NCBI GenBank assembly: GCA_015059065.1
Contig: SVBE01000002.1
Span: forward strand, 94,835-158,834
DNA from: Erysipelotrichaceae bacterium
GTDB lineage: Bacteria; Bacillota_I; Bacilli_A; RFN20; CAG-826
Direction: 5' to 3'
Length of the DNA stretch: 64,000 nucleotides
Shown one piece after another: positions 1 to 64,000 of the stretch; positions within the stretch are counted from its first letter, which is position 1, and each line of letters opens with the position of its first letter. The translations under genes were made by a program, and so were the position numbers. A model generated the notes under the pieces. The model made no database searches. It saw nothing but the letters and a program-made list of their open reading frames with translations, and was not told the origin of the DNA.

Positions 1-1666
1 CGTTTTCAGTCATACCATTAGCAGTAGTTTTGCCTTGGGCCGCTAAAACGTTATTTAATGCGTCGTGAGCACCATCACCAGTCGCGAAGTAATAATCACC
101 AGCATCAACGATGAATGTCTTTGCAGTCTTATAATCATAGCTCGCGAGGTTAGCCATATCGACGTAGAGAGTAACTGTTTCTTTTTCGCCTGGTTTTAAG
201 ACATTAGTCTTTTCAAAATCGACGAGTTGAATTGCACTCTTTTCAACACCGTTTGCTTTATCGTAATCAGTGTATGGAGTTTGCACGTATAATTGGACCG
301 CTTTTTTACCAGCGACATCGCCAGTATTAGTGACATCAACTTTGACAATTGCTGTCTTCTTATCGCCAGCGATTTGGACATCGTCAATCTTTTCACTGAA
401 AGTGGTATAGCTTAAGCCATATCCAAATGGATAGATGACTTCGTTATTATATGACCAAGTACCATCAGTTGTCGCTAAAGTGCCATCTGGATTAGTCCAG
501 GAACCAGCTTTGGCGTTTGCTGCACCAGTTACACCATTGACGACATCATTATAACGAGTTTCAAAATAACGATAGCCCGTATAAATGCCTTCGGCAGAGA
601 CTAAATAGGAGTTGACGTTTTGGGCAGAACCTAAACCTTCAATATTCCATGGAGTAGTCGTTCCAAAGTTTTGCATCGCTGGAGTTGCTTTTGCATTAAC
701 GGCGTGAGTATCTGGTAAATATGCAGATGGAGCAACTGTACCATTTAAGTTATCGGCAACGCCATAGAATCCATAAGCACCTGGATAACCGATCCACATA
801 ATCGCATCGATATCTGGATCATCTTTGAGTTCCTTGAATTCCATTGTGGTCACAGAGTTGATTAAAACGATGACTTTATCAAAGTTGTCTTTTGCTTCTT
901 TGATAATTTCTTTTTCTTCTTTAGATAAACCCATGATATTACCAGTTGTGGAATCAACTTGGGTTAAATCGAAGTTTTTACTTTCACCACCTGGACGACC
1001 AACGACGACGATTGCCGCATCTTTATAATCGTTATAAGTGGATCTTAAATCTGGGTTGATTTCTAATAATTGATTGATACCGAGTTCATAGACTTTATCA
1101 GTCACTGCTGTGCCTCGATATTCTGGTGGAGTAGCGCCGAAACCACTACCGCCCCATTTGATGTCGTTAGTCTTGAAATAAGTACCATAAACACCAGTTT
1201 CTGGATCGGAAGTAGCAGGATTGAGTTGGAAGCCTCTATCCTTAAACGCATTATAAATTTCTGTGTGGTAAGTATCGATTGTGTTTTTATCGGCAATAGA
1301 ACCACCGCTGTTGCCATACACTGGTGCGAATGAACGGAAACCGAGCATTGTCACTTTTGCCGTTTTGGAAAGTGGTAAAGCACCATTGAGATTTTTCAAA
1401 AGAGCATTAGTCTCTTGTGATTCACGGATAGCAAATTCTTTGTATCCATCAATCGCAGCTTTTGCAGATTTGAATGAAGACTTGAAGTTCCAAGGATCAA
1501 CAGTCTCCGATGAACTCTTTTTCACATACTCTCTCGTCGTGGATTGAGTACCGAACATTTGGTCCATTTGGTTGGAATAAGTCTCGAGTAAATTGCCGGC
1601 CATGATAGACACGCCCAAAAGCAAAGTACCAACGATTGTTAAACCAGAAAATACCTTTGTTTTCAT
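1..1666 (-). CDS. GH3-family glycoside hydrolase, 5' part only (continues past the left edge). N-terminal TM anchor. Paralog of 13979..17002
   Basis: Absent from the ORF track because it is open at the window edge. My translation from ATG at 1666 gives MKTKVFSGLTIVGTLLLGVSIMAGN (TM), then VVVGRPGGESKNFDL (GH3 alpha/beta-sandwich domain) and YPFGYGLSYTTF (junction to the Fn3-like domain). No stop down to nt 2. AAGGA lies about 9 nt upstream of the ATG. Confidence 0.8.
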   Translation of the reverse strand, partial: MKTKVFSGLTIVGTLLLGVSIMAGNLLETYSNQMDQMFGTQSTTREYVKKSSSETVDPWNFKSSFKSAKAAIDGYKEFAIRESQETNALLKNLNGALPLSKTAKVTMLGFRSFAPVYGNSGGSIADKNTIDTYHTEIYNAFKDRGFQLNPATSDPETGVYGTYFKTNDIKWGGSGFGATPPEYRGTAVTDKVYELGINQLLEINPDLRSTYNDYKDAAIVVVGRPGGESKNFDLTQVDSTTGNIMGLSKEEKEIIKEAKDNFDKVIVLINSVTTMEFKELKDDPDIDAIMWIGYPGAYGFYGVADNLNGTVAPSAYLPDTHAVNAKATPAMQNFGTTTPWNIEGLGSAQNVNSYLVSAEGIYTGYRYFETRYNDVVNGVTGAANAKAGSWTNPDGTLATTDGTWSYNNEVIYPFGYGLSYTTFSEKIDDVQIAGDKKTAIVKVDVTNTGDVAGKKAVQLYVQTPYTDYDKANGVEKSAIQLVDFEKTNVLKPGEKETVTLYVDMANLASYDYKTAKTFIVDAGDYYFATGDGAHDALNNVLAAQGKTTANGMTEN

Positions 1667-1732
1667 CTTAAAATCCTTTCTTTAAGTATTTTGCATATAT
1701 TCGCGATATTTAATGCATTTACACTATAAAAC

Positions 1733-1760
1733 AAAAAAAGCCACCTTTTGTTGAAGTGGC
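1733..1760 (-). terminator. Rho-independent terminator after the sensor kinase gene
   Basis: Minus strand reads GCCAC-ttcaacaaaag-GTGGC followed by TTTTTTT, just downstream of the stop at 1796. Confidence 0.6.
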
Positions 1761-1795
1761 ATAAATTGAACGTTGCTTGACAAATTTGGAATATT

Positions 1796-3082
1796 TTATA
1801 ACGGGAAAACGAGGTTCAAACGGAATGTTTCCGCGTCGAATTTGATATCCATTTCGCCACCATATTTCTCCGTTATATATTTGATGGATTTTAATCCATA
1901 GCCATGAATTCCTTTGTCCATTTTTGTAGTTTTTGGCAGTTCATCATCGTTCATCGGATGGTTTTTTGTATAATTCGACTGACTAATTGTGAGGACTTTA
2001 TTGTTTTTAGTAATGTTAAGTTTAATCAAACGATAATCCCCTTCTTCTTTCTCTGCGGCTTCAATCGCATTATCTAAAATGTTGCCGAGAAGAGAAGCGA
2101 TATCGTTATTAGAGAAAACTTTTAAAGCTTCCCCATCGACGATATAGGTAAAACGTATATCTTTAGAAGAACAGATTAAACTCTTTTGGGTTAAAACGAT
2201 ATCGACGACTGTATTACCCGTAGAGGCATATGCATCATACACATACACTTTATTTTTAATATCTTTAATGTTCTCAATCATCTCATTACGGTTTTCAATC
2301 TCGCTTAAAACATCTAATTGATGCTTCAAATCGTGATATTTCATATTCAAAATTTCACGTGTTTCACGATATGTTTCATTTTCTCTTGCTTGTAATTCAA
2401 TTAATCTTTCTAGCATCTGCTTTTCAAGGACTAATTCCTTACGTCTTTCATATGACGCACGGGAATAAGGATAAACATAAAGAAGAATAGAACAAAGCAA
2501 AGAGGAAATAACGGTATATGATCTCGTCACCGGAGTCCAAGTACCGATGAGCTGAGAAAGAATGAAGACGATGACGATATTGATAATGCCTAAAGTGATG
2601 ACCATTGGGTTTCTTGATAAATGTGACAACTTAACTTTGAATCTCCAAAAGAAGAATAAGGTGAATCCATAAATAAGGATATAGACCGAAATCATGATTA
2701 ATATGAAGATATATTGAGGATGGTCTGGAGTTAATGGTAAAACATCAAGGAGAATATACATTAAGTTCCAAGTGATATGTTGAAGAGAAAACGCCACTAA
2801 AGCATTGACCACAATATAAGATATCTTCATATCATATAGAGGTATCATCACGATAATGATTGTTGCAAAGACTAATAAATAGCCAATATTAAAACCGAGG
2901 ACCTCAATAAACGGGAGGAAATAATAAGGGATTCCAATCGCGAGGACAAGAGGCAAAAAGTAATAGAAATACTTACGCTTTTTAAAATTGACTGCTAACA
3001 CTAAAAAAGCCAAGGCGAGTTCTAGATAAAACTGATAAGAACCGAGAAATAATATTTTTGATATAAAACTAAACTCTTCCAT
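1796..3082 (-). CDS. Sensor histidine kinase, AgrC/LytS-like (multi-TM sensor + GHKL ATPase)
   Basis: 428 aa. Hydrophobic N-terminal half with about 6 TM helices and no large loop. Phospho-acceptor region HDLKHQL. C-terminal GHKL motifs NILDNAIEA and HGYGLKSIKYITEKYGG. TAAATG junction with the upstream LytTR regulator. Confidence 0.85.
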   Translation of the reverse strand: MEEFSFISKILFLGSYQFYLELALAFLVLAVNFKKRKYFYYFLPLVLAIGIPYYFLPFIEVLGFNIGYLLVFATIIIVMIPLYDMKISYIVVNALVAFSLQHITWNLMYILLDVLPLTPDHPQYIFILIMISVYILIYGFTLFFFWRFKVKLSHLSRNPMVITLGIINIVIVFILSQLIGTWTPVTRSYTVISSLLCSILLYVYPYSRASYERRKELVLEKQMLERLIELQARENETYRETREILNMKYHDLKHQLDVLSEIENRNEMIENIKDIKNKVYVYDAYASTGNTVVDIVLTQKSLICSSKDIRFTYIVDGEALKVFSNNDIASLLGNILDNAIEAAEKEEGDYRLIKLNITKNNKVLTISQSNYTKNHPMNDDELPKTTKMDKGIHGYGLKSIKYITEKYGGEMDIKFDAETFRLNLVFPL

Positions 3083-3802
3083 TTATGCCTCCGATAATTT
3101 GATGAGAAAATCTCTTTTGTGACTACGGGAAATGAAAACCGTCTTCCCACTTTTCATCTTCGCGATTAAATTCGCATTATTAAACGAATCTAAATAGACT
3201 AGATTGAGAAGCGAACCACTTGAAGCAGGGATTAAATAAGGGTCGCTAACTTTATTCAATATTTCTTTCATCGAAGAACGAAAAGAAACCGTTTTAAGTT
3301 CGTCCCCTTTATAATAGGCGATAATCGCATCGTGTTTATCCATTTCAATCGTTTCAATATCGCTTTGACGAATCTTTAACATATCCCCTTCATGCTTGAC
3401 GACGATATATGATTCTTGGGTCACTTCTAATCTTTTTACTATCTTATCCATCACCAGTTTGACATCTGGATAATTGATCGGTTTCAAACAGAAATCAATC
3501 GCGTTGACTTTGTATCCATCAATCGCATACTGGGACATATTCGTAACGAAAACGATGAGACAATCTAAATTATTCTCTCTTAACTTAATCGCTGTCTCCA
3601 TCCCGTTGATACCTGGCATTTCTATATCTAAAAAGACCACTTGATAGACATCTTTCGACTCTAAAAAATCATAACCATTCGTATAATAATCAATGCTAAA
3701 AGGGATGTTTTTCCCTTCCGTTTCTTTCGATAAATACTGATTGATCAAATCCGAAAGTTTTTGATAATCAGCCTGTTCGTTTTCAACAATTGCAATCTTC
3801 AT
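3083..3802 (-). CDS. LytTR-family response regulator (REC + LytTR DNA-binding domain)
   Basis: 239 aa. Receiver motif VVFLDIEMPGINGME. C-terminal 100 aa has the LytTR pattern (IETIEMDKHDAIIAYY ... ISRSHKRDF). Abuts the kinase gene. Confidence 0.85.
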   Translation of the reverse strand: MKIAIVENEQADYQKLSDLINQYLSKETEGKNIPFSIDYYTNGYDFLESKDVYQVVFLDIEMPGINGMETAIKLRENNLDCLIVFVTNMSQYAIDGYKVNAIDFCLKPINYPDVKLVMDKIVKRLEVTQESYIVVKHEGDMLKIRQSDIETIEMDKHDAIIAYYKGDELKTVSFRSSMKEILNKVSDPYLIPASSGSLLNLVYLDSFNNANLIAKMKSGKTVFISRSHKRDFLIKLSEA

Positions 3803-4248
3803 GTGTATATAAATAATAATACTACAATTGATGACTTTTCCGAAAATAAAAAGTCCTTAAACGATGATGGGAAAAGTGATATTTTCTACTTTGACCATAA
3901 AAGATGTTTAATATCGATACGAAATAATCAATTGATTATCATTCATTTTATGCCAGGTAAGTTAATCAAAGAAAAGTAAGTCATTTCGTTCAATTATTCA
4001 TAATGTAATTTGCTTTATTTTGTCTTTTTTAAAGTAATGGATTTGATAATCATTTATCATTAGAGAAATAATTAGAGATTTTGCTCTTAGAAAATATAAT
4101 TTGTTATTTTATATGTTATTTTCTTATAAGATAGTTATGTTGAAAGCATATAAATAGCCCTTAAATTTGCTAGTAAAAAAATACAATCTGTGTCAATAAA
4201 AAAACAATATATGCCAAATCCCGTTTTTCTTTAGAAAGAAGTATTACA

Positions 4249-5295
4249 ATGAATTCATCAATGAAATCTCTATCAATTGTCATCCCCTCGTTCAATTCCG
4301 AGAACTATATCCAACAATGTTTGGATTCTCTTCTCATTGGTAGAGACGATGAGCTCGATGTCATCGTCGTCAATGATGGTTCAACTGATAGGACTTCAAA
4401 GATCGCTCATGAGTTCGCGGATAAGCATCCATTCGTCCGAGTGGTTGATAAAGAGAATGCTGGCCATGGCTCTGGTATCAATGTTGGTATCAAACTCGCT
4501 AAAGGATTATATTTCAAGATTCTCGATAGCGATGACCTTCTCGATAAAGAAGGATTGATCCATTTATTAGATGTCATCAAAGTCCAAAATGATAAAGGAA
4601 ATAATCCAGACTTATATCTCGCTGATTATGGTTCTTTTTATGAAGAAGATGATAATGTTCCACAAGCTGTCATCTCCTTTAAAAGACATGTGAAGAAAAT
4701 TGAAGATGTCGTCACTTGGGAAGAACTTCCACGCGTTGGTATCAGCGACTTCTTCATGATTCATATGACATATGTAAGAACTGCTCTATTAAAAGAAATC
4801 AATATTCCTTTATTAGAGAAAACATTCTATGAGGATAACCAATACCTCTTCTATGTCATCAAGAATACGAAGACACTCTATTACTTAGACAAAGGAATTT
4901 ATAAGTACACGGTGGGTAGAAAAGGTCAATCCATCTCTATAGAGAATATGGCGAAGAAATATGACCATCAATATCGCGTCAAAAAAGCCATTATCGATCA
5001 CATCAATATCGATGAGTATAACGCGATGAACAAACCCCTTAAATGGCATATCCGTCATGAGCTATTCAAAATGTCAGTTCTCGTCTATTTCTATACTTAT
5101 ATAGGAAAAGGCAAAGAGAGACATCTTCAATATAAGGATTTATATAAATACTTTAAAGAGAGTAATCCTGAAATGTATCGCATTTGGAAACACCATTCAC
5201 CATCTTGGTTATTATGGTTACAAATACCGTGCATCAGACATCTCATGACCATCATTGGCTATAAAGTATTTGCAAAAAGAAAGGGCTGGAAATAA
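4249..5295 (+). CDS. Family 2 glycosyltransferase
   Basis: 348 aa. N-terminal GT2 signature LSIVIPSFNSENYIQQCLDSL ... VIVVNDGSTDRT ... ILDSDD. No TM helices seen. Stop overlaps the start of the next gene (ATAATG). Confidence 0.85.
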   Translation: MNSSMKSLSIVIPSFNSENYIQQCLDSLLIGRDDELDVIVVNDGSTDRTSKIAHEFADKHPFVRVVDKENAGHGSGINVGIKLAKGLYFKILDSDDLLDKEGLIHLLDVIKVQNDKGNNPDLYLADYGSFYEEDDNVPQAVISFKRHVKKIEDVVTWEELPRVGISDFFMIHMTYVRTALLKEINIPLLEKTFYEDNQYLFYVIKNTKTLYYLDKGIYKYTVGRKGQSISIENMAKKYDHQYRVKKAIIDHINIDEYNAMNKPLKWHIRHELFKMSVLVYFYTYIGKGKERHLQYKDLYKYFKESNPEMYRIWKHHSPSWLLWLQIPCIRHLMTIIGYKVFAKRKGWK

Positions 5296-7748
5296 TGAAC
5301 AGAAAACACCAAGACATCATCGACCAATTAACGCTTCAAGAAAAGGCTTCCCTCATGAGTGGGAAGGATTTCTGGCAAACCGAGAACATCGATCGCCTCG
5401 GTATCCCATCTATATTCTTATCTGATGGTCCACACGGTTTAAGAAAACAACAAGCCGCTGCCGATAACCTCGGACTTAATGAATCATTTAAAGCAACTTG
5501 CTTCCCTACTGCTTCTGCGGTAGCCTCTTCCTGGAACTTAGAACTCGGTAGAGAAATCGGTGAAGCATTAGGTAAAGAAGCGATATATGAAAAAGTTCAC
5601 GTCTTATTAGGACCTGGTATCAATATCAAACGTAACCCATTATGTGGACGTAACTTTGAATATTTTTCTGAAGACCCATATTTAGCAGGTAAAATGGCTG
5701 CCCAATACGTTCAAGGTATTCAATCTCAAGGTGTATCAGCCTGTGTTAAACACTTTGCCTGTAACTCACAAGAACTTAGAAGGATGAACGTTGACTCTGT
5801 CGTCGATGAAAGAGCCTTACGTGAAATATATTTAACAAACTTTGAAATCGCGATTAAAGAAGGTAAACCATGGACAATCATGTCTTCCTATAACCTTGTT
5901 AATGGCGATTATTCTAACCAAAACCAACACATCTGTAACGCCATTTTAAGAAATGAATGGAAATATGACGGGGTGATGGTCTCCGACTGGGGTGGAGAAG
6001 ATGACCGTATCAAAGGTCTTCTCGCCAATAACGAACTCGAAATGCCATTTAATGATGGCGATACTGATCGAGAAATCATCAAAGCGATCAGAGATGGCGT
6101 TTTAGATGAATCCATCCTCGACGACTGTGTTGACCGCGTCATCGACCTCGCTTTAAGAACTGATAAGAATTTAAAAGAAAGCCCAGTCACATTTAACGAA
6201 GAAGAAAATCATAAATTAGCCCAAAAAGCCGCGGAAGAATGCATCGTCCTTCTTGAAAATAATGGAGTGTTACCACTCTCAAAAGAAAAGAAAGTTGCTT
6301 TCATCGGTAAATTCATCGAACAACCACGTTATCAAGGTGCGGGTTCTTCTTTAGTTAATCCAACTAGACTTGATAAGGTTGTCGATTTATTAAACGAAAA
6401 TCCTGATATCAATTTCATCGGTTATGAACCAGGATTCCACCTCAACGGAAAATGGTCCAAAGGCAGAGCGGCCCGCGCGGTTAAACTCGCCGAACAAGCT
6501 GATGTTATCGTTGCTTTCTTAGGACTTGATGAACTCTCTGAAGCGGAAGGTATTGATAGAGTCAATATGAAGCTTCCTAATAACCAACTCCGTTTATTAG
6601 AAGAATTATGCAAACTCGATAAACCAATCGTCGTCTGTTTATTCACTGGCTCTGCTGTCGAACTCCCATTCGCGAAGAGAGTAGATGGCTTAATCCACTG
6701 CCACTTAACTGGTCAAGCTTCCGCGAACGCGATTGTCAATGTCTTAACTGGTAAAGTCAACCCAAGCGGTAAGCTCTCTGAGTCATATCCATTCTTCTAT
6801 AAGAATTATCCAGCGTATAACTATTTCCATAAAAATGAAAACACTGCGGAATATCGAGAATCCATCTATGTCGGATATCGTTATTATGAAAAGACTAACA
6901 CTGATGTTCTTTATCCATTTGGATATGGCTTATCTTATACGGAATTTGCCTATGCCGATTTAGTCTTATCCGAAAAAGGCGCTTCTTTCAAAATCAAAAA
7001 CATCGGTAAGGTCAAAGGTAAAGAAGTCGCGCAGATGTATATCGGACTTAAGAAATCAAAAGTCTTCCGCGCGTATAAAGAATTAAAAGGATTTATAAAA
7101 GTCGAACTCGAACCAGGAGAAGAAAAAGAAGTCTTTATCCCATTCGATGATTATTCATTTAGATACTTCAATGTCGCCACTAACAAATGGGAGATTGAAG
7201 AAGGTGATTACGATATCTCTATCGGTGGTTCTTCTAAAGACATCTGGCTTAGAGAAAGACATCATATGAAAGGGACTACTAAAGAACTCCCATATGATGA
7301 AAAATTATGCCCATCATATTTCTCAGGCAAAGTCACTGATGTCCCTGATAAAGAATTCGCCTATGTCTTAGGAAGAGATATCCCAGAAGGAAAACTCAAA
7401 TTCCATCGAAAGAAGAGAATCGTCGTCAACTACTATACGACAGTTCAACAACTCCGCTGGGCGCAAGGTTGGTCAGGAAGATTTTTTGGCTGGGCCATCA
7501 GAACAGCAATCAAATTCTTAAAGAAAACAAATCCAAAGAATGCTAATACATTAATTATGGGTGTCTATCATCAACCGATGAGAGGTCTCTCCCGTATGAC
7601 TGGAGGTGCGATTCACTGGGAACAACTCGATGGTTTAATCATGATGTTCAACGGTCACTTCTTCAAAGGACTTCATAAGTTCCGTCTTGAAGGTAAAAAA
7701 CTTAAAAAAGAAAGAAAATTAGCAAAAAAGGCTGCAAAACAAGCATAA
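5295..7748 (+). CDS. GH3 beta-glucosidase-like enzyme (canonical domain order, cytoplasmic)
   Basis: 817 aa. GH3 motifs LSDGPHGLR, KHFACNSQE and the nucleophile region GVMVSDWGG, followed by the sandwich domain, YPFGYGLSYTEF and an Fn3-like domain. No signal peptide. Confidence 0.9.
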   Translation: MNRKHQDIIDQLTLQEKASLMSGKDFWQTENIDRLGIPSIFLSDGPHGLRKQQAAADNLGLNESFKATCFPTASAVASSWNLELGREIGEALGKEAIYEKVHVLLGPGINIKRNPLCGRNFEYFSEDPYLAGKMAAQYVQGIQSQGVSACVKHFACNSQELRRMNVDSVVDERALREIYLTNFEIAIKEGKPWTIMSSYNLVNGDYSNQNQHICNAILRNEWKYDGVMVSDWGGEDDRIKGLLANNELEMPFNDGDTDREIIKAIRDGVLDESILDDCVDRVIDLALRTDKNLKESPVTFNEEENHKLAQKAAEECIVLLENNGVLPLSKEKKVAFIGKFIEQPRYQGAGSSLVNPTRLDKVVDLLNENPDINFIGYEPGFHLNGKWSKGRAARAVKLAEQADVIVAFLGLDELSEAEGIDRVNMKLPNNQLRLLEELCKLDKPIVVCLFTGSAVELPFAKRVDGLIHCHLTGQASANAIVNVLTGKVNPSGKLSESYPFFYKNYPAYNYFHKNENTAEYRESIYVGYRYYEKTNTDVLYPFGYGLSYTEFAYADLVLSEKGASFKIKNIGKVKGKEVAQMYIGLKKSKVFRAYKELKGFIKVELEPGEEKEVFIPFDDYSFRYFNVATNKWEIEEGDYDISIGGSSKDIWLRERHHMKGTTKELPYDEKLCPSYFSGKVTDVPDKEFAYVLGRDIPEGKLKFHRKKRIVVNYYTTVQQLRWAQGWSGRFFGWAIRTAIKFLKKTNPKNANTLIMGVYHQPMRGLSRMTGGAIHWEQLDGLIMMFNGHFFKGLHKFRLEGKKLKKERKLAKKAAKQA

Positions 7749-7766
7749 AAGAAAGGAGTACATTTT

Positions 7767-9689
7767 ATGTCAAAATCTAAAAAGAGCATATTTGACTCAC
7801 CATTATTATCATCAAAAGTCAAATCTGCGAAGCCTAAACTATTCCCAGAAGGGATCCTCGGATATTTCGCTGGGCCAACCCTTGCGTTGATTGCAAATGC
7901 CTTCCTCGCGAGCTATCTCAACAAATATCTCACTGATATTTTTGGTATCACGGCCTGGGCTGCTTTATTCAACACATTATTACCAGTCGTTTCCGTCGCA
8001 TTAGTTGTCCTCGGTAACATCGTCGTTGGTAAGCTCATGGATAAAAGCAAATTCAAAGCTGGTAAAGCTAGACCACTTATCCTATTCTCATTGCCTGCAA
8101 GCTTAATCGCTTTAGTGATGTTATTCATCGTCACTCCACTTGCCAGCGCGACAAGCGATTCTGGTACGCAAGTCTTAGCCTGTGTCCTTCTTGCGGTTGG
8201 TTATAACTTATGGTTTGCAGTTGCTTATCCATTATATTTCACACCACACAGTTCTCTCGTTAACTTATCGACACGTAACGGTAAAGATCGTTCCTTACTT
8301 GCTACATTATCTAACGCCTGTAACTTAGCCTCCATCGGTTTATGTACGATGATTGTTCCATTCTTCCTCGGTTTCTTATTCGTCGATAAGGGTGGCGTCA
8401 TTGATACTGCGGCATCATATAATGCCTTTAAAGTATTCTCTATCGTCTTAATCGCCATCACTGCTGTTGGGGCAATTATCGAATATTATTTCACTAGAGA
8501 AAGAGTTACTGAAGAAAGATTCGCTCTTGCGAGTAGAGATAACAGCAAACAAGGTGAACAAAAATCCATCACTACTAAAGAACAATGGAAAATCTGCCGT
8601 AAAGATAAATTCTGGCTCATCATTATCGTCTTCTTCTTCCTCTATCAACTCGGTGGTATGATGAAGAACGTTTCACAACTCTATTTCTGTACATCATGGT
8701 TTAAAGGAGCAGATGGCACATATAGCACAGCCAATGGCGGCGCCTTCTCTGGTACTTTGGCAATTGTTGGTGCGATTCCAACTGCTTTAGGTATGGTAAT
8801 CGCTTGGCCACTCTCTAATAAGATTGGTAAAGGTAAAGCCATCATCTTAGGTGCTATCCTCTCTATTATCGGAGGCGGCATTGGGCTTCTCGTTCCATTC
8901 GTTCCTGAAAATAGCCAATTCGCCCTCTCTATCGTTTCCTTTGCAGTGAAAGCCTTAGGCACTACTCCTGCAATGTATCTCTCCATTGCCCTTTTAGGCG
9001 ATGTCATGGATCACCAAGAAGCCTTATACGGCAAACGTACTGATGGTTTATCAATGACAATCTATGGAGCCATTATGGCCGGTATGACCGGCATTGCCAC
9101 TGGTATCTTAAACTTAATCTTACAAATCTCTAATTACGATCCAAACCACCCAGAAACAATGCAAACTCCAATGCTCTGGATCTTCGTCGGCGCGGAAACA
9201 ATCTGTTATGTCTTAATCGCTTTACTCTTCATCTTCATGAGAGTTGAAAAATATTCTAAATGCGACCACAAAGCCATTGAAGAAGATCAAAAGGCTGTCT
9301 GTGCAGCACGTGGTATTCCTTATGTCTCTAGCGAAGAACGCTTAGCCTTAGAAGAAGCTAATTCCAATAAGGAAGCCGAAGAAGCACGCGTTAAAGAACT
9401 CAAAGCGAAATGTGAAAAACAAGGCTTATCCTTCGAAGCGGAAGAAAAGAAATATCAAGACGCTCTTGCTATTAAATTAAAAGCTAAACAAGAGAAAGAA
9501 GCTGCCGCGAAAGCTAAGAAAGAAGAGAAAGAAAAAGCCTTCGCTGATAAACTTGCTGCTTCTCCAGAACTCAAAGCTAAACTTGACGCGAAGAAAGCTA
9601 AACAAGAAGAAAGAGAAAAGAAAGTTGGAGAAGAATTCCTCAAACTTCGTGAATTAACTCTAAGCGAAAGAGAACAGGCTCTTCAATAA
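7767..9689 (+). CDS. GPH/MFS-type glycoside:cation symporter with a long charged C-terminal tail
   Basis: 640 aa. About 12 TM segments with a GPH-like N-terminus (GYFAGPTLALIANAFLASYLNKYLTDIFGI). The last ~140 aa are K/E/A-rich (KAKQEKEAAAKAKKEEKEKA). Confidence 0.75.
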   Translation: MSKSKKSIFDSPLLSSKVKSAKPKLFPEGILGYFAGPTLALIANAFLASYLNKYLTDIFGITAWAALFNTLLPVVSVALVVLGNIVVGKLMDKSKFKAGKARPLILFSLPASLIALVMLFIVTPLASATSDSGTQVLACVLLAVGYNLWFAVAYPLYFTPHSSLVNLSTRNGKDRSLLATLSNACNLASIGLCTMIVPFFLGFLFVDKGGVIDTAASYNAFKVFSIVLIAITAVGAIIEYYFTRERVTEERFALASRDNSKQGEQKSITTKEQWKICRKDKFWLIIIVFFFLYQLGGMMKNVSQLYFCTSWFKGADGTYSTANGGAFSGTLAIVGAIPTALGMVIAWPLSNKIGKGKAIILGAILSIIGGGIGLLVPFVPENSQFALSIVSFAVKALGTTPAMYLSIALLGDVMDHQEALYGKRTDGLSMTIYGAIMAGMTGIATGILNLILQISNYDPNHPETMQTPMLWIFVGAETICYVLIALLFIFMRVEKYSKCDHKAIEEDQKAVCAARGIPYVSSEERLALEEANSNKEAEEARVKELKAKCEKQGLSFEAEEKKYQDALAIKLKAKQEKEAAAKAKKEEKEKAFADKLAASPELKAKLDAKKAKQEEREKKVGEEFLKLRELTLSEREQALQ

Positions 9690-9708
9690 TAATTATTTAT
9701 AGAAGAAT

Positions 9709-9746
9709 AGTCCTATGTGGTAAAATATCCATAGGACTTTTATTTT
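9709..9746 (+). terminator. Stem-loop plus T-tract between the transporter gene and glf
   Basis: AGTCCTATG (9709-9717) pairs perfectly with CATAGGACT (9730-9738), followed by TTTTATTTT that runs straight into the glf ATG at 9747. Confidence 0.6.
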
Positions 9747-10853
9747 ATGAAAAAAGAATACGATTATCTCATTGTCGGCGCAGGCCTTTATGGAGCTGTA
9801 TGCGCGTATGAACTAACTAAACGAGGTTATAGATGTCTTGTCATCGACAAAAGAAAACATGTCGGGGGCAATATCTATACGAGAAATGAACACGGCATCA
9901 ACGTCCACGTTTATGGAGCCCATATCTTTCATACCTCAAATGAGGAAGTCTGGAATTATATCAATCAATTCGCGGAGTTCAATAACTTCATCAACTCCCC
10001 TATTGCTATCTATAAAGGAAATAGATATCACCTTCCTTTTAATATGAATACATTCGTGGAAATCTGGCCAGATATCTCTACCCCTGAACAAGCCAAAGAA
10101 AGAATCGAAAAAGAAAAAGCAGAATTTCATATCGAAGAGCCAAAGAACTTAGAAGAACAGGCGATTAACTTAGTCGGTAAAACGATATATGAAAGATTGA
10201 TTAAAGGCTATACAGCCAAACAGTGGGGACGTCCATGTACAGAACTACCACCATTCATCATCAAAAGATTACCGGTGAGATTTGAATTTAATAACAATTA
10301 TTTCAACGACATCTATCAAGGTATTCCCATTGGAGGATATACCCAAATCATCAATAGGATGTTTGAAAAAATCGATTTAAAATTAAATGCTGATTTTTTT
10401 GCAAATCGCGAGTATTTTGAGCAAATCGCCAGTAAAATTATCTATACTGGTCCAATCGATCAATTCTTTGAATATAAATATGGACCACTTGAATATCGCA
10501 CGGTGAGATTTGAAACAGAGACATTAGATATCCCAGATTATCAAGGTAATGCTGTCATCAATTATACGGAATATGAAGTGCCATATACCCGTATAATCGA
10601 ACATAAACATTTCGAATTTGGTAAACAAAATATGACCGTTATCTCTAAAGAATTTTCTTCATCTTGGAAACTTGGAGATGAACCATATTACCCTGTTAAT
10701 AACGATAAGAATAATGCGCTATATCAAAAGTATAAAGAAGAAGCAGATAAACTTCCTAACGTCCATTTCGGTGGTCGACTTGGTCAATATAAATATTACG
10801 ATATGGATAAAGTTATATTAGAAGCTCTTAACTATATAAAAACAATCAAATAA
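9747..10853 (+). CDS. glf: UDP-galactopyranose mutase
   Basis: 368 aa. N-terminal FAD fold YDYLIVGAGLYGAV. GNIYT and AHIFHT motifs and overall length are typical of Glf. Confidence 0.9.
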   Translation: MKKEYDYLIVGAGLYGAVCAYELTKRGYRCLVIDKRKHVGGNIYTRNEHGINVHVYGAHIFHTSNEEVWNYINQFAEFNNFINSPIAIYKGNRYHLPFNMNTFVEIWPDISTPEQAKERIEKEKAEFHIEEPKNLEEQAINLVGKTIYERLIKGYTAKQWGRPCTELPPFIIKRLPVRFEFNNNYFNDIYQGIPIGGYTQIINRMFEKIDLKLNADFFANREYFEQIASKIIYTGPIDQFFEYKYGPLEYRTVRFETETLDIPDYQGNAVINYTEYEVPYTRIIEHKHFEFGKQNMTVISKEFSSSWKLGDEPYYPVNNDKNNALYQKYKEEADKLPNVHFGGRLGQYKYYDMDKVILEALNYIKTIK

Positions 10854-10926
10854 TAAATCATGACAAAAAGACGATAAAACATGACATAGTGATTCACATA
10901 TTTTTGTTTGAAAATATGATGAAAGT

Positions 10927-11517
10927 ATGGATCACCTCGATTTGCTCATCGCGAATAACATCAAAGATTTAAGAAAGAAACACGGCTACACCCAAAGCGA
11001 TCTCGCGAATAAACTCGGCTATACAGTGCAGGCGATTTCGCGTTGGGAAAAAGGAAAGAGTTTGCCTGATCCAGTGATGCTATATAAAGTCGCTGAATTA
11101 TTTGATGTCGATATCAGCTATTTCTATCAGCAGAATCATATTGAAATAGATGAAGAACAAGAAAGAGAGATCAAAAGAAGAGAAACTATTTTTAAAATCG
11201 TTTTGTTTCTCGTCTCTATGTTTATCATCGGCGTCCTCGTCCTCACGATTATATTCTTGATCGATGTCTCCTCGACAAATATCGTTTTATGGATTTTATC
11301 TTTCTTATCCATCGCGACATTAGGGCTTGGAATATATCTAAGGAATGACCGCATCATCAATATCTTTATCCCCATTGTTGTTTTAACGATCAGCACCACT
11401 TTATATTTCTCACTTCATAAAGATATTCCTGAAATAAAATATATCTTCATCCCGATGGTTGTAATCATCGTCTTATTTCTGCTCTTTTTATTATTAATAA
11501 ATAGAAGAAAAAGGTAA
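10927..11517 (+). CDS. XRE-family HTH regulator with C-terminal membrane domain
   Basis: 196 aa. N-terminal HTH (LRKKHGYTQSDLANKLGYTVQAISRWEKG) followed by about 4 hydrophobic helices. Confidence 0.75.
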   Translation: MDHLDLLIANNIKDLRKKHGYTQSDLANKLGYTVQAISRWEKGKSLPDPVMLYKVAELFDVDISYFYQQNHIEIDEEQEREIKRRETIFKIVLFLVSMFIIGVLVLTIIFLIDVSSTNIVLWILSFLSIATLGLGIYLRNDRIINIFIPIVVLTISTTLYFSLHKDIPEIKYIFIPMVVIIVLFLLFLLLINRRKR

Positions 11518-11581
11518 TTCAATTTTTAATTGATAGGTTTTTATTTGCCTCTAAGTAAAAATGATGCTAGGAGGTCAATTT

Positions 11582-12484
11582 ATGTCATATATCAAAATCG
11601 AACACGTCAGTAAAGATTACGGGCATTCAAAAGGTATTTTTGATATCAGCTTCACGGTTAATAAAGGTGAAGTATTTGGTTATCTCGGTCCAAATGGGGC
11701 TGGTAAAACAACAACGATTAGGAATCTATTAGGTTTCATTCATCCTGATCAAGGTCATATTTATGTCAACGATAACGACACTTGGTTAAATCATCATCTC
11801 ACGAATAAGATTATTGGTTATCTTCCTGGAGAGATAAATTTCCCTTCTTCTATGAACGGGGAAGAAGTTCTCAAATGGAATAGGGAATTAAAGAAAGTCA
11901 ATGATGTTTCTTTCCAAAACGAACTCATCGAATATTTCGAACTCAAGCATCTTGAAACAAAGGTCAAGAGAATGTCGAAAGGAATGAAGCAGAAGCTCGG
12001 TCTCATCTGTGCTTTTATGAACAATCCCGATATTCTCGTCCTCGATGAACCGACAAGTGGACTTGACCCATTAATGCAAGATAAATTCGTCCGTCTTATC
12101 AAACGCTTTAAAGATGAAGGGAAAACCATCCTCATGTCATCACATATGTTCAGCGAGATTGAAAAGACCTGTGACCGCGTCGCGATCATCAAAAGTGGAC
12201 ATATCGTTTCTATCTTCACCTTAAGAGAAATCTTCGACAGTGAAGAAGAAACATTCCTCGTGGAATTTGTTAACGAAAAAGATGCGATTAAATACGCGAA
12301 AAGTAAAAAGATTGATAATGATAAAAACTACGTCAAAATCACAATTAAACGCGCAGAAGTTGATTATTTATTAAAAGAATTAAGTGTTTATAAAATTCAT
12401 AAGATGAGTGAAATTAAAAAGACACTTGAAGACGTATTCATGAATTTCTATGAAGCAAATAAGGAGGAAAATATCCATGATTAA
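11582..12484 (+). CDS. ABC transporter ATP-binding protein
   Basis: Walker A GPNGAGKTT, signature MSKGMKQKL, Walker B ILVLDEPTSGLD. I prefer the ATG at 11582 (AGGAGG about 7 nt upstream) over the track start at 11561. Confidence 0.9.
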   Translation: MSYIKIEHVSKDYGHSKGIFDISFTVNKGEVFGYLGPNGAGKTTTIRNLLGFIHPDQGHIYVNDNDTWLNHHLTNKIIGYLPGEINFPSSMNGEEVLKWNRELKKVNDVSFQNELIEYFELKHLETKVKRMSKGMKQKLGLICAFMNNPDILVLDEPTSGLDPLMQDKFVRLIKRFKDEGKTILMSSHMFSEIEKTCDRVAIIKSGHIVSIFTLREIFDSEEETFLVEFVNEKDAIKYAKSKKIDNDKNYVKITIKRAEVDYLLKELSVYKIHKMSEIKKTLEDVFMNFYEANKEENIHD

Positions 12485-13232
12485 AGCAATACTTAAATAC
12501 GATATCAAATCTTCACTTAAGAATTGGCTTATCTGTACCGCTATCTTATTACTACTTTTTGTCGCTTTATATTTCTCAAGTGAAAGCATGAAGAATAGAG
12601 GGGCATTCCTCATTCAACAATACTTCACGATGTTTGCAACCCTCATTCCTCTTATTTTTATCATCACCACTGCTAATAAACTCGTGGTTAACCAAGTCGA
12701 CGAAGGTTCATTCTTCATGGTAATGGTCAGCTCCAACCGCCGTATTAATATCATTCTCACAAAAGCACTATTCTATATCGGCGCGATTACTCTGATGAAC
12801 GGACTTCTCGCTTTAGCTGTTCTCATTCTTGTTAACGCACATCCACTATCAATGGATTTAGAAACTGCTATGCTACTCGTCTTATTCAACTATCTAGTTT
12901 CTCTTGCCGTGAGTTCAATTTGTTTCTTTGCCACTACTTTCTTTAACAATAAGAAAAACGCGAATATGTTATGCGCTGGTTTCCCTCTCATCTCATATGG
13001 CTTATTCACTTTAGCAAATATGTTCACAGAGATTCCTAACCTTGAAGATCAACCATTAGTGGCTTTCCTAAGCAAACTCAAATATGTTTCAATCTATTCT
13101 TTAGCGGATACTTCTCTCATCAATGAGAGGTCTGGATGGCTCATCTTCATCGCGATTATCCTCCCGTTAGCCGCGGTAGCAATATATTCCTTATCAAGTA
13201 TATATTTCACAAAAAAGGATATTTGTTTATAA
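12477..13232 (+). CDS. ABC-2 type permease
   Basis: Six hydrophobic segments. I prefer the ATG at 12477, which follows AAGGAGG (12461-12467) and overlaps the upstream stop. The track start is 12450. Confidence 0.7.
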   Translation: MIKAILKYDIKSSLKNWLICTAILLLLFVALYFSSESMKNRGAFLIQQYFTMFATLIPLIFIITTANKLVVNQVDEGSFFMVMVSSNRRINIILTKALFYIGAITLMNGLLALAVLILVNAHPLSMDLETAMLLVLFNYLVSLAVSSICFFATTFFNNKKNANMLCAGFPLISYGLFTLANMFTEIPNLEDQPLVAFLSKLKYVSIYSLADTSLINERSGWLIFIAIILPLAAVAIYSLSSIYFTKKDICL

Positions 13233-13236
13233 AAAC

Positions 13237-13271
13237 AAAACAAGGTGGCAATTAAGTCACCTTGTTTTGTA
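13237..13271. terminator. Bidirectional terminator hairpin, copy 1 of a 35-nt direct repeat
   Basis: AAAA-ACAAGGTG-gcaattaagt-CACCTTGT-TTTTG. 34/35 identical to 13930..13964. Confidence 0.75.
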
Positions 13272-13278
13272 TCTGCCA

Positions 13279-13584
13279 TTATTTCAATAAGCCGTCAAAC
13301 TTCCTTCTCGCATCTAATATGCGGTAAATCATCACCGAATCATTTTTTATTTCGTAAAGAATGATGTAACGTCCGTCTACTATGCATTTACGAATTGTGA
13401 TTGGAAAATTATTAGGCATTGGGAATTCTGAAAAACGTTCTGGAAAAGAAGATAATGAAAGACCTGCTGAAATAATATTTGAAGAAAGCGCTGACGCTGC
13501 TTCTAACGACACTTTTCTTTGGAATGAAACGTGCTCAGTAAGATCGGAAAGCGATTTTGACGACCACTCTATTTTATATTCCAT
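13279..13584 (-). CDS. RelE/ParE-family type II toxin
   Basis: 101 aa. Size, position directly after a Phd-like gene (no gap), and the C-terminal pattern GRYIILYEIKNDSVMIYRILDARR typical of ParE/RelE. Confidence 0.75.
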   Translation of the reverse strand: MEYKIEWSSKSLSDLTEHVSFQRKVSLEAASALSSNIISAGLSLSSFPERFSEFPMPNNFPITIRKCIVDGRYIILYEIKNDSVMIYRILDARRKFDGLLK

Positions 13585-13851
13585 TTATTCACCTTTAATG
13601 ATTTTATCCATCATTGCTTTCACTTCATCAGTGGAGAATGTTTTAGCCCCAGATAGATTATCGATATATGCTTCTAAAACCATTTGTTGGGCACGAAGTA
13701 ATTGTTCTCGTCTTTCAAAAGAAGCAATATCCATTACTACCGCGTCACCTTCTCCGTTTTTTGTTAAGTAGATTGGTTCACCTGTTTGTCGGCATTCTTC
13801 TATAACCGCGTTATAGTTAGTTCTTATATCAGCAGACGCGCGAATATTCAT
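13585..13851 (-). CDS. Phd/YefM-family antitoxin
   Basis: 88 aa. N-terminal pattern IRTNYNAVIEECRQTGEPIYLTKNGEGDAVVMDIASFE is typical of Phd/YefM. Confidence 0.8.
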   Translation of the reverse strand: MNIRASADIRTNYNAVIEECRQTGEPIYLTKNGEGDAVVMDIASFERREQLLRAQQMVLEAYIDNLSGAKTFSTDEVKAMMDKIIKGE

Positions 13852-13929
13852 TTCAATTCCTCCTTATCATAATTAAATTATAACTAAATTTAGTAATAAT
13901 TCAATAATATTAATAGTATCTAACAACAA

Positions 13930-13964
13930 AAAACAAGGTGGCATTTAAGTCACCTTGTTTTGTA
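13930..13964. terminator. Bidirectional terminator hairpin, copy 2 of the 35-nt direct repeat
   Basis: AAAA-ACAAGGTG-gcatttaagt-CACCTTGT-TTTTG. Lies 15 nt beyond the GH3 stop at 13979. Confidence 0.75.
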
Positions 13965-13978
13965 GTGAGGAACTATTT

Positions 13979-16900
13979 TTATTCGGACTGTTTCTCGTTG
14001 TTATTATCAGGAGTTACTTCTTCAACTGGTTGACCAGTTTTAGCTTTCTTGTCCTTCTTTTTATGGAAGTAACAGAAGTAAACCCAAATACCGAGACCAA
14101 TCACTGCAACAGCATCAACACCGACAATAATCCAGATCCAAGTCTTTGCCGCACTTGGAGAAGTCTTACCCACTAATGTGGAAGCAGGTGCGTCTTTCAC
14201 TGGATTCTTTAAATATTCGGATTGACGATACATCGTATTGCAGAATGTATAGAGCATATTCTTAGTCGCTTTTCTCGCGGCAGTCACACTTGTCGCCGAA
14301 CCACGGTCTCTAATCGTTCCAATCGTGTCAGAACGTAAACCGTTAAGCCACATATCGTTACCGGCTCTAATGCCTTGATCGATATCCATAAAGCCCATTT
14401 CCCAGTCAAGCGCGTAGTCTGTTAAGACGCTGCCTCTAAATCCCCATTCATCACGGAGAATACCAGTTAATAAGCCATAGTTTCCGCCACACCAAGTTGC
14501 CCCTAATCTATTAAAAGCAGACATGATCGCATTCGCACCACCTTCTTTAACTGTGATTTCAAATGAACGGGCATAGATTTCTCTTAATGATTGTTCATTT
14601 AACCAAGTTAATAAGCCTTCTCTCTTATTTTCAGTTTCGTTAACAACGAAGTGTTTGAGATAGCAGTATAAGCCGTTATCAGTCGCACCTTCGATTGTCT
14701 TCGCACACATCTTACCAGAGAGGAGAGGATCTTCAGAATAATATTCGAAGTTACGTCCATCAAATGGTGAACGGTGGATGTTCGCGGCAGGTGCGTACCA
14801 ACCCGCGACACCAGTCACATAAGCTTCATAGCCCATTGTTAAGCCGAAACGTAAGGAGATATCTTCATTCCAAGTTTGAGCAATCGCTGTTTCAATTGGG
14901 AAGCTAGTCCAGAAGACAGGAGTAGAAGAACCACCCGCGTTAATCTCTTGGTTAAGACCACTTGGACCATCTAAGTCTAAATGTTCTGGTTTGCCAACGG
15001 AATTAACCGCTTTAGTTCTAAATCCACCACCTTGGATGACGCCATATAATTCGTCAACAGTCACTTGGTTAAGAACTTCATCCCATAATGGGTCATCATA
15101 ATCTTTACCAAGTCTTAAGACTAATTCTTCATTTAAGTTATTACCGTCTTTATATAAGCGGTAGTCACCAGCTTTGCCTTGTGTTGGCATGACATCAGTG
15201 TCCGCATCAGTTGGTAACCAACCATCCGCAGGCATCTTATCTGATCTTGCTCTCGCTGCTCTTGGAGCAGGGAAAGTATCTTTGAAGTTATTTCTTGTTA
15301 AATAAGTGATACCTTCATTTGTGTCTCTACCATCGATAGAAACATCGCCTTTAGTGACATTACTACCAGTGAAACGGTTATGCACTACATCAGCTTCAAT
15401 AGCTGAACTAGCATCTACGAAATAATGGAATTCATCGATGACGTTATGAGCGTCAGAGCGAAGTGAGATATCATATTCACCAGCTTCTAAGACATAACCA
15501 CCATCTTCACCCACAACACCAGATTTATTTTCCGTGTCATATGACTTCATATCGGAACCTTTAAAAGTTAAGGTAATTTCTTCTGATGCTCCTGGAGCAA
15601 TTAAGCCAGTTTTTGCAAAGCTCACAAGGTTGACCGCACTCTTTTCAACGCCACCTAGAGTATATGGAGGATTGAAATATAATTGGACAACTTCTTTACC
15701 CGCAACTGTTCCAGTGTTAGCGACTTTCACATTCACCTTAATTTCTGATTCAGGAGTGATATAACTATTATCCGCTGGGGAAATGCTAAGGATTTCTTGA
15801 GTGAATGAAGTGTAAGATAAGCCATATCCGAATGGATATTGAACGACTTGATCATATCCTTCAACACCCCATCTAGTCTTCGCATATTCGCTGTTCCAGA
15901 ATCCTTCCGCATCCGCTGTTTCATACCAACGATATCCGTTATAGATACCTTCAGCATAATCGACGTAAACTTGGTCGGAATTAGTGTATTTTCTAATACC
16001 ACCTTTTTCGCCGTTAATTTCACGGCAGTCAGGGGCGTTCGCGAATGTCGCTGCTGTTGAGAAATCATAAGCATATGTATCAACAGTTTTACCAGATGGA
16101 TTGATTTTACCAGAGAGGATGTCCGCGATAGCAACCGCGCCGGATTGACCAGCACCGCTAATCGAAATCGCCGCATCGATCTTTGGATCATCTAAGAAGG
16201 AGAGGTTCATCGCATTACAAGCATCGATGATAACCACTACTTTTTCAAAGTTTTCTTTAACGAGGTTTAACATATCCTCTTCTTCTTTAGAAATATCTAA
16301 GTAAGTACGTGAATAATCATCTAAATTACTTTCGAATTTCTTTTGAATACGAGGAATATCTTGTCCTTCACCACCCGCACGGGCAATCACAACGACCGCT
16401 GTGTTAGAGAATTCTTTTGCCCCCGCAATATGTGGTTGGACTTTATCAACGGTTGGTTCGATGAGGTTGAAGAATGGGTAAGCCGCATTCCAATAGTCTC
16501 CTCTATCTCTACCAGCTTTATAAGAAGAATACATATCCATTAATGGATGATAATATTCGAATTGGCCTTTAACTTCTGGTAAAGTTTCTTTCCCGTCTCT
16601 AGTCATTGCTGGTTGCCCTTCAAGAGCACCTAATAATGTGACGAGTTTACCAGAGCCTCTTTCCGCAGATCCACCGGATCCACTTCCAGAAGTGATGAAT
16701 CCTCCATCAGTCGCGCCCCAGCCAAAGAGCGCGATTGGGATTTTACCTTTTTCGTTTTTATTAGTTAACGGTAAGGCGACGCCGTCATTTTTAAGAAGGA
16801 CGACACCTTCGGATTCAATTTCTTGGCACATGTTGTTACCAGCGGAAGAATCAAACTGTGAGAAGTCCGCACCGAAACCACCTAAGTAGATGGAGATGAT

Positions 16901-17002
16901 TTCGGAGAAGTGGTTAACGGCGACGTTAACACCGATCACCACTCCGGCGACAAGCACCATGCCAATTGTTTGTATGATTTTTGATAATTTACCCTTTTTC
17001 AT
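13979..17002 (-). CDS. GH3 glycoside hydrolase with reversed (circularly permuted) domain order and TM helices at both ends
   Basis: 1007 aa. N-terminal TM (IGMVLVAGVVIGVNVAV). Sandwich domain (VVVIARAGGEGQD), YPFGYGLSYTSF plus an Fn3-like domain. Only then the catalytic barrel (NIHRSPFDGRNFEYYSEDP, KHFVVNETE, GSVLTDY). C-terminal TM (WIWIIVGVDAVAVIGLGIWVYFCYF) plus a K-rich tail. Confidence 0.85.
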   Translation of the reverse strand: MKKGKLSKIIQTIGMVLVAGVVIGVNVAVNHFSEIISIYLGGFGADFSQFDSSAGNNMCQEIESEGVVLLKNDGVALPLTNKNEKGKIPIALFGWGATDGGFITSGSGSGGSAERGSGKLVTLLGALEGQPAMTRDGKETLPEVKGQFEYYHPLMDMYSSYKAGRDRGDYWNAAYPFFNLIEPTVDKVQPHIAGAKEFSNTAVVVIARAGGEGQDIPRIQKKFESNLDDYSRTYLDISKEEEDMLNLVKENFEKVVVIIDACNAMNLSFLDDPKIDAAISISGAGQSGAVAIADILSGKINPSGKTVDTYAYDFSTAATFANAPDCREINGEKGGIRKYTNSDQVYVDYAEGIYNGYRWYETADAEGFWNSEYAKTRWGVEGYDQVVQYPFGYGLSYTSFTQEILSISPADNSYITPESEIKVNVKVANTGTVAGKEVVQLYFNPPYTLGGVEKSAVNLVSFAKTGLIAPGASEEITLTFKGSDMKSYDTENKSGVVGEDGGYVLEAGEYDISLRSDAHNVIDEFHYFVDASSAIEADVVHNRFTGSNVTKGDVSIDGRDTNEGITYLTRNNFKDTFPAPRAARARSDKMPADGWLPTDADTDVMPTQGKAGDYRLYKDGNNLNEELVLRLGKDYDDPLWDEVLNQVTVDELYGVIQGGGFRTKAVNSVGKPEHLDLDGPSGLNQEINAGGSSTPVFWTSFPIETAIAQTWNEDISLRFGLTMGYEAYVTGVAGWYAPAANIHRSPFDGRNFEYYSEDPLLSGKMCAKTIEGATDNGLYCYLKHFVVNETENKREGLLTWLNEQSLREIYARSFEITVKEGGANAIMSAFNRLGATWCGGNYGLLTGILRDEWGFRGSVLTDYALDWEMGFMDIDQGIRAGNDMWLNGLRSDTIGTIRDRGSATSVTAARKATKNMLYTFCNTMYRQSEYLKNPVKDAPASTLVGKTSPSAAKTWIWIIVGVDAVAVIGLGIWVYFCYFHKKKDKKAKTGQPVEEVTPDNNNEKQSE

Positions 17003-17011
17003 AATCGTTAA

Positions 17012-20000
17012 TTATTCTGCTGTTGAGTAAGAGATATTGCTAATAGTAATATCGCCATCTGTGTATGTCGCGCCTTCGCCTTCAGCCCAGAATGAGTTGA
17101 TGAAGACGACTAATGTTTTAACACCTGAATCAGAGGCAAAGCCTAATGTAATGCTTCTTTCTCCACCAGCAGCAACGTTAAGTTGAGCAACATTAGTATC
17201 AGTGTTGAAGTAATCATATCCACCGATATTTTCTAAATATGAAGCTTCAGGGTCATCAACGAGACCTTTGAAGTTGAATTGAACGCTTTCTGCACCATCG
17301 TTTTTAAAAGTAAGAGAGAGTCTATTAACGCCTTCTCCATAAGATAATTCAGCACGGATATTTGCATATGTATTTTCTTTAACACTAGCATAAGTAATAT
17401 TTGATGTTCCATCAGTAGCATTGTTTTCAATAACGTATGCGTTACTAGTTGTGAATGTTAAAGCAGTAACCGGTTCTTCTTCAACAACTTCGAATGCAAC
17501 ATCGCTGATTGTGATATCGCCATTAGTGAATGTAGCCGGAGTATCTGCCCAACCAGTGTTGATAAAGGCAACGAGGTTATTCGCACCAGCAGTTCCATCA
17601 AAGGCAATAACGATGTCTCTACTATTACCAGCGGCAACATTGTATTGAACAGTCTTGTCGGCACCGAAGTAGTCATAACTGTCTAATGCAGTGCAGTAAG
17701 AAGTCTCTCCAGAATCGATTTGAACTTTGAATGTGAATTTAACATTTTCCGCGCCAGCATTAGTGATCTTGAAGGAAACTCTATTAGTGCCTTCTTCTAA
17801 ATCAGTTAATGGAGCTTGAACGTTATGATAAGTCGCTTCAGTAACACTTTCATAAGTGATATGGGAAGTGCCAGCAGTTGTATCATTTACAATAGTATAT
17901 TCATTATCAGTTGTGAACATTAATGTAGTTTTTGTTTCTGGGGTTGGATCTGGATTTGGTGTTGGGGTTGGATCTGGATCAGCTGGTGCAGTGAAGACAA
18001 AGCTTGAGAAGACGACTTCACCTGTTTTAGTGTCAGCACTATCATTGCAGGAATCAACAAAGATTACTAATTTATCGAATGATTCAGTAGATTGATCGAT
18101 TTTAATAACTAAGTTCGCGTTACTATTAGCTTTGACAGTTAAGATAACACCTTCACCGGAGTAATCAACTGTACCAACGATATCACCAGTGGCTGAAGCA
18201 GAGACGTGAAGCGGATTACTAGTTGTATCACTAGTTTTGTGATGTGTATCAACACGAACTTTTGCATCAGCAGTACCTTTGTTAGTGATGTTAACGGAAA
18301 CAGTATCAGTAGTTGCAGAAACTGCGCCACTTAAATCGTTCGCGCCAACACAGGCATAGGAATTACCAACGAGTTCAGAATAGGAAACGGATAAGACTTT
18401 GTCGCTTTCACTAGAAGTTGCTGTGTAAGCATCACTGCTCTTCCAGAAAGTTAAAGCTGCAGCATTATCATCTAAATCTGGAACCACTACTGGATCAACT
18501 GGAGTTGGAGTAGGTTCTGGATCGACTGGAGTTGGTTCTGGATCAACTGGAGTTGGGGTTGGCTCTGGATCAACTGGAGTTGGAGTAGGTTCTGGATCGA
18601 CTGGAGTTGGTTCTCCACTAGCAGCAAATTCAAAACTTGAGAGAACAATCTTACCACTAGTGGCTTCTCCGCCGATTGAATCGAGGAAGAAAATGTATTC
18701 ACCTAATGTAGCAGCACCGGATAAATCGATAGTCACAACGACGGATTTCTTCGCAGCAACCACGAATTTAGTGCCTTCACCGCTAAAGTCTAAACCACTG
18801 TAATCGCCTTCTTCACCAGCGATAGCGGCACCAGACTGTAAATGGGCACCGGCAGCACTCTTAGTGTCAATACGAATATTTGCAGCTTTTAAACCTTTGT
18901 TAGTCACAGTTACTTTGACTTGATTGACAGAAGCGAGGTCAGTAATACCTGCTAAGGATTCTGCACCGATGCATTTATATGCATAGGCAGCAATATCAGA
19001 ATAAGTAACGGAGACGGATTTACCGCTATCACCACTGACAGCTGGATAACTAGTCGCATCGCTGCTCCAGAAGCTTAATGCTACTGCATCATCACTGATT
19101 GCAGGAACGACGACAGTATCATCATAAGGTAGATCACCTGGCTCTGGTGTTGGGGTTGGTTCTGGATCAACCGGAGCTGGTGTTGGTTCACTAGGAACAT
19201 CTTCATCGAAGCTTGCAAATTTCACTTCAGAGATGGAGATATTACCATTGTTTTCTTTAACAGCTTCTTGCAAAGAGTCAAAGAAGACTAATAAGTTTTT
19301 CGCCGCACCTTTATCAGTATCAGTAGCATAATTGATTGTGATAACGACTTCTTCGCCTGCCTTTAAAGTGAATGAACTTCCACCCCATTCGAGGTTAGTA
19401 GAAACGTTTCTACCGTCGGAAGCAGAGGCACTTGTATTTAAACAGTCAGTATTACCGACTTTATTTTCACCTTGAACGTCCACTCTAACGGAGACATTAG
19501 TTGTTCCATTGTTTTTGAATTTGAGACCTAAGGCATCATTCTCACCATTCGCGAGACTTCCCACATTGGCAATGATATTTTCATAGCCGGAAGCTTGGGT
19601 ATAAGTGACAGTAGTCACGCCATCTTCCTTAACAACTGTATAGTCTGGAGTATCAGAGAATGTGACATCGACTGGATCGATATCTTCCCATGGATCAACA
19701 GTTGGAGTTGGCTCTGGTGTTGGAGGAACAATTGGTTGGCCAGAAGTACTGGCAAACTTAATATCTTTAACCGTGATATTACCACCTTGGTGAGCCGCTG
19801 GGGCTTCGGATAAGGAATCAGTGAAGATTAAGATGTTTTTCGCTAAACCTCTATTAGTAGTGACATCATATTTGATGACTAATCTCGCTTCTTCACCAGC
19901 TGCTAAAGTGAGTTTACTTCCACCCCATTCAGGGTCAGTAGAGACTTCAGCATCAGTGCCATAAGCAATGGCCATTTCATTTAATGCATCGCGGTTACCA

Positions 20001-21067
20001 ACTTTATTTTCACCTTGGACATCAACTCTCACAGTGGATTCAGTTGTACTGTTATTTTTAAGAACTAAGGAAACAGCATCGTTAGCGTTCACCGCATCAA
20101 CAGCTTCGGCTTGGACATTCTTCCAGGCATTTGGTTGAGTATAGGCAATAGTTGTCACACCATCAGCTTTAGTTACTGTATAACCAGTATCAGTTGGATC
20201 CGCGCCGAATTCTAAATCAGTTTTAGTAACAGCGTCCCAGTTGATGTTTTGATCAAATGGTGGAATTGGAGCTTCGCCATCCGCATAAATTGTATTGCCT
20301 GAGGATTTGATCCATTCATATTCACAAGTCTTATCGCTTGGTCCTTCATAAGTACCGCTCCAAGAGGAGATGGAAGAAGGCCAATAAGAAGACATCATAC
20401 GACCATTTTGACTTGGAAGTTCTTTTGGATCGTCTTTAGTAACTTGATAAACTGGTTGGCCATCAACAAACCAAGTGATGGATTTTTCTGCCCAACGGAA
20501 CCCATAATTATGGAATCCTTGGCTCGCGTCGAATCCAAGGTCATGCATATGTTCATGTCCGCCTTGTCCACCGACGAAATAGTTAAATTGTACTTTAGTC
20601 GTATCTTTTCCTAAGAACTCGATATCGATTTCATCGTGTTTGTTTTCCACACCATTGACCTTATTCCACTTATCTGTGTAAGTGAAAAATGTGGAAACGC
20701 TACCAACGACATTAGTTGGTTTCATTCTTACTTCATAGTCACCATATCCATATAATTTACGGGTACGAGCTTCGCCAGCTGTATGAGGATATTTAACCCC
20801 ATCGGCTTCAGCTTCTTTGTCTTGGATTGATAATTTCATTTTTCCATCCGAATAAGTGACATTATCGCTGGTCCAGACGGCATTGAAGCCTCCACCATTG
20901 CTCCATCCATTAGAAGCATAGATTTCCTCTGATTTCCCTTTTGAGAAGTCAGCGATCATCGTCGCATTAAGTGGATCAGCAACAATACCAGAAGTTTTGC
21001 CTTGATCACAAGCGGCTAAGGTCATAGCCCCTAATGCAGTAACGACAAGTAATAATTTCTTTTGCAT
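17012..21067 (-). CDS. Giant multimodular GH16 beta-glucanase lipoprotein (GH16 + six about 150-aa repeat modules)
   Basis: Start reassigned to the ATG at 21067 (GGAGG 8 nt upstream), giving MQKKLLLVVTALGAMTLAAC (lipobox). GH16 catalytic motif HDEIDIEFLG (nt 20615-20632). Three pairs of internally similar modules are separated by Pro/Thr linkers. Confidence 0.85.
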   Translation of the reverse strand: MQKKLLLVVTALGAMTLAACDQGKTSGIVADPLNATMIADFSKGKSEEIYASNGWSNGGGFNAVWTSDNVTYSDGKMKLSIQDKEAEADGVKYPHTAGEARTRKLYGYGDYEVRMKPTNVVGSVSTFFTYTDKWNKVNGVENKHDEIDIEFLGKDTTKVQFNYFVGGQGGHEHMHDLGFDASQGFHNYGFRWAEKSITWFVDGQPVYQVTKDDPKELPSQNGRMMSSYWPSSISSWSGTYEGPSDKTCEYEWIKSSGNTIYADGEAPIPPFDQNINWDAVTKTDLEFGADPTDTGYTVTKADGVTTIAYTQPNAWKNVQAEAVDAVNANDAVSLVLKNNSTTESTVRVDVQGENKVGNRDALNEMAIAYGTDAEVSTDPEWGGSKLTLAAGEEARLVIKYDVTTNRGLAKNILIFTDSLSEAPAAHQGGNITVKDIKFASTSGQPIVPPTPEPTPTVDPWEDIDPVDVTFSDTPDYTVVKEDGVTTVTYTQASGYENIIANVGSLANGENDALGLKFKNNGTTNVSVRVDVQGENKVGNTDCLNTSASASDGRNVSTNLEWGGSSFTLKAGEEVVITINYATDTDKGAAKNLLVFFDSLQEAVKENNGNISISEVKFASFDEDVPSEPTPAPVDPEPTPTPEPGDLPYDDTVVVPAISDDAVALSFWSSDATSYPAVSGDSGKSVSVTYSDIAAYAYKCIGAESLAGITDLASVNQVKVTVTNKGLKAANIRIDTKSAAGAHLQSGAAIAGEEGDYSGLDFSGEGTKFVVAAKKSVVVTIDLSGAATLGEYIFFLDSIGGEATSGKIVLSSFEFAASGEPTPVDPEPTPTPVDPEPTPTPVDPEPTPVDPEPTPTPVDPVVVPDLDDNAAALTFWKSSDAYTATSSESDKVLSVSYSELVGNSYACVGANDLSGAVSATTDTVSVNITNKGTADAKVRVDTHHKTSDTTSNPLHVSASATGDIVGTVDYSGEGVILTVKANSNANLVIKIDQSTESFDKLVIFVDSCNDSADTKTGEVVFSSFVFTAPADPDPTPTPNPDPTPETKTTLMFTTDNEYTIVNDTTAGTSHITYESVTEATYHNVQAPLTDLEEGTNRVSFKITNAGAENVKFTFKVQIDSGETSYCTALDSYDYFGADKTVQYNVAAGNSRDIVIAFDGTAGANNLVAFINTGWADTPATFTNGDITISDVAFEVVEEEPVTALTFTTSNAYVIENNATDGTSNITYASVKENTYANIRAELSYGEGVNRLSLTFKNDGAESVQFNFKGLVDDPEASYLENIGGYDYFNTDTNVAQLNVAAGGERSITLGFASDSGVKTLVVFINSFWAEGEGATYTDGDITISNISYSTAE
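18490..18614. repeat. Tandem DNA repeat encoding a (PVDPEPTPT)n linker
   Basis: Reiterated GGATC(A/G)ACTGGAGTTGG(A/G)G(T)(A/T)GG(T/C)TCT units. Encodes EPTPVDPEPTPTPVDPEPTPTPVDPEPTPVDPEPTPTPVDP. Confidence 0.8.
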
Positions 21068-21107
21068 TTTGATACCTCCAAAATTATTAATGATTTTATT
21101 TATATAT

Positions 21108-21863
21108 TCAGCTGTTCGCTGGTATATACGCGAAATATTTATAATAAGCGGATACTGGAAGCGTGCCATCGATGAATCTTCCCGCCCATAAGTCATGTCC
21201 AGTGACATTCCATAGATTCATCATGATGTGCTGCGGATGAGTTGGAATCTCTTCTGTTGCCGTATGCACTTTCACTCCATCGACGTACCAGGAGATTGAA
21301 TCTTTGTTCCATTCAAAGCCATATTCATGGAATTCCTTTGAAGCATCGAATCCAAGGTTATAGATGTATTCATGTCCACCTTTTCCACTCGTGTAATAAT
21401 TGAACTGTACATGCGTCGGATTGTTTCCTAAGAATTCGATATCGATTTCATCCCATACAGGGTTACGGGTGTAAGTGAAGAAAGATGAGATAACCCCTGG
21501 ACAATAAGCGGCTTTCATATTGACCGCATAATATCCGTAATGGAAACTCATTGCTCTAGAACGATATTCCATGCCGTAGTATCTATCTCCTTGTTTATAA
21601 AGAGTAGATTTCATGCTGCCATCGACGAGTTGACCAGCTTCATTAGACCAATAACACATGAATGGATCGCTGTTTTTATAGCCATTCGCGAAGAAGAATT
21701 CATCGGAATAGCCTTTAGAGAAATCCACAAGATAATCTTTTGGGTTCACTAATTTACGTTGTTCACCTTCTTGAGGAACTACTGGTCCCCCACTAGGTGT
21801 GCACGCAGATAAAAGCCCACATAGAAAGATTAATGGCGATGTTTTGGTCAATAAAGTTTTCAC
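21108..21863 (-). CDS. GH16 beta-glucanase lipoprotein (laminarinase/lichenase type)
   Basis: 251 aa. GTG start. Signal plus lipobox LCGLLSAC. Catalytic WDEIDIEFLG (nt 21432-21449). Ends with a TGA stop. Confidence 0.9.
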   Translation of the reverse strand: MKTLLTKTSPLIFLCGLLSACTPSGGPVVPQEGEQRKLVNPKDYLVDFSKGYSDEFFFANGYKNSDPFMCYWSNEAGQLVDGSMKSTLYKQGDRYYGMEYRSRAMSFHYGYYAVNMKAAYCPGVISSFFTYTRNPVWDEIDIEFLGNNPTHVQFNYYTSGKGGHEYIYNLGFDASKEFHEYGFEWNKDSISWYVDGVKVHTATEEIPTHPQHIMMNLWNVTGHDLWAGRFIDGTLPVSAYYKYFAYIPANS

Positions 21864-21927
21864 ATCTATACCTTAAAACAACAAAAAGATAGTGGCAATT
21901 ACTTTACCTAAACTGCAATTTTGTTAC

Positions 21928-23298
21928 TTATTTTGTCGTATTGTCGGTGAGTATTATCGATAAATGGAAGACGTTATTAGAGGTCGAAATCGACATCTCT
22001 CCCCCGTATTTTCTGGCGATAATCTTAATGCTTCTAAGACCAAAGCCGTGGAAGTTTTTATCTTCCTTTGTGGTCTCTGGCAAGTCATTATTAAATTCTA
22101 ATTTTTGATGATAATAATTGTCTTGATCTATAAAGATCATGTTCCCTCTTTTACGCGTGGAGATGTTGATGATTCTCTGCTTTTCATCTTTGATATTCTT
22201 TACCGCTTCTAAAGCGTTATCGATGATATTACCAAATAGACAGTAGAGGTCACCACTATCCATGAATTCAAAGATCGTCCCATCAACCATACAACCAAAG
22301 TTGATATTATTCTGTTTGCAGAAGGATGATTTCTCCCATAAAAGGACATTCAACATTTGATTGCCAGTATCTAATTTAGAATCATAGATATTGACCGATT
22401 CTTCTAGTTTCTTCAACTCTTCTTGATTGAAGTTACCCGTGCTCGCTAAAGAACGGATTTGATATTTGATGTCGTGACATTTGATGTTAATCATATCAAT
22501 CGTATCTTTAGATATTTCGTATTGCTGTTTGGACTGTTTAATCGTGTGTTCAAGATATTCCACTTCGTTCGTTAAATGGTTTTCTTTAATCGCTTTAGAA
22601 GATAAATATAAGACGAGGACGCAGGAAAGAATGGATAACAGATTTCCACTTTGTCTAAGAAGGAGTAATGTCCCGTTATCGAAATGATGTTCCCTGCCCG
22701 TGGACATATTCTTGAAAGCGATATCTTCAAAAGAACAAAGGACGACAGTAGTCAATAAACAAAACATCGTCACTAATAATATTCTTTTGCTAAATACCCT
22801 ATCGCTTAAGCTCTTATGGAAGAAGAAACGGAACACTAAAGCGGTGATCACTATCATTATCACAAGGAATGAATAATAGATGATGTGGTAGATGAGATTA
22901 TAATTATCTCCCCAGGATAAATCCCAGTCATTATTGACCATAAAGACGAATAAGATAAGCCACACTTTATAGACGATATTTTGAATCGCATAAGCCACTC
23001 CTAAATAAAATATCACTGGGACAAACTGTTCGTTGACGACGAATTTTGTCGCGGGGATAAAGGCCGCGAATAAAGTGAGATAGACAAGCACTCTGCCCCA
23101 TAATGTATCGCCGAAATAATAATAGAAGAATGATAGACCAAATCCGATTATGAGAACAAATAATAAAGCGAGGAAGAATCTACCAATAAATCTTTCTTTT
23201 TTGTTAAAGAAATAAAAGACGACAACGATAAAAGCCCCGAGTTCAATGATGAATTCTAAAATCACTTGAACAAAGATTGCTAAAACATCTTGTATCAC
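21928..23298 (-). CDS. Sensor histidine kinase, AgrC/LytS-like. Paralog of 1796..3082
   Basis: 456 aa. GTG start overlapping the regulator stop (TAGTG). About 6 TM helices. HDIKYQI. GHKL motifs NIIDNALEA and HGFGLRSIKIIARKYGG. Confidence 0.85.
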   Translation of the reverse strand: MIQDVLAIFVQVILEFIIELGAFIVVVFYFFNKKERFIGRFFLALLFVLIIGFGLSFFYYYFGDTLWGRVLVYLTLFAAFIPATKFVVNEQFVPVIFYLGVAYAIQNIVYKVWLILFVFMVNNDWDLSWGDNYNLIYHIIYYSFLVIMIVITALVFRFFFHKSLSDRVFSKRILLVTMFCLLTTVVLCSFEDIAFKNMSTGREHHFDNGTLLLLRQSGNLLSILSCVLVLYLSSKAIKENHLTNEVEYLEHTIKQSKQQYEISKDTIDMINIKCHDIKYQIRSLASTGNFNQEELKKLEESVNIYDSKLDTGNQMLNVLLWEKSSFCKQNNINFGCMVDGTIFEFMDSGDLYCLFGNIIDNALEAVKNIKDEKQRIINISTRKRGNMIFIDQDNYYHQKLEFNNDLPETTKEDKNFHGFGLRSIKIIARKYGGEMSISTSNNVFHLSIILTDNTTK

Positions 23299-24005
23299 TA
23301 TTTCACCCCACTATACCAATTGGCGAGTTCTTCTAAGAATATCTTCTTTCGTGGACGAGAGATGAGTAAAACTGAACTCCCAACAGTGAGTTCTAACCCC
23401 TCAATCTTTGATATATAATTTGGATTAACTAAATAGCATTGATTGCATTTTAAAAATCCATAATCTTTAAGCTCTTCTTCCGCTTTAGAGATCGTTCCCG
23501 TCACTTCAATCACTTCATCGACTAGGTGGTAATATAAGCGATGTCTAATCACTTCGACAAACATCAGTTTATTCGTGGAGATATGATATATCCCTTTACC
23601 GGCTTTCACTAAATAATCTTTATCTTCATTTAAAGAATATAAGGATATTGCTTTCTTGAATTTTAATGAGAAGTCAAAATACTGCACTGGTTTAATGAGA
23701 TAAGCCACCGCATCTACTTCATATCCCTTCTGCGCGTATTGAATCAGATTAGTGACAAATATAATCGAGCATGACTTATCGATTTTACGAAGTTCACCAG
23801 AAGCTTCAACCCCATTCATATTCGGCATTTCCACATCTAAAAGGACAACCGCATAGATCGGTTTATAATCCTTTAAAAATGAAGTCGCATCATGAAAACG
23901 AACGACATTATATTCTGTATGTTCTTTTTCGGAAATGTTAATGATAAAAGACTGTAAAAGTTTTGCATCATTATCATTATCTTCAACAATAGCAATGTTA
24001 TACAT
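23298..24005 (-). CDS. LytTR-family response regulator. Paralog of 3083..3802
   Basis: 235 aa. REC (VVLLDVEMPNMNGVE) plus a LytTR C-terminal domain (LMFVEVIRHRLYYHL ... ISRPRKK). Confidence 0.85.
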   Translation of the reverse strand: MYNIAIVEDNDNDAKLLQSFIINISEKEHTEYNVVRFHDATSFLKDYKPIYAVVLLDVEMPNMNGVEASGELRKIDKSCSIIFVTNLIQYAQKGYEVDAVAYLIKPVQYFDFSLKFKKAISLYSLNEDKDYLVKAGKGIYHISTNKLMFVEVIRHRLYYHLVDEVIEVTGTISKAEEELKDYGFLKCNQCYLVNPNYISKIEGLELTVGSSVLLISRPRKKIFLEELANWYSGVK

Positions 24006-24035
24006 ATAAATTATTATATAGGAAAAGAAATGATA

Positions 24036-24062
24036 TAAAAAAGACTGTCATCGTAGACAGTC
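24036..24062 (-). terminator. Rho-independent terminator after mgtC
   Basis: Minus strand reads GACTGTC-tacgat-GACAGTC followed by TTTTTT. Starts 2 nt after the stop of the mgtC 3' reading frame (24064). Confidence 0.7.
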
Positions 24063-24063
24063 A

Positions 24064-24803
24064 TTATTGATAATATTTTGGTCGCGACGAGGTGACGGTT
24101 TTAACTCCCTCAATCTTTTCAAGTTTGCTGAGGAATATCACAAGATCAAAATCTTTATTGTTCGCATATAAACCAAATTTTAGTTGTATCTCATCACCTT
24201 CTAATGATTCCATTTGTAAATTGTTGATGCTGCATTCAGATTGTTCACTGATTTCAAGAAGATGAGAAATAACAGGTACATTCCTTGTTGCTCTTAATGT
24301 AATCTGCGGTCTTTTTTCTTACTGAAATATACTTCAAATTTGCCCAAGGTGATTAAGACGATGAGGATGAGGATTGTGCCTCCAGTCGCGAGAATAAAGT
24401 TCATTGAACCACAGGCTAAACCAATCGCCATGGAAACCCAGATTGTCGCGGCGGTTGTTAAACCAGTGATACCAGCGTTCCTATGCATGATTGCACCCGC
24501 GCCTAAAAAGCCAACACCAGTGACCACTGCTGCAGCTAGTCTTGCCACATCTCTTCTTGTTCCTTCAATAGCAGGGAAGCCATATACAGAAACAATCATG
24601 ATGATACATGAACCAATACCGACAAGAAGATGAGTTCTAAATCCCGCATTGCTTCCTTTAGTTTCTCTTTCATAGCCAATCGCACCAGAAAGTAAAGCGG
24701 ACAAAAGCAAAGCGATGACACATAAAATAAGATTGCCAACTGGCCAATCTCCGGCGTACATCGCGCCAATCTTTTCAGCGATGATTTGATCAATAGTAGT
24801 CAT
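24064..24803 (-). pseudogene. mgtC: MgtC/SapB-family gene interrupted by a -1 frameshift at an A6 run
   Basis: The track ORF 24294..24803 encodes only the membrane domain (GYERETKGSNAGFRTHLLVG). A second frame, open from 24318 to 24064, encodes RPQITLRATRNVPVISHLLEISEQ...FDLVIFLSKLEKIEGVKTVTS, which looks like the soluble MgtC C-terminal domain. The frames overlap at AAGAAAAAAGAC (T6 on the plus strand at 24312-24317). The span is 740 nt, one short of in-frame. Confidence 0.65.
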
Positions 24804-24858
24804 CTATATAATTTTACAAAATTACTCTTTTTATATCAATCCAATAACGTTAGAGATA

Positions 24859-25536
24859 TTATCTTACTTTCAAAGTCTTTAAATAAGTTTTGTGCTCGTC
24901 GCTGACACGATATGACTCCACGGCTTTTTGGATAGCTTTATTGTGGATGAAGTTATCAAACCACTTCTCTTCAATGGCTATAATGAAGTCATCATAGTTT
25001 TTAGCAAGTCCCGTCGCGATATACCAAGCGATCATCATCTTCACATAATAATCATCGAGTTTCACTTCTTTGACTTTCTTTAAATGTTCAATATTAAAGT
25101 CATCATCGAGATAATAATTCATCAAACATTTGACCGCATACCTCACGCGATATAGCTCTTTGCTTTTAAGCCATTTATAGATAGTAGGAAGAAGTTTATC
25201 TTTATATTTATTTAAGTGTTTATTACAAATCGTGTCACATACAGACCAGTTAGTGACATAAGGTAAAAAAGCATCAATATAAGAGATGAATTCATCATAA
25301 TCTTTGATGTTAGATAAGATGAGGGCATGAAGGATATTTTCTTCATGATAAAGATGCGGTAAAGATTTTAAAAAGTCTTCTTTTTGCTCATTATCTATGC
25401 ATTTCGCGTATTTTTTGATAATTGGTAGCCTTACTCCAATAAAAGTCTTTTCATCCACATTAGGGATTAATGGCAAAGTAAAAGCTCGATATTTTTCGTC
25501 CTTATTCTCTAATAGATATTTTTGAATCTCATTCAT
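24859..25536 (-). CDS. DNA alkylation repair protein (AlkD-like HEAT-repeat family)
   Basis: 225 aa. The N-terminal pattern EIQKYLLENKDEKYRAFTLPLIPNVD..FIGVRLPIIKKYAK recalls this family. Called from memory of family members only. Confidence 0.55.
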   Translation of the reverse strand: MNEIQKYLLENKDEKYRAFTLPLIPNVDEKTFIGVRLPIIKKYAKCIDNEQKEDFLKSLPHLYHEENILHALILSNIKDYDEFISYIDAFLPYVTNWSVCDTICNKHLNKYKDKLLPTIYKWLKSKELYRVRYAVKCLMNYYLDDDFNIEHLKKVKEVKLDDYYVKMMIAWYIATGLAKNYDDFIIAIEEKWFDNFIHNKAIQKAVESYRVSDEHKTYLKTLKVR

Positions 25537-25537
25537 C

Positions 25538-26749
25538 TTATTTCATCAATTCACGAACCACTTTTTCGCATTCCTGTTCATTCATAATCTTTGGTACAGG
25601 ATAACCAGGATTACCTTCTTTAAGCGCGCGTCTAACAATGGTCATGACATCCTCTTCTTTGATGCAGTCAAACTTTGTTGGAATATTCATTCGTTTATTC
25701 ATATTCCTAATCTCTTCGATATAGGCTTTTGCTTTTTCTTCTTCGCTTAATTCTTTATCTGTTAAATTGATCAAATCCGCAAGTCTACTTAATGGTTTAT
25801 AAATGCTTTTACCGTACCATTCTAAAACATAAGGGAGGATCACCGCATTAGCAAGGCCATGTGGGACTCCGTATAGTCCACCTAAATTATGCGCGATCGC
25901 GTGAACATAACCAACGAACGCTCTTGTGAAGGCACATCCAGCAAGATAAGAAGCCTTTAACATATTGCTTCTCGCTTCGATATCTTTCCCGTTATTATAG
26001 GCTTTCTCTAAATTAGTATGAATCAGCTTCACTGCTTCTTCTGAATACCTAATCGTGGATTTGACATTGCTCTTACCGATATAAGCTTCTACGGCATGGG
26101 TTAAAGCATCCATTCCTGTAGTAGAGGTGATATGAGGAGGTAATCCCACAGTTAAAGAAGGATCTAGAACCGCATATTTTGGACGTAAGACGATATCGGC
26201 AATCGCGTTCTTCTCATGTGTAGAAGGGTCACTCACCACTGCCGCTAATGTTGTTTCTGAACCTGTTCCTGCAGTTGTCGGAACAGCAAAGAAAGGCGGT
26301 AACTTCTTATGGACTTTTAAATACCCACGCATCTGACGAACAGATTTCTTGGGTTGGACTACTCTCGCCCCTGCTGCTTTCGCGCAGTCCATCGGAGATC
26401 CACCTCCGAAAGCGATGATACCCTGACACTTATTATTGATATATGCATCTTTGCAGGCTTCAATATTTCCAATTGTTGGATTAGGTTGGACTTCATCAAA
26501 TACCACATATTCCATCTCTTCTTTTGTAAGCTCTTTAAACAATGGATCGAGGATATGAAGATTCATCAACCCTTTATCAGTGACAACTAAGACTTTATTT
26601 ATTCCCTTTGTTTTAATGAAAGCTGGTAATTTTAAAACCGCTCCTTCTCCTTCCAGAAGAGTGGGCTCTTTCCAATTCATAAAACATAAGGCTAACTTTA
26701 AAACTTTTTGGTTAATGCGGTAATAACATTTTCTAAATGTCCAAAACAT
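25538..26749 (-). CDS. Iron-containing (group III) alcohol dehydrogenase
   Basis: 403 aa. GGGSPMDCAKA glycine motif. Metal-binding His cluster (HAIAHNLGGLYGVPHG). Confidence 0.85.
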   Translation of the reverse strand: MFWTFRKCYYRINQKVLKLALCFMNWKEPTLLEGEGAVLKLPAFIKTKGINKVLVVTDKGLMNLHILDPLFKELTKEEMEYVVFDEVQPNPTIGNIEACKDAYINNKCQGIIAFGGGSPMDCAKAAGARVVQPKKSVRQMRGYLKVHKKLPPFFAVPTTAGTGSETTLAAVVSDPSTHEKNAIADIVLRPKYAVLDPSLTVGLPPHITSTTGMDALTHAVEAYIGKSNVKSTIRYSEEAVKLIHTNLEKAYNNGKDIEARSNMLKASYLAGCAFTRAFVGYVHAIAHNLGGLYGVPHGLANAVILPYVLEWYGKSIYKPLSRLADLINLTDKELSEEEKAKAYIEEIRNMNKRMNIPTKFDCIKEEDVMTIVRRALKEGNPGYPVPKIMNEQECEKVVRELMK

Positions 26750-26824
26750 ATGTATATCCTCTATACACCATTATAATCCCCAACCCCATCATTATTCGAA
26801 TAGAAAAGAATTTTTGGGTATATT

Positions 26825-26850
26825 TGAAAAAAGCCACCTAGTGGCGGCTT
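26825..26850 (-). terminator. Rho-independent terminator after the 527-aa ORF
   Basis: Minus strand reads AAGCCGCC-acta-GGTGGCTT followed by TTTTTC. Lies 13 nt beyond the stop at 26863. Confidence 0.65.
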
Positions 26851-26862
26851 AATCAGTTGATA

Positions 26863-28446
26863 TTATTTCAAAACGATATCGTTGTTGTTGTTTTCAACTT
26901 CTTCAATATTTTTTTCTTTAACAACTTCTTTTTTATTGTCCTTAATATCGTTTGCTTTTTCTTCGACAACATTAGGATTTGTAATCGCAGGTTCTTTATG
27001 TGGTGGATAACCATTGAGGAGTTCACTATCGATTTCCTTGAAGATTTGATCTTTCTCCTCTTTACATTGGTCGCATGTCGCGATGATGTCATCAGCGAAC
27101 TTCATTCTTTTATCGTCAACGGAATTGCCGCGACCAGTATAGCCTTGTCCTGCTTTTCTTGTACGATAATTAACCGCAGCTTCTCTAAGTTTATCTTCAT
27201 TTAAATAATCTTTATGACGAGGATCATTGAACTGTTTATATGCTTTCATCAAATAATCGTATTGGGCAGAATTTCTACCAAACCATCTGGAGAACCAACT
27301 CGCTTTTAATTTTTCTTCACATTTATCAGGATCAATTGATGGGAGAGTAGTCTTTTGTTGTAGTCTTTTTCTCCATTCATTTGCATATTGATATGAGGCA
27401 TCAAAACAGATGAGTTGGATGCGTTTGATTTCATCTGGTGTTCTTGGTTTTAAGATATATTTGACATTTTCTTGTTCGTGACCGATGAGGTTGTTATCAA
27501 ATGAGCCATCGACATCTCCTAAAGCAACAGGGAAGAAATCTCTTAACGCAATTTCTTGTTCATAGCCATTATAATTATCTTTCTTCATTGGCTTATAGGC
27601 CATGATTCCTCCTTTGGAGAAATCTGCGCCTTTCTTCTTCATGTTTTCAAAGACTGTAAACATGTCTTCTTTTCCTTCGATAAGTTTATTTTGAACCATC
27701 GTCATATAAGTCTTATTATTTGGTTCTTCGCTCATGAAGTCACCGCATTTGAGCATTAAGATTTGGGCTTGTGGAGCATCGATTTCTGGGAACGCGAAAT
27801 AGTCTATCGAGGAAGCAATCTCAGTATATTGCTTATCAAGACCACCGATTAAATTAGTGAGTTCTTCAATAGAATTTTTAGCGTTTTTCATCCCATCTGT
27901 CATATCGACATGAGTAAAGGCGTTACTATATTCAAATGCATCTTTAATCGCGCGGTAATTCTTCTGATAATACTCCGCGAGTTTTAGTTTGTCGCCTTTG
28001 CAGTCTAAGATGTCTTGAGGATTGAGTTTCATCACATCCTTATAACGGACATAGGCGAGCTTATTAGGATAATGAAGATAATCTTGGTAAACCTTTTCGT
28101 TATGGTCTTGCGCATCTTTAGTGTTATCTGTTCTAAAGAAAGTAGAGACATTGCGGTCAAACGGATTTTTATTGTTTCCTGTAGACTTGCCGTATTTATC
28201 GACCATGTCTTTATAGATTTTTTCTTGCTCTGCTTTAATTGCCTTTGCTTCTTGACCGATGCGATAAACAGCAACTTCTTTTGGATCATTGAGTCGATCT
28301 TTAAGATTCTCATCAAAAGAAACTTTCTGTCCAGGAGGAAGAAGTTTATTGAGTTTATTCACTAAATCTCTATGTCTTGCGATAATCGCTTCTTTTTCTT
28401 CTTCTGTTAATGGTGGATATACTTTTACTTCTACTTTGTTTGGCAT
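26863..28446 (-). CDS. Hypothetical protein, 527 aa, K/E/D/N-rich, no recognisable domain
   Basis: Long uninterrupted ORF with its own terminator. No signal peptide, TM helix or catalytic motif that I can identify. Low-complexity acidic/basic C-terminus. Confidence 0.6.
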   Translation of the reverse strand: MPNKVEVKVYPPLTEEEKEAIIARHRDLVNKLNKLLPPGQKVSFDENLKDRLNDPKEVAVYRIGQEAKAIKAEQEKIYKDMVDKYGKSTGNNKNPFDRNVSTFFRTDNTKDAQDHNEKVYQDYLHYPNKLAYVRYKDVMKLNPQDILDCKGDKLKLAEYYQKNYRAIKDAFEYSNAFTHVDMTDGMKNAKNSIEELTNLIGGLDKQYTEIASSIDYFAFPEIDAPQAQILMLKCGDFMSEEPNNKTYMTMVQNKLIEGKEDMFTVFENMKKKGADFSKGGIMAYKPMKKDNYNGYEQEIALRDFFPVALGDVDGSFDNNLIGHEQENVKYILKPRTPDEIKRIQLICFDASYQYANEWRKRLQQKTTLPSIDPDKCEEKLKASWFSRWFGRNSAQYDYLMKAYKQFNDPRHKDYLNEDKLREAAVNYRTRKAGQGYTGRGNSVDDKRMKFADDIIATCDQCKEEKDQIFKEIDSELLNGYPPHKEPAITNPNVVEEKANDIKDNKKEVVKEKNIEEVENNNNDIVLK

Positions 28447-28618
28447 AATTAGTTCCTCGCTTTATTTAACGTAATCATTATATTTTATATAGTGCCACAG
28501 ATGTGCCACTATTCGAACATTTCTTAAAATGCTAATATCTTAGCATATTTATGCTTTTTTCAACGTATATTGATAATATATTAGCAATTCTATTATATGA
28601 TTTTTATGTTCCTATCAT

Positions 28619-28644
28619 AAAAAAGTCGCCACAATGGACGACTT
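28619..28644 (-). terminator. Rho-independent terminator after the 381-aa ORF
   Basis: Minus strand reads AAGTCG-tccattgtgg-CGACTT followed by TTTTT. Lies 24 nt beyond the stop at 28668. Confidence 0.55.
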
Positions 28645-28667
28645 AATTCAGCATAAATGTATCTTGC

Positions 28668-29813
28668 TTATCGTTTTTTATAAGAGATGGTCGGTAGTCC
28701 GTATTCCCCATATTCGCAACCAACATTATAGACATTAATATCATCGATAAGTTTGCCTTTATGAAATAGTTGAATACGCCCCACACCATTACCACCATTA
28801 AATAAACGATTATGTAATTTCTTTCCGTTTGGGGCTTCATAATTAACAAGAAGCATATCCTCTTTTAAACAAGTGATATCAGTAATCATTTTATTATTCC
28901 AAGTCTTCTGTTCGACATGCCACACTATGTGTGTATCTGTTTCATAACAATCAAATTCTGTTCTAGTATTTGTCCAGAATTTAGAGAAATTAAATTCATA
29001 GCATTTGCCTTCATAGTAGAAAGCACTTAGTAATTTGCCTTCTAAAGCAATAAATCCAACTTTAGGACGGCCACCACCGATATCAAAGACGCTGTTTTCT
29101 AGTTTTTTATTAGTGATATTACTTACCATATTGTTGCTAGATAACCAAACCCAAGGAGATGTAAAATCTTTGCCCCAGTTCTTATCGGAATAGCCATAGC
29201 TATCTTCTTTTCTAACAATGTATTCTTCACCATCCGCGATTATTGTACCCGAGAATCTAGATTTCATTCCTTCAGCGTGCCAAAACATTTCAAAAAGTTG
29301 AAGATGTCTAAACAACCACCCCGCTCCATAACCAACATTAAAAGCGATATCTTTTTCTATTTTTAAATCCCATGAAATGGAACCATAATCGCACATATAT
29401 TCAGGATGCTTCTCCAATTCTTCTTTAGAAATGGAGACATTTCCTCTACTTTGATACTCATCTAAATAACAATCATCCGCGCTTATCGAAAATGGAGCTT
29501 TATAATTAACTTTTATCTTTTTCCAGCCAAAGAAACGATGGAGTTGCTTAGCACATTTCCCCCAGTAGCCGATTTTGACCATAAGGTATGATGGTTTGAT
29601 ACCGGCTTCTTGATTTTCTTTTAATTGACCAAATACTGGTTCTTCTCCACCTCTTTTTGGATTGATTAAAAAGAATTCAAAAAAGAATGGGCGTGGCTCA
29701 CCTGTTTTTGCGTTATAGGCTGTAAAAGAATGCCACCACCAATCATAGCCTTTCTTCCCTTGCCCAGCATATAATTGGCATCTATTTCTTTGTTGTGATT
29801 TTTTGTTAAACAT
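28668..29813 (-). CDS. Hypothetical protein, possibly tocopherol-cyclase-like fold
   Basis: 381 aa. The N-terminal GKKGYDWWWHSF...FFFEFFLINP resembles the FEGWYF...F.F.Y.V.NP opening of the tocopherol cyclase family. This is weak and memory-based. Confidence 0.35.
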   Translation of the reverse strand: MFNKKSQQRNRCQLYAGQGKKGYDWWWHSFTAYNAKTGEPRPFFFEFFLINPKRGGEEPVFGQLKENQEAGIKPSYLMVKIGYWGKCAKQLHRFFGWKKIKVNYKAPFSISADDCYLDEYQSRGNVSISKEELEKHPEYMCDYGSISWDLKIEKDIAFNVGYGAGWLFRHLQLFEMFWHAEGMKSRFSGTIIADGEEYIVRKEDSYGYSDKNWGKDFTSPWVWLSSNNMVSNITNKKLENSVFDIGGGRPKVGFIALEGKLLSAFYYEGKCYEFNFSKFWTNTRTEFDCYETDTHIVWHVEQKTWNNKMITDITCLKEDMLLVNYEAPNGKKLHNRLFNGGNGVGRIQLFHKGKLIDDINVYNVGCEYGEYGLPTISYKKR

Positions 29814-29921
29814 AAATTTACTCCCGATTCATTATAACAAAAACCATTCGTTATAGATGACATAATGTCAAAAACATTGAATATGTTATAATATGAAACA
29901 ACACCACAGGTGGTGATAATT

Positions 29922-30941
29922 ATGATAAAAGTTCAAGAACTCACTAAAATATTTCGTAAACCGATAAGAGGTAAAGGTCTTATTGGTATGATTTCCACAT
30001 TATTCTCTCGTAAATACACGGAGATTCGCGCTGTTGATGGCGTTTCTTTTGACATTCCTGAAGGAGAGATTGTTGGTTATATCGGTTCCAACGGTGCGGG
30101 TAAATCCACCACTATCAAAATGATGTGTGGAATTCTCACTCCTACATCTGGAAAAGTTTTCATTGGTGACAAGGAACCCTATCTCAAACGTAGAGTTGTC
30201 GCTAAAGATATCGGTGTTGTTTTTGGACAAAAGAGCCAACTATGGTGGGACATTCCACTTGTGGAATCTTTTAAAGTTCTTAAAGAAATATATCAAGTTA
30301 GTGATGAAGATTATGAAGAAAGAATGAGTTTCTTATCATCTGTACTCGGTATTGATGAATTTATGACTCAACCAGTCCGCACCCTTTCGTTAGGCCAAAG
30401 AATGAGAGCGGACTTAGCTGCATCAATGCTACATAATCCAAAGATTCTCTTCCTTGATGAGCCCACTATCGGTATGGATGTTCTTGTTAAAGAAAAAATA
30501 CGCACTGCCATCCATGCCTTAAATGCAAAATATCACACCACTATTGTTCTCACCACTCACGATATGGCGGACATTGAAAACCTCTGTTCCCGCATTATCA
30601 TGATTGAAAAAGGAAAGATCATTTATGATGGTCCATTAAGAGATATCAAACGTCGTTTTGGTAATATCAAAACTTTAACGTTGACCGTTCCACCAAGCGT
30701 TGATCCAGAAAAAGTTAAACCATTTTCTGATGACGTGGCAATGGTGTTAGACAAAGATAATAAAGATAAAGTTGTGCTCAAGTTTGATGCTGATAAGGTT
30801 GTCCTAGAGCATGTAGTTCAATACGCTTTTTCACAATATCAAGCAATTGATATGAAAATTGCAGATATTTCCATTGAAGATGTCGTAAAACAAATCCTTT
30901 CTCAACAGGAGGAAGAACATGAGAAGGCTAAGAAAATATAA
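29922..30941 (+). CDS. ABC transporter ATP-binding protein (three-gene uncharacterised ABC-2 system)
   Basis: Walker A GSNGAGKSTT, signature LSLGQRMR, Walker B ILFLDEPTIGMD. The ATG at 29922 follows AGGTGG. The track start at 29910 is a GTG. Confidence 0.9.
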   Translation: MIKVQELTKIFRKPIRGKGLIGMISTLFSRKYTEIRAVDGVSFDIPEGEIVGYIGSNGAGKSTTIKMMCGILTPTSGKVFIGDKEPYLKRRVVAKDIGVVFGQKSQLWWDIPLVESFKVLKEIYQVSDEDYEERMSFLSSVLGIDEFMTQPVRTLSLGQRMRADLAASMLHNPKILFLDEPTIGMDVLVKEKIRTAIHALNAKYHTTIVLTTHDMADIENLCSRIIMIEKGKIIYDGPLRDIKRRFGNIKTLTLTVPPSVDPEKVKPFSDDVAMVLDKDNKDKVVLKFDADKVVLEHVVQYAFSQYQAIDMKIADISIEDVVKQILSQQEEEHEKAKKI

Positions 30942-31758
30942 GCCGTTTGCTCGTGCCTCAGCCATTGATATGATGGCGTATCGTTTTAATATTTTGACAT
31001 GGGCGATAGTTACTGTTGCGGAAGTTGCTTGTCTAGTTTTCTTATGGCTCGCTGTTTATCAAAGCAGTGAGGGTGGGATTAATTCTTCTATTAATGGATT
31101 TACATATAAAGAAATGATTTCCTATGTTGTATTAACAACGATATTTGGATTCGTCACTTTTAACGACGATACTATGTGGTATATCAATCGAGACATTAGA
31201 CAAGGAACAATAGGTAATTTCTTAATCAAGCCCATTTCATATCGAGGTAAGTTCATCGCATCAAACATTGGGGCGTTTTCAATGATGTCACTTGTGTTTG
31301 GTATCCCTCTATATGCAGCAGGTTTAGGAACACTCATCGGAATTGGGTTTTTACCTGTACCATCTGTTTGGGATTTCATTGCCCATTTCGGTTTGTTCTT
31401 GATCGCTAGTGTCCTCGCTTGTTTATTAAATGGGGCTATTTCTTATTTATTTGGGATATTGTGTTTCTATACCACCGCAGCGTGGGGACTTAATTCATTG
31501 AAGACAACAGTGATTTCATTCTTGTCTGGTACGTTATTACCTATCGCTTTCTTTCCAAATGTCTTTCGTGAAATTGTTTCTTATATGCCCTTCGCAGGCA
31601 TGAGTCAAAACCCAGTATTAATATTGATGATGAAATATAGTTATTTGGAATGCGCTAAAGTGCTTCTAATATCTTTTGCTTGGCTAATTTTATTGGAACT
31701 ACTTGGCAAACTACTTTTCAATCACGCGATAAAACTCGTCACGGTGCAGGGAGGATAA
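30919..31758 (+). CDS. ABC-2 family permease
   Basis: 279 aa, about 6 TM segments. Overlaps the ATPase gene end, so operonic. Confidence 0.75.
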   Translation: MRRLRKYKPFARASAIDMMAYRFNILTWAIVTVAEVACLVFLWLAVYQSSEGGINSSINGFTYKEMISYVVLTTIFGFVTFNDDTMWYINRDIRQGTIGNFLIKPISYRGKFIASNIGAFSMMSLVFGIPLYAAGLGTLIGIGFLPVPSVWDFIAHFGLFLIASVLACLLNGAISYLFGILCFYTTAAWGLNSLKTTVISFLSGTLLPIAFFPNVFREIVSYMPFAGMSQNPVLILMMKYSYLECAKVLLISFAWLILLELLGKLLFNHAIKLVTVQGG

Positions 31759-31759
31759 T

Positions 31760-32551
31760 ATGAGATATTTCAAACTTTATTTCACCTGTATCAAACGTAG
31801 CATGATGTCCAGATTGGAATACAAAAGGGACTCGATTATTTCTATTCTTTCCTTCTTGATTTCTAACGCTTGTTCGCTTTGTTCTATCTACTTTATTTTG
31901 CAAGCAATTCCTTCATTAAAAGGCTATACCCCTGCAGAAGTCGGCTTTTTTTACGGATTTTCAATGCTTCCTATAGCAATTGACCATTTGTTCAGTGATG
32001 AATTTTGGTTAGTAGCTTTCCGCCGTGTTCAACTAGGAGATATGGACCGCCACTTCTTACGTCCTGTTCCAATTATTTTCCAAATGTTTGCGGAAACATT
32101 CCAACCAGATGGATTTGGTGAGGTTATTGTTGGCATCACAATGATTGTCATCTGTGGATTGAATTTACAGGTAGCAGTTTCTTTTGGTGCAATACTCGTT
32201 TTAAGTATTGGTGCGATCTTTGGTGCAATAATTATCACTTCATTTAAAATCGCTATTTCATCTTTAGCGTTTATCTTCAAACGCAGTGGACCACTTCTAC
32301 AAATCATCTATAACTTCACCATTTACGCAAAATATCCAATCGCCATTTATCCTTATGCAATCCGCTTTATTTTGATTTTTATCTTACCATTTGGTTTATT
32401 CATTTCCCTACCTGTTGATACATTACTTTATGGAAGTTACAACCCTTATTTATTGAGTTTAGCTATCATAGGGGCGGCAGTTGTTTTCTTCACTCTAGCC
32501 ACATTTATTTGGACATTGTGCGCAAGACGTTATGAATCAACTGGTTCATAA
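31760..32551 (+). CDS. ABC-2 family permease (second subunit)
   Basis: 263 aa, about 6 TM segments. Starts 1 nt after the previous stop. Confidence 0.75.
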   Translation: MRYFKLYFTCIKRSMMSRLEYKRDSIISILSFLISNACSLCSIYFILQAIPSLKGYTPAEVGFFYGFSMLPIAIDHLFSDEFWLVAFRRVQLGDMDRHFLRPVPIIFQMFAETFQPDGFGEVIVGITMIVICGLNLQVAVSFGAILVLSIGAIFGAIIITSFKIAISSLAFIFKRSGPLLQIIYNFTIYAKYPIAIYPYAIRFILIFILPFGLFISLPVDTLLYGSYNPYLLSLAIIGAAVVFFTLATFIWTLCARRYESTGS

Positions 32552-32601
32552 AAGCATTTAGATAGTAAAAAAACCGCCCGCGATAACGAGTGGTTAATTG
32601 T

Positions 32602-33063
32602 CTATTCAATTTTAATTGATATCCTTTTACCAAGAGCATTGAATAATCTTTCTATTTTAGCAATGGTTGGATTTCCAATTCCTCTTTCTATTCTCGATAT
32701 ATCTCCTTGATCAATATGAGACATCTTAGATAGTTCAGTTTGAGTAATGCCTAATGACTCTCTAGTCTCCGCTAATAAGACGCCTAAACTTTGATTCATT
32801 GGAACATCAATTTGCCCAACAAGAACACCATCATAGTAAATGGCAGTAGCATCAATATCTAATTGATCATTCCAAATAACCCCATATCCTCCAGGATCTA
32901 ATTTGCCATTTTCAAATAACGCTCTATTTAATAAAAGTTCTTTAAACTGAGGGTATTTTGAAAATAGTTGAGACAAATCATATTGGATAATCTTGCCATC
33001 TTGAAATGTCAATTCAACAACAACACCTTCTAAGAATTTAACTTTGTTAGCGTAATAAAACAT
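32602..33063 (-). CDS. DUF2442 domain fused to a C-terminal XRE-type HTH. Orphan paralog of 62984..63442
   Basis: 153 aa. N-terminal DUF2442 pattern (VVVELTFQDGKIIQYDL...YPQFKEL...GYGVIWNDQLDIDATAIY). C-terminal HTH (LGITQTELSKMSHIDQGDISRIERG). Confidence 0.7.
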   Translation of the reverse strand: MFYYANKVKFLEGVVVELTFQDGKIIQYDLSQLFSKYPQFKELLLNRALFENGKLDPGGYGVIWNDQLDIDATAIYYDGVLVGQIDVPMNQSLGVLLAETRESLGITQTELSKMSHIDQGDISRIERGIGNPTIAKIERLFNALGKRISIKIE

Positions 33064-33080
33064 AATGTTTCCTCGTTATT

Positions 33081-33109
33081 ATTATATGGTATTTACACCA
33101 TATTTTCAA
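33081..33109 (-). promoter_or_regulatory. Sigma-70-type promoter with an embedded palindrome (putative operator)
   Basis: Minus strand reads TTGAAA-N17-TATAAT. The spacer is occupied by ATATGGT-gtaaat-ACCATAT (33084-33103). GAGGA SD and the ATG follow. Confidence 0.6.
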
Positions 33110-33134
33110 TAACGATCACACAAGAAGGTAAACT

Positions 33135-33155
33135 AAAAGGGCCTATAAGGCCCTC
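33135..33155 (-). terminator. Rho-independent terminator after rpsR
   Basis: Minus strand reads GGGCC-ttata-GGCCC followed by TTTT, about 25 nt after the rpsR stop. Confidence 0.65.
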
Positions 33156-33179
33156 TCAATTTCAATTGAATTAATCTAA

Positions 33180-33407
33180 TTAATCAGCAACGTATGGTAA
33201 TAAAGCCATGAAACGGGCGTTTTTGATTGCGACCGCTAATTCACGTTGATGCTTTGCACATGTGCCTGTGGAACGTCTTGGAGCAATCTTTCCATTTGGA
33301 GTGATGAATTGCTTTAAAAGTTCGACATCTTTGTAATCAATGTACTTGATATTATTCTTTTTGAAATAACAGACCTTTTTGTGTGGTCTAACTTTTTTGA
33401 ATGCCAT
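33180..33407 (-). CDS. rpsR: 30S ribosomal protein S18
   Basis: 75 aa. [50 protein letters not shown] is canonical S18. Confidence 0.97.
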
Positions 33408-33429
33408 GTTAATACAAATTCCTTTCTAA

Positions 33430-33879
33430 CTAAAATGGTAAGTCATCATCTGGTAGATCAATGGAATCTAGATTATGAGAATTATCTTCATCGTTACTAG
33501 CGGCTGGAGCGTCATCGAATGGTGGAACCTCTTCGTAGCTTCCGCTTCTAGCGCCTTTTGGTTCAAGGAATTGGACGGAGTCACATAAGACTTCAAGGAC
33601 AGAAGCTGTGCTTCCATCTTGTCTTTGGAACTTTCTTTGATTCAAGCTGCCAATGACACCGATTAATGAACCTTTTCTCGTAAATTTAGACATCGTTTCG
33701 GCAGTTTGTCCAAACGCGACACATCCGATAAAGCTAGTGGCTCTACTTCCGTCAGCGTTTTTCATTCTGCTATCCACCGCGAGGGTGAAGGAAACGAGTG
33801 ATCTTCCAGAGGTGGCTGTTCTGAGCTCAGGGTCTTTGGTCATACGACCCACGAGAGTAACATTGTTAATCATAATCAC
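33430..33879 (-). CDS. ssb: Single-stranded DNA-binding protein
   Basis: 149 aa. INNVTLVGRMTKDPELR OB-fold start and acidic C-terminal tip DDDLPF. Confidence 0.95.
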   Translation of the reverse strand: MIMINNVTLVGRMTKDPELRTATSGRSLVSFTLAVDSRMKNADGSRATSFIGCVAFGQTAETMSKFTRKGSLIGVIGSLNQRKFQRQDGSTASVLEVLCDSVQFLEPKGARSGSYEEVPPFDDAPAASNDEDNSHNLDSIDLPDDDLPF

Positions 33880-33885
33880 TACCTC

Positions 33886-34176
33886 CTATTCGTGTGCTAC
33901 TGTAATTAAATAACGTAACACGGATGGGTTGATACGGGTACGACGATTGAATTCAGAAATCGCTTCGTTGCCCATAGTTACTTTGATTACGACGTAATAG
34001 CCTTTGTTTTCCTTTTTGATAGGATAGGCTAATTCTCTTAAACCCATAGATTCATCACAAGCGTTGACAGTACCACCATTAGAAGTGATAATCTTGGCTA
34101 ATTCTTCATTAGCGTTCTTGCGTGCTTCTTCGTCTAAGTCGCTTTTCAAAATGTACATGATTTCGTAATTGCGCAT
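33886..34176 (-). CDS. rpsF: 30S ribosomal protein S6
   Basis: 96 aa. MRNYEIMYILKSDLDEE is the canonical S6 start. Conserved rpsF-ssb-rpsR order. Confidence 0.95.
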   Translation of the reverse strand: MRNYEIMYILKSDLDEEARKNANEELAKIITSNGGTVNACDESMGLRELAYPIKKENKGYYVVIKVTMGNEAISEFNRRTRINPSVLRYLITVAHE

Positions 34177-34245
34177 TTTTGATACCTCCCTTCGGTCTTC
34201 TGGCTAGTTAAACTAGCAGAGAGAATGCTTAAACAAGCGAATGTA

Positions 34246-34274
34246 ATTTTACATTGTAATCACTAACTAGTCAA
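34246..34274 (-). promoter_or_regulatory. Sigma-70-type promoter of the rpsF-ssb-rpsR operon
   Basis: Minus strand reads TTGACT (34274-34269), a 17-nt spacer, then TAAAAT (34251-34246). Leaves a leader of about 65 nt ending in GGGAGG before the ATG. Confidence 0.6.
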
Positions 34275-34393
34275 GCGCGTATATTATATGCGGCATTCAT
34301 ACATCGCTTACGCGTGACTAACAACAGGAGGAGATACCAATTGGCCCCCTTGTCAATGGGGCGATTATAGGGTATTATGAGTTTGTGGAAGTT

Positions 34394-34420
34394 GGCCCCT
34401 TTTTACGAGGAGCCTTTTTT
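34394..34420 (+). terminator. Plus-strand intrinsic terminator inside the lysS-rpsF intergenic region
   Basis: GGCCCCT-ttttacg-AGGAGCC (one G-U pair) followed by TTTTTT. No plus-strand gene ends here. Confidence 0.5.
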
Positions 34421-34483
34421 ATTTCCCACTAACACGAGAAGTATGACCAAGATGATCAAGGCCATCACAATGGATTGCTCCAA
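34403..34483 (-). CDS. Candidate 26-codon hydrophobic peptide (speculative)
   Basis: AGGAGG (34496-34491) lies 7 nt upstream of a TTG at 34483. Reads MEQSIVMALIILVILLVLVGNKKGSS then a stop. One TM helix plus a basic tail. Its 3' end overlaps the plus-strand terminator hairpin. Confidence 0.25.
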   Translation of the reverse strand: MEQSIVMALIILVILLVLVGNKKGSS

Positions 34484-34606
34484 AGAACGTCCTCCTTCCC
34501 ATACCCAGACCAGTGACAAGGGAGTAGAGAATCTTCCATTATCGGAATTTCCTCCTATATATAAAGACCTTGAAAATCGCGTTTTTCGACGCAGAAAATT
34601 TTATAG

Positions 34607-34634
34607 ATAAAAATAAAAAGACCATAAAGGCCTT
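34607..34634 (-). terminator. Probable terminator after lysS
   Basis: Minus strand reads AAGGCC-tttat-GGTCTT (one G-U pair) followed by TTTATTTTTAT. Lies 25 nt after the lysS stop. Confidence 0.45.
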
Positions 34635-34658
34635 TTTAAAATTTTCACTTTTTTACGA

Positions 34659-36143
34659 TTATTTATCTCTCATCGTTGGGAAGAGAACAACTTCACGAAT
34701 TGAAGCTTGGTCGGTGAGGAGCATCACAAGTCTATCCACGCCCATACCAATACCGCCTGCAGGTGGCATACCGTATTCGAGAGCTTCAACGAAATCAGTA
34801 TCCATTTCATTGGCTTCTTCGTCACCTAATTCTTTCGCCTTTAATTGAGCCTCAAATCTCTCTTTTTGATCGATTGGGTCGTTGAGTTCTGTATAGGCGT
34901 TCGCGAGTTCGTGTCCGTTCACGAATAATTCGAATCTTTCTACGAATCTTGGATCTGGTCCTTTTTTTGTTAAAGGAGAGACTTCGATTGGATAGCAATA
35001 AACAAATGTTGGTTGGATTAAATCATCCTGACAAAATTCTTCATAAAATTCATTCATCACGTGACCAACAGTATTCTTGAATTTGTCCAATTTGATATTA
35101 TGCTCTTCAGCGAGTTTCTTAGCCTCTTCAAAATCAGTGATTTGACTAAAGTCAATGCCACATTTTTCTTTGATTAAATCATTCATCTTAACCCATCTAA
35201 ATGGTTGGGAGAAATCGATTTCTTTTCCTTGATAATTGATCTTGGTATCACCAGTGACATCTTTCGCGGCTTTTCTGATCAAATTCTCAATGAGTTCACC
35301 CATACCTTTTAAGTCAGTATAAGCTTGATATAATTCAAACATTGTAAATTCTGGGTTATGGTTAGCATCCATGCCTTCATTACGGAAGACACGGTTGATT
35401 TCATACACTCTTTCCATACCGCCCACGAGGAGTTTCTTTAAATTGATTTCAAGAGCGATTCTTAAAAAGAAATCTCTATCTAAAGTATTGTGGTGAGTAA
35501 TAAATGGACGGGCTGCTGCTCCACCATTAGTATAGGTGAGCATACTTGTTTCCACTTCCACGAATCCTTGAGCGTCTAAGCCTTCTTGCATGCTTCTAAT
35601 GACCTTTGGTCTAGCAAAAGCCACTTTACGGGCCTCCTCATTCATAATGAGGTCAAGGTATCTTCTTCTACTTCTCTCTTCAATATCCGTTAAACCGTGG
35701 AATTTTTCTGGAAGAGGATGTAAACATTTAGTTAAGTGAGTGAATTCTTCACATCTAATGGTGAGTTCACCAGTCCTCGTGGTCATCACACGGCCTTTAA
35801 CGCCGACGATATCACCGACATCTGCAAGTTTAAATAATTCATAATTCTTTTCGCCGACGACGTCGATGCCAATATAAACTTGGATTGGTCCAGTCTTATC
35901 TAAAACATTGAAGAAACTGGCTTTACCCATTTTTCTTAAGAATTTAATTCTACCAGCGACAGAAACGTGAAGATTGAGAGCGTCAATCTCTTCTGCAGTT
36001 TTATCTTTGCAGAGTTCTCTAATTTCTTTCGCATGATGAGTGACCTCATATCTTTGTCCATATGGATCAACACCTAATTCCGCATATTTAGCAAGCTTTT
36101 CTCTTCTTGCTATTTCTTGGTCATTTAATAATTTTTCTTCCAT
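34659..36143 (-). CDS. lysS: Lysine--tRNA ligase (class II)
   Basis: 494 aa. OB anticodon-binding domain followed by class II motifs (FRNEGMDANHNPEFTMFE, GGIGMGVDRLVMLL). Confidence 0.95.
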   Translation of the reverse strand: MEEKLLNDQEIARREKLAKYAELGVDPYGQRYEVTHHAKEIRELCKDKTAEEIDALNLHVSVAGRIKFLRKMGKASFFNVLDKTGPIQVYIGIDVVGEKNYELFKLADVGDIVGVKGRVMTTRTGELTIRCEEFTHLTKCLHPLPEKFHGLTDIEERSRRRYLDLIMNEEARKVAFARPKVIRSMQEGLDAQGFVEVETSMLTYTNGGAAARPFITHHNTLDRDFFLRIALEINLKKLLVGGMERVYEINRVFRNEGMDANHNPEFTMFELYQAYTDLKGMGELIENLIRKAAKDVTGDTKINYQGKEIDFSQPFRWVKMNDLIKEKCGIDFSQITDFEEAKKLAEEHNIKLDKFKNTVGHVMNEFYEEFCQDDLIQPTFVYCYPIEVSPLTKKGPDPRFVERFELFVNGHELANAYTELNDPIDQKERFEAQLKAKELGDEEANEMDTDFVEALEYGMPPAGGIGMGVDRLVMLLTDQASIREVVLFPTMRDK

Positions 36144-36196
36144 GGGTTTTCCTCCAGTCTCAATTATTATACGTAAATGCGTAAGGCATTAAAAGA

Positions 36197-37183
36197 TTAG
36201 AAATCATCGTTGTGACGAGATTTATAATCATTTATTATCTCCAAAAGCGAATCATAAGTAACAAGCTCACTCGCTAATCGAGAATTAAGCTTCTTCACTT
36301 CAGGAATGCCTTTAAAAAATTTAGGGGCAATAGAACGATAGATGCGCATCGCTTTATCTTCACCTTTTTCTTTGATGAGATATCTGGCAAGCTCTAAACA
36401 ATAATCAACCTGTTCATCAAATGTTGCCTCATCAATAATAGAGCCATCTTCATAATATTGATTGATTTGTCTAATGAGGGTTGGATTGCCCACTCCTCCT
36501 CTTGCTACCATCACAGCATCAGCCCCTGTTATTTCTAAGGCTTTCTTAGCATCTTCAAGAGTATAAATATTGCCTGAAACCACTAATGGGACAGACATCT
36601 TTTTCCTCAAATCTTTTAATAGGTCATAACGAGGTTCGCCGTAGTATAGTTGCTTCGTTGTTCTAGCGTGAATTCCGATCATTGCCACACCTGCTTTTTC
36701 TAGCTCAGAAATCACCTCTAAAAAGTTGATATTTTTCTCATCCCATCCGAGTCTAATTTTCGCAGTTACGGGAACATCCACGACTTCTTTAATTGCTCGA
36801 ATGATATCACCCGCTAATTTTGGATTTTTTAAAAGCGAACTACCCGCTCCATTTTTCGTAACTTTAGGAACTGGGCAACCCATATTCACATCGATAAAGG
36901 AAAGAAAAGGAACGGATTTTGCAACAATTTTTGCGGCAATTTGCATATTTTTTGGATCAGAACCAAATAATTGCACGCCACAGGGAACATCGGTCTCAGG
37001 AAAGTCGATATAGTCTTTAGTTTCTTTGTTTCCATAAATTAGTCCCATATCAGAAACCATCTCAGTGACTGTTACTCCTACCCCGAATTTTTCCATGAAA
37101 TTTCGATAGCCAAAAGAGGTGATACCGGCCATTGGCGCAAGTAAGACTTTTCCACTGATTTCTATGTTGCCGATTTTCCACAT
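36197..37183 (-). CDS. dusB: tRNA-dihydrouridine synthase
   Basis: LAPMAGITSFGYRNF, DVNMGCP, TAKIRLGWD and IHARTTKQLY are Dus motifs. Start moved to the ATG at 37183 (MWKIGN), which removes a 56-nt overlap with ftsH. Confidence 0.85.
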   Translation of the reverse strand: MWKIGNIEISGKVLLAPMAGITSFGYRNFMEKFGVGVTVTEMVSDMGLIYGNKETKDYIDFPETDVPCGVQLFGSDPKNMQIAAKIVAKSVPFLSFIDVNMGCPVPKVTKNGAGSSLLKNPKLAGDIIRAIKEVVDVPVTAKIRLGWDEKNINFLEVISELEKAGVAMIGIHARTTKQLYYGEPRYDLLKDLRKKMSVPLVVSGNIYTLEDAKKALEITGADAVMVARGGVGNPTLIRQINQYYEDGSIIDEATFDEQVDYCLELARYLIKEKGEDKAMRIYRSIAPKFFKGIPEVKKLNSRLASELVTYDSLLEIINDYKSRHNDDF

Positions 37184-37208
37184 AAGAAAAGAGGAGGACG
37201 AGCCTCCT

Positions 37209-39386
37209 TTATTCTCCTTTATTTTCGTCGTTTCTGATGTCAGTACGGCGTGGTTTCTTTTCAACGTTTGAGGTCTTTTTTTCCGCTGGCTTTTTAGTAG
37301 TTCTAGCCTTAGTGGATTTTGGCTTTGCTACTTGAGCTTCAGCTGGTTTATTTTCCTCAGTTTTAATTTCGACATCTTTTACTTCAGCATCGATAACTTC
37401 TTGCTTCACTTCATCGCGTTTGAGGTGACCATTTTCTAATAAATAGTCAATCTCTTCAGCGGTGATTTGTTCGTGCTCAATTAAGGTTTGTGCGATGAGT
37501 TCAACTTCATCTTTGTACTTTCTAATTAAACGTAAAGCTTCTTCGTGAGCGTCATCGATGATCTTTCTAATTTCGGCATCGATTTGTTCCGCTGTTGCTA
37601 AAGAGAAGTTCTTTTGTGTATTAGTGTAGTCTCTTCCAAGGAAGACGCTACCAGTATCTCTTTCATATTGGACAGGTCCTAAAGCAGACATACCGAGTTC
37701 AGTGACCATCATTCTGGCGATATTAGTGGCCATCTCGATATCGTTTTGCGCGCCTGTAGAAATATCATCAAAGAATACTTCTTCAGAACTACGTCCACCT
37801 AAATAACCGACGATACGCGCTTCGAGTTCGCGCTTAGTGAGCAAGAATCTATCTTCCTCAGGTGTCATACGGACGTGACCGCCTGTATTACCACGTGGGA
37901 TGATAGTAATCTTTTGCACTTTATCACTATGTGGATATTTAAGACCGATGATCGCGTGACCAGCTTCATGGTGAGCCACCACATCTTTTTCATGTGGAGT
38001 CAAACTACGTGAAGACTTGGCAGGACCCGCGACACGTCTATCGATAGCTTCATCGATTTCATCAATACCAATAGTTGGCTTATTCTTACGAACAGCAAGG
38101 ATAGCTGCTTCGTTTAAGATATTTTCAATATCGGCACCAGAGAAGCCAACTGTACGTTTTGCTAAGTTAGTGAAGTTGACATCTGGATCGATATTCTTAT
38201 TTCTCGCATGGACTTTGAAGATATCTTCTCTACCTTTTCTATCTGGTAAAGAAACAGTGATTGTTCTATCAAAACGTCCCGCTCTCATAAGGGCTGGGTC
38301 AAGGACATCGTCACGGTTAGTTGCAGCGATGACGATAATACCACTATTATCAGAGAAGCCATCCATCTCAACTAATAATTGGTTAAGAGTTTGTTCTCTT
38401 TCATCGTTACCACCACCTAAGCCAGCGCCTCTTTGTCTACCGACAGCATCGATTTCATCGATAAAGACTAAACATGGAGCGTTTGCTTTAGCAATTCTAA
38501 ACATATCTCTAACACGTCCAGCACCGACACCGACGAACATTTCGACGAAGTCAGAACCGGAAATGGAATAGAATGGAACGCCTGCTTCACCAGCAACAGC
38601 TTTGGCTAATAAAGTTTTACCACAACCTGGCGGCCCAACGAGAAGGACACCTTTTGGTAATTTGGCACCATATTTAGAATATTTCTTTGGTTCTTTTAAA
38701 TAAGAGACGAGTTCAACCATCTCGGCTTTTTCTTCATCGCATCCAGCGACATCATCAAATTTGACTTTGGAATTAGTTTCTTTTCTCGCTCTTGAACGGT
38801 TGAAGTCGAGGGCTTTTTGGTTAGTATTGCCAACGGATTTAGATAATCTAGAGAATAAGAAGAGAACGAGCAATAAGGATAAACCACCCATGATAATAGT
38901 TGGTCCCCATTGATCCCAGAAATTAGTGACATATGGGTCTCTAACAGTATATGTTAAGCCTTTTTTACCTTCCGCCACTTTAGCAATAATCAAGCTATCA
39001 ATAGATTGACCTGCTGGAGTGAAAATAGTCTCTTTAGTAGTCTCATTAGTGTAAGTATATTGATGTTGGGTGTCATAGTAAGTATCCCATTGCACCGCAA
39101 CATAATAACGACCAGTTCTTGTTACATTATTCTTATCCGCATATTCATATTTACCTTCAAGAACAACTAAAGTTTGCTCTTTAGGAGTGGATTCAATAGT
39201 TAAAACTCTATCGTTTTCAAGTGCTTGAATAAATTGTATTTCGTTTAATGTCGTGGAGCTTGTGAATCTGCCAAATAAAAGCAAGGCCATCATCACTACA
39301 AGGCCAACCACTAATAAGAGGGATATGATAAAACCAACGGATATACCTCTTCTTTGAGGTTCTTGTTGTCTTGGATCATCGTCCAT
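37209..39386 (-). CDS. ftsH: ATP-dependent zinc metalloprotease FtsH
   Basis: 725 aa. TM helices, Walker A GPPGCGKTLLAKA, SRH region, zinc site HEAGHA. Confidence 0.97.
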   Translation of the reverse strand: MDDDPRQQEPQRRGISVGFIISLLLVVGLVVMMALLLFGRFTSSTTLNEIQFIQALENDRVLTIESTPKEQTLVVLEGKYEYADKNNVTRTGRYYVAVQWDTYYDTQHQYTYTNETTKETIFTPAGQSIDSLIIAKVAEGKKGLTYTVRDPYVTNFWDQWGPTIIMGGLSLLLVLFLFSRLSKSVGNTNQKALDFNRSRARKETNSKVKFDDVAGCDEEKAEMVELVSYLKEPKKYSKYGAKLPKGVLLVGPPGCGKTLLAKAVAGEAGVPFYSISGSDFVEMFVGVGAGRVRDMFRIAKANAPCLVFIDEIDAVGRQRGAGLGGGNDEREQTLNQLLVEMDGFSDNSGIIVIAATNRDDVLDPALMRAGRFDRTITVSLPDRKGREDIFKVHARNKNIDPDVNFTNLAKRTVGFSGADIENILNEAAILAVRKNKPTIGIDEIDEAIDRRVAGPAKSSRSLTPHEKDVVAHHEAGHAIIGLKYPHSDKVQKITIIPRGNTGGHVRMTPEEDRFLLTKRELEARIVGYLGGRSSEEVFFDDISTGAQNDIEMATNIARMMVTELGMSALGPVQYERDTGSVFLGRDYTNTQKNFSLATAEQIDAEIRKIIDDAHEEALRLIRKYKDEVELIAQTLIEHEQITAEEIDYLLENGHLKRDEVKQEVIDAEVKDVEIKTEENKPAEAQVAKPKSTKARTTKKPAEKKTSNVEKKPRRTDIRNDENKGE

Positions 39387-39455
39387 ATTAGTACCTCCTT
39401 CTTTAATTAGTACTCTACATTCTAAGAATGTTCCTAGTAATTATATTAGTAAAAG

Positions 39456-40676
39456 TCACTTTTTCAAAGCAAAACAACTTTTAATATAAAAGTATTTATC
39501 TTTATTTAGATTAAAATCGCTTTGATAACGAGGGATATAAATGACTTCATTGTCGTGAACAAATAGAGGCCAAATCTTTCTTAAGTGCATCGGCATCTTC
39601 CAATCGATGAATAAGCGATTGACCGGAACAGAATAATTCTTAATCTTATACTCATCACCTTTTTGATAAGGTCTAATTGTAATTGGATAATCCTTGATAC
39701 CTTTTGCTTCTCCTCTTTTTTCTAAATCAAAGTAGAATAGTTCGTTATCAATAAAGCATGGAGAGTCAACAACGATTGGTTCAAAAGTACCCATTGTTCT
39801 CACGGATAAAGAGTCATATTCTTTGCATAAATAGAAATCATCTTTTAAAGGAATAAGGACATTCGACTTGGATGAGGAGCAAACCTTTTTCACTTCATTG
39901 ACAAAGCGTAATGAGCATTCATATTCTGGAAGTTTTTCTCTCACCATATCATTAAGCGCATACGCCATCTCAATTGGAGTAAGAGTAAGGAGAAAATCGA
40001 TGGAATGAATATCGTTATCATTTAACTTACACTTGATATCGCTGAGCTTTTTATTTTCCTCTTCAATTTCTTTCGCTAGTTGCTCTTTTTTATAATGGTT
40101 ATAGTATTTTAATAATTCGTTTCTAATGCGGTTTCTTAAGAAGACGTTTTCAAGATTAGTGACATCGATTGAATATGGTATTTTATGATCGTTGTTGTAT
40201 TTGATGATATCCTCTTTATAAATATCTAATAAAGGACGAATGACCACCATCCCATTAATCATAGTTTCTGGAGATATGCCATAAAAATTAGGGAGGTTTT
40301 TGCGTTCTTTTTGCATCAAATATGTCTCTAAATTGTCATCTTTATGGTGAGCGACTAATAAAGCATCAAAACCATCTCGATCATAAACATTCTTAAAAAA
40401 TTTGTATCTGATTTCTCGCGCTTCTTCTTCTAGATTAGAAACGATTGCTTCAGTATTAACATAGACATAAATTCCAATGTTATATTTATAGCAATAATCC
40501 CTTAATGATTTCTCTTCCTCATCGCTTTCTTTACGGAAACGATAATTGACGTGAGCGACTGCAAATTTATAACCTTCATTTCTTAATAGTTCTAAAAGGT
40601 ACATTGAGTCTGGACCATAGGAACAAGCTAATAAATATTTCTTATTTTTATCTAAATTAAGCATCGACTTTTTCAT
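39456..40676 (-). CDS. tilS: tRNA(Ile)-lysidine synthase
   Basis: 406 aa. PP-loop variant LLACSYGPDSMYLL, AHVNYRFR. Conserved position between the S4/mfd genes and ftsH. Confidence 0.85.
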   Translation of the reverse strand: MKKSMLNLDKNKKYLLACSYGPDSMYLLELLRNEGYKFAVAHVNYRFRKESDEEEKSLRDYCYKYNIGIYVYVNTEAIVSNLEEEAREIRYKFFKNVYDRDGFDALLVAHHKDDNLETYLMQKERKNLPNFYGISPETMINGMVVIRPLLDIYKEDIIKYNNDHKIPYSIDVTNLENVFLRNRIRNELLKYYNHYKKEQLAKEIEEENKKLSDIKCKLNDNDIHSIDFLLTLTPIEMAYALNDMVREKLPEYECSLRFVNEVKKVCSSSKSNVLIPLKDDFYLCKEYDSLSVRTMGTFEPIVVDSPCFIDNELFYFDLEKRGEAKGIKDYPITIRPYQKGDEYKIKNYSVPVNRLFIDWKMPMHLRKIWPLFVHDNEVIYIPRYQSDFNLNKDKYFYIKSCFALKK

Positions 40677-40908
40677 CCTCCGTTAAAGTATATCCAACGT
40701 AGACAATGCGACCTTCTCTTCTAAGTGAGACCTGCATTCTAATATCTCTTTCTCCGTATTTCACGGTGACATAATCACCATCTTTAACTTCACTTGATGG
40801 CTTACCAACTCGATCATTAATCATCACTAAACCACGTTCACAAAAATATTTCGCGACCGTGCGTCTTTTGATGATACCTGAATGTTTTAAACAAAGATCT
40901 AATCTCAT
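40657..40908 (-). CDS. S4-domain RNA-binding protein (Hsp15/YabO-like)
   Basis: 83 aa. RLDLCLKHSGIIKRRTVAKYFCERGLVMINDRVGKPSSEVKDGD is an S4 domain. Overlaps the mfd stop and the tilS start. Confidence 0.8.
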   Translation of the reverse strand: MRLDLCLKHSGIIKRRTVAKYFCERGLVMINDRVGKPSSEVKDGDYVTVKYGERDIRMQVSLRREGRIVYVGYTLTEDEKVDA

Positions 40909-43900
40909 CTTATCTCCACCGTTTTATTCGTCTTTTTAATCGTGATTAATCTATGAAGTATGCCTTCTAGATCGCTGAGAACATCGGGTCCCTTATTAAT
41001 CATAATCTGGAACTCCTGTTTAGCATATCTTACCTTAATTTTATTTAAATAAGGTATGAGAGTTTCAAAAAGTATATTTCCAATGCCTCTAATATTGATA
41101 TAAGGTTCTCCTAAAGTTATTTCCACATATCGATAAGAATCATCAACCTTTAAGACATTGCTTTCTTTTATTAATAATTCAATGCTTCGTTTGCTAAAGA
41201 CAAGCTCAACGCTCTCTGGTAGTTTACCATATATGTCTTCAACTTTTCTTTTTAAAGCAAGGAGAGATTCATTAGAAGAAGCAGATATAATCTCTTGATA
41301 TAATTCAATCTTATCAGGGTCACTCGCGTATTCTTCAGGGATATAAGCATCGAATTTAATCGCTAATCTAGTGACATCAACATCATCAACAGGTTTATCA
41401 AGACTTCCCTCAACTTTTTCTAATACTGCTTCATTAAGAAGCTTCAAATATAAATCTAAACCAATAGAATCAATATAACCGGCTTGTTCTGGACCTAAGA
41501 TATCTCCTGCACCTCTAATCATCAAATCCCTTTGAGCGATGCGATAACCACTACCAAGTTCAGTGAAATCTTGGATGGCCTTTAATCTCTTCTGCACTTT
41601 TTCATTCATCATCTTATGCTCATTGAACATCAAATAGGCATAAGCGATGCGATCACTACGTCCAACACGACCTTTGATTTGATAAAGCTGGCTTAAGCCA
41701 TATCTTTCGCTGTCTTCAACAATGATCGTATTCGCATTTGGGATATCGATACCGTTTTCAATGATGGACGTACAAACTAAAACATCGATTAGACCGTTAT
41801 AATAATTCATCATGATCTCTTCAAGGTCTTCTTTATCCATCTGCCCATGTACTACGCCTATCGTGATATCTGGTAAAGCTTTTTGTAAACGGCTCGCGCA
41901 GGTATATAAAGTAGAGATGTTATTATGCATATAGAAGACTTGTCCACCTCTACCAAGTTCTCTTTCAATAAGTTCTTTACATATTTCAAATTTATAAGGA
42001 ATGACATAAGTTTGAATTGGCATTCTATCTACAGGTGCAGTCTGAATTTGAGATAGACTTCTCACTCCTAAAAGCGACATCTGTAGAGTACGAGGAATTG
42101 GGGTGGCACTTAAAGTTAGAACATCGACATTTCTTTTTAATTCTTTTAACTTTTCTTTTTGTTCAACACCGAATCTTTGCTCTTCATCGATAACCAATAA
42201 ACCAAGATCTTTAAAGACTATTTTTTCAGACAATAAACGATGTGTGCCAATCGCAAAATGGATGGTTCCATCTTTTAAACCTTCCATATATTTTTTCTGG
42301 TCTTTTGCAGAAATTAAGCGGGAAAATACAGCGATTTTTATATCAAAACCCTTAAATCTTTCTAAAGCATTTTCGTAATGTTGTCTCGCTAATAAGGTGG
42401 TTGGACAAAGCATCGCAACTTGTTTTCCAGAAGATATCGCTTTAAAGATCGCACGGAAAGCTACCTCTGTTTTTCCAAAGCCGACATCACCGCATAAAAG
42501 TCTATCCATCGGATGAGTGGACTGCATATCATTTTTAATTTCCATAACAGCTTTTTTCTGATCTTCTGTAAGTTCAAATTCACATTGATCTTCAAACTGT
42601 TTTTGGAAGGTATCATCTTCTTGGAAGGCATAACCGATTTGTTTGCTTCTTTCGACATAAAGATTGTAAAGACGATTCGCTAAATCATTGATCTTCTCTT
42701 TAATCTTCTTTTTAGTGTTCTCCCAATCTTTCCCGTGTAGATGAGATAAACGTGGGGAACTACCTTCCTTACCCTGATATTTTCTCACGAGTTGGAACTG
42801 TGCTAATGGGACATAGAGTATCTCACCACCAAAATAAGCACATTTAAGGTAGTCGCGATGCATCCCATCAATCTCTAAAGTCTGTAATTCTAAGAATTGC
42901 CCAATCCCGTGGTATTCGTGAACGATATAATCCCCTGGTTCAAGTTCTTCAAAGTTCTTGATAATCGTACCTTTTTTAAATCTTGTATCAAATCTGCTTG
43001 TCTTAATCTTTTCATTAAATAATTCACTGGAACTAAGCAAGGCATATTTCTCTTCGTTAAGAACAAATCCACGAGGAATAGATAATAACATCACATTCAC
43101 AGTCCCTTTTTCTGGTAGTTCAAAATTAGAAACCACTTTCATTGGTATCTTTTCTTTATATAGAAGCTCAGAAATAAGGTTTAACTGTTCTGATGTATGT
43201 AAACAAATTTGTAAGAGATATCCATCGTTTAAATAATTATGGATGATATTAACAGCATCACTCTCCTTATTCGTGGTATATGGTACAGATCGACATGCGA
43301 AAGTGATATCAGTATTATGTTTTAAAAATACGGATGTTTTAATGCTGTGGCATTTGCTATTAAAGACCACGCTATTTAAGTCGCGATACATCTCTAGATG
43401 AGAGATAATCTTTCCTTCTTCAAACATCTCTTCTAATAGATGGAAAGATTCATCTTGAAGGAGCTTATCGGATTGATCAATCGCATCATCATCAACGTAA
43501 ACAAGGGTTGGTTCATCTAAATAATTTAGTAAAGAAGAATAATGATTGGTGAGGAAGGAGAAATATTTATAACTACGACTAGTAGATGCTCCTTCTAAGA
43601 TATCCACCATGTCGTTATCAATCGAATTTCTCAGTCTTTCAAAGGTTGGATAATCTAATACTTTTTGATCCTTCTCTAACTGAGCGTATATCTTCTCACT
43701 AGCTTGCGCAATTTCTTCATCAGTCAGAATGAAATCGCGAGCAGGAATAATCTCCACTTCATCAATCTTTTTAGAAGAGATTTGAGTCGCGATATCAAAG
43801 AGTCTAATGGAGTCAACTTCTTCTCCAAATAACTCAATACGAATTGGATTATCGAGGTTAATTGAATAGATGTCGATAATATCACCACGAATCGCAAACT

Positions 43901-44348
43901 GTAACGATTGGTTCACCTTGCTAACGCGTGAATAACCAGAGTTAACAAGTTTTCTTTTTAAGGATTCAATATCTAAAATATCACCGATTTTAATTTCAAT
44001 ATTATTTTCAAAAAAGACCTCTTTTTGCGGTAAATATCTGCAAATCCCAGCGATATTTGTAATTATTATTTTATGTTGATTATATTTTAATTGGTTAAGG
44101 GTAAAGACTCTCGCGGATAATAGCTCTTTACTCTCTGCAACCGTCTCCGCTCTAATGAGTTCATCCCCTGGGAATAACAAAACATCGCTTTGATTAATGA
44201 AGGTTAAAATGAAATCATATAATAATTGAGCTTTATATAAGTTAGAAGTGAGCAAAACAATCGGACCTTTATTGTTTTTAAAATAGGTGATTGAAAGTAA
44301 AGAAATTCCCGCGATATCGTCTATGACAAAATGCCCTTTTTTCTTCAA
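40905..44348 (-). CDS. mfd: Transcription-repair coupling factor
   Basis: 1147 aa. UvrB-like N-terminus, RNAP-interaction region, SF2 motifs (CGDVGFGKTEVA, DEEQRFG), TRG region. Confidence 0.95.
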   Translation of the reverse strand: MKKKGHFVIDDIAGISLLSITYFKNNKGPIVLLTSNLYKAQLLYDFILTFINQSDVLLFPGDELIRAETVAESKELLSARVFTLNQLKYNQHKIIITNIAGICRYLPQKEVFFENNIEIKIGDILDIESLKRKLVNSGYSRVSKVNQSLQFAIRGDIIDIYSINLDNPIRIELFGEEVDSIRLFDIATQISSKKIDEVEIIPARDFILTDEEIAQASEKIYAQLEKDQKVLDYPTFERLRNSIDNDMVDILEGASTSRSYKYFSFLTNHYSSLLNYLDEPTLVYVDDDAIDQSDKLLQDESFHLLEEMFEEGKIISHLEMYRDLNSVVFNSKCHSIKTSVFLKHNTDITFACRSVPYTTNKESDAVNIIHNYLNDGYLLQICLHTSEQLNLISELLYKEKIPMKVVSNFELPEKGTVNVMLLSIPRGFVLNEEKYALLSSSELFNEKIKTSRFDTRFKKGTIIKNFEELEPGDYIVHEYHGIGQFLELQTLEIDGMHRDYLKCAYFGGEILYVPLAQFQLVRKYQGKEGSSPRLSHLHGKDWENTKKKIKEKINDLANRLYNLYVERSKQIGYAFQEDDTFQKQFEDQCEFELTEDQKKAVMEIKNDMQSTHPMDRLLCGDVGFGKTEVAFRAIFKAISSGKQVAMLCPTTLLARQHYENALERFKGFDIKIAVFSRLISAKDQKKYMEGLKDGTIHFAIGTHRLLSEKIVFKDLGLLVIDEEQRFGVEQKEKLKELKRNVDVLTLSATPIPRTLQMSLLGVRSLSQIQTAPVDRMPIQTYVIPYKFEICKELIERELGRGGQVFYMHNNISTLYTCASRLQKALPDITIGVVHGQMDKEDLEEIMMNYYNGLIDVLVCTSIIENGIDIPNANTIIVEDSERYGLSQLYQIKGRVGRSDRIAYAYLMFNEHKMMNEKVQKRLKAIQDFTELGSGYRIAQRDLMIRGAGDILGPEQAGYIDSIGLDLYLKLLNEAVLEKVEGSLDKPVDDVDVTRLAIKFDAYIPEEYASDPDKIELYQEIISASSNESLLALKRKVEDIYGKLPESVELVFSKRSIELLIKESNVLKVDDSYRYVEITLGEPYINIRGIGNILFETLIPYLNKIKVRYAKQEFQIMINKGPDVLSDLEGILHRLITIKKTNKTVEIR

Positions 44349-44407
44349 AAAGGGGGAGGTTGCAACATTATTTTTTACTAGTTCAAATAGGTCCGTTAAG
44401 CATCACC

Positions 44408-44959
44408 TCAGTTATAATTATTCATCGCTACTTCAAAGCCTCTTTTTAAATAGAGGAGAAGCGCGTCTTTCGCATTTGTAATCGCTTGATCAATCAATTC
44501 TTTTTCTTCTTTAAGTGGTTTACCTAAGACATAATCAATCGCGTTATCTTCTGGTTCACCGATACCGACTCTAATTCTTTTGATTTTGTCTGTACCGAGT
44601 TGCTCAATGATATTCTGCATTCCTTTTTGACCGCCACTAGAACCCGATAAGCGTAATCTAATCGTACCAGGGGCTAATGCCATATCATCATAGACAACAA
44701 CCACATCATTAATATCGATTTTAAAATAATTAACAACTTCTCTAACCGCATTACCGCTTAAGTTCATAAAAGTTGTTGGTTTAAATAGCATCACATCTTG
44801 GTCAAGTATTTTTCCTCTACCCAATAATCCTTGAAAAACTTCTCTATCGACATCAACCTTGCTGACATCGCTTAAAAGGTCAATGGTCATAAAGCCCATA
44901 TTGTGCCTTGTGCCCTCATATTTTTTTCCTGGATTGCCTAAACCGACGATTAATTTCAT
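44408..44959 (-). CDS. pth: Peptidyl-tRNA hydrolase
   Basis: 183 aa. MKLIVGLGNPGKKYEGTRHNMGF is the canonical Pth start. Confidence 0.95.
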   Translation of the reverse strand: MKLIVGLGNPGKKYEGTRHNMGFMTIDLLSDVSKVDVDREVFQGLLGRGKILDQDVMLFKPTTFMNLSGNAVREVVNYFKIDINDVVVVYDDMALAPGTIRLRLSGSSGGQKGMQNIIEQLGTDKIKRIRVGIGEPEDNAIDYVLGKPLKEEKELIDQAITNAKDALLLYLKRGFEVAMNNYN

Positions 44960-45004
44960 AACACTATTATACTTATAACTAATTTATTTTATAATAAAGA
45001 TTGT

Positions 45005-45973
45005 ATGAAAAGCTTTTTAAAGAGACTATTTGCCGGTATGGCTATTGGAGTCGGCGCTGCTATCCCTGGTGTTTCTGGGGCTGCCGTGGCTCTTATCTTC
45101 CGCATTTATGAAGATTTGATCAACGCCATCAACTCATTTAGAACTCATATCAAAGATTCAATCGTTATTCTGTTGCCAATCCTTCTTGGGATCATTCTTG
45201 CAGTCATTCCTTGCATTTATTTATTCTCATTAGCGTTTGAACATTTGATGTTTGTTCTCATTTCAATGTTTGTTGGTTTCTTAGTGGGCTCACTTCCATC
45301 TGTTACCGATGAAATAAAAGGGATAAAACCAACTAAGAAATATGTTGCAATATTTATTATCGCGATTATCTTTGTTGCTTTAATGGGCATTGGAAGCGTT
45401 TTCCTCGGTCCAAAAATCGATTTAGATGCACAGTTTACAGCGATGCCATTATGGATGTATTTCATCTTAATCCCTGTTGGCATTTTAGCCGCAGTTGCTT
45501 TATCCGTTCCTGGTTTATCCGGTTCTCTCATCTTATTAGTGATTGGCTTTTATCGCCCACTTGTGGACCACGCACGTTTATGGGCAGGCGATATCGTTAA
45601 AACTGGTGATTGGTCTAACTTTGGCAAACTAATCGGTATGGTTGGCTGCTTTGCCATCGGCTGCATTATCGGTGTTGTCCTCATCTCTAAACTAATGAGA
45701 ATGCTACTAGATAGATATCATGATGGCACATATGTCGCGATTACTGGTTTCATTATCGGTTCTATCTTTGCTTTATATTTCAATTATGAAATTTATAATT
45801 ACTATCTCAACTGGGCAGGCGTTAGCCATGTCGGCGCGGAAATCAACCCAATCATGCCAATCTATGTTGAAATACCGTTGGGTATTGTAATCACAATCTT
45901 ATGTGCTTTTGGCTCATACCAAATCGTCAGATATCAAAGAAAACTTAAAAACGAACAAAATACAAACGAATAA
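45005..45973 (+). CDS. DUF368-family membrane protein (family recently linked to undecaprenyl-phosphate translocation)
   Basis: 322 aa polytopic protein. Duplicated PGVSG(A/S) motif (AIPGVSGAAVALI and SVPGLSGSLILL), characteristic of DUF368. Confidence 0.7.
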   Translation: MKSFLKRLFAGMAIGVGAAIPGVSGAAVALIFRIYEDLINAINSFRTHIKDSIVILLPILLGIILAVIPCIYLFSLAFEHLMFVLISMFVGFLVGSLPSVTDEIKGIKPTKKYVAIFIIAIIFVALMGIGSVFLGPKIDLDAQFTAMPLWMYFILIPVGILAAVALSVPGLSGSLILLVIGFYRPLVDHARLWAGDIVKTGDWSNFGKLIGMVGCFAIGCIIGVVLISKLMRMLLDRYHDGTYVAITGFIIGSIFALYFNYEIYNYYLNWAGVSHVGAEINPIMPIYVEIPLGIVITILCAFGSYQIVRYQRKLKNEQNTNE

Positions 45974-45991
45974 TAAGTTATTCCCTACAGA

Positions 45992-46669
45992 CTATGCTTC
46001 GAAAATAGTGTTTTTGGTGCCTTTATAATATGCTTCTACTGCTTTTATGTGATCAGGAGCAAAAAGAGGCGGTATTTCTTCCTTAGAACAGAATTTAAGT
46101 TCAGATGACTCTTCATCTATTCTTAGGTCACCTCCCTCTATCTCAAACACATAATACGCTCCAATGGTGTGTGCTTTATCACCGTTGCCCCACACCATAT
46201 TTTGATTATGGAATATACCGAGAAAATATTTGGGTTTAACATCTAATCCTGTCTCTTCTTTTATTTCACGAATAGCAGCTTCCAAATATGTTTCATTGAG
46301 TTCCAATAGTCCACCAGGAAGTCCCCATTTATTGTTATCAGTTCGATGTTGGAAAAGAATCTTCCCATCTTTTTCAACTATTCCACCCGCGCAATTAAGG
46401 ATGATTTTTTGGTCACCTAAATATTTTCTTATTCTTTTAACGTAATTTTTATCATCATAAATCTTCTTTTCTAGAAAAAGCTCGTTTGCATCAATGTTAA
46501 ATTTATCAATTAATAATGCAATCTTGTCATTGCTCATTTCTGTTTCGCCCTTTTCAATATGGGCAATCATGGATTTATCTTTATAGCCAAAAATCTGTGC
46601 AAATTCTAATTGAGTAAGATTATTCTTTTTACGAATTTCTTTTATCTTTTTACCAAAATGAAGACTCAT
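45992..46669 (-). CDS. XRE-type HTH fused to a NUDIX hydrolase domain
   Basis: N-terminal HTH (IRKKNNLTQLEFAQIFGYKDKSMIAHIEKG). Nudix box GLPGGLLELNETYLEAAIREIKEETG. I prefer the ATG at 46669 (MSLHFGKK) directly after the RhuM stop. The track start at 46693 is a TTG inside the RhuM gene. Confidence 0.8.
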   Translation of the reverse strand: MSLHFGKKIKEIRKKNNLTQLEFAQIFGYKDKSMIAHIEKGETEMSNDKIALLIDKFNIDANELFLEKKIYDDKNYVKRIRKYLGDQKIILNCAGGIVEKDGKILFQHRTDNNKWGLPGGLLELNETYLEAAIREIKEETGLDVKPKYFLGIFHNQNMVWGNGDKAHTIGAYYVFEIEGGDLRIDEESSELKFCSKEEIPPLFAPDHIKAVEAYYKGTKNTIFEA

Positions 46670-46670
46670 A

Positions 46671-47666
46671 CTATTTGTTATCCTTTTTCTCAATTAATAG
46701 GAGTTCATTAAAATGAAGAAGCATTTCTTTTTCATTTTCCGTAGGATTAACAAATAGCCTATTTCTAAATGCATCGTATTCTTTTCTCGCATGTTCTAGT
46801 GCATCTTGATGGGAAACTAATCCCGGTCCATTTAAGATGTCCTTTCTTGTCATAGTTAAGAAATAGTCCAATTCTTTAATCCAGTCGTTCATCGTCATCA
46901 CGTGTTCTTCAAGTGCTTGTAATTCTGCAAAGTCGAGATATAAAGAAACGATTCTATTTAATATATCCATCTCTTCTTTAGATAGATAATTTTTAGCCAC
47001 TACTGCATCTTCCAACAAAGGATAATCACCATTAAATGAAGTTAACCCCATGAAGTCTTTTGAAGCATCTGCTCTTTCTTTGATGATTTCTGCAGTAGTA
47101 TGTCCATGAGCGGCCCAATGCATTTTATTTTGCACAGTCGAAAAGAACTTGTAAGCAACTTCTGATTTAGGGTCATAATCTGAACTAGTTGCAAAAATAT
47201 CGAGAACTTGTCTCCAAAACACCTTTTCACTGCTTCTAATATCGCGGATTCTCGCTAATAATTCTTTAAAATAACGTCCGCCACCCGCTTCTTTAAGGAG
47301 GTTATCATTAAGGGCAAAGCCTTTAGTCATATATTCTTTTAGTGTTTCAGTTGCCCACTTTCTAAAGTTTGTACCTATATTACTTCTAACTCTATAACCA
47401 ATAGCGATAATCATGTCCAAGTTATAATGATTAACGTTACGTATCACTTCACGTTCACCTTCATTTTGAACTATTCGGAATTTCCGAACAGTTGAGTTTT
47501 CATCTAGTTCGCCTTCGTCCAAAATGTGTTTGATGTGTTCAGAAATATTAGATTTGCTTGATTGATATAATGAAACCAATTGATCTTGAGTCATCCAGAC
47601 ATTATTATCAATTAATTTAACTTCAACATTGTTATTATAGATAATTACCAAACCTTTTTCGTTCAT
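46671..47666 (-). CDS. RhuM-family protein
   Basis: 331 aa. VWMTQDQLVSLYQSSKSNISEHIKHILDEGEL ... VNHYNLDMIIAIGYRVRSNIGTNFRKWATETLKEY is the hallmark RhuM N-terminal region. Confidence 0.8.
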   Translation of the reverse strand: MNEKGLVIIYNNNVEVKLIDNNVWMTQDQLVSLYQSSKSNISEHIKHILDEGELDENSTVRKFRIVQNEGEREVIRNVNHYNLDMIIAIGYRVRSNIGTNFRKWATETLKEYMTKGFALNDNLLKEAGGGRYFKELLARIRDIRSSEKVFWRQVLDIFATSSDYDPKSEVAYKFFSTVQNKMHWAAHGHTTAEIIKERADASKDFMGLTSFNGDYPLLEDAVVAKNYLSKEEMDILNRIVSLYLDFAELQALEEHVMTMNDWIKELDYFLTMTRKDILNGPGLVSHQDALEHARKEYDAFRNRLFVNPTENEKEMLLHFNELLLIEKKDNK

Positions 47667-47854
47667 ATATAATTACCTCCTTTGTACATTATTATTATAT
47701 CAAAAAGATGATTTTTTCTCAACTATTACAATAGGAAAACTGAGTTATTATTTGTTGTCGTCTCATGGACACTTTTTTCATTTTGAAAAAGAAATGAATT
47801 CAAAAAAAGATTGATAAGCATTACTATGTAAATAGATAACAAGAGGTACATAAT

Positions 47855-49156
47855 ATGGAAAACAAACTTGGTTGGAGAAAATGGGTTTCTTTTTTGGTTG
47901 CGGGTTTTGTCGGCCAACTCGCTTGGGCTATTGAAAATAACTACTTAAACCTCTACGTTTTCTTCTGTACTCAAGAATATTCATTTATCCCAATGATGAC
48001 CGCTTTAAGCGCGGTCACTGCGACATTAACCACTCTCTTTATGGGTGCTCTCGCGGATAGACTTGGCAAAAGAAAATTATTCATCTCATTAGGCTATATC
48101 ATCTGGGGTATATCCATCATCCTCTTCGCCTTCCTTGATCCAAAAAATAACATCACCATTATTGTTAATAACAATATCTTCCTTTCTGGTGTTCTCATCG
48201 TCCTCATGGACTGCGTGATGACCTTCTTTGGTTCTACCGCTAATGATGCTGCCTTTAATGCTTCTGTTACCGATAATACGAATACGCATAATAGGGGCAA
48301 GGTTGAATCTGTATTATCCGTATTACCATTAATCGCGATGATCATGGTCGTTCTTGTCGGAGGAATATTCGTCGATGGGGCTGAAAAGAGATGGGATATC
48401 TTCTTCTATATCTTTGGAGGACTCACTCTTGTTGCGGGATTAGCCTGTTTATTCCTCTATCCAAAAGATAATGTAGAACCAAATAAAGAAGAACCATATT
48501 TAAAAAACATCATCTATGGATTCAGACCAAAAGCCGTTAAAAGCAATAAGAAGTTATATCTATCTTTATTATCATTTATGACTTTCAATATCGGCGTGCA
48601 AGTCTATATGCCGTATTTCATGGTCTATTTCCAAGAAGGTTTAAATATCAAAGGAATGGATTTTACCATCTCCCTAGGTTCGATCCTCATCGCTGCTTCT
48701 ATCGTCGCGATTGTTGTCGGTATCTTCATGGATAAACTCGGTAAGAATAAAGTCATCATCCCCGCGCTTATATTCGCGATTGGAGGTGGGATCTTTATGA
48801 CATTTGCAAGAAGTCTTCCTACTCTCATCGTCGGAGGCATTATCTTGATGTCTGGCTATTTAGTGACCACTGCTGTTTTAGGGGCAAAAATTAGAGACTA
48901 TACACCAACTAATCAAACCGGCTTATTCCAAGGGGTGAGAATGGTGTTTGTCGTCCTCATTCCAATGGTCACTGGACCATATATCGGACAAGGAGTTTCT
49001 TTAATCAACGCTCAGCAATATACAAACGAATATGGACAGCTTGTCACTCGACCAAACGAATTCATCTTCTTATTCACCGCGATCGTCATCGCTCTCGTAT
49101 TCATCCCATTATTTTTCTTAATCAAAGAGGAGAAGAAAGATGCCTTATCTAACTGA
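47855..49156 (+). CDS. MFS transporter (probable oligosaccharide importer)
   Basis: 433 aa, about 12 TM segments. Overlaps the downstream GH2 gene by 17 nt, so operonic. Confidence 0.75.
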   Translation: MENKLGWRKWVSFLVAGFVGQLAWAIENNYLNLYVFFCTQEYSFIPMMTALSAVTATLTTLFMGALADRLGKRKLFISLGYIIWGISIILFAFLDPKNNITIIVNNNIFLSGVLIVLMDCVMTFFGSTANDAAFNASVTDNTNTHNRGKVESVLSVLPLIAMIMVVLVGGIFVDGAEKRWDIFFYIFGGLTLVAGLACLFLYPKDNVEPNKEEPYLKNIIYGFRPKAVKSNKKLYLSLLSFMTFNIGVQVYMPYFMVYFQEGLNIKGMDFTISLGSILIAASIVAIVVGIFMDKLGKNKVIIPALIFAIGGGIFMTFARSLPTLIVGGIILMSGYLVTTAVLGAKIRDYTPTNQTGLFQGVRMVFVVLIPMVTGPYIGQGVSLINAQQYTNEYGQLVTRPNEFIFLFTAIVIALVFIPLFFLIKEEKKDALSN

Positions 49157-50810
49157 GTATCCCTTTCCCCAATTTCAAAGAGACTCATACCTCTCATTAA
49201 ACGGAGAATGGGACTATAAAATTAGTAAAATCGATGCAATTCCTAAAGATTTTGATGGGAAAATCATCGTTCCTTTTTCTCCAGAAACGGAGATGAATAA
49301 AGATATCAATCACATCCTTCAACCAGATGAATATCTCTTCTATAAACTCGTTTTTAATCTAGAAAAATCATTTATCAAAGATGAGGTCTATCTCCACTTT
49401 TTAGGAGTGGATCAAATCGCGGACGTCTATCTAAATGACCACTATTTAGGACATCATGAAGGTGGCTACCTTCCCTTTAAATTTGAAATCAAAAAATATT
49501 TAAAAAATAAAGACAATATCCTTGTTGTCAAAGTGAAGGATTATACCGATACTTCTTATCTATCTAGGGGTAAACAAACAATGGAAAGAGGAGGGATCTG
49601 GTATACCCCTCAATCTGGGATATATTTTCCCGTCTTTATGGAAAGCGTTCCCACCCTCCATGTTGATAAGATTAAACTCACTCCTGACATCGATAAAAAT
49701 GAACTCATCGTCAACGTCACTTCTAAAGCAGATAAATGCCTAGTTGAACTCGATAACAAATCATTAGAAATAGAGACTAATAAAGATATCCATATCCAAA
49801 TCGATAATCCTCATCTATGGTCCCCTGATGACCCATATCTATATCCTTTAAAAGTTAAGATTGGAGAAGATGTTATCTCTTCCTATTTTGCGATGAGAAA
49901 ATTCTCTATCATCAAAGATAATAAAGGCAAATTAAGAACAGCCTTAAATAATAAACCAATCTTCATGAACGGTATCTTAGATCAAGGCTATTACAAGAAG
50001 GGATTACTAACTCCCACTAGTTATGATGACTATATCAATGACATCGAACTAGTAAAGTCTCTTGGCTATAACACGATTAGAAAGCACATTAAGATTGAAA
50101 TCCCCCGTTGGTATTATGAATGCGATAAAAGAGGAATGATCGTCTGGCAAGACTTCATCAACGGAGGAGGAAGTTATGAATTCAACACAATTACTCTTCC
50201 TCTATTCACTCATATTCATAGCAAAGATACAAAATATCAAAAGTTCCATCGTGAAAATGAAAAGGAAAGAGAAACTATAATCGAAGAATTTAAATCCATC
50301 ATCGATTATCTCTATAACTCACCATGTATCGGCTTATGGACAATATTCAATGAAGGCTGGGGACAGTTCGACGCGAAGAAAGTCTTAAAGATTATGCAGG
50401 AGATAGATAATACGAGAATCTATGACCACGCTTCTGGATGGCACGACCAAAAAGTCGGTGAGACTAAATCATTACACGTCTATTTTCAACCTGCGATTAT
50501 GCCGCTTAATAAAAAACGCTGCATCATCATCTCTGAATATGGAGGGCTAGTCTTCCCTATTGAAGGCCATATGATGGAAGGAGATTCCGTCTATAAAAAG
50601 TTTGAAGATAAAGAAAAGTATCTAAAAGCCTTTAAGAAGCTCATTAAGCGAGATATCGTAAGAAATATCAAAAAAGGTCTTTCCGCGGCTATATACACCC
50701 AATTAAGCGATGTAGAAGAGGAAACAAACGGATTCGTCACCTTCGATAGAGAAGTTGTTAAGTTTGATGTAGATAAAATAAAAGAGGTCAATGACCTCAT
50801 TCATCTATAG
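49140..50810 (+). CDS. GH2-family glycoside hydrolase (beta-galactosidase/glucuronidase-like)
   Basis: 556 aa. Sugar-binding domain (YLNDHYLGHHEGGYLPFKFEI), barrel with NTIRKHIK, acid/base FNEGWGQ, nucleophile region IISEYGG. Confidence 0.75.
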   Translation: MPYLTEYPFPQFQRDSYLSLNGEWDYKISKIDAIPKDFDGKIIVPFSPETEMNKDINHILQPDEYLFYKLVFNLEKSFIKDEVYLHFLGVDQIADVYLNDHYLGHHEGGYLPFKFEIKKYLKNKDNILVVKVKDYTDTSYLSRGKQTMERGGIWYTPQSGIYFPVFMESVPTLHVDKIKLTPDIDKNELIVNVTSKADKCLVELDNKSLEIETNKDIHIQIDNPHLWSPDDPYLYPLKVKIGEDVISSYFAMRKFSIIKDNKGKLRTALNNKPIFMNGILDQGYYKKGLLTPTSYDDYINDIELVKSLGYNTIRKHIKIEIPRWYYECDKRGMIVWQDFINGGGSYEFNTITLPLFTHIHSKDTKYQKFHRENEKERETIIEEFKSIIDYLYNSPCIGLWTIFNEGWGQFDAKKVLKIMQEIDNTRIYDHASGWHDQKVGETKSLHVYFQPAIMPLNKKRCIIISEYGGLVFPIEGHMMEGDSVYKKFEDKEKYLKAFKKLIKRDIVRNIKKGLSAAIYTQLSDVEEETNGFVTFDREVVKFDVDKIKEVNDLIHL

Positions 50811-51413
50811 CTCTTCTTCACTAGAGCCATTTACAATATTGTTATAATAAATCACTAAATCGTTTTCATCGATGGCATCTGGATAAGTATCTATCAGCTG
50901 TTTTAATTCGCTTAATTTCACAGCCTGATATTCTTCATATCCATTGATGACATTGACTTCACTAGCTCGTGTAAACACGGTTAATGAATAGATATCAGTT
51001 CTAAGAGTAGAGACATTGCTTAGGTCTTCAATATCTCGTTTATTAGAGAACATTGGATTCTTTAAGACATATTCATCGTGAGTCTTATTGAGCCAGTTCT
51101 CTTCGTTGACATCGCCGTTAACGATACCTTCATTTGCTAAAACATAAATGATGAACAAACCTTTTCTAGATAAAAAGAGGCAGTCATAACTAGATTTATT
51201 TAATTTCACGTCAATAAATGTGTATTCAGAGATGTGACGGATATTATCAAGATATTGGATCACTGCTTGTTTAGGATTAGTTTCAAGCATATCTTTTTTC
51301 TTTTCTGCTTGCTCTTTTGCTTCTCTTTTACGGTCTCTTTTCCCAAGCAAAATAGCGATCGTAATGACAATCACCATAAATATCGCTGGAAAAATAACTA
51401 AAAACCAAAGCAT
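50805..51413 (-). CDS. Membrane-anchored NERD-like (nuclease-related domain) protein
   Basis: 202 aa. N-terminal TM (WFLVIFPAIFMVIVITIAILLG) and a K/E linker. The core YDCLFLSRKGLFIIYVLANEG...N fits the NERD pattern. Weak, made by eye. Confidence 0.45.
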   Translation of the reverse strand: MLWFLVIFPAIFMVIVITIAILLGKRDRKREAKEQAEKKKDMLETNPKQAVIQYLDNIRHISEYTFIDVKLNKSSYDCLFLSRKGLFIIYVLANEGIVNGDVNEENWLNKTHDEYVLKNPMFSNKRDIEDLSNVSTLRTDIYSLTVFTRASEVNVINGYEEYQAVKLSELKQLIDTYPDAIDENDLVIYYNNIVNGSSEEEL

Positions 51414-51463
51414 ACAAATACTTTAGCACAATTTACAAAGTAAAACAAAAGGAGCAGAGTCTC

Positions 51464-51721
51464 TTAGAAGCCATATTTGTTTTTTAGCTCTTCTATCGCG
51501 ATTTTCCCATCCACGACTTTGCCGTTTTCATATTCATCAATTGCTTCGTTAAGAAGTTTGGCTTCATAGGCCTGTCTCATAATTGATTCGAAATATTCGA
51601 TATCCATTACTACTAATCTACCATACCCATTTTTGGTGACAAACACAGGTTCATTTTTCCCTATGCACATACTTTCAATCTTAACCGTATCTTTAAGATC
51701 CCTCATTGGTACAATCTTCAT
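51464..51721 (-). CDS. Phd/YefM-like antitoxin with no canonical toxin partner
   Basis: 85 aa. MRDLKDTVKIESMCIGKNEPVFVTKNGYGRLVVMDIEYFE parallels the antitoxin at 13585..13851. Confidence 0.7.
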   Translation of the reverse strand: MKIVPMRDLKDTVKIESMCIGKNEPVFVTKNGYGRLVVMDIEYFESIMRQAYEAKLLNEAIDEYENGKVVDGKIAIEELKNKYGF

Positions 51722-51785
51722 AACCGACCTCCTATGTACCTAAATTATATACCATATTTAGCCACATTTTAATAATACTATACAC

Positions 51786-51808
51786 AAAACAAAAGGAGCC
51801 GAAGCTCC
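51786..51808 (-). terminator. Rho-independent terminator after the GH53 gene
   Basis: Minus strand reads GGAGC-ttcg-GCTCC followed by TTTTGTTTTG. Lies 30 nt after the stop at 51838. Confidence 0.7.
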
Positions 51809-51837
51809 ATTTGTCTATATTGATATGATACCGTAAA

Positions 51838-53940
51838 TTATTCGTAAATATTCACATCATCTAAGTCAATCCAGATACCAGTGGAATTGAGTTCGATGTG
51901 GAAACCTAACTTATATGTTTTGCCTGGTTTTAATGTGATGTTTTCAACATCGACTTGATGGATATCACCCCATTTAGTAATGGTGAATGATTTCTTAGCG
52001 ATTTCTGCATCATCTTCAAGCAAGTAGACAAACATCTTTTGTGCGGCTTCTGGAACTGGAGAAGCGTTCGCTCCACCGGTGACGAAGAAACGAAGTTTGA
52101 CATTCACTTCTTTTTCAGTCTTAATATCCGCTTGAGTGAGTTCATAATTCATGTATCCATCAGCGGCGTATCCATGCGCGTCCCATTTACCAGTGATTGG
52201 GTTATTCGCATTTTGGTTAGTGACGATGAAGTAACCCTTATTTTGATCTGGATTATTATCAGTGATAGACCAGACTTTGTCTTTATTACCATCTTCAAAG
52301 CTTGGATCTTTCACATAGTTAGCGATTTCTAGTCTCACCGTACAAGAGACCGCGAATGATTTATCACCGTCTTTAATCGTGCCGTTAATGGTATAGGAAC
52401 CTGGTCCAGCTTCTTTAAGCTTGTTGAGGTTACCGTTAATCGCGACTTCTTTATCGCCAGAATAGGCTTTAGAAGTATCCCAAGTGACATCGACATTCCA
52501 TCTGTTGTCGGAGTTATAAATTGCTCTCACTTGATCTGGGAGTTTAATCTCTTCATTGGTCATGAATTGAACAGTAGTATTCTCTGCCCCTTCAATCCAT
52601 TCTTTAGTTCTATTACCAGTCTTTAACAAGTTGAACATCTTTAAGGATTCATATGGGTGACCAGTCTTATCGAAGAAGCATTGGTTATCAACAACTGTAC
52701 CGCCTCCACCATATTTTTCCACTTCTGGGTCATATTCACCCGCGTAGTCACTAGCCCAACCAGAACCGTATTTTTCCCAAAGGGCTTTATTTTCTTCCCA
52801 AGTTGGTTTATTGACACTGATCCAAGTACCTTCCCAGTAGCAGACACCGAGACCTTTATTATTGTTCACTCTATTGACTAAAGCGTCACAGATATTTCTA
52901 AAGTTCGCGATTTGACCACCTTGAGTGACTGGATAGAATTTATCAACACCGGCAGTTTGACTACTGAATTGGTTAGCGCAGAAGTCAGTATCTTCATCAT
53001 TATTCGCATAAGAAGTTTCTACCACCATCACTTCTTTACCACCACTACGACGGATAACACCATTAAGTTGGTTGACTAAATTATCTAAAGTGCCGTGATA
53101 GAAAGGATAATATGATGTACCGAAGATATCGTATTCCGCTTCTTTTGCAGAAAGGGCACCAGCAATAGAAGCATAAGCACCTTTTTCTGGGTTAGTGAAG
53201 TGGACGATGGTCTTAGCTTCTGGATAAACGGATTTCACCGCGCGAGTACCTTGAGTGACAAGCTCTGAGAAATTGCCGTAATATTCATCGTGTTTGACGC
53301 CAGCCATACCACCCGTAGTTTCATTACCGATTTGGACATAGGCAACATCGACATTATTATCTTTGAATTTCTGCATCGATTCCTTCGTGTAGTTATATAA
53401 CAATGTTTTCTTTTCTTCAAAGGTCTTGCCTTCCCAAGCTTTAGGGGCAAGTTGTCTACCTGGATCAGCCCAGAAGTCACTGTAATGGAAATTCGCCATG
53501 ACCTTCATGCCAGCTGCTGTCACTCTTTTACCGATAGTGACTGCTCTATCGATATTGACATTACCGCCTCCATAGCCGTGTCCTTCAGCGTCGAATGGAT
53601 CAACCCAGATACGAATGCGGATGGTGTTCACACCTTGTCCTTTTAAGATCACGAACAGATCTTTCTCTGTTCCGTCGAAGTCGTAATATTTAACGCCACT
53701 TTCTTCTAAGGATAAAACGCTAGAAGAATCCATGCCTAAAACGAAGTTATCAGGCATATTGGCCACTTTCTTCACATATGGGCCAGTATCTGACCAAGGT
53801 CCATCATCTTCAGGGTTATAACTGGAAGTCGCTGGTTCTCCACTTGTAGAAGCACCACTGGATTGACCACCTGAATTACACGCTGATAAAGACAGGATAC
53901 CTAAAGAAAGTAAAAATAAGAGTTTTTTTCCTAATCTCAT
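51838..53940 (-). CDS. ganB: GH53 arabinogalactan endo-beta-1,4-galactanase lipoprotein with a C-terminal beta-sandwich extension
   Basis: 700 aa. Lipobox LSLSAC. Long collinear similarity to Bacillus GanB/GalA as I recall it (GVNTIRIRIWVDPFDAEGHGYGGGN, FHYSDFWADPGRQ, VQIGNETTGG, VVETSY, YWE). Confidence 0.9.
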   Translation of the reverse strand: MRLGKKLLFLLSLGILSLSACNSGGQSSGASTSGEPATSSYNPEDDGPWSDTGPYVKKVANMPDNFVLGMDSSSVLSLEESGVKYYDFDGTEKDLFVILKGQGVNTIRIRIWVDPFDAEGHGYGGGNVNIDRAVTIGKRVTAAGMKVMANFHYSDFWADPGRQLAPKAWEGKTFEEKKTLLYNYTKESMQKFKDNNVDVAYVQIGNETTGGMAGVKHDEYYGNFSELVTQGTRAVKSVYPEAKTIVHFTNPEKGAYASIAGALSAKEAEYDIFGTSYYPFYHGTLDNLVNQLNGVIRRSGGKEVMVVETSYANNDEDTDFCANQFSSQTAGVDKFYPVTQGGQIANFRNICDALVNRVNNNKGLGVCYWEGTWISVNKPTWEENKALWEKYGSGWASDYAGEYDPEVEKYGGGGTVVDNQCFFDKTGHPYESLKMFNLLKTGNRTKEWIEGAENTTVQFMTNEEIKLPDQVRAIYNSDNRWNVDVTWDTSKAYSGDKEVAINGNLNKLKEAGPGSYTINGTIKDGDKSFAVSCTVRLEIANYVKDPSFEDGNKDKVWSITDNNPDQNKGYFIVTNQNANNPITGKWDAHGYAADGYMNYELTQADIKTEKEVNVKLRFFVTGGANASPVPEAAQKMFVYLLEDDAEIAKKSFTITKWGDIHQVDVENITLKPGKTYKLGFHIELNSTGIWIDLDDVNIYE

Positions 53941-54038
53941 AAAAATATCTCCTTATTAATATTTTATATTAGGGAAAAAGGGTATTCAAAAATATAATAC
54001 CCTATTCGATAGATAAATGAGATTTTTATATATTGATA

Positions 54039-55604
54039 TTAATGTAATAACAACATTGATAAAGGTGGTAAGACGATCTTGTTACCATCTTTGTATGGAT
54101 GATCTTTCACCGATAAATCACCGACGACTTCTAAGTTTAAAGAGGAGAGATCGACACTATCGGTTTTTTCTTGTGATAAGTTAATCGCAATATAGACAGA
54201 AGAACCTTTATATTCTCTTTTAAGGACACCGATATATTCATCTTCGTTTTCATAATATAATTCGGAAGTTCCTCTCATGATTTCTGGATTCTCTAAGCGA
54301 TAACGATAAATCTTTCTAAAATAGTTTAGCATCGAATTATTATCTTTATCTTGAGAAGGCATATCTCCAAGAGGATATTTCTTATCATCGGCAGTTTCTT
54401 CACTAGAACCGCTGACAGGTTTACAGGTATAGCTATCACCCCACGGGAATGGTTGACGTAAATCTTCATCCTTATTAGAAGATAATGATCTCATCCCCAC
54501 TTCTTCTCCATAATATTCAAAAGAGGCTCCTGGCATGATGGAAAGCACCGCATGCTTAAATTTATTCATCGCTAAATCAGGTGTATAGCTTCTACCCCCA
54601 CTAGCCTGGTCATGGTTAGCAAGTAGAGGCGCGGGCACTCTACCTTCACCCGCATGAGTGAAGTGTTTATTGATCAAATTACCAATCTTATAGACGGAAC
54701 CACTATTGATGGTCGGCATGATGCCAGAATCTCTTTGATCATCAAAAGCGAAATAGGAATCGATATTCGTATTTTTATAATAACGGGAATAAGTAATACT
54801 ACTTTCAAGTACTTCACCGATGATATAAGTATTCTTTTTAATCTTTTCCGCTTCTGTTTTGACCCAAGTTAAGAACTGATAATTCTTATCATCCTCTCCA
54901 GTAAAGAAAGAAGTACAAGCATCGAGTCTAAAGCCATCAATCTTATGATCGACTAACCAGAACTTCATGATATCTTTTAAATCATTAATAAGACTAGTGT
55001 TCTTACCATCGATAACTCCTTGTAAGTTGAGGTCAGGCATCCCGTCCCAGAATCTCGCTTCATAATATAGATTTGTGCCTGGATACTGGGCATATCCACT
55101 TTCTGGACCAGTCTTCACATTGTAATAATTATAATATTTGTCATTTGTCTTATTATTTTTATGCGCGTTGATACATGATATAAACCATGGATGTTCAGCG
55201 GAAGTATGATTTAATACTAAGTCAAGAATGATAGACATATGGTTATCATGACATTTAGTAACTAAATTATCATAATCAGTTAATGAACCAAAAGTTGGGT
55301 CAATAGCCTTATAATCTTTGACATCATATTTATGATAAGTGGGACTTGGATGGACAGGAGTTAACCATAAACCAGTGACGTTTAAAGATTTGATATAGTC
55401 AAACTTATCAACGATACCTTTTAAATCCCCATTTCCATCGCCGTTACTATCCGCGAAGGCGATAGGAAAGATTTCATAATAATTACGGTAGAAATCCTCG
55501 CTATAAACGACATCTCTTTCTTTAACTTCAATAGATGGCTTACTACCACATGAAGTTAAAAGTAAGAAAGGAATAGATAAAATAGTTAATAATTTAGTTT
55601 TCAT
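54039..55604 (-). CDS. GH13 alpha-amylase-family lipoprotein
   Basis: Start set at ATG 55604 (MKTKLLTILSIPFLLLTSC lipobox, AGGAG 8 nt upstream). GH13 regions DLVLNHTS, GFRLDA, IGEV, LANHDQ. Confidence 0.85.
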   Translation of the reverse strand: MKTKLLTILSIPFLLLTSCGSKPSIEVKERDVVYSEDFYRNYYEIFPIAFADSNGDGNGDLKGIVDKFDYIKSLNVTGLWLTPVHPSPTYHKYDVKDYKAIDPTFGSLTDYDNLVTKCHDNHMSIILDLVLNHTSAEHPWFISCINAHKNNKTNDKYYNYYNVKTGPESGYAQYPGTNLYYEARFWDGMPDLNLQGVIDGKNTSLINDLKDIMKFWLVDHKIDGFRLDACTSFFTGEDDKNYQFLTWVKTEAEKIKKNTYIIGEVLESSITYSRYYKNTNIDSYFAFDDQRDSGIMPTINSGSVYKIGNLINKHFTHAGEGRVPAPLLANHDQASGGRSYTPDLAMNKFKHAVLSIMPGASFEYYGEEVGMRSLSSNKDEDLRQPFPWGDSYTCKPVSGSSEETADDKKYPLGDMPSQDKDNNSMLNYFRKIYRYRLENPEIMRGTSELYYENEDEYIGVLKREYKGSSVYIAINLSQEKTDSVDLSSLNLEVVGDLSVKDHPYKDGNKIVLPPLSMLLLH

Positions 55605-56595
55605 CGCTTTTTCTCCTGAAGACATATTTCACATGATGGATGTTATGTTCTTTTTTCTTGGTGAATTCAGGGGCAAATGAGGAACATTCAAGAGTGACTC
55701 CTTTATAGACATCATCAATGTCATCATTGATTAAGACATCATGATTGGTGAATCCCCCTGTATAAATATGAACGGAATCATAATCGGTATAAACATCTAA
55801 TTTATAATTGCCATTTGATAATGAGACATTCGCTTCTGTTCTTGGTAATTCTTCAAGGTGGAAGCGATGGTCATAACCATTTAACCATTTGATGTTATGA
55901 AGTTCCTCCGCTTTAATATCTTTTTTGATGAGCTTTGCTTCTCTAAAATCATAGATGGTATTTTCTACTGGGATATAGCCATTGATACAGAAATCTTCAA
56001 CATCGAAAGTTGATACTTCATTAGCCTTGATTCTTAAATGGTGATTGAGGATATCTTTATCATCACCTAAATTGAAATAGGCGTGGTTAGTCAACGCAAA
56101 ATAAGTATCTTCTTTACAGCATCCATCATAAGTGACGAGAAGAATATTGTCTTCGGCATATATCTTATAGGTGACAATATAATCGCATTTACCGTTAAAG
56201 CCACCTTCACCTTTTTTCGTCGTTAAATAGAATCTAACGATGATGTATTCCTTAGTGGTGACAACCTGAGTTCTCCACTTCTTAAAGCAGATAGAATGAA
56301 AACCACTGTGGAGACAGTTAGTACCTTCATTTTGTTCTAACTGATAAGTTTGCTCACCAATCTTTAATAATCCGTTTTTCACCCTTCCCGCGATACGACC
56401 AACAGTTAAGCCATAATATTTGGTGTTATGAAAGAATGTCTCAAAGCTCTTAGGCGTGAGAATCATATCTTCGAGGTCTAATTTAAGTTCATAGATTGAG
56501 GCACCGTAGTTAGATAAGACCACTTCTAAACCAACGTCATTAGAAACGGAGATGAACTCCACTCCATGTTTGCCATATAATGTTTCAACGTTCAT
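55594..56595 (-). CDS. galM: Aldose 1-epimerase (galactose mutarotase)
   Basis: 333 aa. NCLHSG and ALTNHAYFNL motifs. The fold-length pattern is typical of GalM. Confidence 0.85.
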   Translation of the reverse strand: MNVETLYGKHGVEFISVSNDVGLEVVLSNYGASIYELKLDLEDMILTPKSFETFFHNTKYYGLTVGRIAGRVKNGLLKIGEQTYQLEQNEGTNCLHSGFHSICFKKWRTQVVTTKEYIIVRFYLTTKKGEGGFNGKCDYIVTYKIYAEDNILLVTYDGCCKEDTYFALTNHAYFNLGDDKDILNHHLRIKANEVSTFDVEDFCINGYIPVENTIYDFREAKLIKKDIKAEELHNIKWLNGYDHRFHLEELPRTEANVSLSNGNYKLDVYTDYDSVHIYTGGFTNHDVLINDDIDDVYKGVTLECSSFAPEFTKKKEHNIHHVKYVFRRKSDEN

Positions 56596-56751
56596 ATAAA
56601 TAATTGTATGTGTTTTTTATTGCAAATAAAATGCGAATCATAACTATAACTTAACTTTTTTATAATACTCCCACAGGAGTAGTAATCAATATATAGCATA
56701 TTTATTCTTGCCACATAATGATAGAATGATATTTAAAGTGAGGGCTATTTT

Positions 56752-58833
56752 ATGAAGAAGAAATATTTATCAACTTTGCTCATTCCTTTTTTATTAAGTG
56801 GTTGTAATAACGCTCAAACAACATCTAGTGAACCAACAACAAGTGAACCAACCACTTCTAGTGAACCCATCAGTTCATCAGAAGAAGAACTTCCTTTAAC
56901 TGTTAATATCATCATGGCCGCGGCTACTGTCCCACCTGTAATGTCTGCTTTAGACTCATTAGCAAATAATGGTAGAACATATGCCTTTATTGAAAGAGGT
57001 AAGACATATTCAGGTATTGAAGAAACTTCTTTTATCAATATTGGTTTTGATCCGACAGTGAATAACGCAAGTGGGGTCACTAATGCGAACTTTGTGACCA
57101 TCACTAATTATGTCAAAGAAATCTATAAAGATATGCCTAATGCCCACTATAACTTCTATACCGTGGACTATAAGCCATGGGCCCCAGTAAAAGTCGCTAG
57201 TGATGTGAAAATGAATAAAGATCAATTCACTGTCTTTATGGTGGAAGATGGCACCGCCACATATCAATATGCCGAAAGATATTATCAATCATCATTTAAA
57301 ACTCAGTCCGCTTTAGATGATTATTATGAAATGCAAGTAAAAGAAGCTTATGACTTATTTGATAAAGCGATGTTAGATTCTTCTAATATTGACGATATCA
57401 AGAATTCCTATGTCAATGGTTATCATCATACCTTCGCCTTAGTGAATCATCCCAACTTTGTGCACCTCGTTCAAGATAAGGTCAAATTAGGGGCGAAATT
57501 AAGCAAACACCCTAATAGCAAGATCAATCAATTATATGGCCTTAACGGCGGTATCATTCCTGGACATGTAAGATATAAAAGCATCTCTGAAAGAGTGAAT
57601 GACCTATCTAGTGAAGATCGCGCAGAATATCTTAAACTCATGTTTGGTGAATACGAAGAAGAAGCGGAAAGATTATTAAATAGAACAACATTAGATGATA
57701 AAACAACATCTGTACCTAATAAGAAATTAATATTCATTGGAGGTAGAGTCCGTCAGTCCAGCGCGAATCTTGTTCCTACTATCCCCTGGGATGATATCCC
57801 AACTAGCTATAACGATATCACTCCTGAACTGCATCAGGTGTTCTTAAATGAGTCTGATTATAAATTTGTCATCGACTATTTAAATGATGTTAATAATTAT
57901 GAAGAATCATGGAAGAATGCTGATCAATCCATCATTGATAAAATAAAAGAAAAAGCTTTCCGTTATTATATTGATTATACATATAACCTTAAGATCACTT
58001 ATCGCTTATATGGAGATGAATACGATGTCTTATTTAAAGGTCATCCTGCGGAGACATTTGACGCTCCTAATAAATGGGGTGGATATAATGTCACAGTTGG
58101 GGAAGTAACATATAACTTCAATCTCTTCATGCACGATTTAGCCTATCAGTTCCACTCCCTTGATAGTGAAGGTAAATATGTTGGAGTCCTCCCAGGTGGA
58201 GTCGCGGCAGAAAACCTCGCCTATTTAGGTGTAGATACATATCTATGTGGATTAGCATCTTCCACCTATACCGGATATGAAAAATCATCCCCTATCCTTT
58301 ATGTCCTCAACAATACAAATGATGATATCAGGGGTGATATCGCGATTAACCAAAGATATATCGATGATGAATTAATCTGGGAAAAAGATGATGAAACAAT
58401 TGAAACCATCTTCCTTAACTATGGTAACCGTTATAATGTATTAAAAGATTATTATAAAGAATTATCAGATAATTCCACTGATCCTAAAGATAAAGAAGAC
58501 TTCTTAGTAGTATCTAATAATTATCAAACGAGATTCAACGACTGGGTGAAAGCTACCTCTCTTGTCACTTCTCCAGAAGGAGCCTCTATCGATAATATTG
58601 GTAGAATCATCTTCACCAATAAACAGATCATCGAATTAAGAGAAGGATATCTTAGTAAAGTTGATACTTATATCGCGAATAAAGATATCGCTTCATTAAG
58701 TGAAGAAGATCAAGAAAATATCACCTTATTATTCCATGAAGCAAAAGCAACAATTTATAGCACATTCGACTTATACGAATTAAATAACGCGTTTACCGAC
58801 TTACAAAGCAAGGTCAACGAATACTTCAACTAG
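56752..58833 (+). CDS. Lipoprotein with a GT80 (PmST1-type) sialyltransferase-like motif set
   Basis: 693 aa. Lipobox LLSGC and an S/T/P/E tether. The ordered motifs are MVEDGTATY, KKLIFIGG, LFKGHPAE, VAAENL and GLASSTY. These correspond to the DDG, HP, Glu and Ser-Ser elements of Pasteurella PmST1 as I recall them. Confidence 0.45.
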   Translation: MKKKYLSTLLIPFLLSGCNNAQTTSSEPTTSEPTTSSEPISSSEEELPLTVNIIMAAATVPPVMSALDSLANNGRTYAFIERGKTYSGIEETSFINIGFDPTVNNASGVTNANFVTITNYVKEIYKDMPNAHYNFYTVDYKPWAPVKVASDVKMNKDQFTVFMVEDGTATYQYAERYYQSSFKTQSALDDYYEMQVKEAYDLFDKAMLDSSNIDDIKNSYVNGYHHTFALVNHPNFVHLVQDKVKLGAKLSKHPNSKINQLYGLNGGIIPGHVRYKSISERVNDLSSEDRAEYLKLMFGEYEEEAERLLNRTTLDDKTTSVPNKKLIFIGGRVRQSSANLVPTIPWDDIPTSYNDITPELHQVFLNESDYKFVIDYLNDVNNYEESWKNADQSIIDKIKEKAFRYYIDYTYNLKITYRLYGDEYDVLFKGHPAETFDAPNKWGGYNVTVGEVTYNFNLFMHDLAYQFHSLDSEGKYVGVLPGGVAAENLAYLGVDTYLCGLASSTYTGYEKSSPILYVLNNTNDDIRGDIAINQRYIDDELIWEKDDETIETIFLNYGNRYNVLKDYYKELSDNSTDPKDKEDFLVVSNNYQTRFNDWVKATSLVTSPEGASIDNIGRIIFTNKQIIELREGYLSKVDTYIANKDIASLSEEDQENITLLFHEAKATIYSTFDLYELNNAFTDLQSKVNEYFN

Positions 58834-58868
58834 TAAAAGGAAGGGGAATTATAATCCCCTTCTTTCAT
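58804..58868. repeat. Direct repeat, copy 1 (last 30 nt of the 56752..58833 CDS plus its terminator hairpin)
   Basis: CAAAGCAAGGTCAACGAATACTTCAACTAGTAAAAGGAAGGGGAattataaTCCCCTTCTTTCAT. Repeated at 60606..60668. Confidence 0.8.
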
Positions 58869-58903
58869 GCCATCTTCAAAGGTAATTTTCATGTGACCAT
58901 ATA

Positions 58904-60211
58904 CTATCGAATAAATTCTAAAAGAAAATCTGCCAAACCAATGATCGTGTAATTTTGCTCATCTTTCACTTCAGGTAATGGGCGGTTGATCACTAATACT
59001 TTTCTTGCTCCATCATTAACTTTAGTAAATGGCTTTATCTCTCTGTTTTTGGTTTCTTTATTATTCACATCTGCGGCTACTTGAAAATAAAATGCTTGAT
59101 TGCCTCTAGTGGCATAAAAGTCTATTTCATAATTAACCCTGATGGTCTTTCCATCTTTGTTTTTTTCAAAAGATTCAAATGTTCCCACCGTCACATTGTA
59201 GTTATTGTAGATAAGTTCATTGTAGATAATATTTTCCACTACTTTGCCCTCATCGAAGAATGTAAAATCCTCTTTAGCGTTTCTAAGTCCGATATCATTA
59301 AAATAATATTTTCTAGTTGAACCAATAATATTTTTCCCTTTTAAATCAAATCTATTAACTTCATCAATCAACATCGAATCTTTAAAAAAACCAATATATT
59401 TATTAACTGTATCTTTATCAATCTTTTCATGTTTAATGCTCTGATAAGTATTTGCAATTCTTTCTGAGTTGAGTAAATCGCCAGTGCAGTTACTTAATAT
59501 TTTGCATAATTCATCTAGCGATTCTGTTTTTGTTATTTTGTTATGATCGATAATATCTTTGAAATATGTCTTTTCAAATAATTTCTTAAGATATTGTTCT
59601 TTTTCTTCTTTAGGAAGAATAACCGCTAAAGGCATACCACCATGCATCATATATTCCATCAGCGCATCATTTTTTGAACCACCAACGTATTTATAAAATT
59701 CATAAAAAGATAAGGGCCTCATGTGAATTTCTGTTGCCTTATCTCTAAACTCTGTCGCAACATCAACCGACAGCATTTTCGAATTGCTTCCAGTAACATA
59801 TAAATCGATGTTGGGCTCTCTAGATAACCCAAGAACAACCTCAACAAATGAAATTACATTTTCATCTTCTTCTTTAGCTACTACTATTTCCCCATTTGTT
59901 AGAACTGGATTAATGATTTTATATACTCGTTGTATTTCATCTAAAAACACATAGCATTGCTCTTTATTATTGCACCACTCACGAACAAATGAACCTAATT
60001 TAATAGGATTTAAAAGCTCTATATTTTTATCATCGTCTAATTCGATTATTAGAATATTGCTTTTGTCCACTCCTTCCTTGATTAAATAATCTTTATATAT
60101 TTCGGTCAGCAAATACGATTTCCCACATCTTCTAACACCAGTAATGACTTTGGGAAAACCATTGTTTTTATTGTTTATAAGTTGGCTAAGATATTTGTTT
60201 CTAGAAATCAT
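58904..60211 (-). CDS. AAA+ ATPase with a DUF4143-type C-terminal domain
   Basis: 435 aa. N-terminal pattern KYLSQLINNKNNGFPKVITGVRRCGKSYLL (Walker A), Walker B YVFLDEIQ. Architecture typical of the COG1373 family. Confidence 0.75.
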   Translation of the reverse strand: MISRNKYLSQLINNKNNGFPKVITGVRRCGKSYLLTEIYKDYLIKEGVDKSNILIIELDDDKNIELLNPIKLGSFVREWCNNKEQCYVFLDEIQRVYKIINPVLTNGEIVVAKEEDENVISFVEVVLGLSREPNIDLYVTGSNSKMLSVDVATEFRDKATEIHMRPLSFYEFYKYVGGSKNDALMEYMMHGGMPLAVILPKEEKEQYLKKLFEKTYFKDIIDHNKITKTESLDELCKILSNCTGDLLNSERIANTYQSIKHEKIDKDTVNKYIGFFKDSMLIDEVNRFDLKGKNIIGSTRKYYFNDIGLRNAKEDFTFFDEGKVVENIIYNELIYNNYNVTVGTFESFEKNKDGKTIRVNYEIDFYATRGNQAFYFQVAADVNNKETKNREIKPFTKVNDGARKVLVINRPLPEVKDEQNYTIIGLADFLLEFIR

Positions 60212-60385
60212 ATTTTCTCCTTTTTTGTGTATTTACACATTTTTCGCGATTTCATTCTAGCACATCATTACCCTTATATCAAAACATATCTAGTACAAAA
60301 AGTTTTCGACCAAAACAACAGTGCAATGCTATTATAGTCGTAGTTGTATGCTTATCGACAATTGGAGACATCATCGATTTTCAAG

Positions 60386-60413
60386 ACACGTACGAAAAAG
60401 TGCGTGTTTTTTC
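60386..60413 (+). terminator. Plus-strand intrinsic terminator in non-coding DNA
   Basis: ACACGTAC-gaaaaa-GTGCGTGT (one G-U pair) followed by TTTTTTC. No plus-strand ORF precedes it. Confidence 0.5.
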
Positions 60414-60463
60414 TTATTCTTTGTTATTTTAATAAGGTGAACATTTTATGTTTTCAATACAAA

Positions 60464-60540
60464 AACCGAAAGATTACGGATTAAATAACCGAAAGATTAC
60501 GGATTAAATAACCGAAAGATTACGGATTAAATAACCGAAA
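60464..60540. repeat. Tandem direct repeat, 23 bp x 3.3 (iteron-like)
   Basis: AACCGAAAGATTACGGATTAAAT is repeated perfectly three times head to tail, plus a partial fourth unit AACCGAAA. Confidence 0.9.
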
Positions 60541-60605
60541 CAAAAACTAAAATAATCTATCAATAAAAGATATTAGTGTTCAATTATCCCCCGTTTTCTT
60601 TCTTG

Positions 60606-60668
60606 CAAAGCAAGGTCAACGAATACTTCAATTAGTAAAAGGAAGGGAAATAAACCCCTTTCTTTCAT
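60606..60668. repeat. Direct repeat, copy 2 (non-coding relic of a gene 3' end plus terminator)
   Basis: CAAAGCAAGGTCAACGAATACTTCAATTAGTAAAAGGAAGGGAAATAAACCCCTTTCTTTCAT. The first 26 nt are identical to copy 1, followed by one C/T change and an indel-bearing hairpin loop. Confidence 0.8.
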
Positions 60669-60755
60669 AATATGATGATTATCTAAGTCAATAGGAGAAG
60701 AGTCTTGTCGAGTATAGTCGACAGATAATAACTTCTGCATCTACTGATAATTATA

Positions 60756-61760
60756 TTATTCTTTGTTTGCTTTTTTACGATAGACGAGGGCTTTAATCAA
60801 AGCGACTACGGAAACAATAAGTGGAGTGAAGACAATGATTAAGGTAGCAATATTGACACTCGCGGCAAACGCCACAGGAAGAATACCAAATCCTCCGTTG
60901 CTCGGCGCGTCCATATTCGTCCCTAATCCAACCATATAAAGCACGATAGATATCGCTGAACATATAAGTGCAGCAATCGCTATTGGTAATAAGAATGCTT
61001 TCTTATTCTCTTCTTTTAATTCGTTATAGTAGAATTCCCAGCTTCCTAAGAAGACGACATTCACAAAACAGACTAATAGAAAAGCAAAGCCATAGAAGAA
61101 ATATTCATGACGGAAATCATAGATGAATAAGCCAAGCCAGAAACAGGAGAAGGAGAATAATACCACAAGGAGCCAGAAGCTCATGAATGTGCAGTATAAT
61201 CCTCTCGCTTTAGTGACAATTGGTCCACGAGACGGAACAACATAAGGAATCTTATCTTGTAATTTCTTTAAATAGACTAAGCCAAATATTCCTAATGCCA
61301 CATAAACTAGAGAGAATAAAATCGAATCTAATGGATATAAAGGAGAAGGTGAACCTTCCACTAGAGAACGGAATTTACCAATCGCTAAACCGATGATGAT
61401 AAATAATAGATTCACACCGGCAAAGACTAATAAAGTAATCGCATTCTTCTTTATCGATTTGTTACGTCTTTCTTCATTTACATTGCGGAATAAGCCGTGG
61501 GCTAATAATACACCCCAAATGCTCATAAACATCGACATCACGATAGGGAAAGATCTTGTGATCTCTTTAATCGCGACATCAATAGAGCCACTGACTACCG
61601 CTCCTAAGGAATCAGTGATCGCATAAACAGCATTAAAGAATGTAAAAGAAGCAAAGATAAATAGAACGATTAAAACTAGACTAATAACTAAGGATTGGAG
61701 TTTTTGTTTTTTATCACAGGAAGAACAGATGAAGCTGTCTTTATTAAAATATTTATTCAT
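60756..61760 (-). CDS. Polytopic membrane protein of unknown function
   Basis: About 8 TM segments. N-terminal CSSC. Start set at ATG 61760 (MNKYFNK), which overlaps the upstream stop as TAATG. Confidence 0.6.
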   Translation of the reverse strand: MNKYFNKDSFICSSCDKKQKLQSLVISLVLIVLFIFASFTFFNAVYAITDSLGAVVSGSIDVAIKEITRSFPIVMSMFMSIWGVLLAHGLFRNVNEERRNKSIKKNAITLLVFAGVNLLFIIIGLAIGKFRSLVEGSPSPLYPLDSILFSLVYVALGIFGLVYLKKLQDKIPYVVPSRGPIVTKARGLYCTFMSFWLLVVLFSFSCFWLGLFIYDFRHEYFFYGFAFLLVCFVNVVFLGSWEFYYNELKEENKKAFLLPIAIAALICSAISIVLYMVGLGTNMDAPSNGGFGILPVAFAASVNIATLIIVFTPLIVSVVALIKALVYRKKANKE

Positions 61761-62896
61761 TACCATTTCACCCATCTAACAAAATCGCCAGAAGTCCTTT
61801 CGTTATAATATAGATGTTCTAAATCAAATTTGCCTAAGATGTTATCTTCACTATCTGTGATGGTCACTAATGCGGCACCGATCAAATCAAATTTCTCATT
61901 AATACCAACAGAAGCTAATCCTTCTTTCATTGCTGCATCAGTGCTATTTGGATCGATATGGGCATAATATAATTCTTGTCCAGTTTTCACACCTAAACCA
62001 ACGACCAAACCATCCCAATCAACAGTCCAGTCATTATTATGCGCGTGACCCATAAAAGCGCCTTTTAAATTATGTTCTTTCGCGACATCAAGGAAGTCAG
62101 AAGCATAAGCTTCATTACCGTTATCCGCGAATCTTTCAAGTTTAAAGAATTTGTTCTTATAGGAAGCGCGATTATTATATAAAGTAGTATTCTCATCTTG
62201 AGGGATATGATAATAAGCAATACCAGGGACAGACTCTCCCACTAAAGTGTGTTCTTTAAGCCACCAATCAGTTTGGTCTTTTCTAATATAATCATAATCT
62301 CTAAATGGAGAAATGCTTGTTTCAGAGAAAGATGCACCTGAATCTAAATTAGCAATCTGCCATTTCACCTCATTACCTTTAACGAGATTGATCATAAAGT
62401 TACTACGGCCGTATAGATTATCTTCAGGTTCATAATAATAACAATGAGGCGCGTTTTTAAACTGTTCTCCTAACCAATTAGGATTATATATTCCGTGTCG
62501 GTCATGGTTACCCCAAATCGCTGTATAGATAAAGCCGTATTCACTAGCCTTAGCTTCAAAATAGTCAACAAAGGATGAGACGTGATAAGCATTAGATAAC
62601 ATGAACATATCCCCAGTGAGTTCCACTAGATCAATCTTCGCGTTATTACCTTGTAACTCTTTGATATGACGATCAGTCTCTTTAAGCACTTTATCCATAT
62701 AAATCTTAGATTCATGTGTCGATGAATTCATACTCCAGTGGATATCAGTTAACTGCAAGATGTTGAAGTTTTGATGATAATCCATTTGAAAAACATAATC
62801 TTTCAAATGATCTTTATAATCAAAAGTCGCCCCACTACATCCGGTGAGCAGAAGTGATAAAACTGGAAGTAAAATGAACAATTTATTAGCTTTCAT
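61760..62896 (-). CDS. Metallophosphoesterase lipoprotein (calcineurin-like)
   Basis: 378 aa. Lipobox LLLTGC. Motifs LQLTDIH, TGDMF, GNHD, GHAHNND. Confidence 0.85.
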   Translation of the reverse strand: MKANKLFILLPVLSLLLTGCSGATFDYKDHLKDYVFQMDYHQNFNILQLTDIHWSMNSSTHESKIYMDKVLKETDRHIKELQGNNAKIDLVELTGDMFMLSNAYHVSSFVDYFEAKASEYGFIYTAIWGNHDRHGIYNPNWLGEQFKNAPHCYYYEPEDNLYGRSNFMINLVKGNEVKWQIANLDSGASFSETSISPFRDYDYIRKDQTDWWLKEHTLVGESVPGIAYYHIPQDENTTLYNNRASYKNKFFKLERFADNGNEAYASDFLDVAKEHNLKGAFMGHAHNNDWTVDWDGLVVGLGVKTGQELYYAHIDPNSTDAAMKEGLASVGINEKFDLIGAALVTITDSEDNILGKFDLEHLYYNERTSGDFVRWVKW

Positions 62897-62983
62897 ATTT
62901 GCCCCCCCTTATTTAAACATAATAATTATAATTCTATTTGTACCAAATAGCATAATATATCTACTGTCTTGTAATAATCCACA

Positions 62984-63442
62984 CTACAGCATTAACGAAG
63001 CAACAGTGCGTCCAAGGGATTTCGCTATCTTTTGTAATGTGCTCAAAGTCGGATTGCCTTTGCCTTGTTCAATCTTAGATATTTCTGCTTGCATAATGCC
63101 TGTTTGAGATGACAAATCTCTTTGACTCATTCCCTTTTCTTCTCTCGCCTCAGCAATTGCTTGGCCGACAATCATCCTTATTTCTGGGTCAACTTTACCG
63201 ATATGCTTACCGCGCACATAAATGCCATCACTAGATAAATCCAAGTCATCGTTCCAGCTGATTCCATACCCAACTCCATCAATCTTAACAGAAGTAAATA
63301 ATTCCAAATCCTCTAATGCATGAAAAACAGGGTATTTATCAAACATTGTTTTAACATCAAAAGAAACGACTTCACCATCCGCGAATGTCGCGATTAAAAC
63401 CAAGTCGTCCTTTGTTTCAATTTTTGTAATGATTCTGTGCAT
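62984..63442 (-). CDS. DUF2442 domain fused to a C-terminal XRE-type HTH
   Basis: 152 aa. DUF2442 pattern (LVLIATFADGEVVSFDV...YPVFHAL...GYGISWNDDLDLSSDGIY). HTH (KGMSQRDLSSQTGIMQAEISKIEQG). Confidence 0.75.
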   Translation of the reverse strand: MHRIITKIETKDDLVLIATFADGEVVSFDVKTMFDKYPVFHALEDLELFTSVKIDGVGYGISWNDDLDLSSDGIYVRGKHIGKVDPEIRMIVGQAIAEAREEKGMSQRDLSSQTGIMQAEISKIEQGKGNPTLSTLQKIAKSLGRTVASLML

Positions 63443-63447
63443 TGTTT

Positions 63448-63705
63448 TTACTCCTCAATAAATTCCAACATCTCAAAATCTTGTTTGTCCCACATAATTA
63501 GCAATCGCTCACGATATTGATCTAAAAACTCATGAACTAATCGATCAGCGTTTTTTGGTAAATTACTATATCTTGCTTTGCCTGTAGCAATATTGTAGAT
63601 ACCTTCGAACTCATTATATTTTGCATGAATATGTGGAGGATTATGTTCATCCTCAATATAGTACATCTTGATGATAATGTTATAAAAACGTGCAATAATT
63701 GGCAT
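63448..63705 (-). CDS. DUF4160 family protein
   Basis: 85 aa. MPIIARFYNIIIKMYYIEDEHNPPHIHAKYNEFEG is the hallmark DUF4160 N-terminus. A 5-nt gap separates it from the DUF2442 gene. Confidence 0.8.
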   Translation of the reverse strand: MPIIARFYNIIIKMYYIEDEHNPPHIHAKYNEFEGIYNIATGKARYSNLPKNADRLVHEFLDQYRERLLIMWDKQDFEMLEFIEE

Positions 63706-63724
63706 GAACTTGTCCTCTGCCCTA

Positions 63725-63774
63725 ATTATATACGATATGTTATATCATATCAATACAATATGTTATATCATATC
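63725..63774 (-). promoter_or_regulatory. Near-consensus promoter overlapped by two 18-bp palindromic sites
   Basis: Minus strand reads TTGATA (63753-63748), N17, TATAAT (63730-63725). GATATGttatatCATATC lies at 63734-63751 and AATATGttatatCATATC at 63757-63774, spaced 23 bp apart. Confidence 0.65.
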
Positions 63775-63788
63775 AAAAATGTAATTAT

Positions 63789-64000
63789 CTATTTCGTGTA
63801 ATATACGAGATAGTCATATTGTCCTAATGTATACTTATTGTCTTTAACTGATACAGTTGATGCTAATACATTATCTACATCAACAGTGATATTAGAATTA
63901 TTAGGATTGAATAATAGATGAGTTCTATATCCATTATAAGAAATAGTAAAGCCACTTAATCCATCCTTAAAGATTGATGAATCCTTTTTAGATTCAAGAG
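63789..64000 (-). CDS. 3' end of a hypothetical gene that starts beyond the right edge
   Basis: My translation of the minus strand gives an open frame ...FKDGLSGFTISYNGYRTHLLFNPNNSNITVDVDNVLASTVSVKDNKYTLGQYDYLVYYTK then a stop (TAG at 63791-63789). No function recognised. Confidence 0.35.
   Translation of the reverse strand, partial: LESKKDSSIFKDGLSGFTISYNGYRTHLLFNPNNSNITVDVDNVLASTVSVKDNKYTLGQYDYLVYYTK

Follow-up and report, generated by a model that had tools for sequence, protein, structure and literature searches.

The window, a stretch of 64,000 nucleotides of genomic DNA, contains at 56752..58833 on the + strand a gene whose 693-aa product has the features of a surface lipoprotein and resembles the GT80 sialyltransferases. 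When the sequence was checked, the open reading frame and every motif listed in the original prediction, including the lipobox LSGC, were present at their positions. The identical protein is found in public data as cluster P0001 on 6 contigs, and no paralogue was found within the window. The gene, its flanking signals and the domains of its product are as follows.

56719..56727, + strand: putative extended -10 promoter element TGATAGAAT, inferred by reading the sequence
56740..56744, + strand: ribosome-binding site GAGGG, with the ATG 7 nt downstream, read off the sequence
56752..58833, + strand: gene for the GT80-like surface lipoprotein of 693 aa, stop codon included (ORF list)
56752..56805, + strand: lipoprotein signal peptide, aa 1-18, with lipobox L-S-G-C and predicted lipidation at Cys18 (sequence)
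56806..56892, + strand: disordered tether rich in S/T/P/E, aa 19-47, NNAQTTSSEPTTSEPTTSSEPISSSEEELPLT (composition, model pLDDT)
56899..57711, + strand: N-terminal Rossmann-like domain of the GT-B fold, ~aa 50-320 (AlphaFold, Foldseek, hhalign, conservation)
57754..58011, + strand: family-specific insertion, mostly helical, ~aa 335-420 (hhalign gaps, model)
58057..58185, + strand: second insertion, aa 436-478, a beta-hairpin and a helix that separate the HP motif from the ribose-binding Glu (model, alignment gaps)
58420..58830, + strand: C-terminal helical extension, aa 557-693 (model helices)
58840..58862, no strand assigned: G+C-rich hairpin right behind the stop codon (terminator scan, reported on the - strand)

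A simple sigma-70 scan returned no + strand site for the promoter of this gene. The hairpin behind the stop codon is common to this gene and the convergent gene at 58904..60211 (-) and is a probable bidirectional terminator.

Export signal and fold of the 693-aa protein

The N-terminus MKKKYLSTLLIPFLLSGC consists of a K-rich n-region and a hydrophobic core followed by the lipobox L15-S16-G17-C18, which agrees with the pattern [LVI][ASTVI][GAS]C at the signal peptide end of Lgt/LspA substrates, and Pfam LPAM_1 matches the signal peptide weakly. The lipobox Cys was kept in 126 of 140 family members, the remainder being mostly alignment gaps, consistent with truncated N-termini. The AlphaFold pLDDT was below 50 at residues 1-45, and the homologues have similar low-complexity or collagen-like linkers, including collagen-like stalks in some, and more distant relatives bear a dockerin or Listeria-Bacteroides repeats. 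These features agree with the outward-facing lipoprotein that had been predicted, and export to the cell surface is well supported. The extracytoplasmic location had also been presented as a contrast to GT80 enzymes, leaving a topological paradox. This was found to be weaker than stated because the bona fide GT80 proteins retrieved here likewise have Sec signal peptides (Pasteurellaceae) or lipoboxes (Photobacterium, Vibrio, Shewanella, Aeromonas). The Neisseria lipooligosaccharide alpha-2,3-sialyltransferase Lst is a functional precedent, being a GT-B enzyme with an HP motif that resides in the outer membrane and uses scavenged host CMP-Neu5Ac as donor (PMC4324315, PMC4668040, PMC5517516); it belongs to another family (GT52) and to a Gram-negative pathogen, and the likeness drawn is one of function. 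A literature search returned no paper on the lipoboxes of marine GT80 enzymes.

The AlphaFold model of the protein (pLDDT 89.5, pTM 0.83) was compared with the PDB by Foldseek, and the best matches were GT80 structures, namely 4v2u (E 1.4e-10, target TM 0.61), 4v38 (E 1.9e-10) and 2zwi (E 2.9e-9), with an identity of ~10-14% to the 693-aa protein. The GT38 polysialyltransferase 5wcn came next (E 9.7e-4) and generic GT-B enzymes ranked lower. Thus, the structural check returned the GT80 structures at the top. A TagF-like CDP-glycerol transferase and a periplasmic-binding-protein fold were considered as well, and neither was among the significant Foldseek matches.

The N-terminal Rossmann-like domain, in which R82 (opposite PmST1 R63), T85, D139 and Q241 are conserved in the family, may form the acceptor and sugar side by analogy. 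The insertion at ~aa 335-420, with model helices at 358-361, 367-378 and 392-420, is missing from GT80 and from compact relatives of the family described below. The second insertion has strands at 446-449 and 452-455 and a helix at 457-470 in the model. The C-terminal extension is modelled as helices at 557-574, 578-602, 623-642, 651-670 and 674-692; it is family-wide up to ~aa 620, and the last three helices (623-692) are confined to nearer relatives of the Bacilli type. Most homologues span query residues ~52-620, and the family profile ends at position 635.

Catalytic motifs and relation to GT80 and GT38 sialyltransferases

The motifs shared with the GT80 enzyme PmST1 were mapped as follows.

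57238..57264, + strand: D/E-D/E-G motif MVEDGTATY, aa 163-171 (hhalign register)
57604..57648, + strand: extra shared motif LSSEDRAEYLKLMFG, aa 285-299 (hhalign, with the GT80 profile as well as with PmST1 alone)
57721..57747, + strand: KKLIFIGGR, aa 324-332, opening strand of the C-terminal Rossmann domain with its loop (hhalign)
58021..58053, + strand: HP motif YDVLFKGHPAE, aa 424-434 (hhalign)
58189..58230, + strand: nucleotide-ribose motif LPGGVAAENLAYLG, aa 480-493, with E487 as the counterpart of PmST1 E338 (transitive alignment)
58246..58278, + strand: SS (phosphate-binding) motif CGLASSTYTGY, aa 499-509 (hhalign)

The shorter forms of these motifs lie at aa 324-331 (KKLIFIGG), 427-434 (LFKGHPAE), 484-489 (VAAENL) and 500-506 (GLASSTY). 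Their conservation was counted in 140 family members with a median identity of 33.5% to the 693-aa query. The residues E165, K325, H431-P432, E487 and S503 are 97-100% conserved. Conservation of the motif residues, on which the prediction depended, therefore holds for E165, H431, E487 and S503, but less so for D166 (120/140) and S504 (118/140).

In the first motif, MVEDGTATY aligns with PmST1 LYDDGSMEY, which places V164-E165-D166-G167-T168 opposite Y-D140-D141-G142-S143. The YDDGS motif of GT80 bears the catalytic base (PMC7540698, PMC5517516), which in PmST1 is D141 (PMC5517516). E165 was found in all 140 members, G167 in 138 and Y171 in 139, and the position opposite D141 is D in 120, N in 12 and I in 8. 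The invariant acid of the family is thus the first residue of D/E-D/E-G, not the second as in GT80, and the Tyr of YDDGS is replaced by V, C or I across the family. The motif LSSEDRAEYLKLMFG, which was absent from the original list, aligns with PmST1 LTPEQQAFYLTLVGF, and its Y293, L294, L296 and G299 are invariant in a 51-sequence alignment. KKLIFIGGR lies opposite PmST1 AKFIFTGTT, and from the GT80 TGTT motif, whose T241-G242-T243-T244 is invariant in the 24-sequence GT80 alignment A2, only the Gly is retained; the 693-aa protein reads I329-G330-G331-R332, the family consensus is I-G-[STAG]-R, and R332 is family-specific (K325 in 140/140, G330 in 126/140, R332 in 132/140).

The HP motif YDVLFKGHPAE aligns with PmST1 YKIYFKGHPRG so that F428-K429-G430-H431-P432 is identical to FKGHP and in register (D425 in 140 members, K429 in 139, H431 in 138 and P432 in 138). 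H311 of this motif stabilises the CMP leaving group in PmST1 (PMC5517516, PMC7540698). The Glu that binds ribose in PmST1, E338 (PMC5517516, PMC7540698), was misplaced in the direct hhalign comparison with the GT80 profile because of the insertion 436-478. An intermediate family gave the E487/E338 pairing through the alignment IPGQIPMEVIIWAY and then IPANISFEVLMMTG, and this transitive alignment bears out the predicted pairing (E487 and N488 in 137/140 each, P481 in 132/140). The longer HP-to-Glu distance was likewise borne out, with 56 residues here vs 27 in PmST1 and aa 436-478 as the inserted part. The Glu-to-Ser spacing had been given as equal to that of PmST1, but it is off by one, being 16 here (487 to 503) vs 17 in PmST1 (338 to 355). 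In the SS motif, CGLASSTYTGY aligns with PmST1 GGVASSLYFSL, and S503/S504 stand opposite S355/S356 (G500 in 139 of 140, S503 in 136, S504 in 118 and T505 in 129). The family also has invariant charged residues without a GT80 counterpart, namely E81, R82, K84, D139, R311, R332, D369, D471 and K475.

Direct Pfam and NCBIfam searches of the 693-aa protein returned weak lipoprotein-signal matches only. PF11477 (PM0188) gave no match to it even at E <= 10 and was not one of the 25 families that a scan of 51 members matched most frequently. PF07388 gave no match at its gathering threshold; it was found sub-threshold in 9 of the 51 members (best E 0.002), where it is the most frequent weak Pfam match. 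Sequence searches of the PDB returned chance-level matches only by phmmer with the single protein and none by hmmsearch with the family profile. By profile-profile comparison, the family and GT80 could be aligned along the full length of the catalytic domain (hhalign E 3.4e-5, probability 72%, 341 columns), and the single PmST1 sequence gave a local match only, of 42 columns. A search of 1.8 billion proteins with the family profile gave relatives at E <= 1e-7, hereafter tier 2, which aligned with the family at E 2.8e-48 and with GT80 at E 3.5e-25. The reversed-alignment controls scored ~15 (E 0.55-0.8) as compared with 50.5, 384 and 196 in the real comparisons. Tier-2 proteins reach up to 61 bits with a GT80 HMM, and the 693-aa protein reaches 8.2 bits with a local GT80 HMM. 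Some tier-2 proteins pass the Pfam thresholds, such as P0212 for PF11477 (41 bits, cut-off 25) and P0253 for PF07388 (27.7 bits, cut-off 23.3). These results place the GT80 homology at the profile level, both directly and through tier 2.

The tier-2 proteins (for example P0200, P0216, P0212, P0253) are compact lipoproteins of gut Firmicutes and the closest relatives outside the core family. They have the same motif set (EDG or SDG, ITGTS, KPHP, PxE and GGYxSSLYM) but are 400-470 aa long, have neither the two insertions nor the C-terminal extension and stand much nearer to GT80. With GT80 (PF11477; Pasteurella multocida PmST1 2ex0, P. dagmatis 4v2u, Photobacterium phosphoreum 2zwi), which provides the best structural matches, the 693-aa protein shares the GT-B fold and, in the same order and register, the D/E-D/E-G loop, FKGHP, SS, the ribose Glu and the LxxEQxxxYLxL helix. 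It differs from GT80 by insertions of ~85 and ~40 residues and a C-terminal extension of ~135 residues. The GT38 enzymes are capsule polymerases at the cytoplasmic face. Like the 693-aa protein, GT38 (PF07388; Mannheimia haemolytica PST, 5wcn) has a GT-B fold with the HP motif, a base loop of the D/E-D/E-G kind and the Glu for ribose (PMC5517516), but the PF07388 matches are sub-threshold and no polysialic acid locus is found at the 56752..58833 gene. Thus, the view that the ordered GT80 motif set has biological meaning stood, as the Foldseek and hhalign results make true, very distant homology to GT80 sialyltransferases well supported. Membership did not stand; with no PF11477 match, IGGR for TGTT, two sizeable insertions and extra helices at the C-terminus, the protein does not belong to GT80 strictly defined or by the usual criteria.

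Distribution and gene neighbourhood

The family was found only in uncultured gut and rumen Firmicutes, in MAGs from animal gut and rumen. At E <= 0.001 and with the distant tier included it forms 263 clusters at 50% identity, and the database name of every family and tier-2 protein is 'hypothetical protein'. A literature search returned no paper on the family and no characterised member.

The window contains genes for GH53, GH13, GH2, two GH3, two GH16 and an aldose epimerase, and no sialic-acid, nonulosonic-acid or CMP-sugar biosynthesis gene was found within it, as had been claimed. No sialic acid transporter or catabolic gene linked to the 56752..58833 gene was found in the window either. 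The glycan-degrading neighbourhood did not hold up as meaningful context; it reflects synteny in close relatives only, and it is gone at 38-46% identity and across 76 species-level loci. Clustering of the neighbours at these loci by all-against-all BLAST gave no conserved gene partner. What recurs is confined to one Clostridia clade, where shikimate-pathway genes and a generic ABC ATPase lie nearby, and this recurrence is synteny, not function. No CMP-sugar or sialic-acid gene recurred beside the homologues in the 76 loci or in ten individual contexts of core and tier-2 homologues, which were heterogeneous. One homologue has an EPS glycosyltransferase operon on one side and a Wzx-type flippase on the other.

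Candidate activity at the cell surface

The 693-aa protein is very probably an exported GT-B enzyme related to GT80 and GT38 with its active site intact. CMP-ulosonic-acid transferase chemistry is proposed for it tentatively. As a compromise between these two grades, the explanation as a whole, a lipid-anchored surface GT-B enzyme with likely CMP-ulosonic sugar transfer, is held to be somewhat probable. The disordered tether would hold the lipid-anchored enzyme off the membrane at the cell surface, and the catalytic body of two Rossmann domains descends from an ancestor that it shares with the GT80 and GT38 sialyltransferases. With K429 and H431-P432 retained, the His would stabilise the phosphate leaving group, E487 would bind the 2'/3'-OH groups of ribose, S503/S504 would bind phosphate and the E165-D166-G167 loop would supply the general base for inverting transfer. 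Because the residues for holding CMP and for inverting transfer are retained, the likeliest activity would be one that moves a 2-keto-3-deoxy (ulosonic) sugar activated by CMP, of the kind of sialic acid, nonulosonic acid or Kdo, onto or off an outer-face glycan. The donor may be a scavenged CMP-sugar, or CMP may be used catalytically to move the sugar off an existing glycoside by reverse and then forward transfer; GT80 transfer is reversible with CMP (PMC7540698, PMC4521712). We infer in this scheme that the enzyme is active, that CMP is its nucleotide, which sugar and acceptor it uses and which way the reaction runs. The substrate could differ substantially from that of GT80 because IGGR replaces TGTT and many invariant charged residues are family-specific. 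The presence of N or I at D166 in 20 of 140 members speaks against the CMP-ulosonic reading, as do the lack of a direct Pfam or NCBIfam match and the absence of CMP-sugar and sialic-acid genes from the window and as recurrent neighbours of homologues, and the reading presupposes a CMP-sugar source outside a Gram-positive cell.

A physiological CMP-dependent trans-sialidase or sialidase, in which trace or tightly bound CMP would act as a shuttle to strip a sialic-acid-type sugar from host or dietary glycans and the sugar would then pass to a bacterial surface acceptor or be hydrolysed for uptake, is unlikely. It would not need a cytoplasmic CMP-sugar, and it suits the absence of CMP-sugar synthesis genes nearby, the strict conservation of the CMP-binding residues, the predicted extracellular location and the confinement of the family to MAGs of animal gut and rumen, habitats that contain host sialoglycans. 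However, such activities are in vitro side activities in the known GT80 enzymes, and we know of no example of a physiological role for them; furthermore, a sialic acid transporter or catabolic gene is not linked, and the neighbouring genes in the window organism target plant glycans. The GT80 side activities, which CMP stimulates, arise from reversible transfer by way of CMP-Neu5Ac formed transiently (PMC7540698, PMC4521712). The trypanosomal trans-sialidases (GH33) offer this alternative an analogy in possible logic only, as surface enzymes that bring host sialic acid to the microbe without CMP-Neu5Ac (PMC8865650), but they have a beta-propeller fold and an unrelated mechanism. A generalisation that we consider quite unlikely is that GT80-derived surface enzymes of gut Firmicutes are nucleotide-shuttling trans-glycosylases, in which a sugar of the sialic acid (or Kdo/Dha) type would go from a host or dietary glycan to bound or trace CMP and on to a bacterial or other acceptor.

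Neofunctionalisation of the GT-B protein is distinctly improbable. The nucleotide-type pocket would be retained for different chemistry. The donor might be a different nucleotide or phospho-sugar, a glycan of plant or microbial origin might be attacked in the manner of a phosphorylase or hydrolase, or the exopolysaccharide that the cell itself makes might be modified once exported. The large insertions and C-terminal helical domain absent from GT80, the IGGR loop, the family-specific charged residues and the variable D166 would suit such a change, as would the occurrence of the HP motif also in beta-Kdo transferases (PMC5517516). The dockerin of one distant relative, typical of plant-cell-wall-degrading complexes, and the EPS-flippase setting of one homologue point the same way, but both are single cases. 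Furthermore, the conserved residues are exactly those for CMP binding and transfer in GT38, GT52 and GT80 (PMC5517516), and the top structural matches are sialyltransferases, not phosphorylases or epimerases.

That the protein is a non-catalytic glycan- or nucleotide-binding lipoprotein or pseudoenzyme on a GT-B scaffold, like the two-lobed solute-binding lipoproteins, is very improbable. Such a role would suit a Gram-positive lipoprotein that is built of two alpha/beta lobes and to which no donor pathway is linked, but its catalytic-type residues are 97-100% conserved across lineages at ~33% identity, no ABC transporter partner is consistently adjacent in the 76 loci, and Foldseek puts sialyltransferases far above any binding protein. 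Chance matches of short motifs in a protein unrelated to GT80 have a negligible probability; the lack of a direct Pfam match and the uninformative PDB sequence searches would allow them, but they are ruled out by the Foldseek E of 1e-10, the hhalign chain (E 2.8e-48 and 3.5e-25 vs ~0.6 in the reversed controls), the motifs in register and their conservation.

The favoured reading, a lipid-anchored surface GT-B enzyme, implies that gut Firmicutes may have sugar-transferring enzymes of the sialyltransferase kind at work extracellularly. These hosts, which are Gram-positive or wall-less, have no reputation for sialylation, whereas those of GT80 are Gammaproteobacteria. If active, the family probably merits a family or subfamily of its own among the sialyltransferase-type glycosyltransferases. 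It gives a sharper edge to a question that already faces GT80, namely what role outside the cell falls to an exported enzyme of the GT-B fold when the nucleotide sugar it requires is cytoplasmic. Were the nucleotide-shuttling reading true, a Leloir-type fold would serve physiologically as a donor-independent trans-sialidase, and this would explain the export signals of GT80 enzymes generally. The GT80 enzymes are workhorses for chemoenzymatic sialoside synthesis, so catalysts of practical use could be found among divergent relatives whose donor-site residues have changed. Surface sialylation or a related sugar transfer by commensals would touch both immune mimicry and mucin foraging.

The lipoprotein gene and its family

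The ORF 56752..58833 on the forward strand of the window encodes a 693-aa product, the N-terminus of which (MKKKYLSTLLIPFLLSGC) is of the lipoprotein-signal type and includes the lipobox L-S-G-C. It is followed by NNAQTTSSEPTTSEPTTSSEPISSSEEELPLT, a stretch that was disordered in the AlphaFold model (residues 1-45 with pLDDT below 50). The ORF, the lipobox and all the GT80 sialyltransferase motifs quoted in the original prediction were each found at the residues assigned to them. The elements mapped around the ORF were as follows.

56719-56727, upstream of the ORF (+), putative extended -10 element TGATAGAAT
Upstream of the ORF (+), ribosome-binding site GAGGG
56752-58833 (+), ORF of the GT80-like lipoprotein
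58840-58862, 3' of the ORF, hairpin

Both the flanking genes run on the opposite strand, and therefore, with these elements on its two sides, the gene looks like a transcription unit of its own with a predicted promoter.

The window protein belongs to a sizeable and unannotated family. Its searches against Pfam and NCBIfam returned weak lipoprotein-signal matches only, and PDB sequences, searched with the protein itself and with the profile of its family, gave no informative match. The word-indexed search returned 144 proteins, and when 1.8 billion cluster representatives were searched exhaustively with an HMM, 263 clusters scored E <= 0.001, of which 61 reached E <= 1e-30. The database names of the members are all “hypothetical protein”, and the literature searches turned up no paper describing the family.

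Homology to GT80 and GT38 sialyltransferases

Modelling with AlphaFold from an alignment of 51 sequences gave a confident structure (pLDDT 89.5, pTM 0.83). Its top structural matches in PDB were GT80 enzymes of Pasteurella dagmatis (4v2u, E 1.4e-10; 4v38, E 1.9e-10; target TM about 0.61), and GT80 of Photobacterium phosphoreum (2zwi) matched with E 2.9e-9. The GT38 polysialyltransferase 5wcn ranked after the GT80 structures (E 9.7e-4), and generic GT-B enzymes (UDP-GlcNAc 2-epimerases, GT1s) ranked below both. For sequence comparison, the GT80 alignment comprised 24 database sequences, every one with PF11477, and the sequence of PmST1, the Pasteurella multocida reference, was 100% identical to PDB 2ex0_A. 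Compared directly, the profiles of the window family and of GT80 aligned with E 3.4e-5 and a probability of 72% over 341 columns that span the whole catalytic domain. The alignment brought into register ATVPP with ASLPA, MVEDGTATY with LYDDGSMEY, KKLIFIGG with AKFIFTGT, YDVLFKGHP with YKIYFKGHP and CGLASSTY with GGVASSLY, as well as LSSEDRAEYLKLMFG with GT80 LTPEQQAFYLTLVGF, a motif absent from the original list.

The decisive link to GT80 is an intermediate tier (tier 2) of compact 400-470-aa lipoproteins and some longer forms, recovered in the exhaustive search and carrying the motifs LLEDGxGSY, ITGTS, KPHP, PxEAIxW and GGYxSSLYM. The window family matched tier 2 with a probability of 100% (E 2.8e-48) and tier 2 matched bona fide GT80 with 99.7% (E 3.5e-25), and the reversed-alignment controls gave E 0.55-0.8. 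Many tier-2 proteins scored 30-61 bits with the GT80 HMM; one (P0212) passed Pfam PF11477 (41 bits, cut-off 25) and another (P0253) passed PF07388 of GT38 (27.7 bits, cut-off 23.3), for which sub-threshold matches were also found in 9/51 core-family members. The proposed equivalence of E487 with PmST1 E338, mispaired by direct hhalign, was settled by the transitive alignment of LPGGVAAENLAYLG (E487) with tier-2 IPGQIPMEVIIWAY and with IPANISFEVLMMTG (PmST1 E338). The Glu-to-Ser spacing is 16 in the window protein as predicted, but 17 in PmST1, so the two are not equal as had been thought.

The differences from GT80 are considerable. No PF11477 match was found in the window protein, nor was PF11477 among the 25 Pfam families matched most often by the 51 family members scanned. 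TGTT is invariant in the 24-sequence GT80 alignment, whereas the window protein has IGGR, with R332 kept in 132/140 family members. Its C-terminal Rossmann domain is broken by two insertions, the first mostly helical and about 85 residues long (about 335-420), the second of about 40 residues (436-478), and a helical extension follows at 557-693, the last three helices of which occur only in closer, Bacilli-type relatives. For the family-invariant E81, K84, D139, R311, D369, D471 and K475, GT80 has no equivalent residue; among such charged positions only R82 has a partner, PmST1 R63. The protein is therefore not filed as a GT80 member; its family is a separate, unannotated one inside the GT80/GT38 sialyltransferase lineage, best described as a distant branch of it that is structurally elaborated, Gram-positive and surface-anchored.

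Conservation of window-protein residues among 140 full-length family members (median identity to the query 33.5%)
E165, 140/140
G167, 138/140
Y171, 139/140
K325, 140/140
D425, 140/140
K429, 139/140
H431, 138/140
P432, 138/140
E487, 137/140
N488, 137/140
G500, 139/140
S503, 136/140
S504, 118/140

In the known enzymes, the His of the HP motif stabilises the CMP leaving group, the Glu conserved in GT38, GT52 and GT80 holds the ribose 2'/3'-OH groups by bidentate hydrogen bonds, the SS motif has a part in binding the donor, and the catalytic base is the second acidic residue of D/E-D/E-G (D141 in PmST1, E153 in MhPST) (PMC5517516, PMC7540698). The counts show strong purifying selection on the predicted CMP-binding and catalytic residues. 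The D/E-D/E-G motif is present as predicted, but its D166 is not invariant; the invariant acid in the family is the first one, E165. D166 is replaced by N or I in 20/140 members, and 19 of these 20, which fall among the proteins numbered P0021-P0050, look like one clade. Either E165 would be the base in this family or the group with N or I at 166 would have an altered chemistry.

Distribution and gene neighbourhood

All 76 species-level loci lie in MAGs of uncultured Firmicutes of the animal gut or rumen, including Erysipelotrichaceae, unclassified Bacilli, Acholeplasmatales, Anaeroplasmataceae, Christensenellales, Oscillospiraceae and Lachnospiraceae, and the closest of them was only 50% identical to the window protein. 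The predicted setting among glycan-degrading genes was borne out within the window, where GH53, GH13 and aldose epimerase genes lie immediately upstream and GH2, two GH3, two GH16, MFS transporters, Glf and a GT2 occur at other sites; sialic-acid or nonulosonic-acid genes were searched for in the 64 kb and none was found, again as predicted. The GH53-GH13-epimerase synteny is kept at the locus of a 65%-identical homologue, and the 38-46%-identical homologues are surrounded by housekeeping genes. The remaining contexts examined were mutually unrelated, one being inside an EPS locus adjoining a Wzx-type flippase. Clustering of the neighbours across the 76 loci for a recurrent partner returned clade-level synteny only, and the tier-2 genes examined were equally solitary; the context therefore names no functional partner. 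The EPS-locus homologue (P0088, L002 8001-10100) has on one side a divergent exopolysaccharide operon (ManC-like NTP transferase, two GT4s, Gly_transf_sug protein, EpsG-type polymerase, DUF4422) and on the other the co-directional flippase gene; alone among the contexts examined, this one gives a hint of surface-polysaccharide modification.

Other genes of the window were also recorded. A 1007-aa GH3 protein at 13979-17002 (-) has its Pfam domains in permuted order (GH3 C-terminal domain aa 67-357, Fn3-like 437-514, GH3 N-terminal domain aa 699-864). The GH16 ORFs at 17012-21208 (-; 1398 aa) and upstream at 21108-21863 (-; 251 aa) overlap by about 100 nt and represent either neighbouring genes or a single gene interrupted by a frameshift. 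LytTR-type two-component pairs (GHKL histidine kinase and Response_reg/LytTR) are present twice, at 1796-3802 (-) and 21928-24005 (-), one of them directly adjoining the GH16 genes, and the 527-aa ORF at 26863-28446 (-) has no Pfam match at E <= 1e-5. Two small paralogous proteins, each combining DUF2442 with HTH_3, are encoded 30 kb apart at 32602-33063 (-) and 62984-63442 (-), the latter adjoining two ORFs without Pfam match (60756-61775, 61760-62896). Mobile-element-like or defence-like genes (RhuM family, HTH-NUDIX, NERD nuclease-related protein, AAA_14/DUF4143 ATPase) occur among the sugar-utilisation genes at 45992-47666, 50805-51413 and 58904-60211. The locus of the 65%-identical homologue has WYL and helicase-like genes on the downstream side instead, so this flank looks variable.

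Surface location and possible activity

The window protein is an exported lipoprotein; it has the GT-B fold and is homologous to GT80 and GT38. In nearly all members of its family, a low-complexity linker follows an N-terminal lipoprotein signal, and some have collagen-like stalks. Collagen triple-helix repeats replace the S/T-rich tether in some members (P0039, P0043, P0116; e.g. L004 8001-10178), and type I dockerin or Listeria-Bacteroides (Flg_new) repeats occur on more distant tier-2 relatives (P0241, P0221, P0238); thus, one catalytic module appears on several kinds of extracellular scaffold. An extracellular location can thus be robustly predicted for this putatively lipidated family. 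The original prediction held that an extracytoplasmic GT-B enzyme would be cut off from CMP-sialic acid. This difficulty is not peculiar to the window protein: nearly all the retrieved GT80 proteins (P0121-P0147) have N-terminal export signals, which are Sec-type, cleavable-type signal peptides in Pasteurellaceae and lipoboxes (e.g. LLSAC|N, LNGC|G) in Photobacterium, Vibrio, Shewanella and Aeromonas; the paradox therefore extends to the known family. Where the exported enzymes would encounter CMP-Neu5Ac in vivo seems a question that concerns all of GT80. The GT52 enzyme Lst of Neisseria, an outer-membrane protein, takes host CMP-Neu5Ac as donor (PMC4324315, PMC4668040) and thereby demonstrates that an external donor can be sufficient.

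We suggest that the C-terminal domain would bind CMP or a CMP-activated ulosonic sugar through K429, H431, E487 and S503/S504, and that a loop in the N-terminal domain (E165-D166) would make an acceptor hydroxyl reactive, so that transfer at the cell surface would proceed with inversion. As donor it might use a scavenged CMP-sugar, as in Lst, or an existing sialoside used by reverse transfer in the presence of CMP, a reaction that known GT80 enzymes perform in vitro (PMC7540698, PMC4521712). Because the donor-site TGTT is altered, as are several residues of the N-domain, such a transferase may act on a sugar and an acceptor other than Neu5Ac and beta-galactoside. Of four rivals to it, a physiological CMP-dependent trans-sialidase or sialidase is the likeliest; a neofunctionalised enzyme with different chemistry comes second in likelihood and a non-catalytic binding protein third. 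Chance motif matches, the fourth, are excluded by the GT80 structures at the top of the structural search, the direct profile match, the strong tier-2 chain and the reversed-alignment controls. With export already a GT80 feature, the finding is less surprising; the homology is solid, and the large unannotated family raises a concrete question on extracellular Leloir-type transferases in gut commensals.
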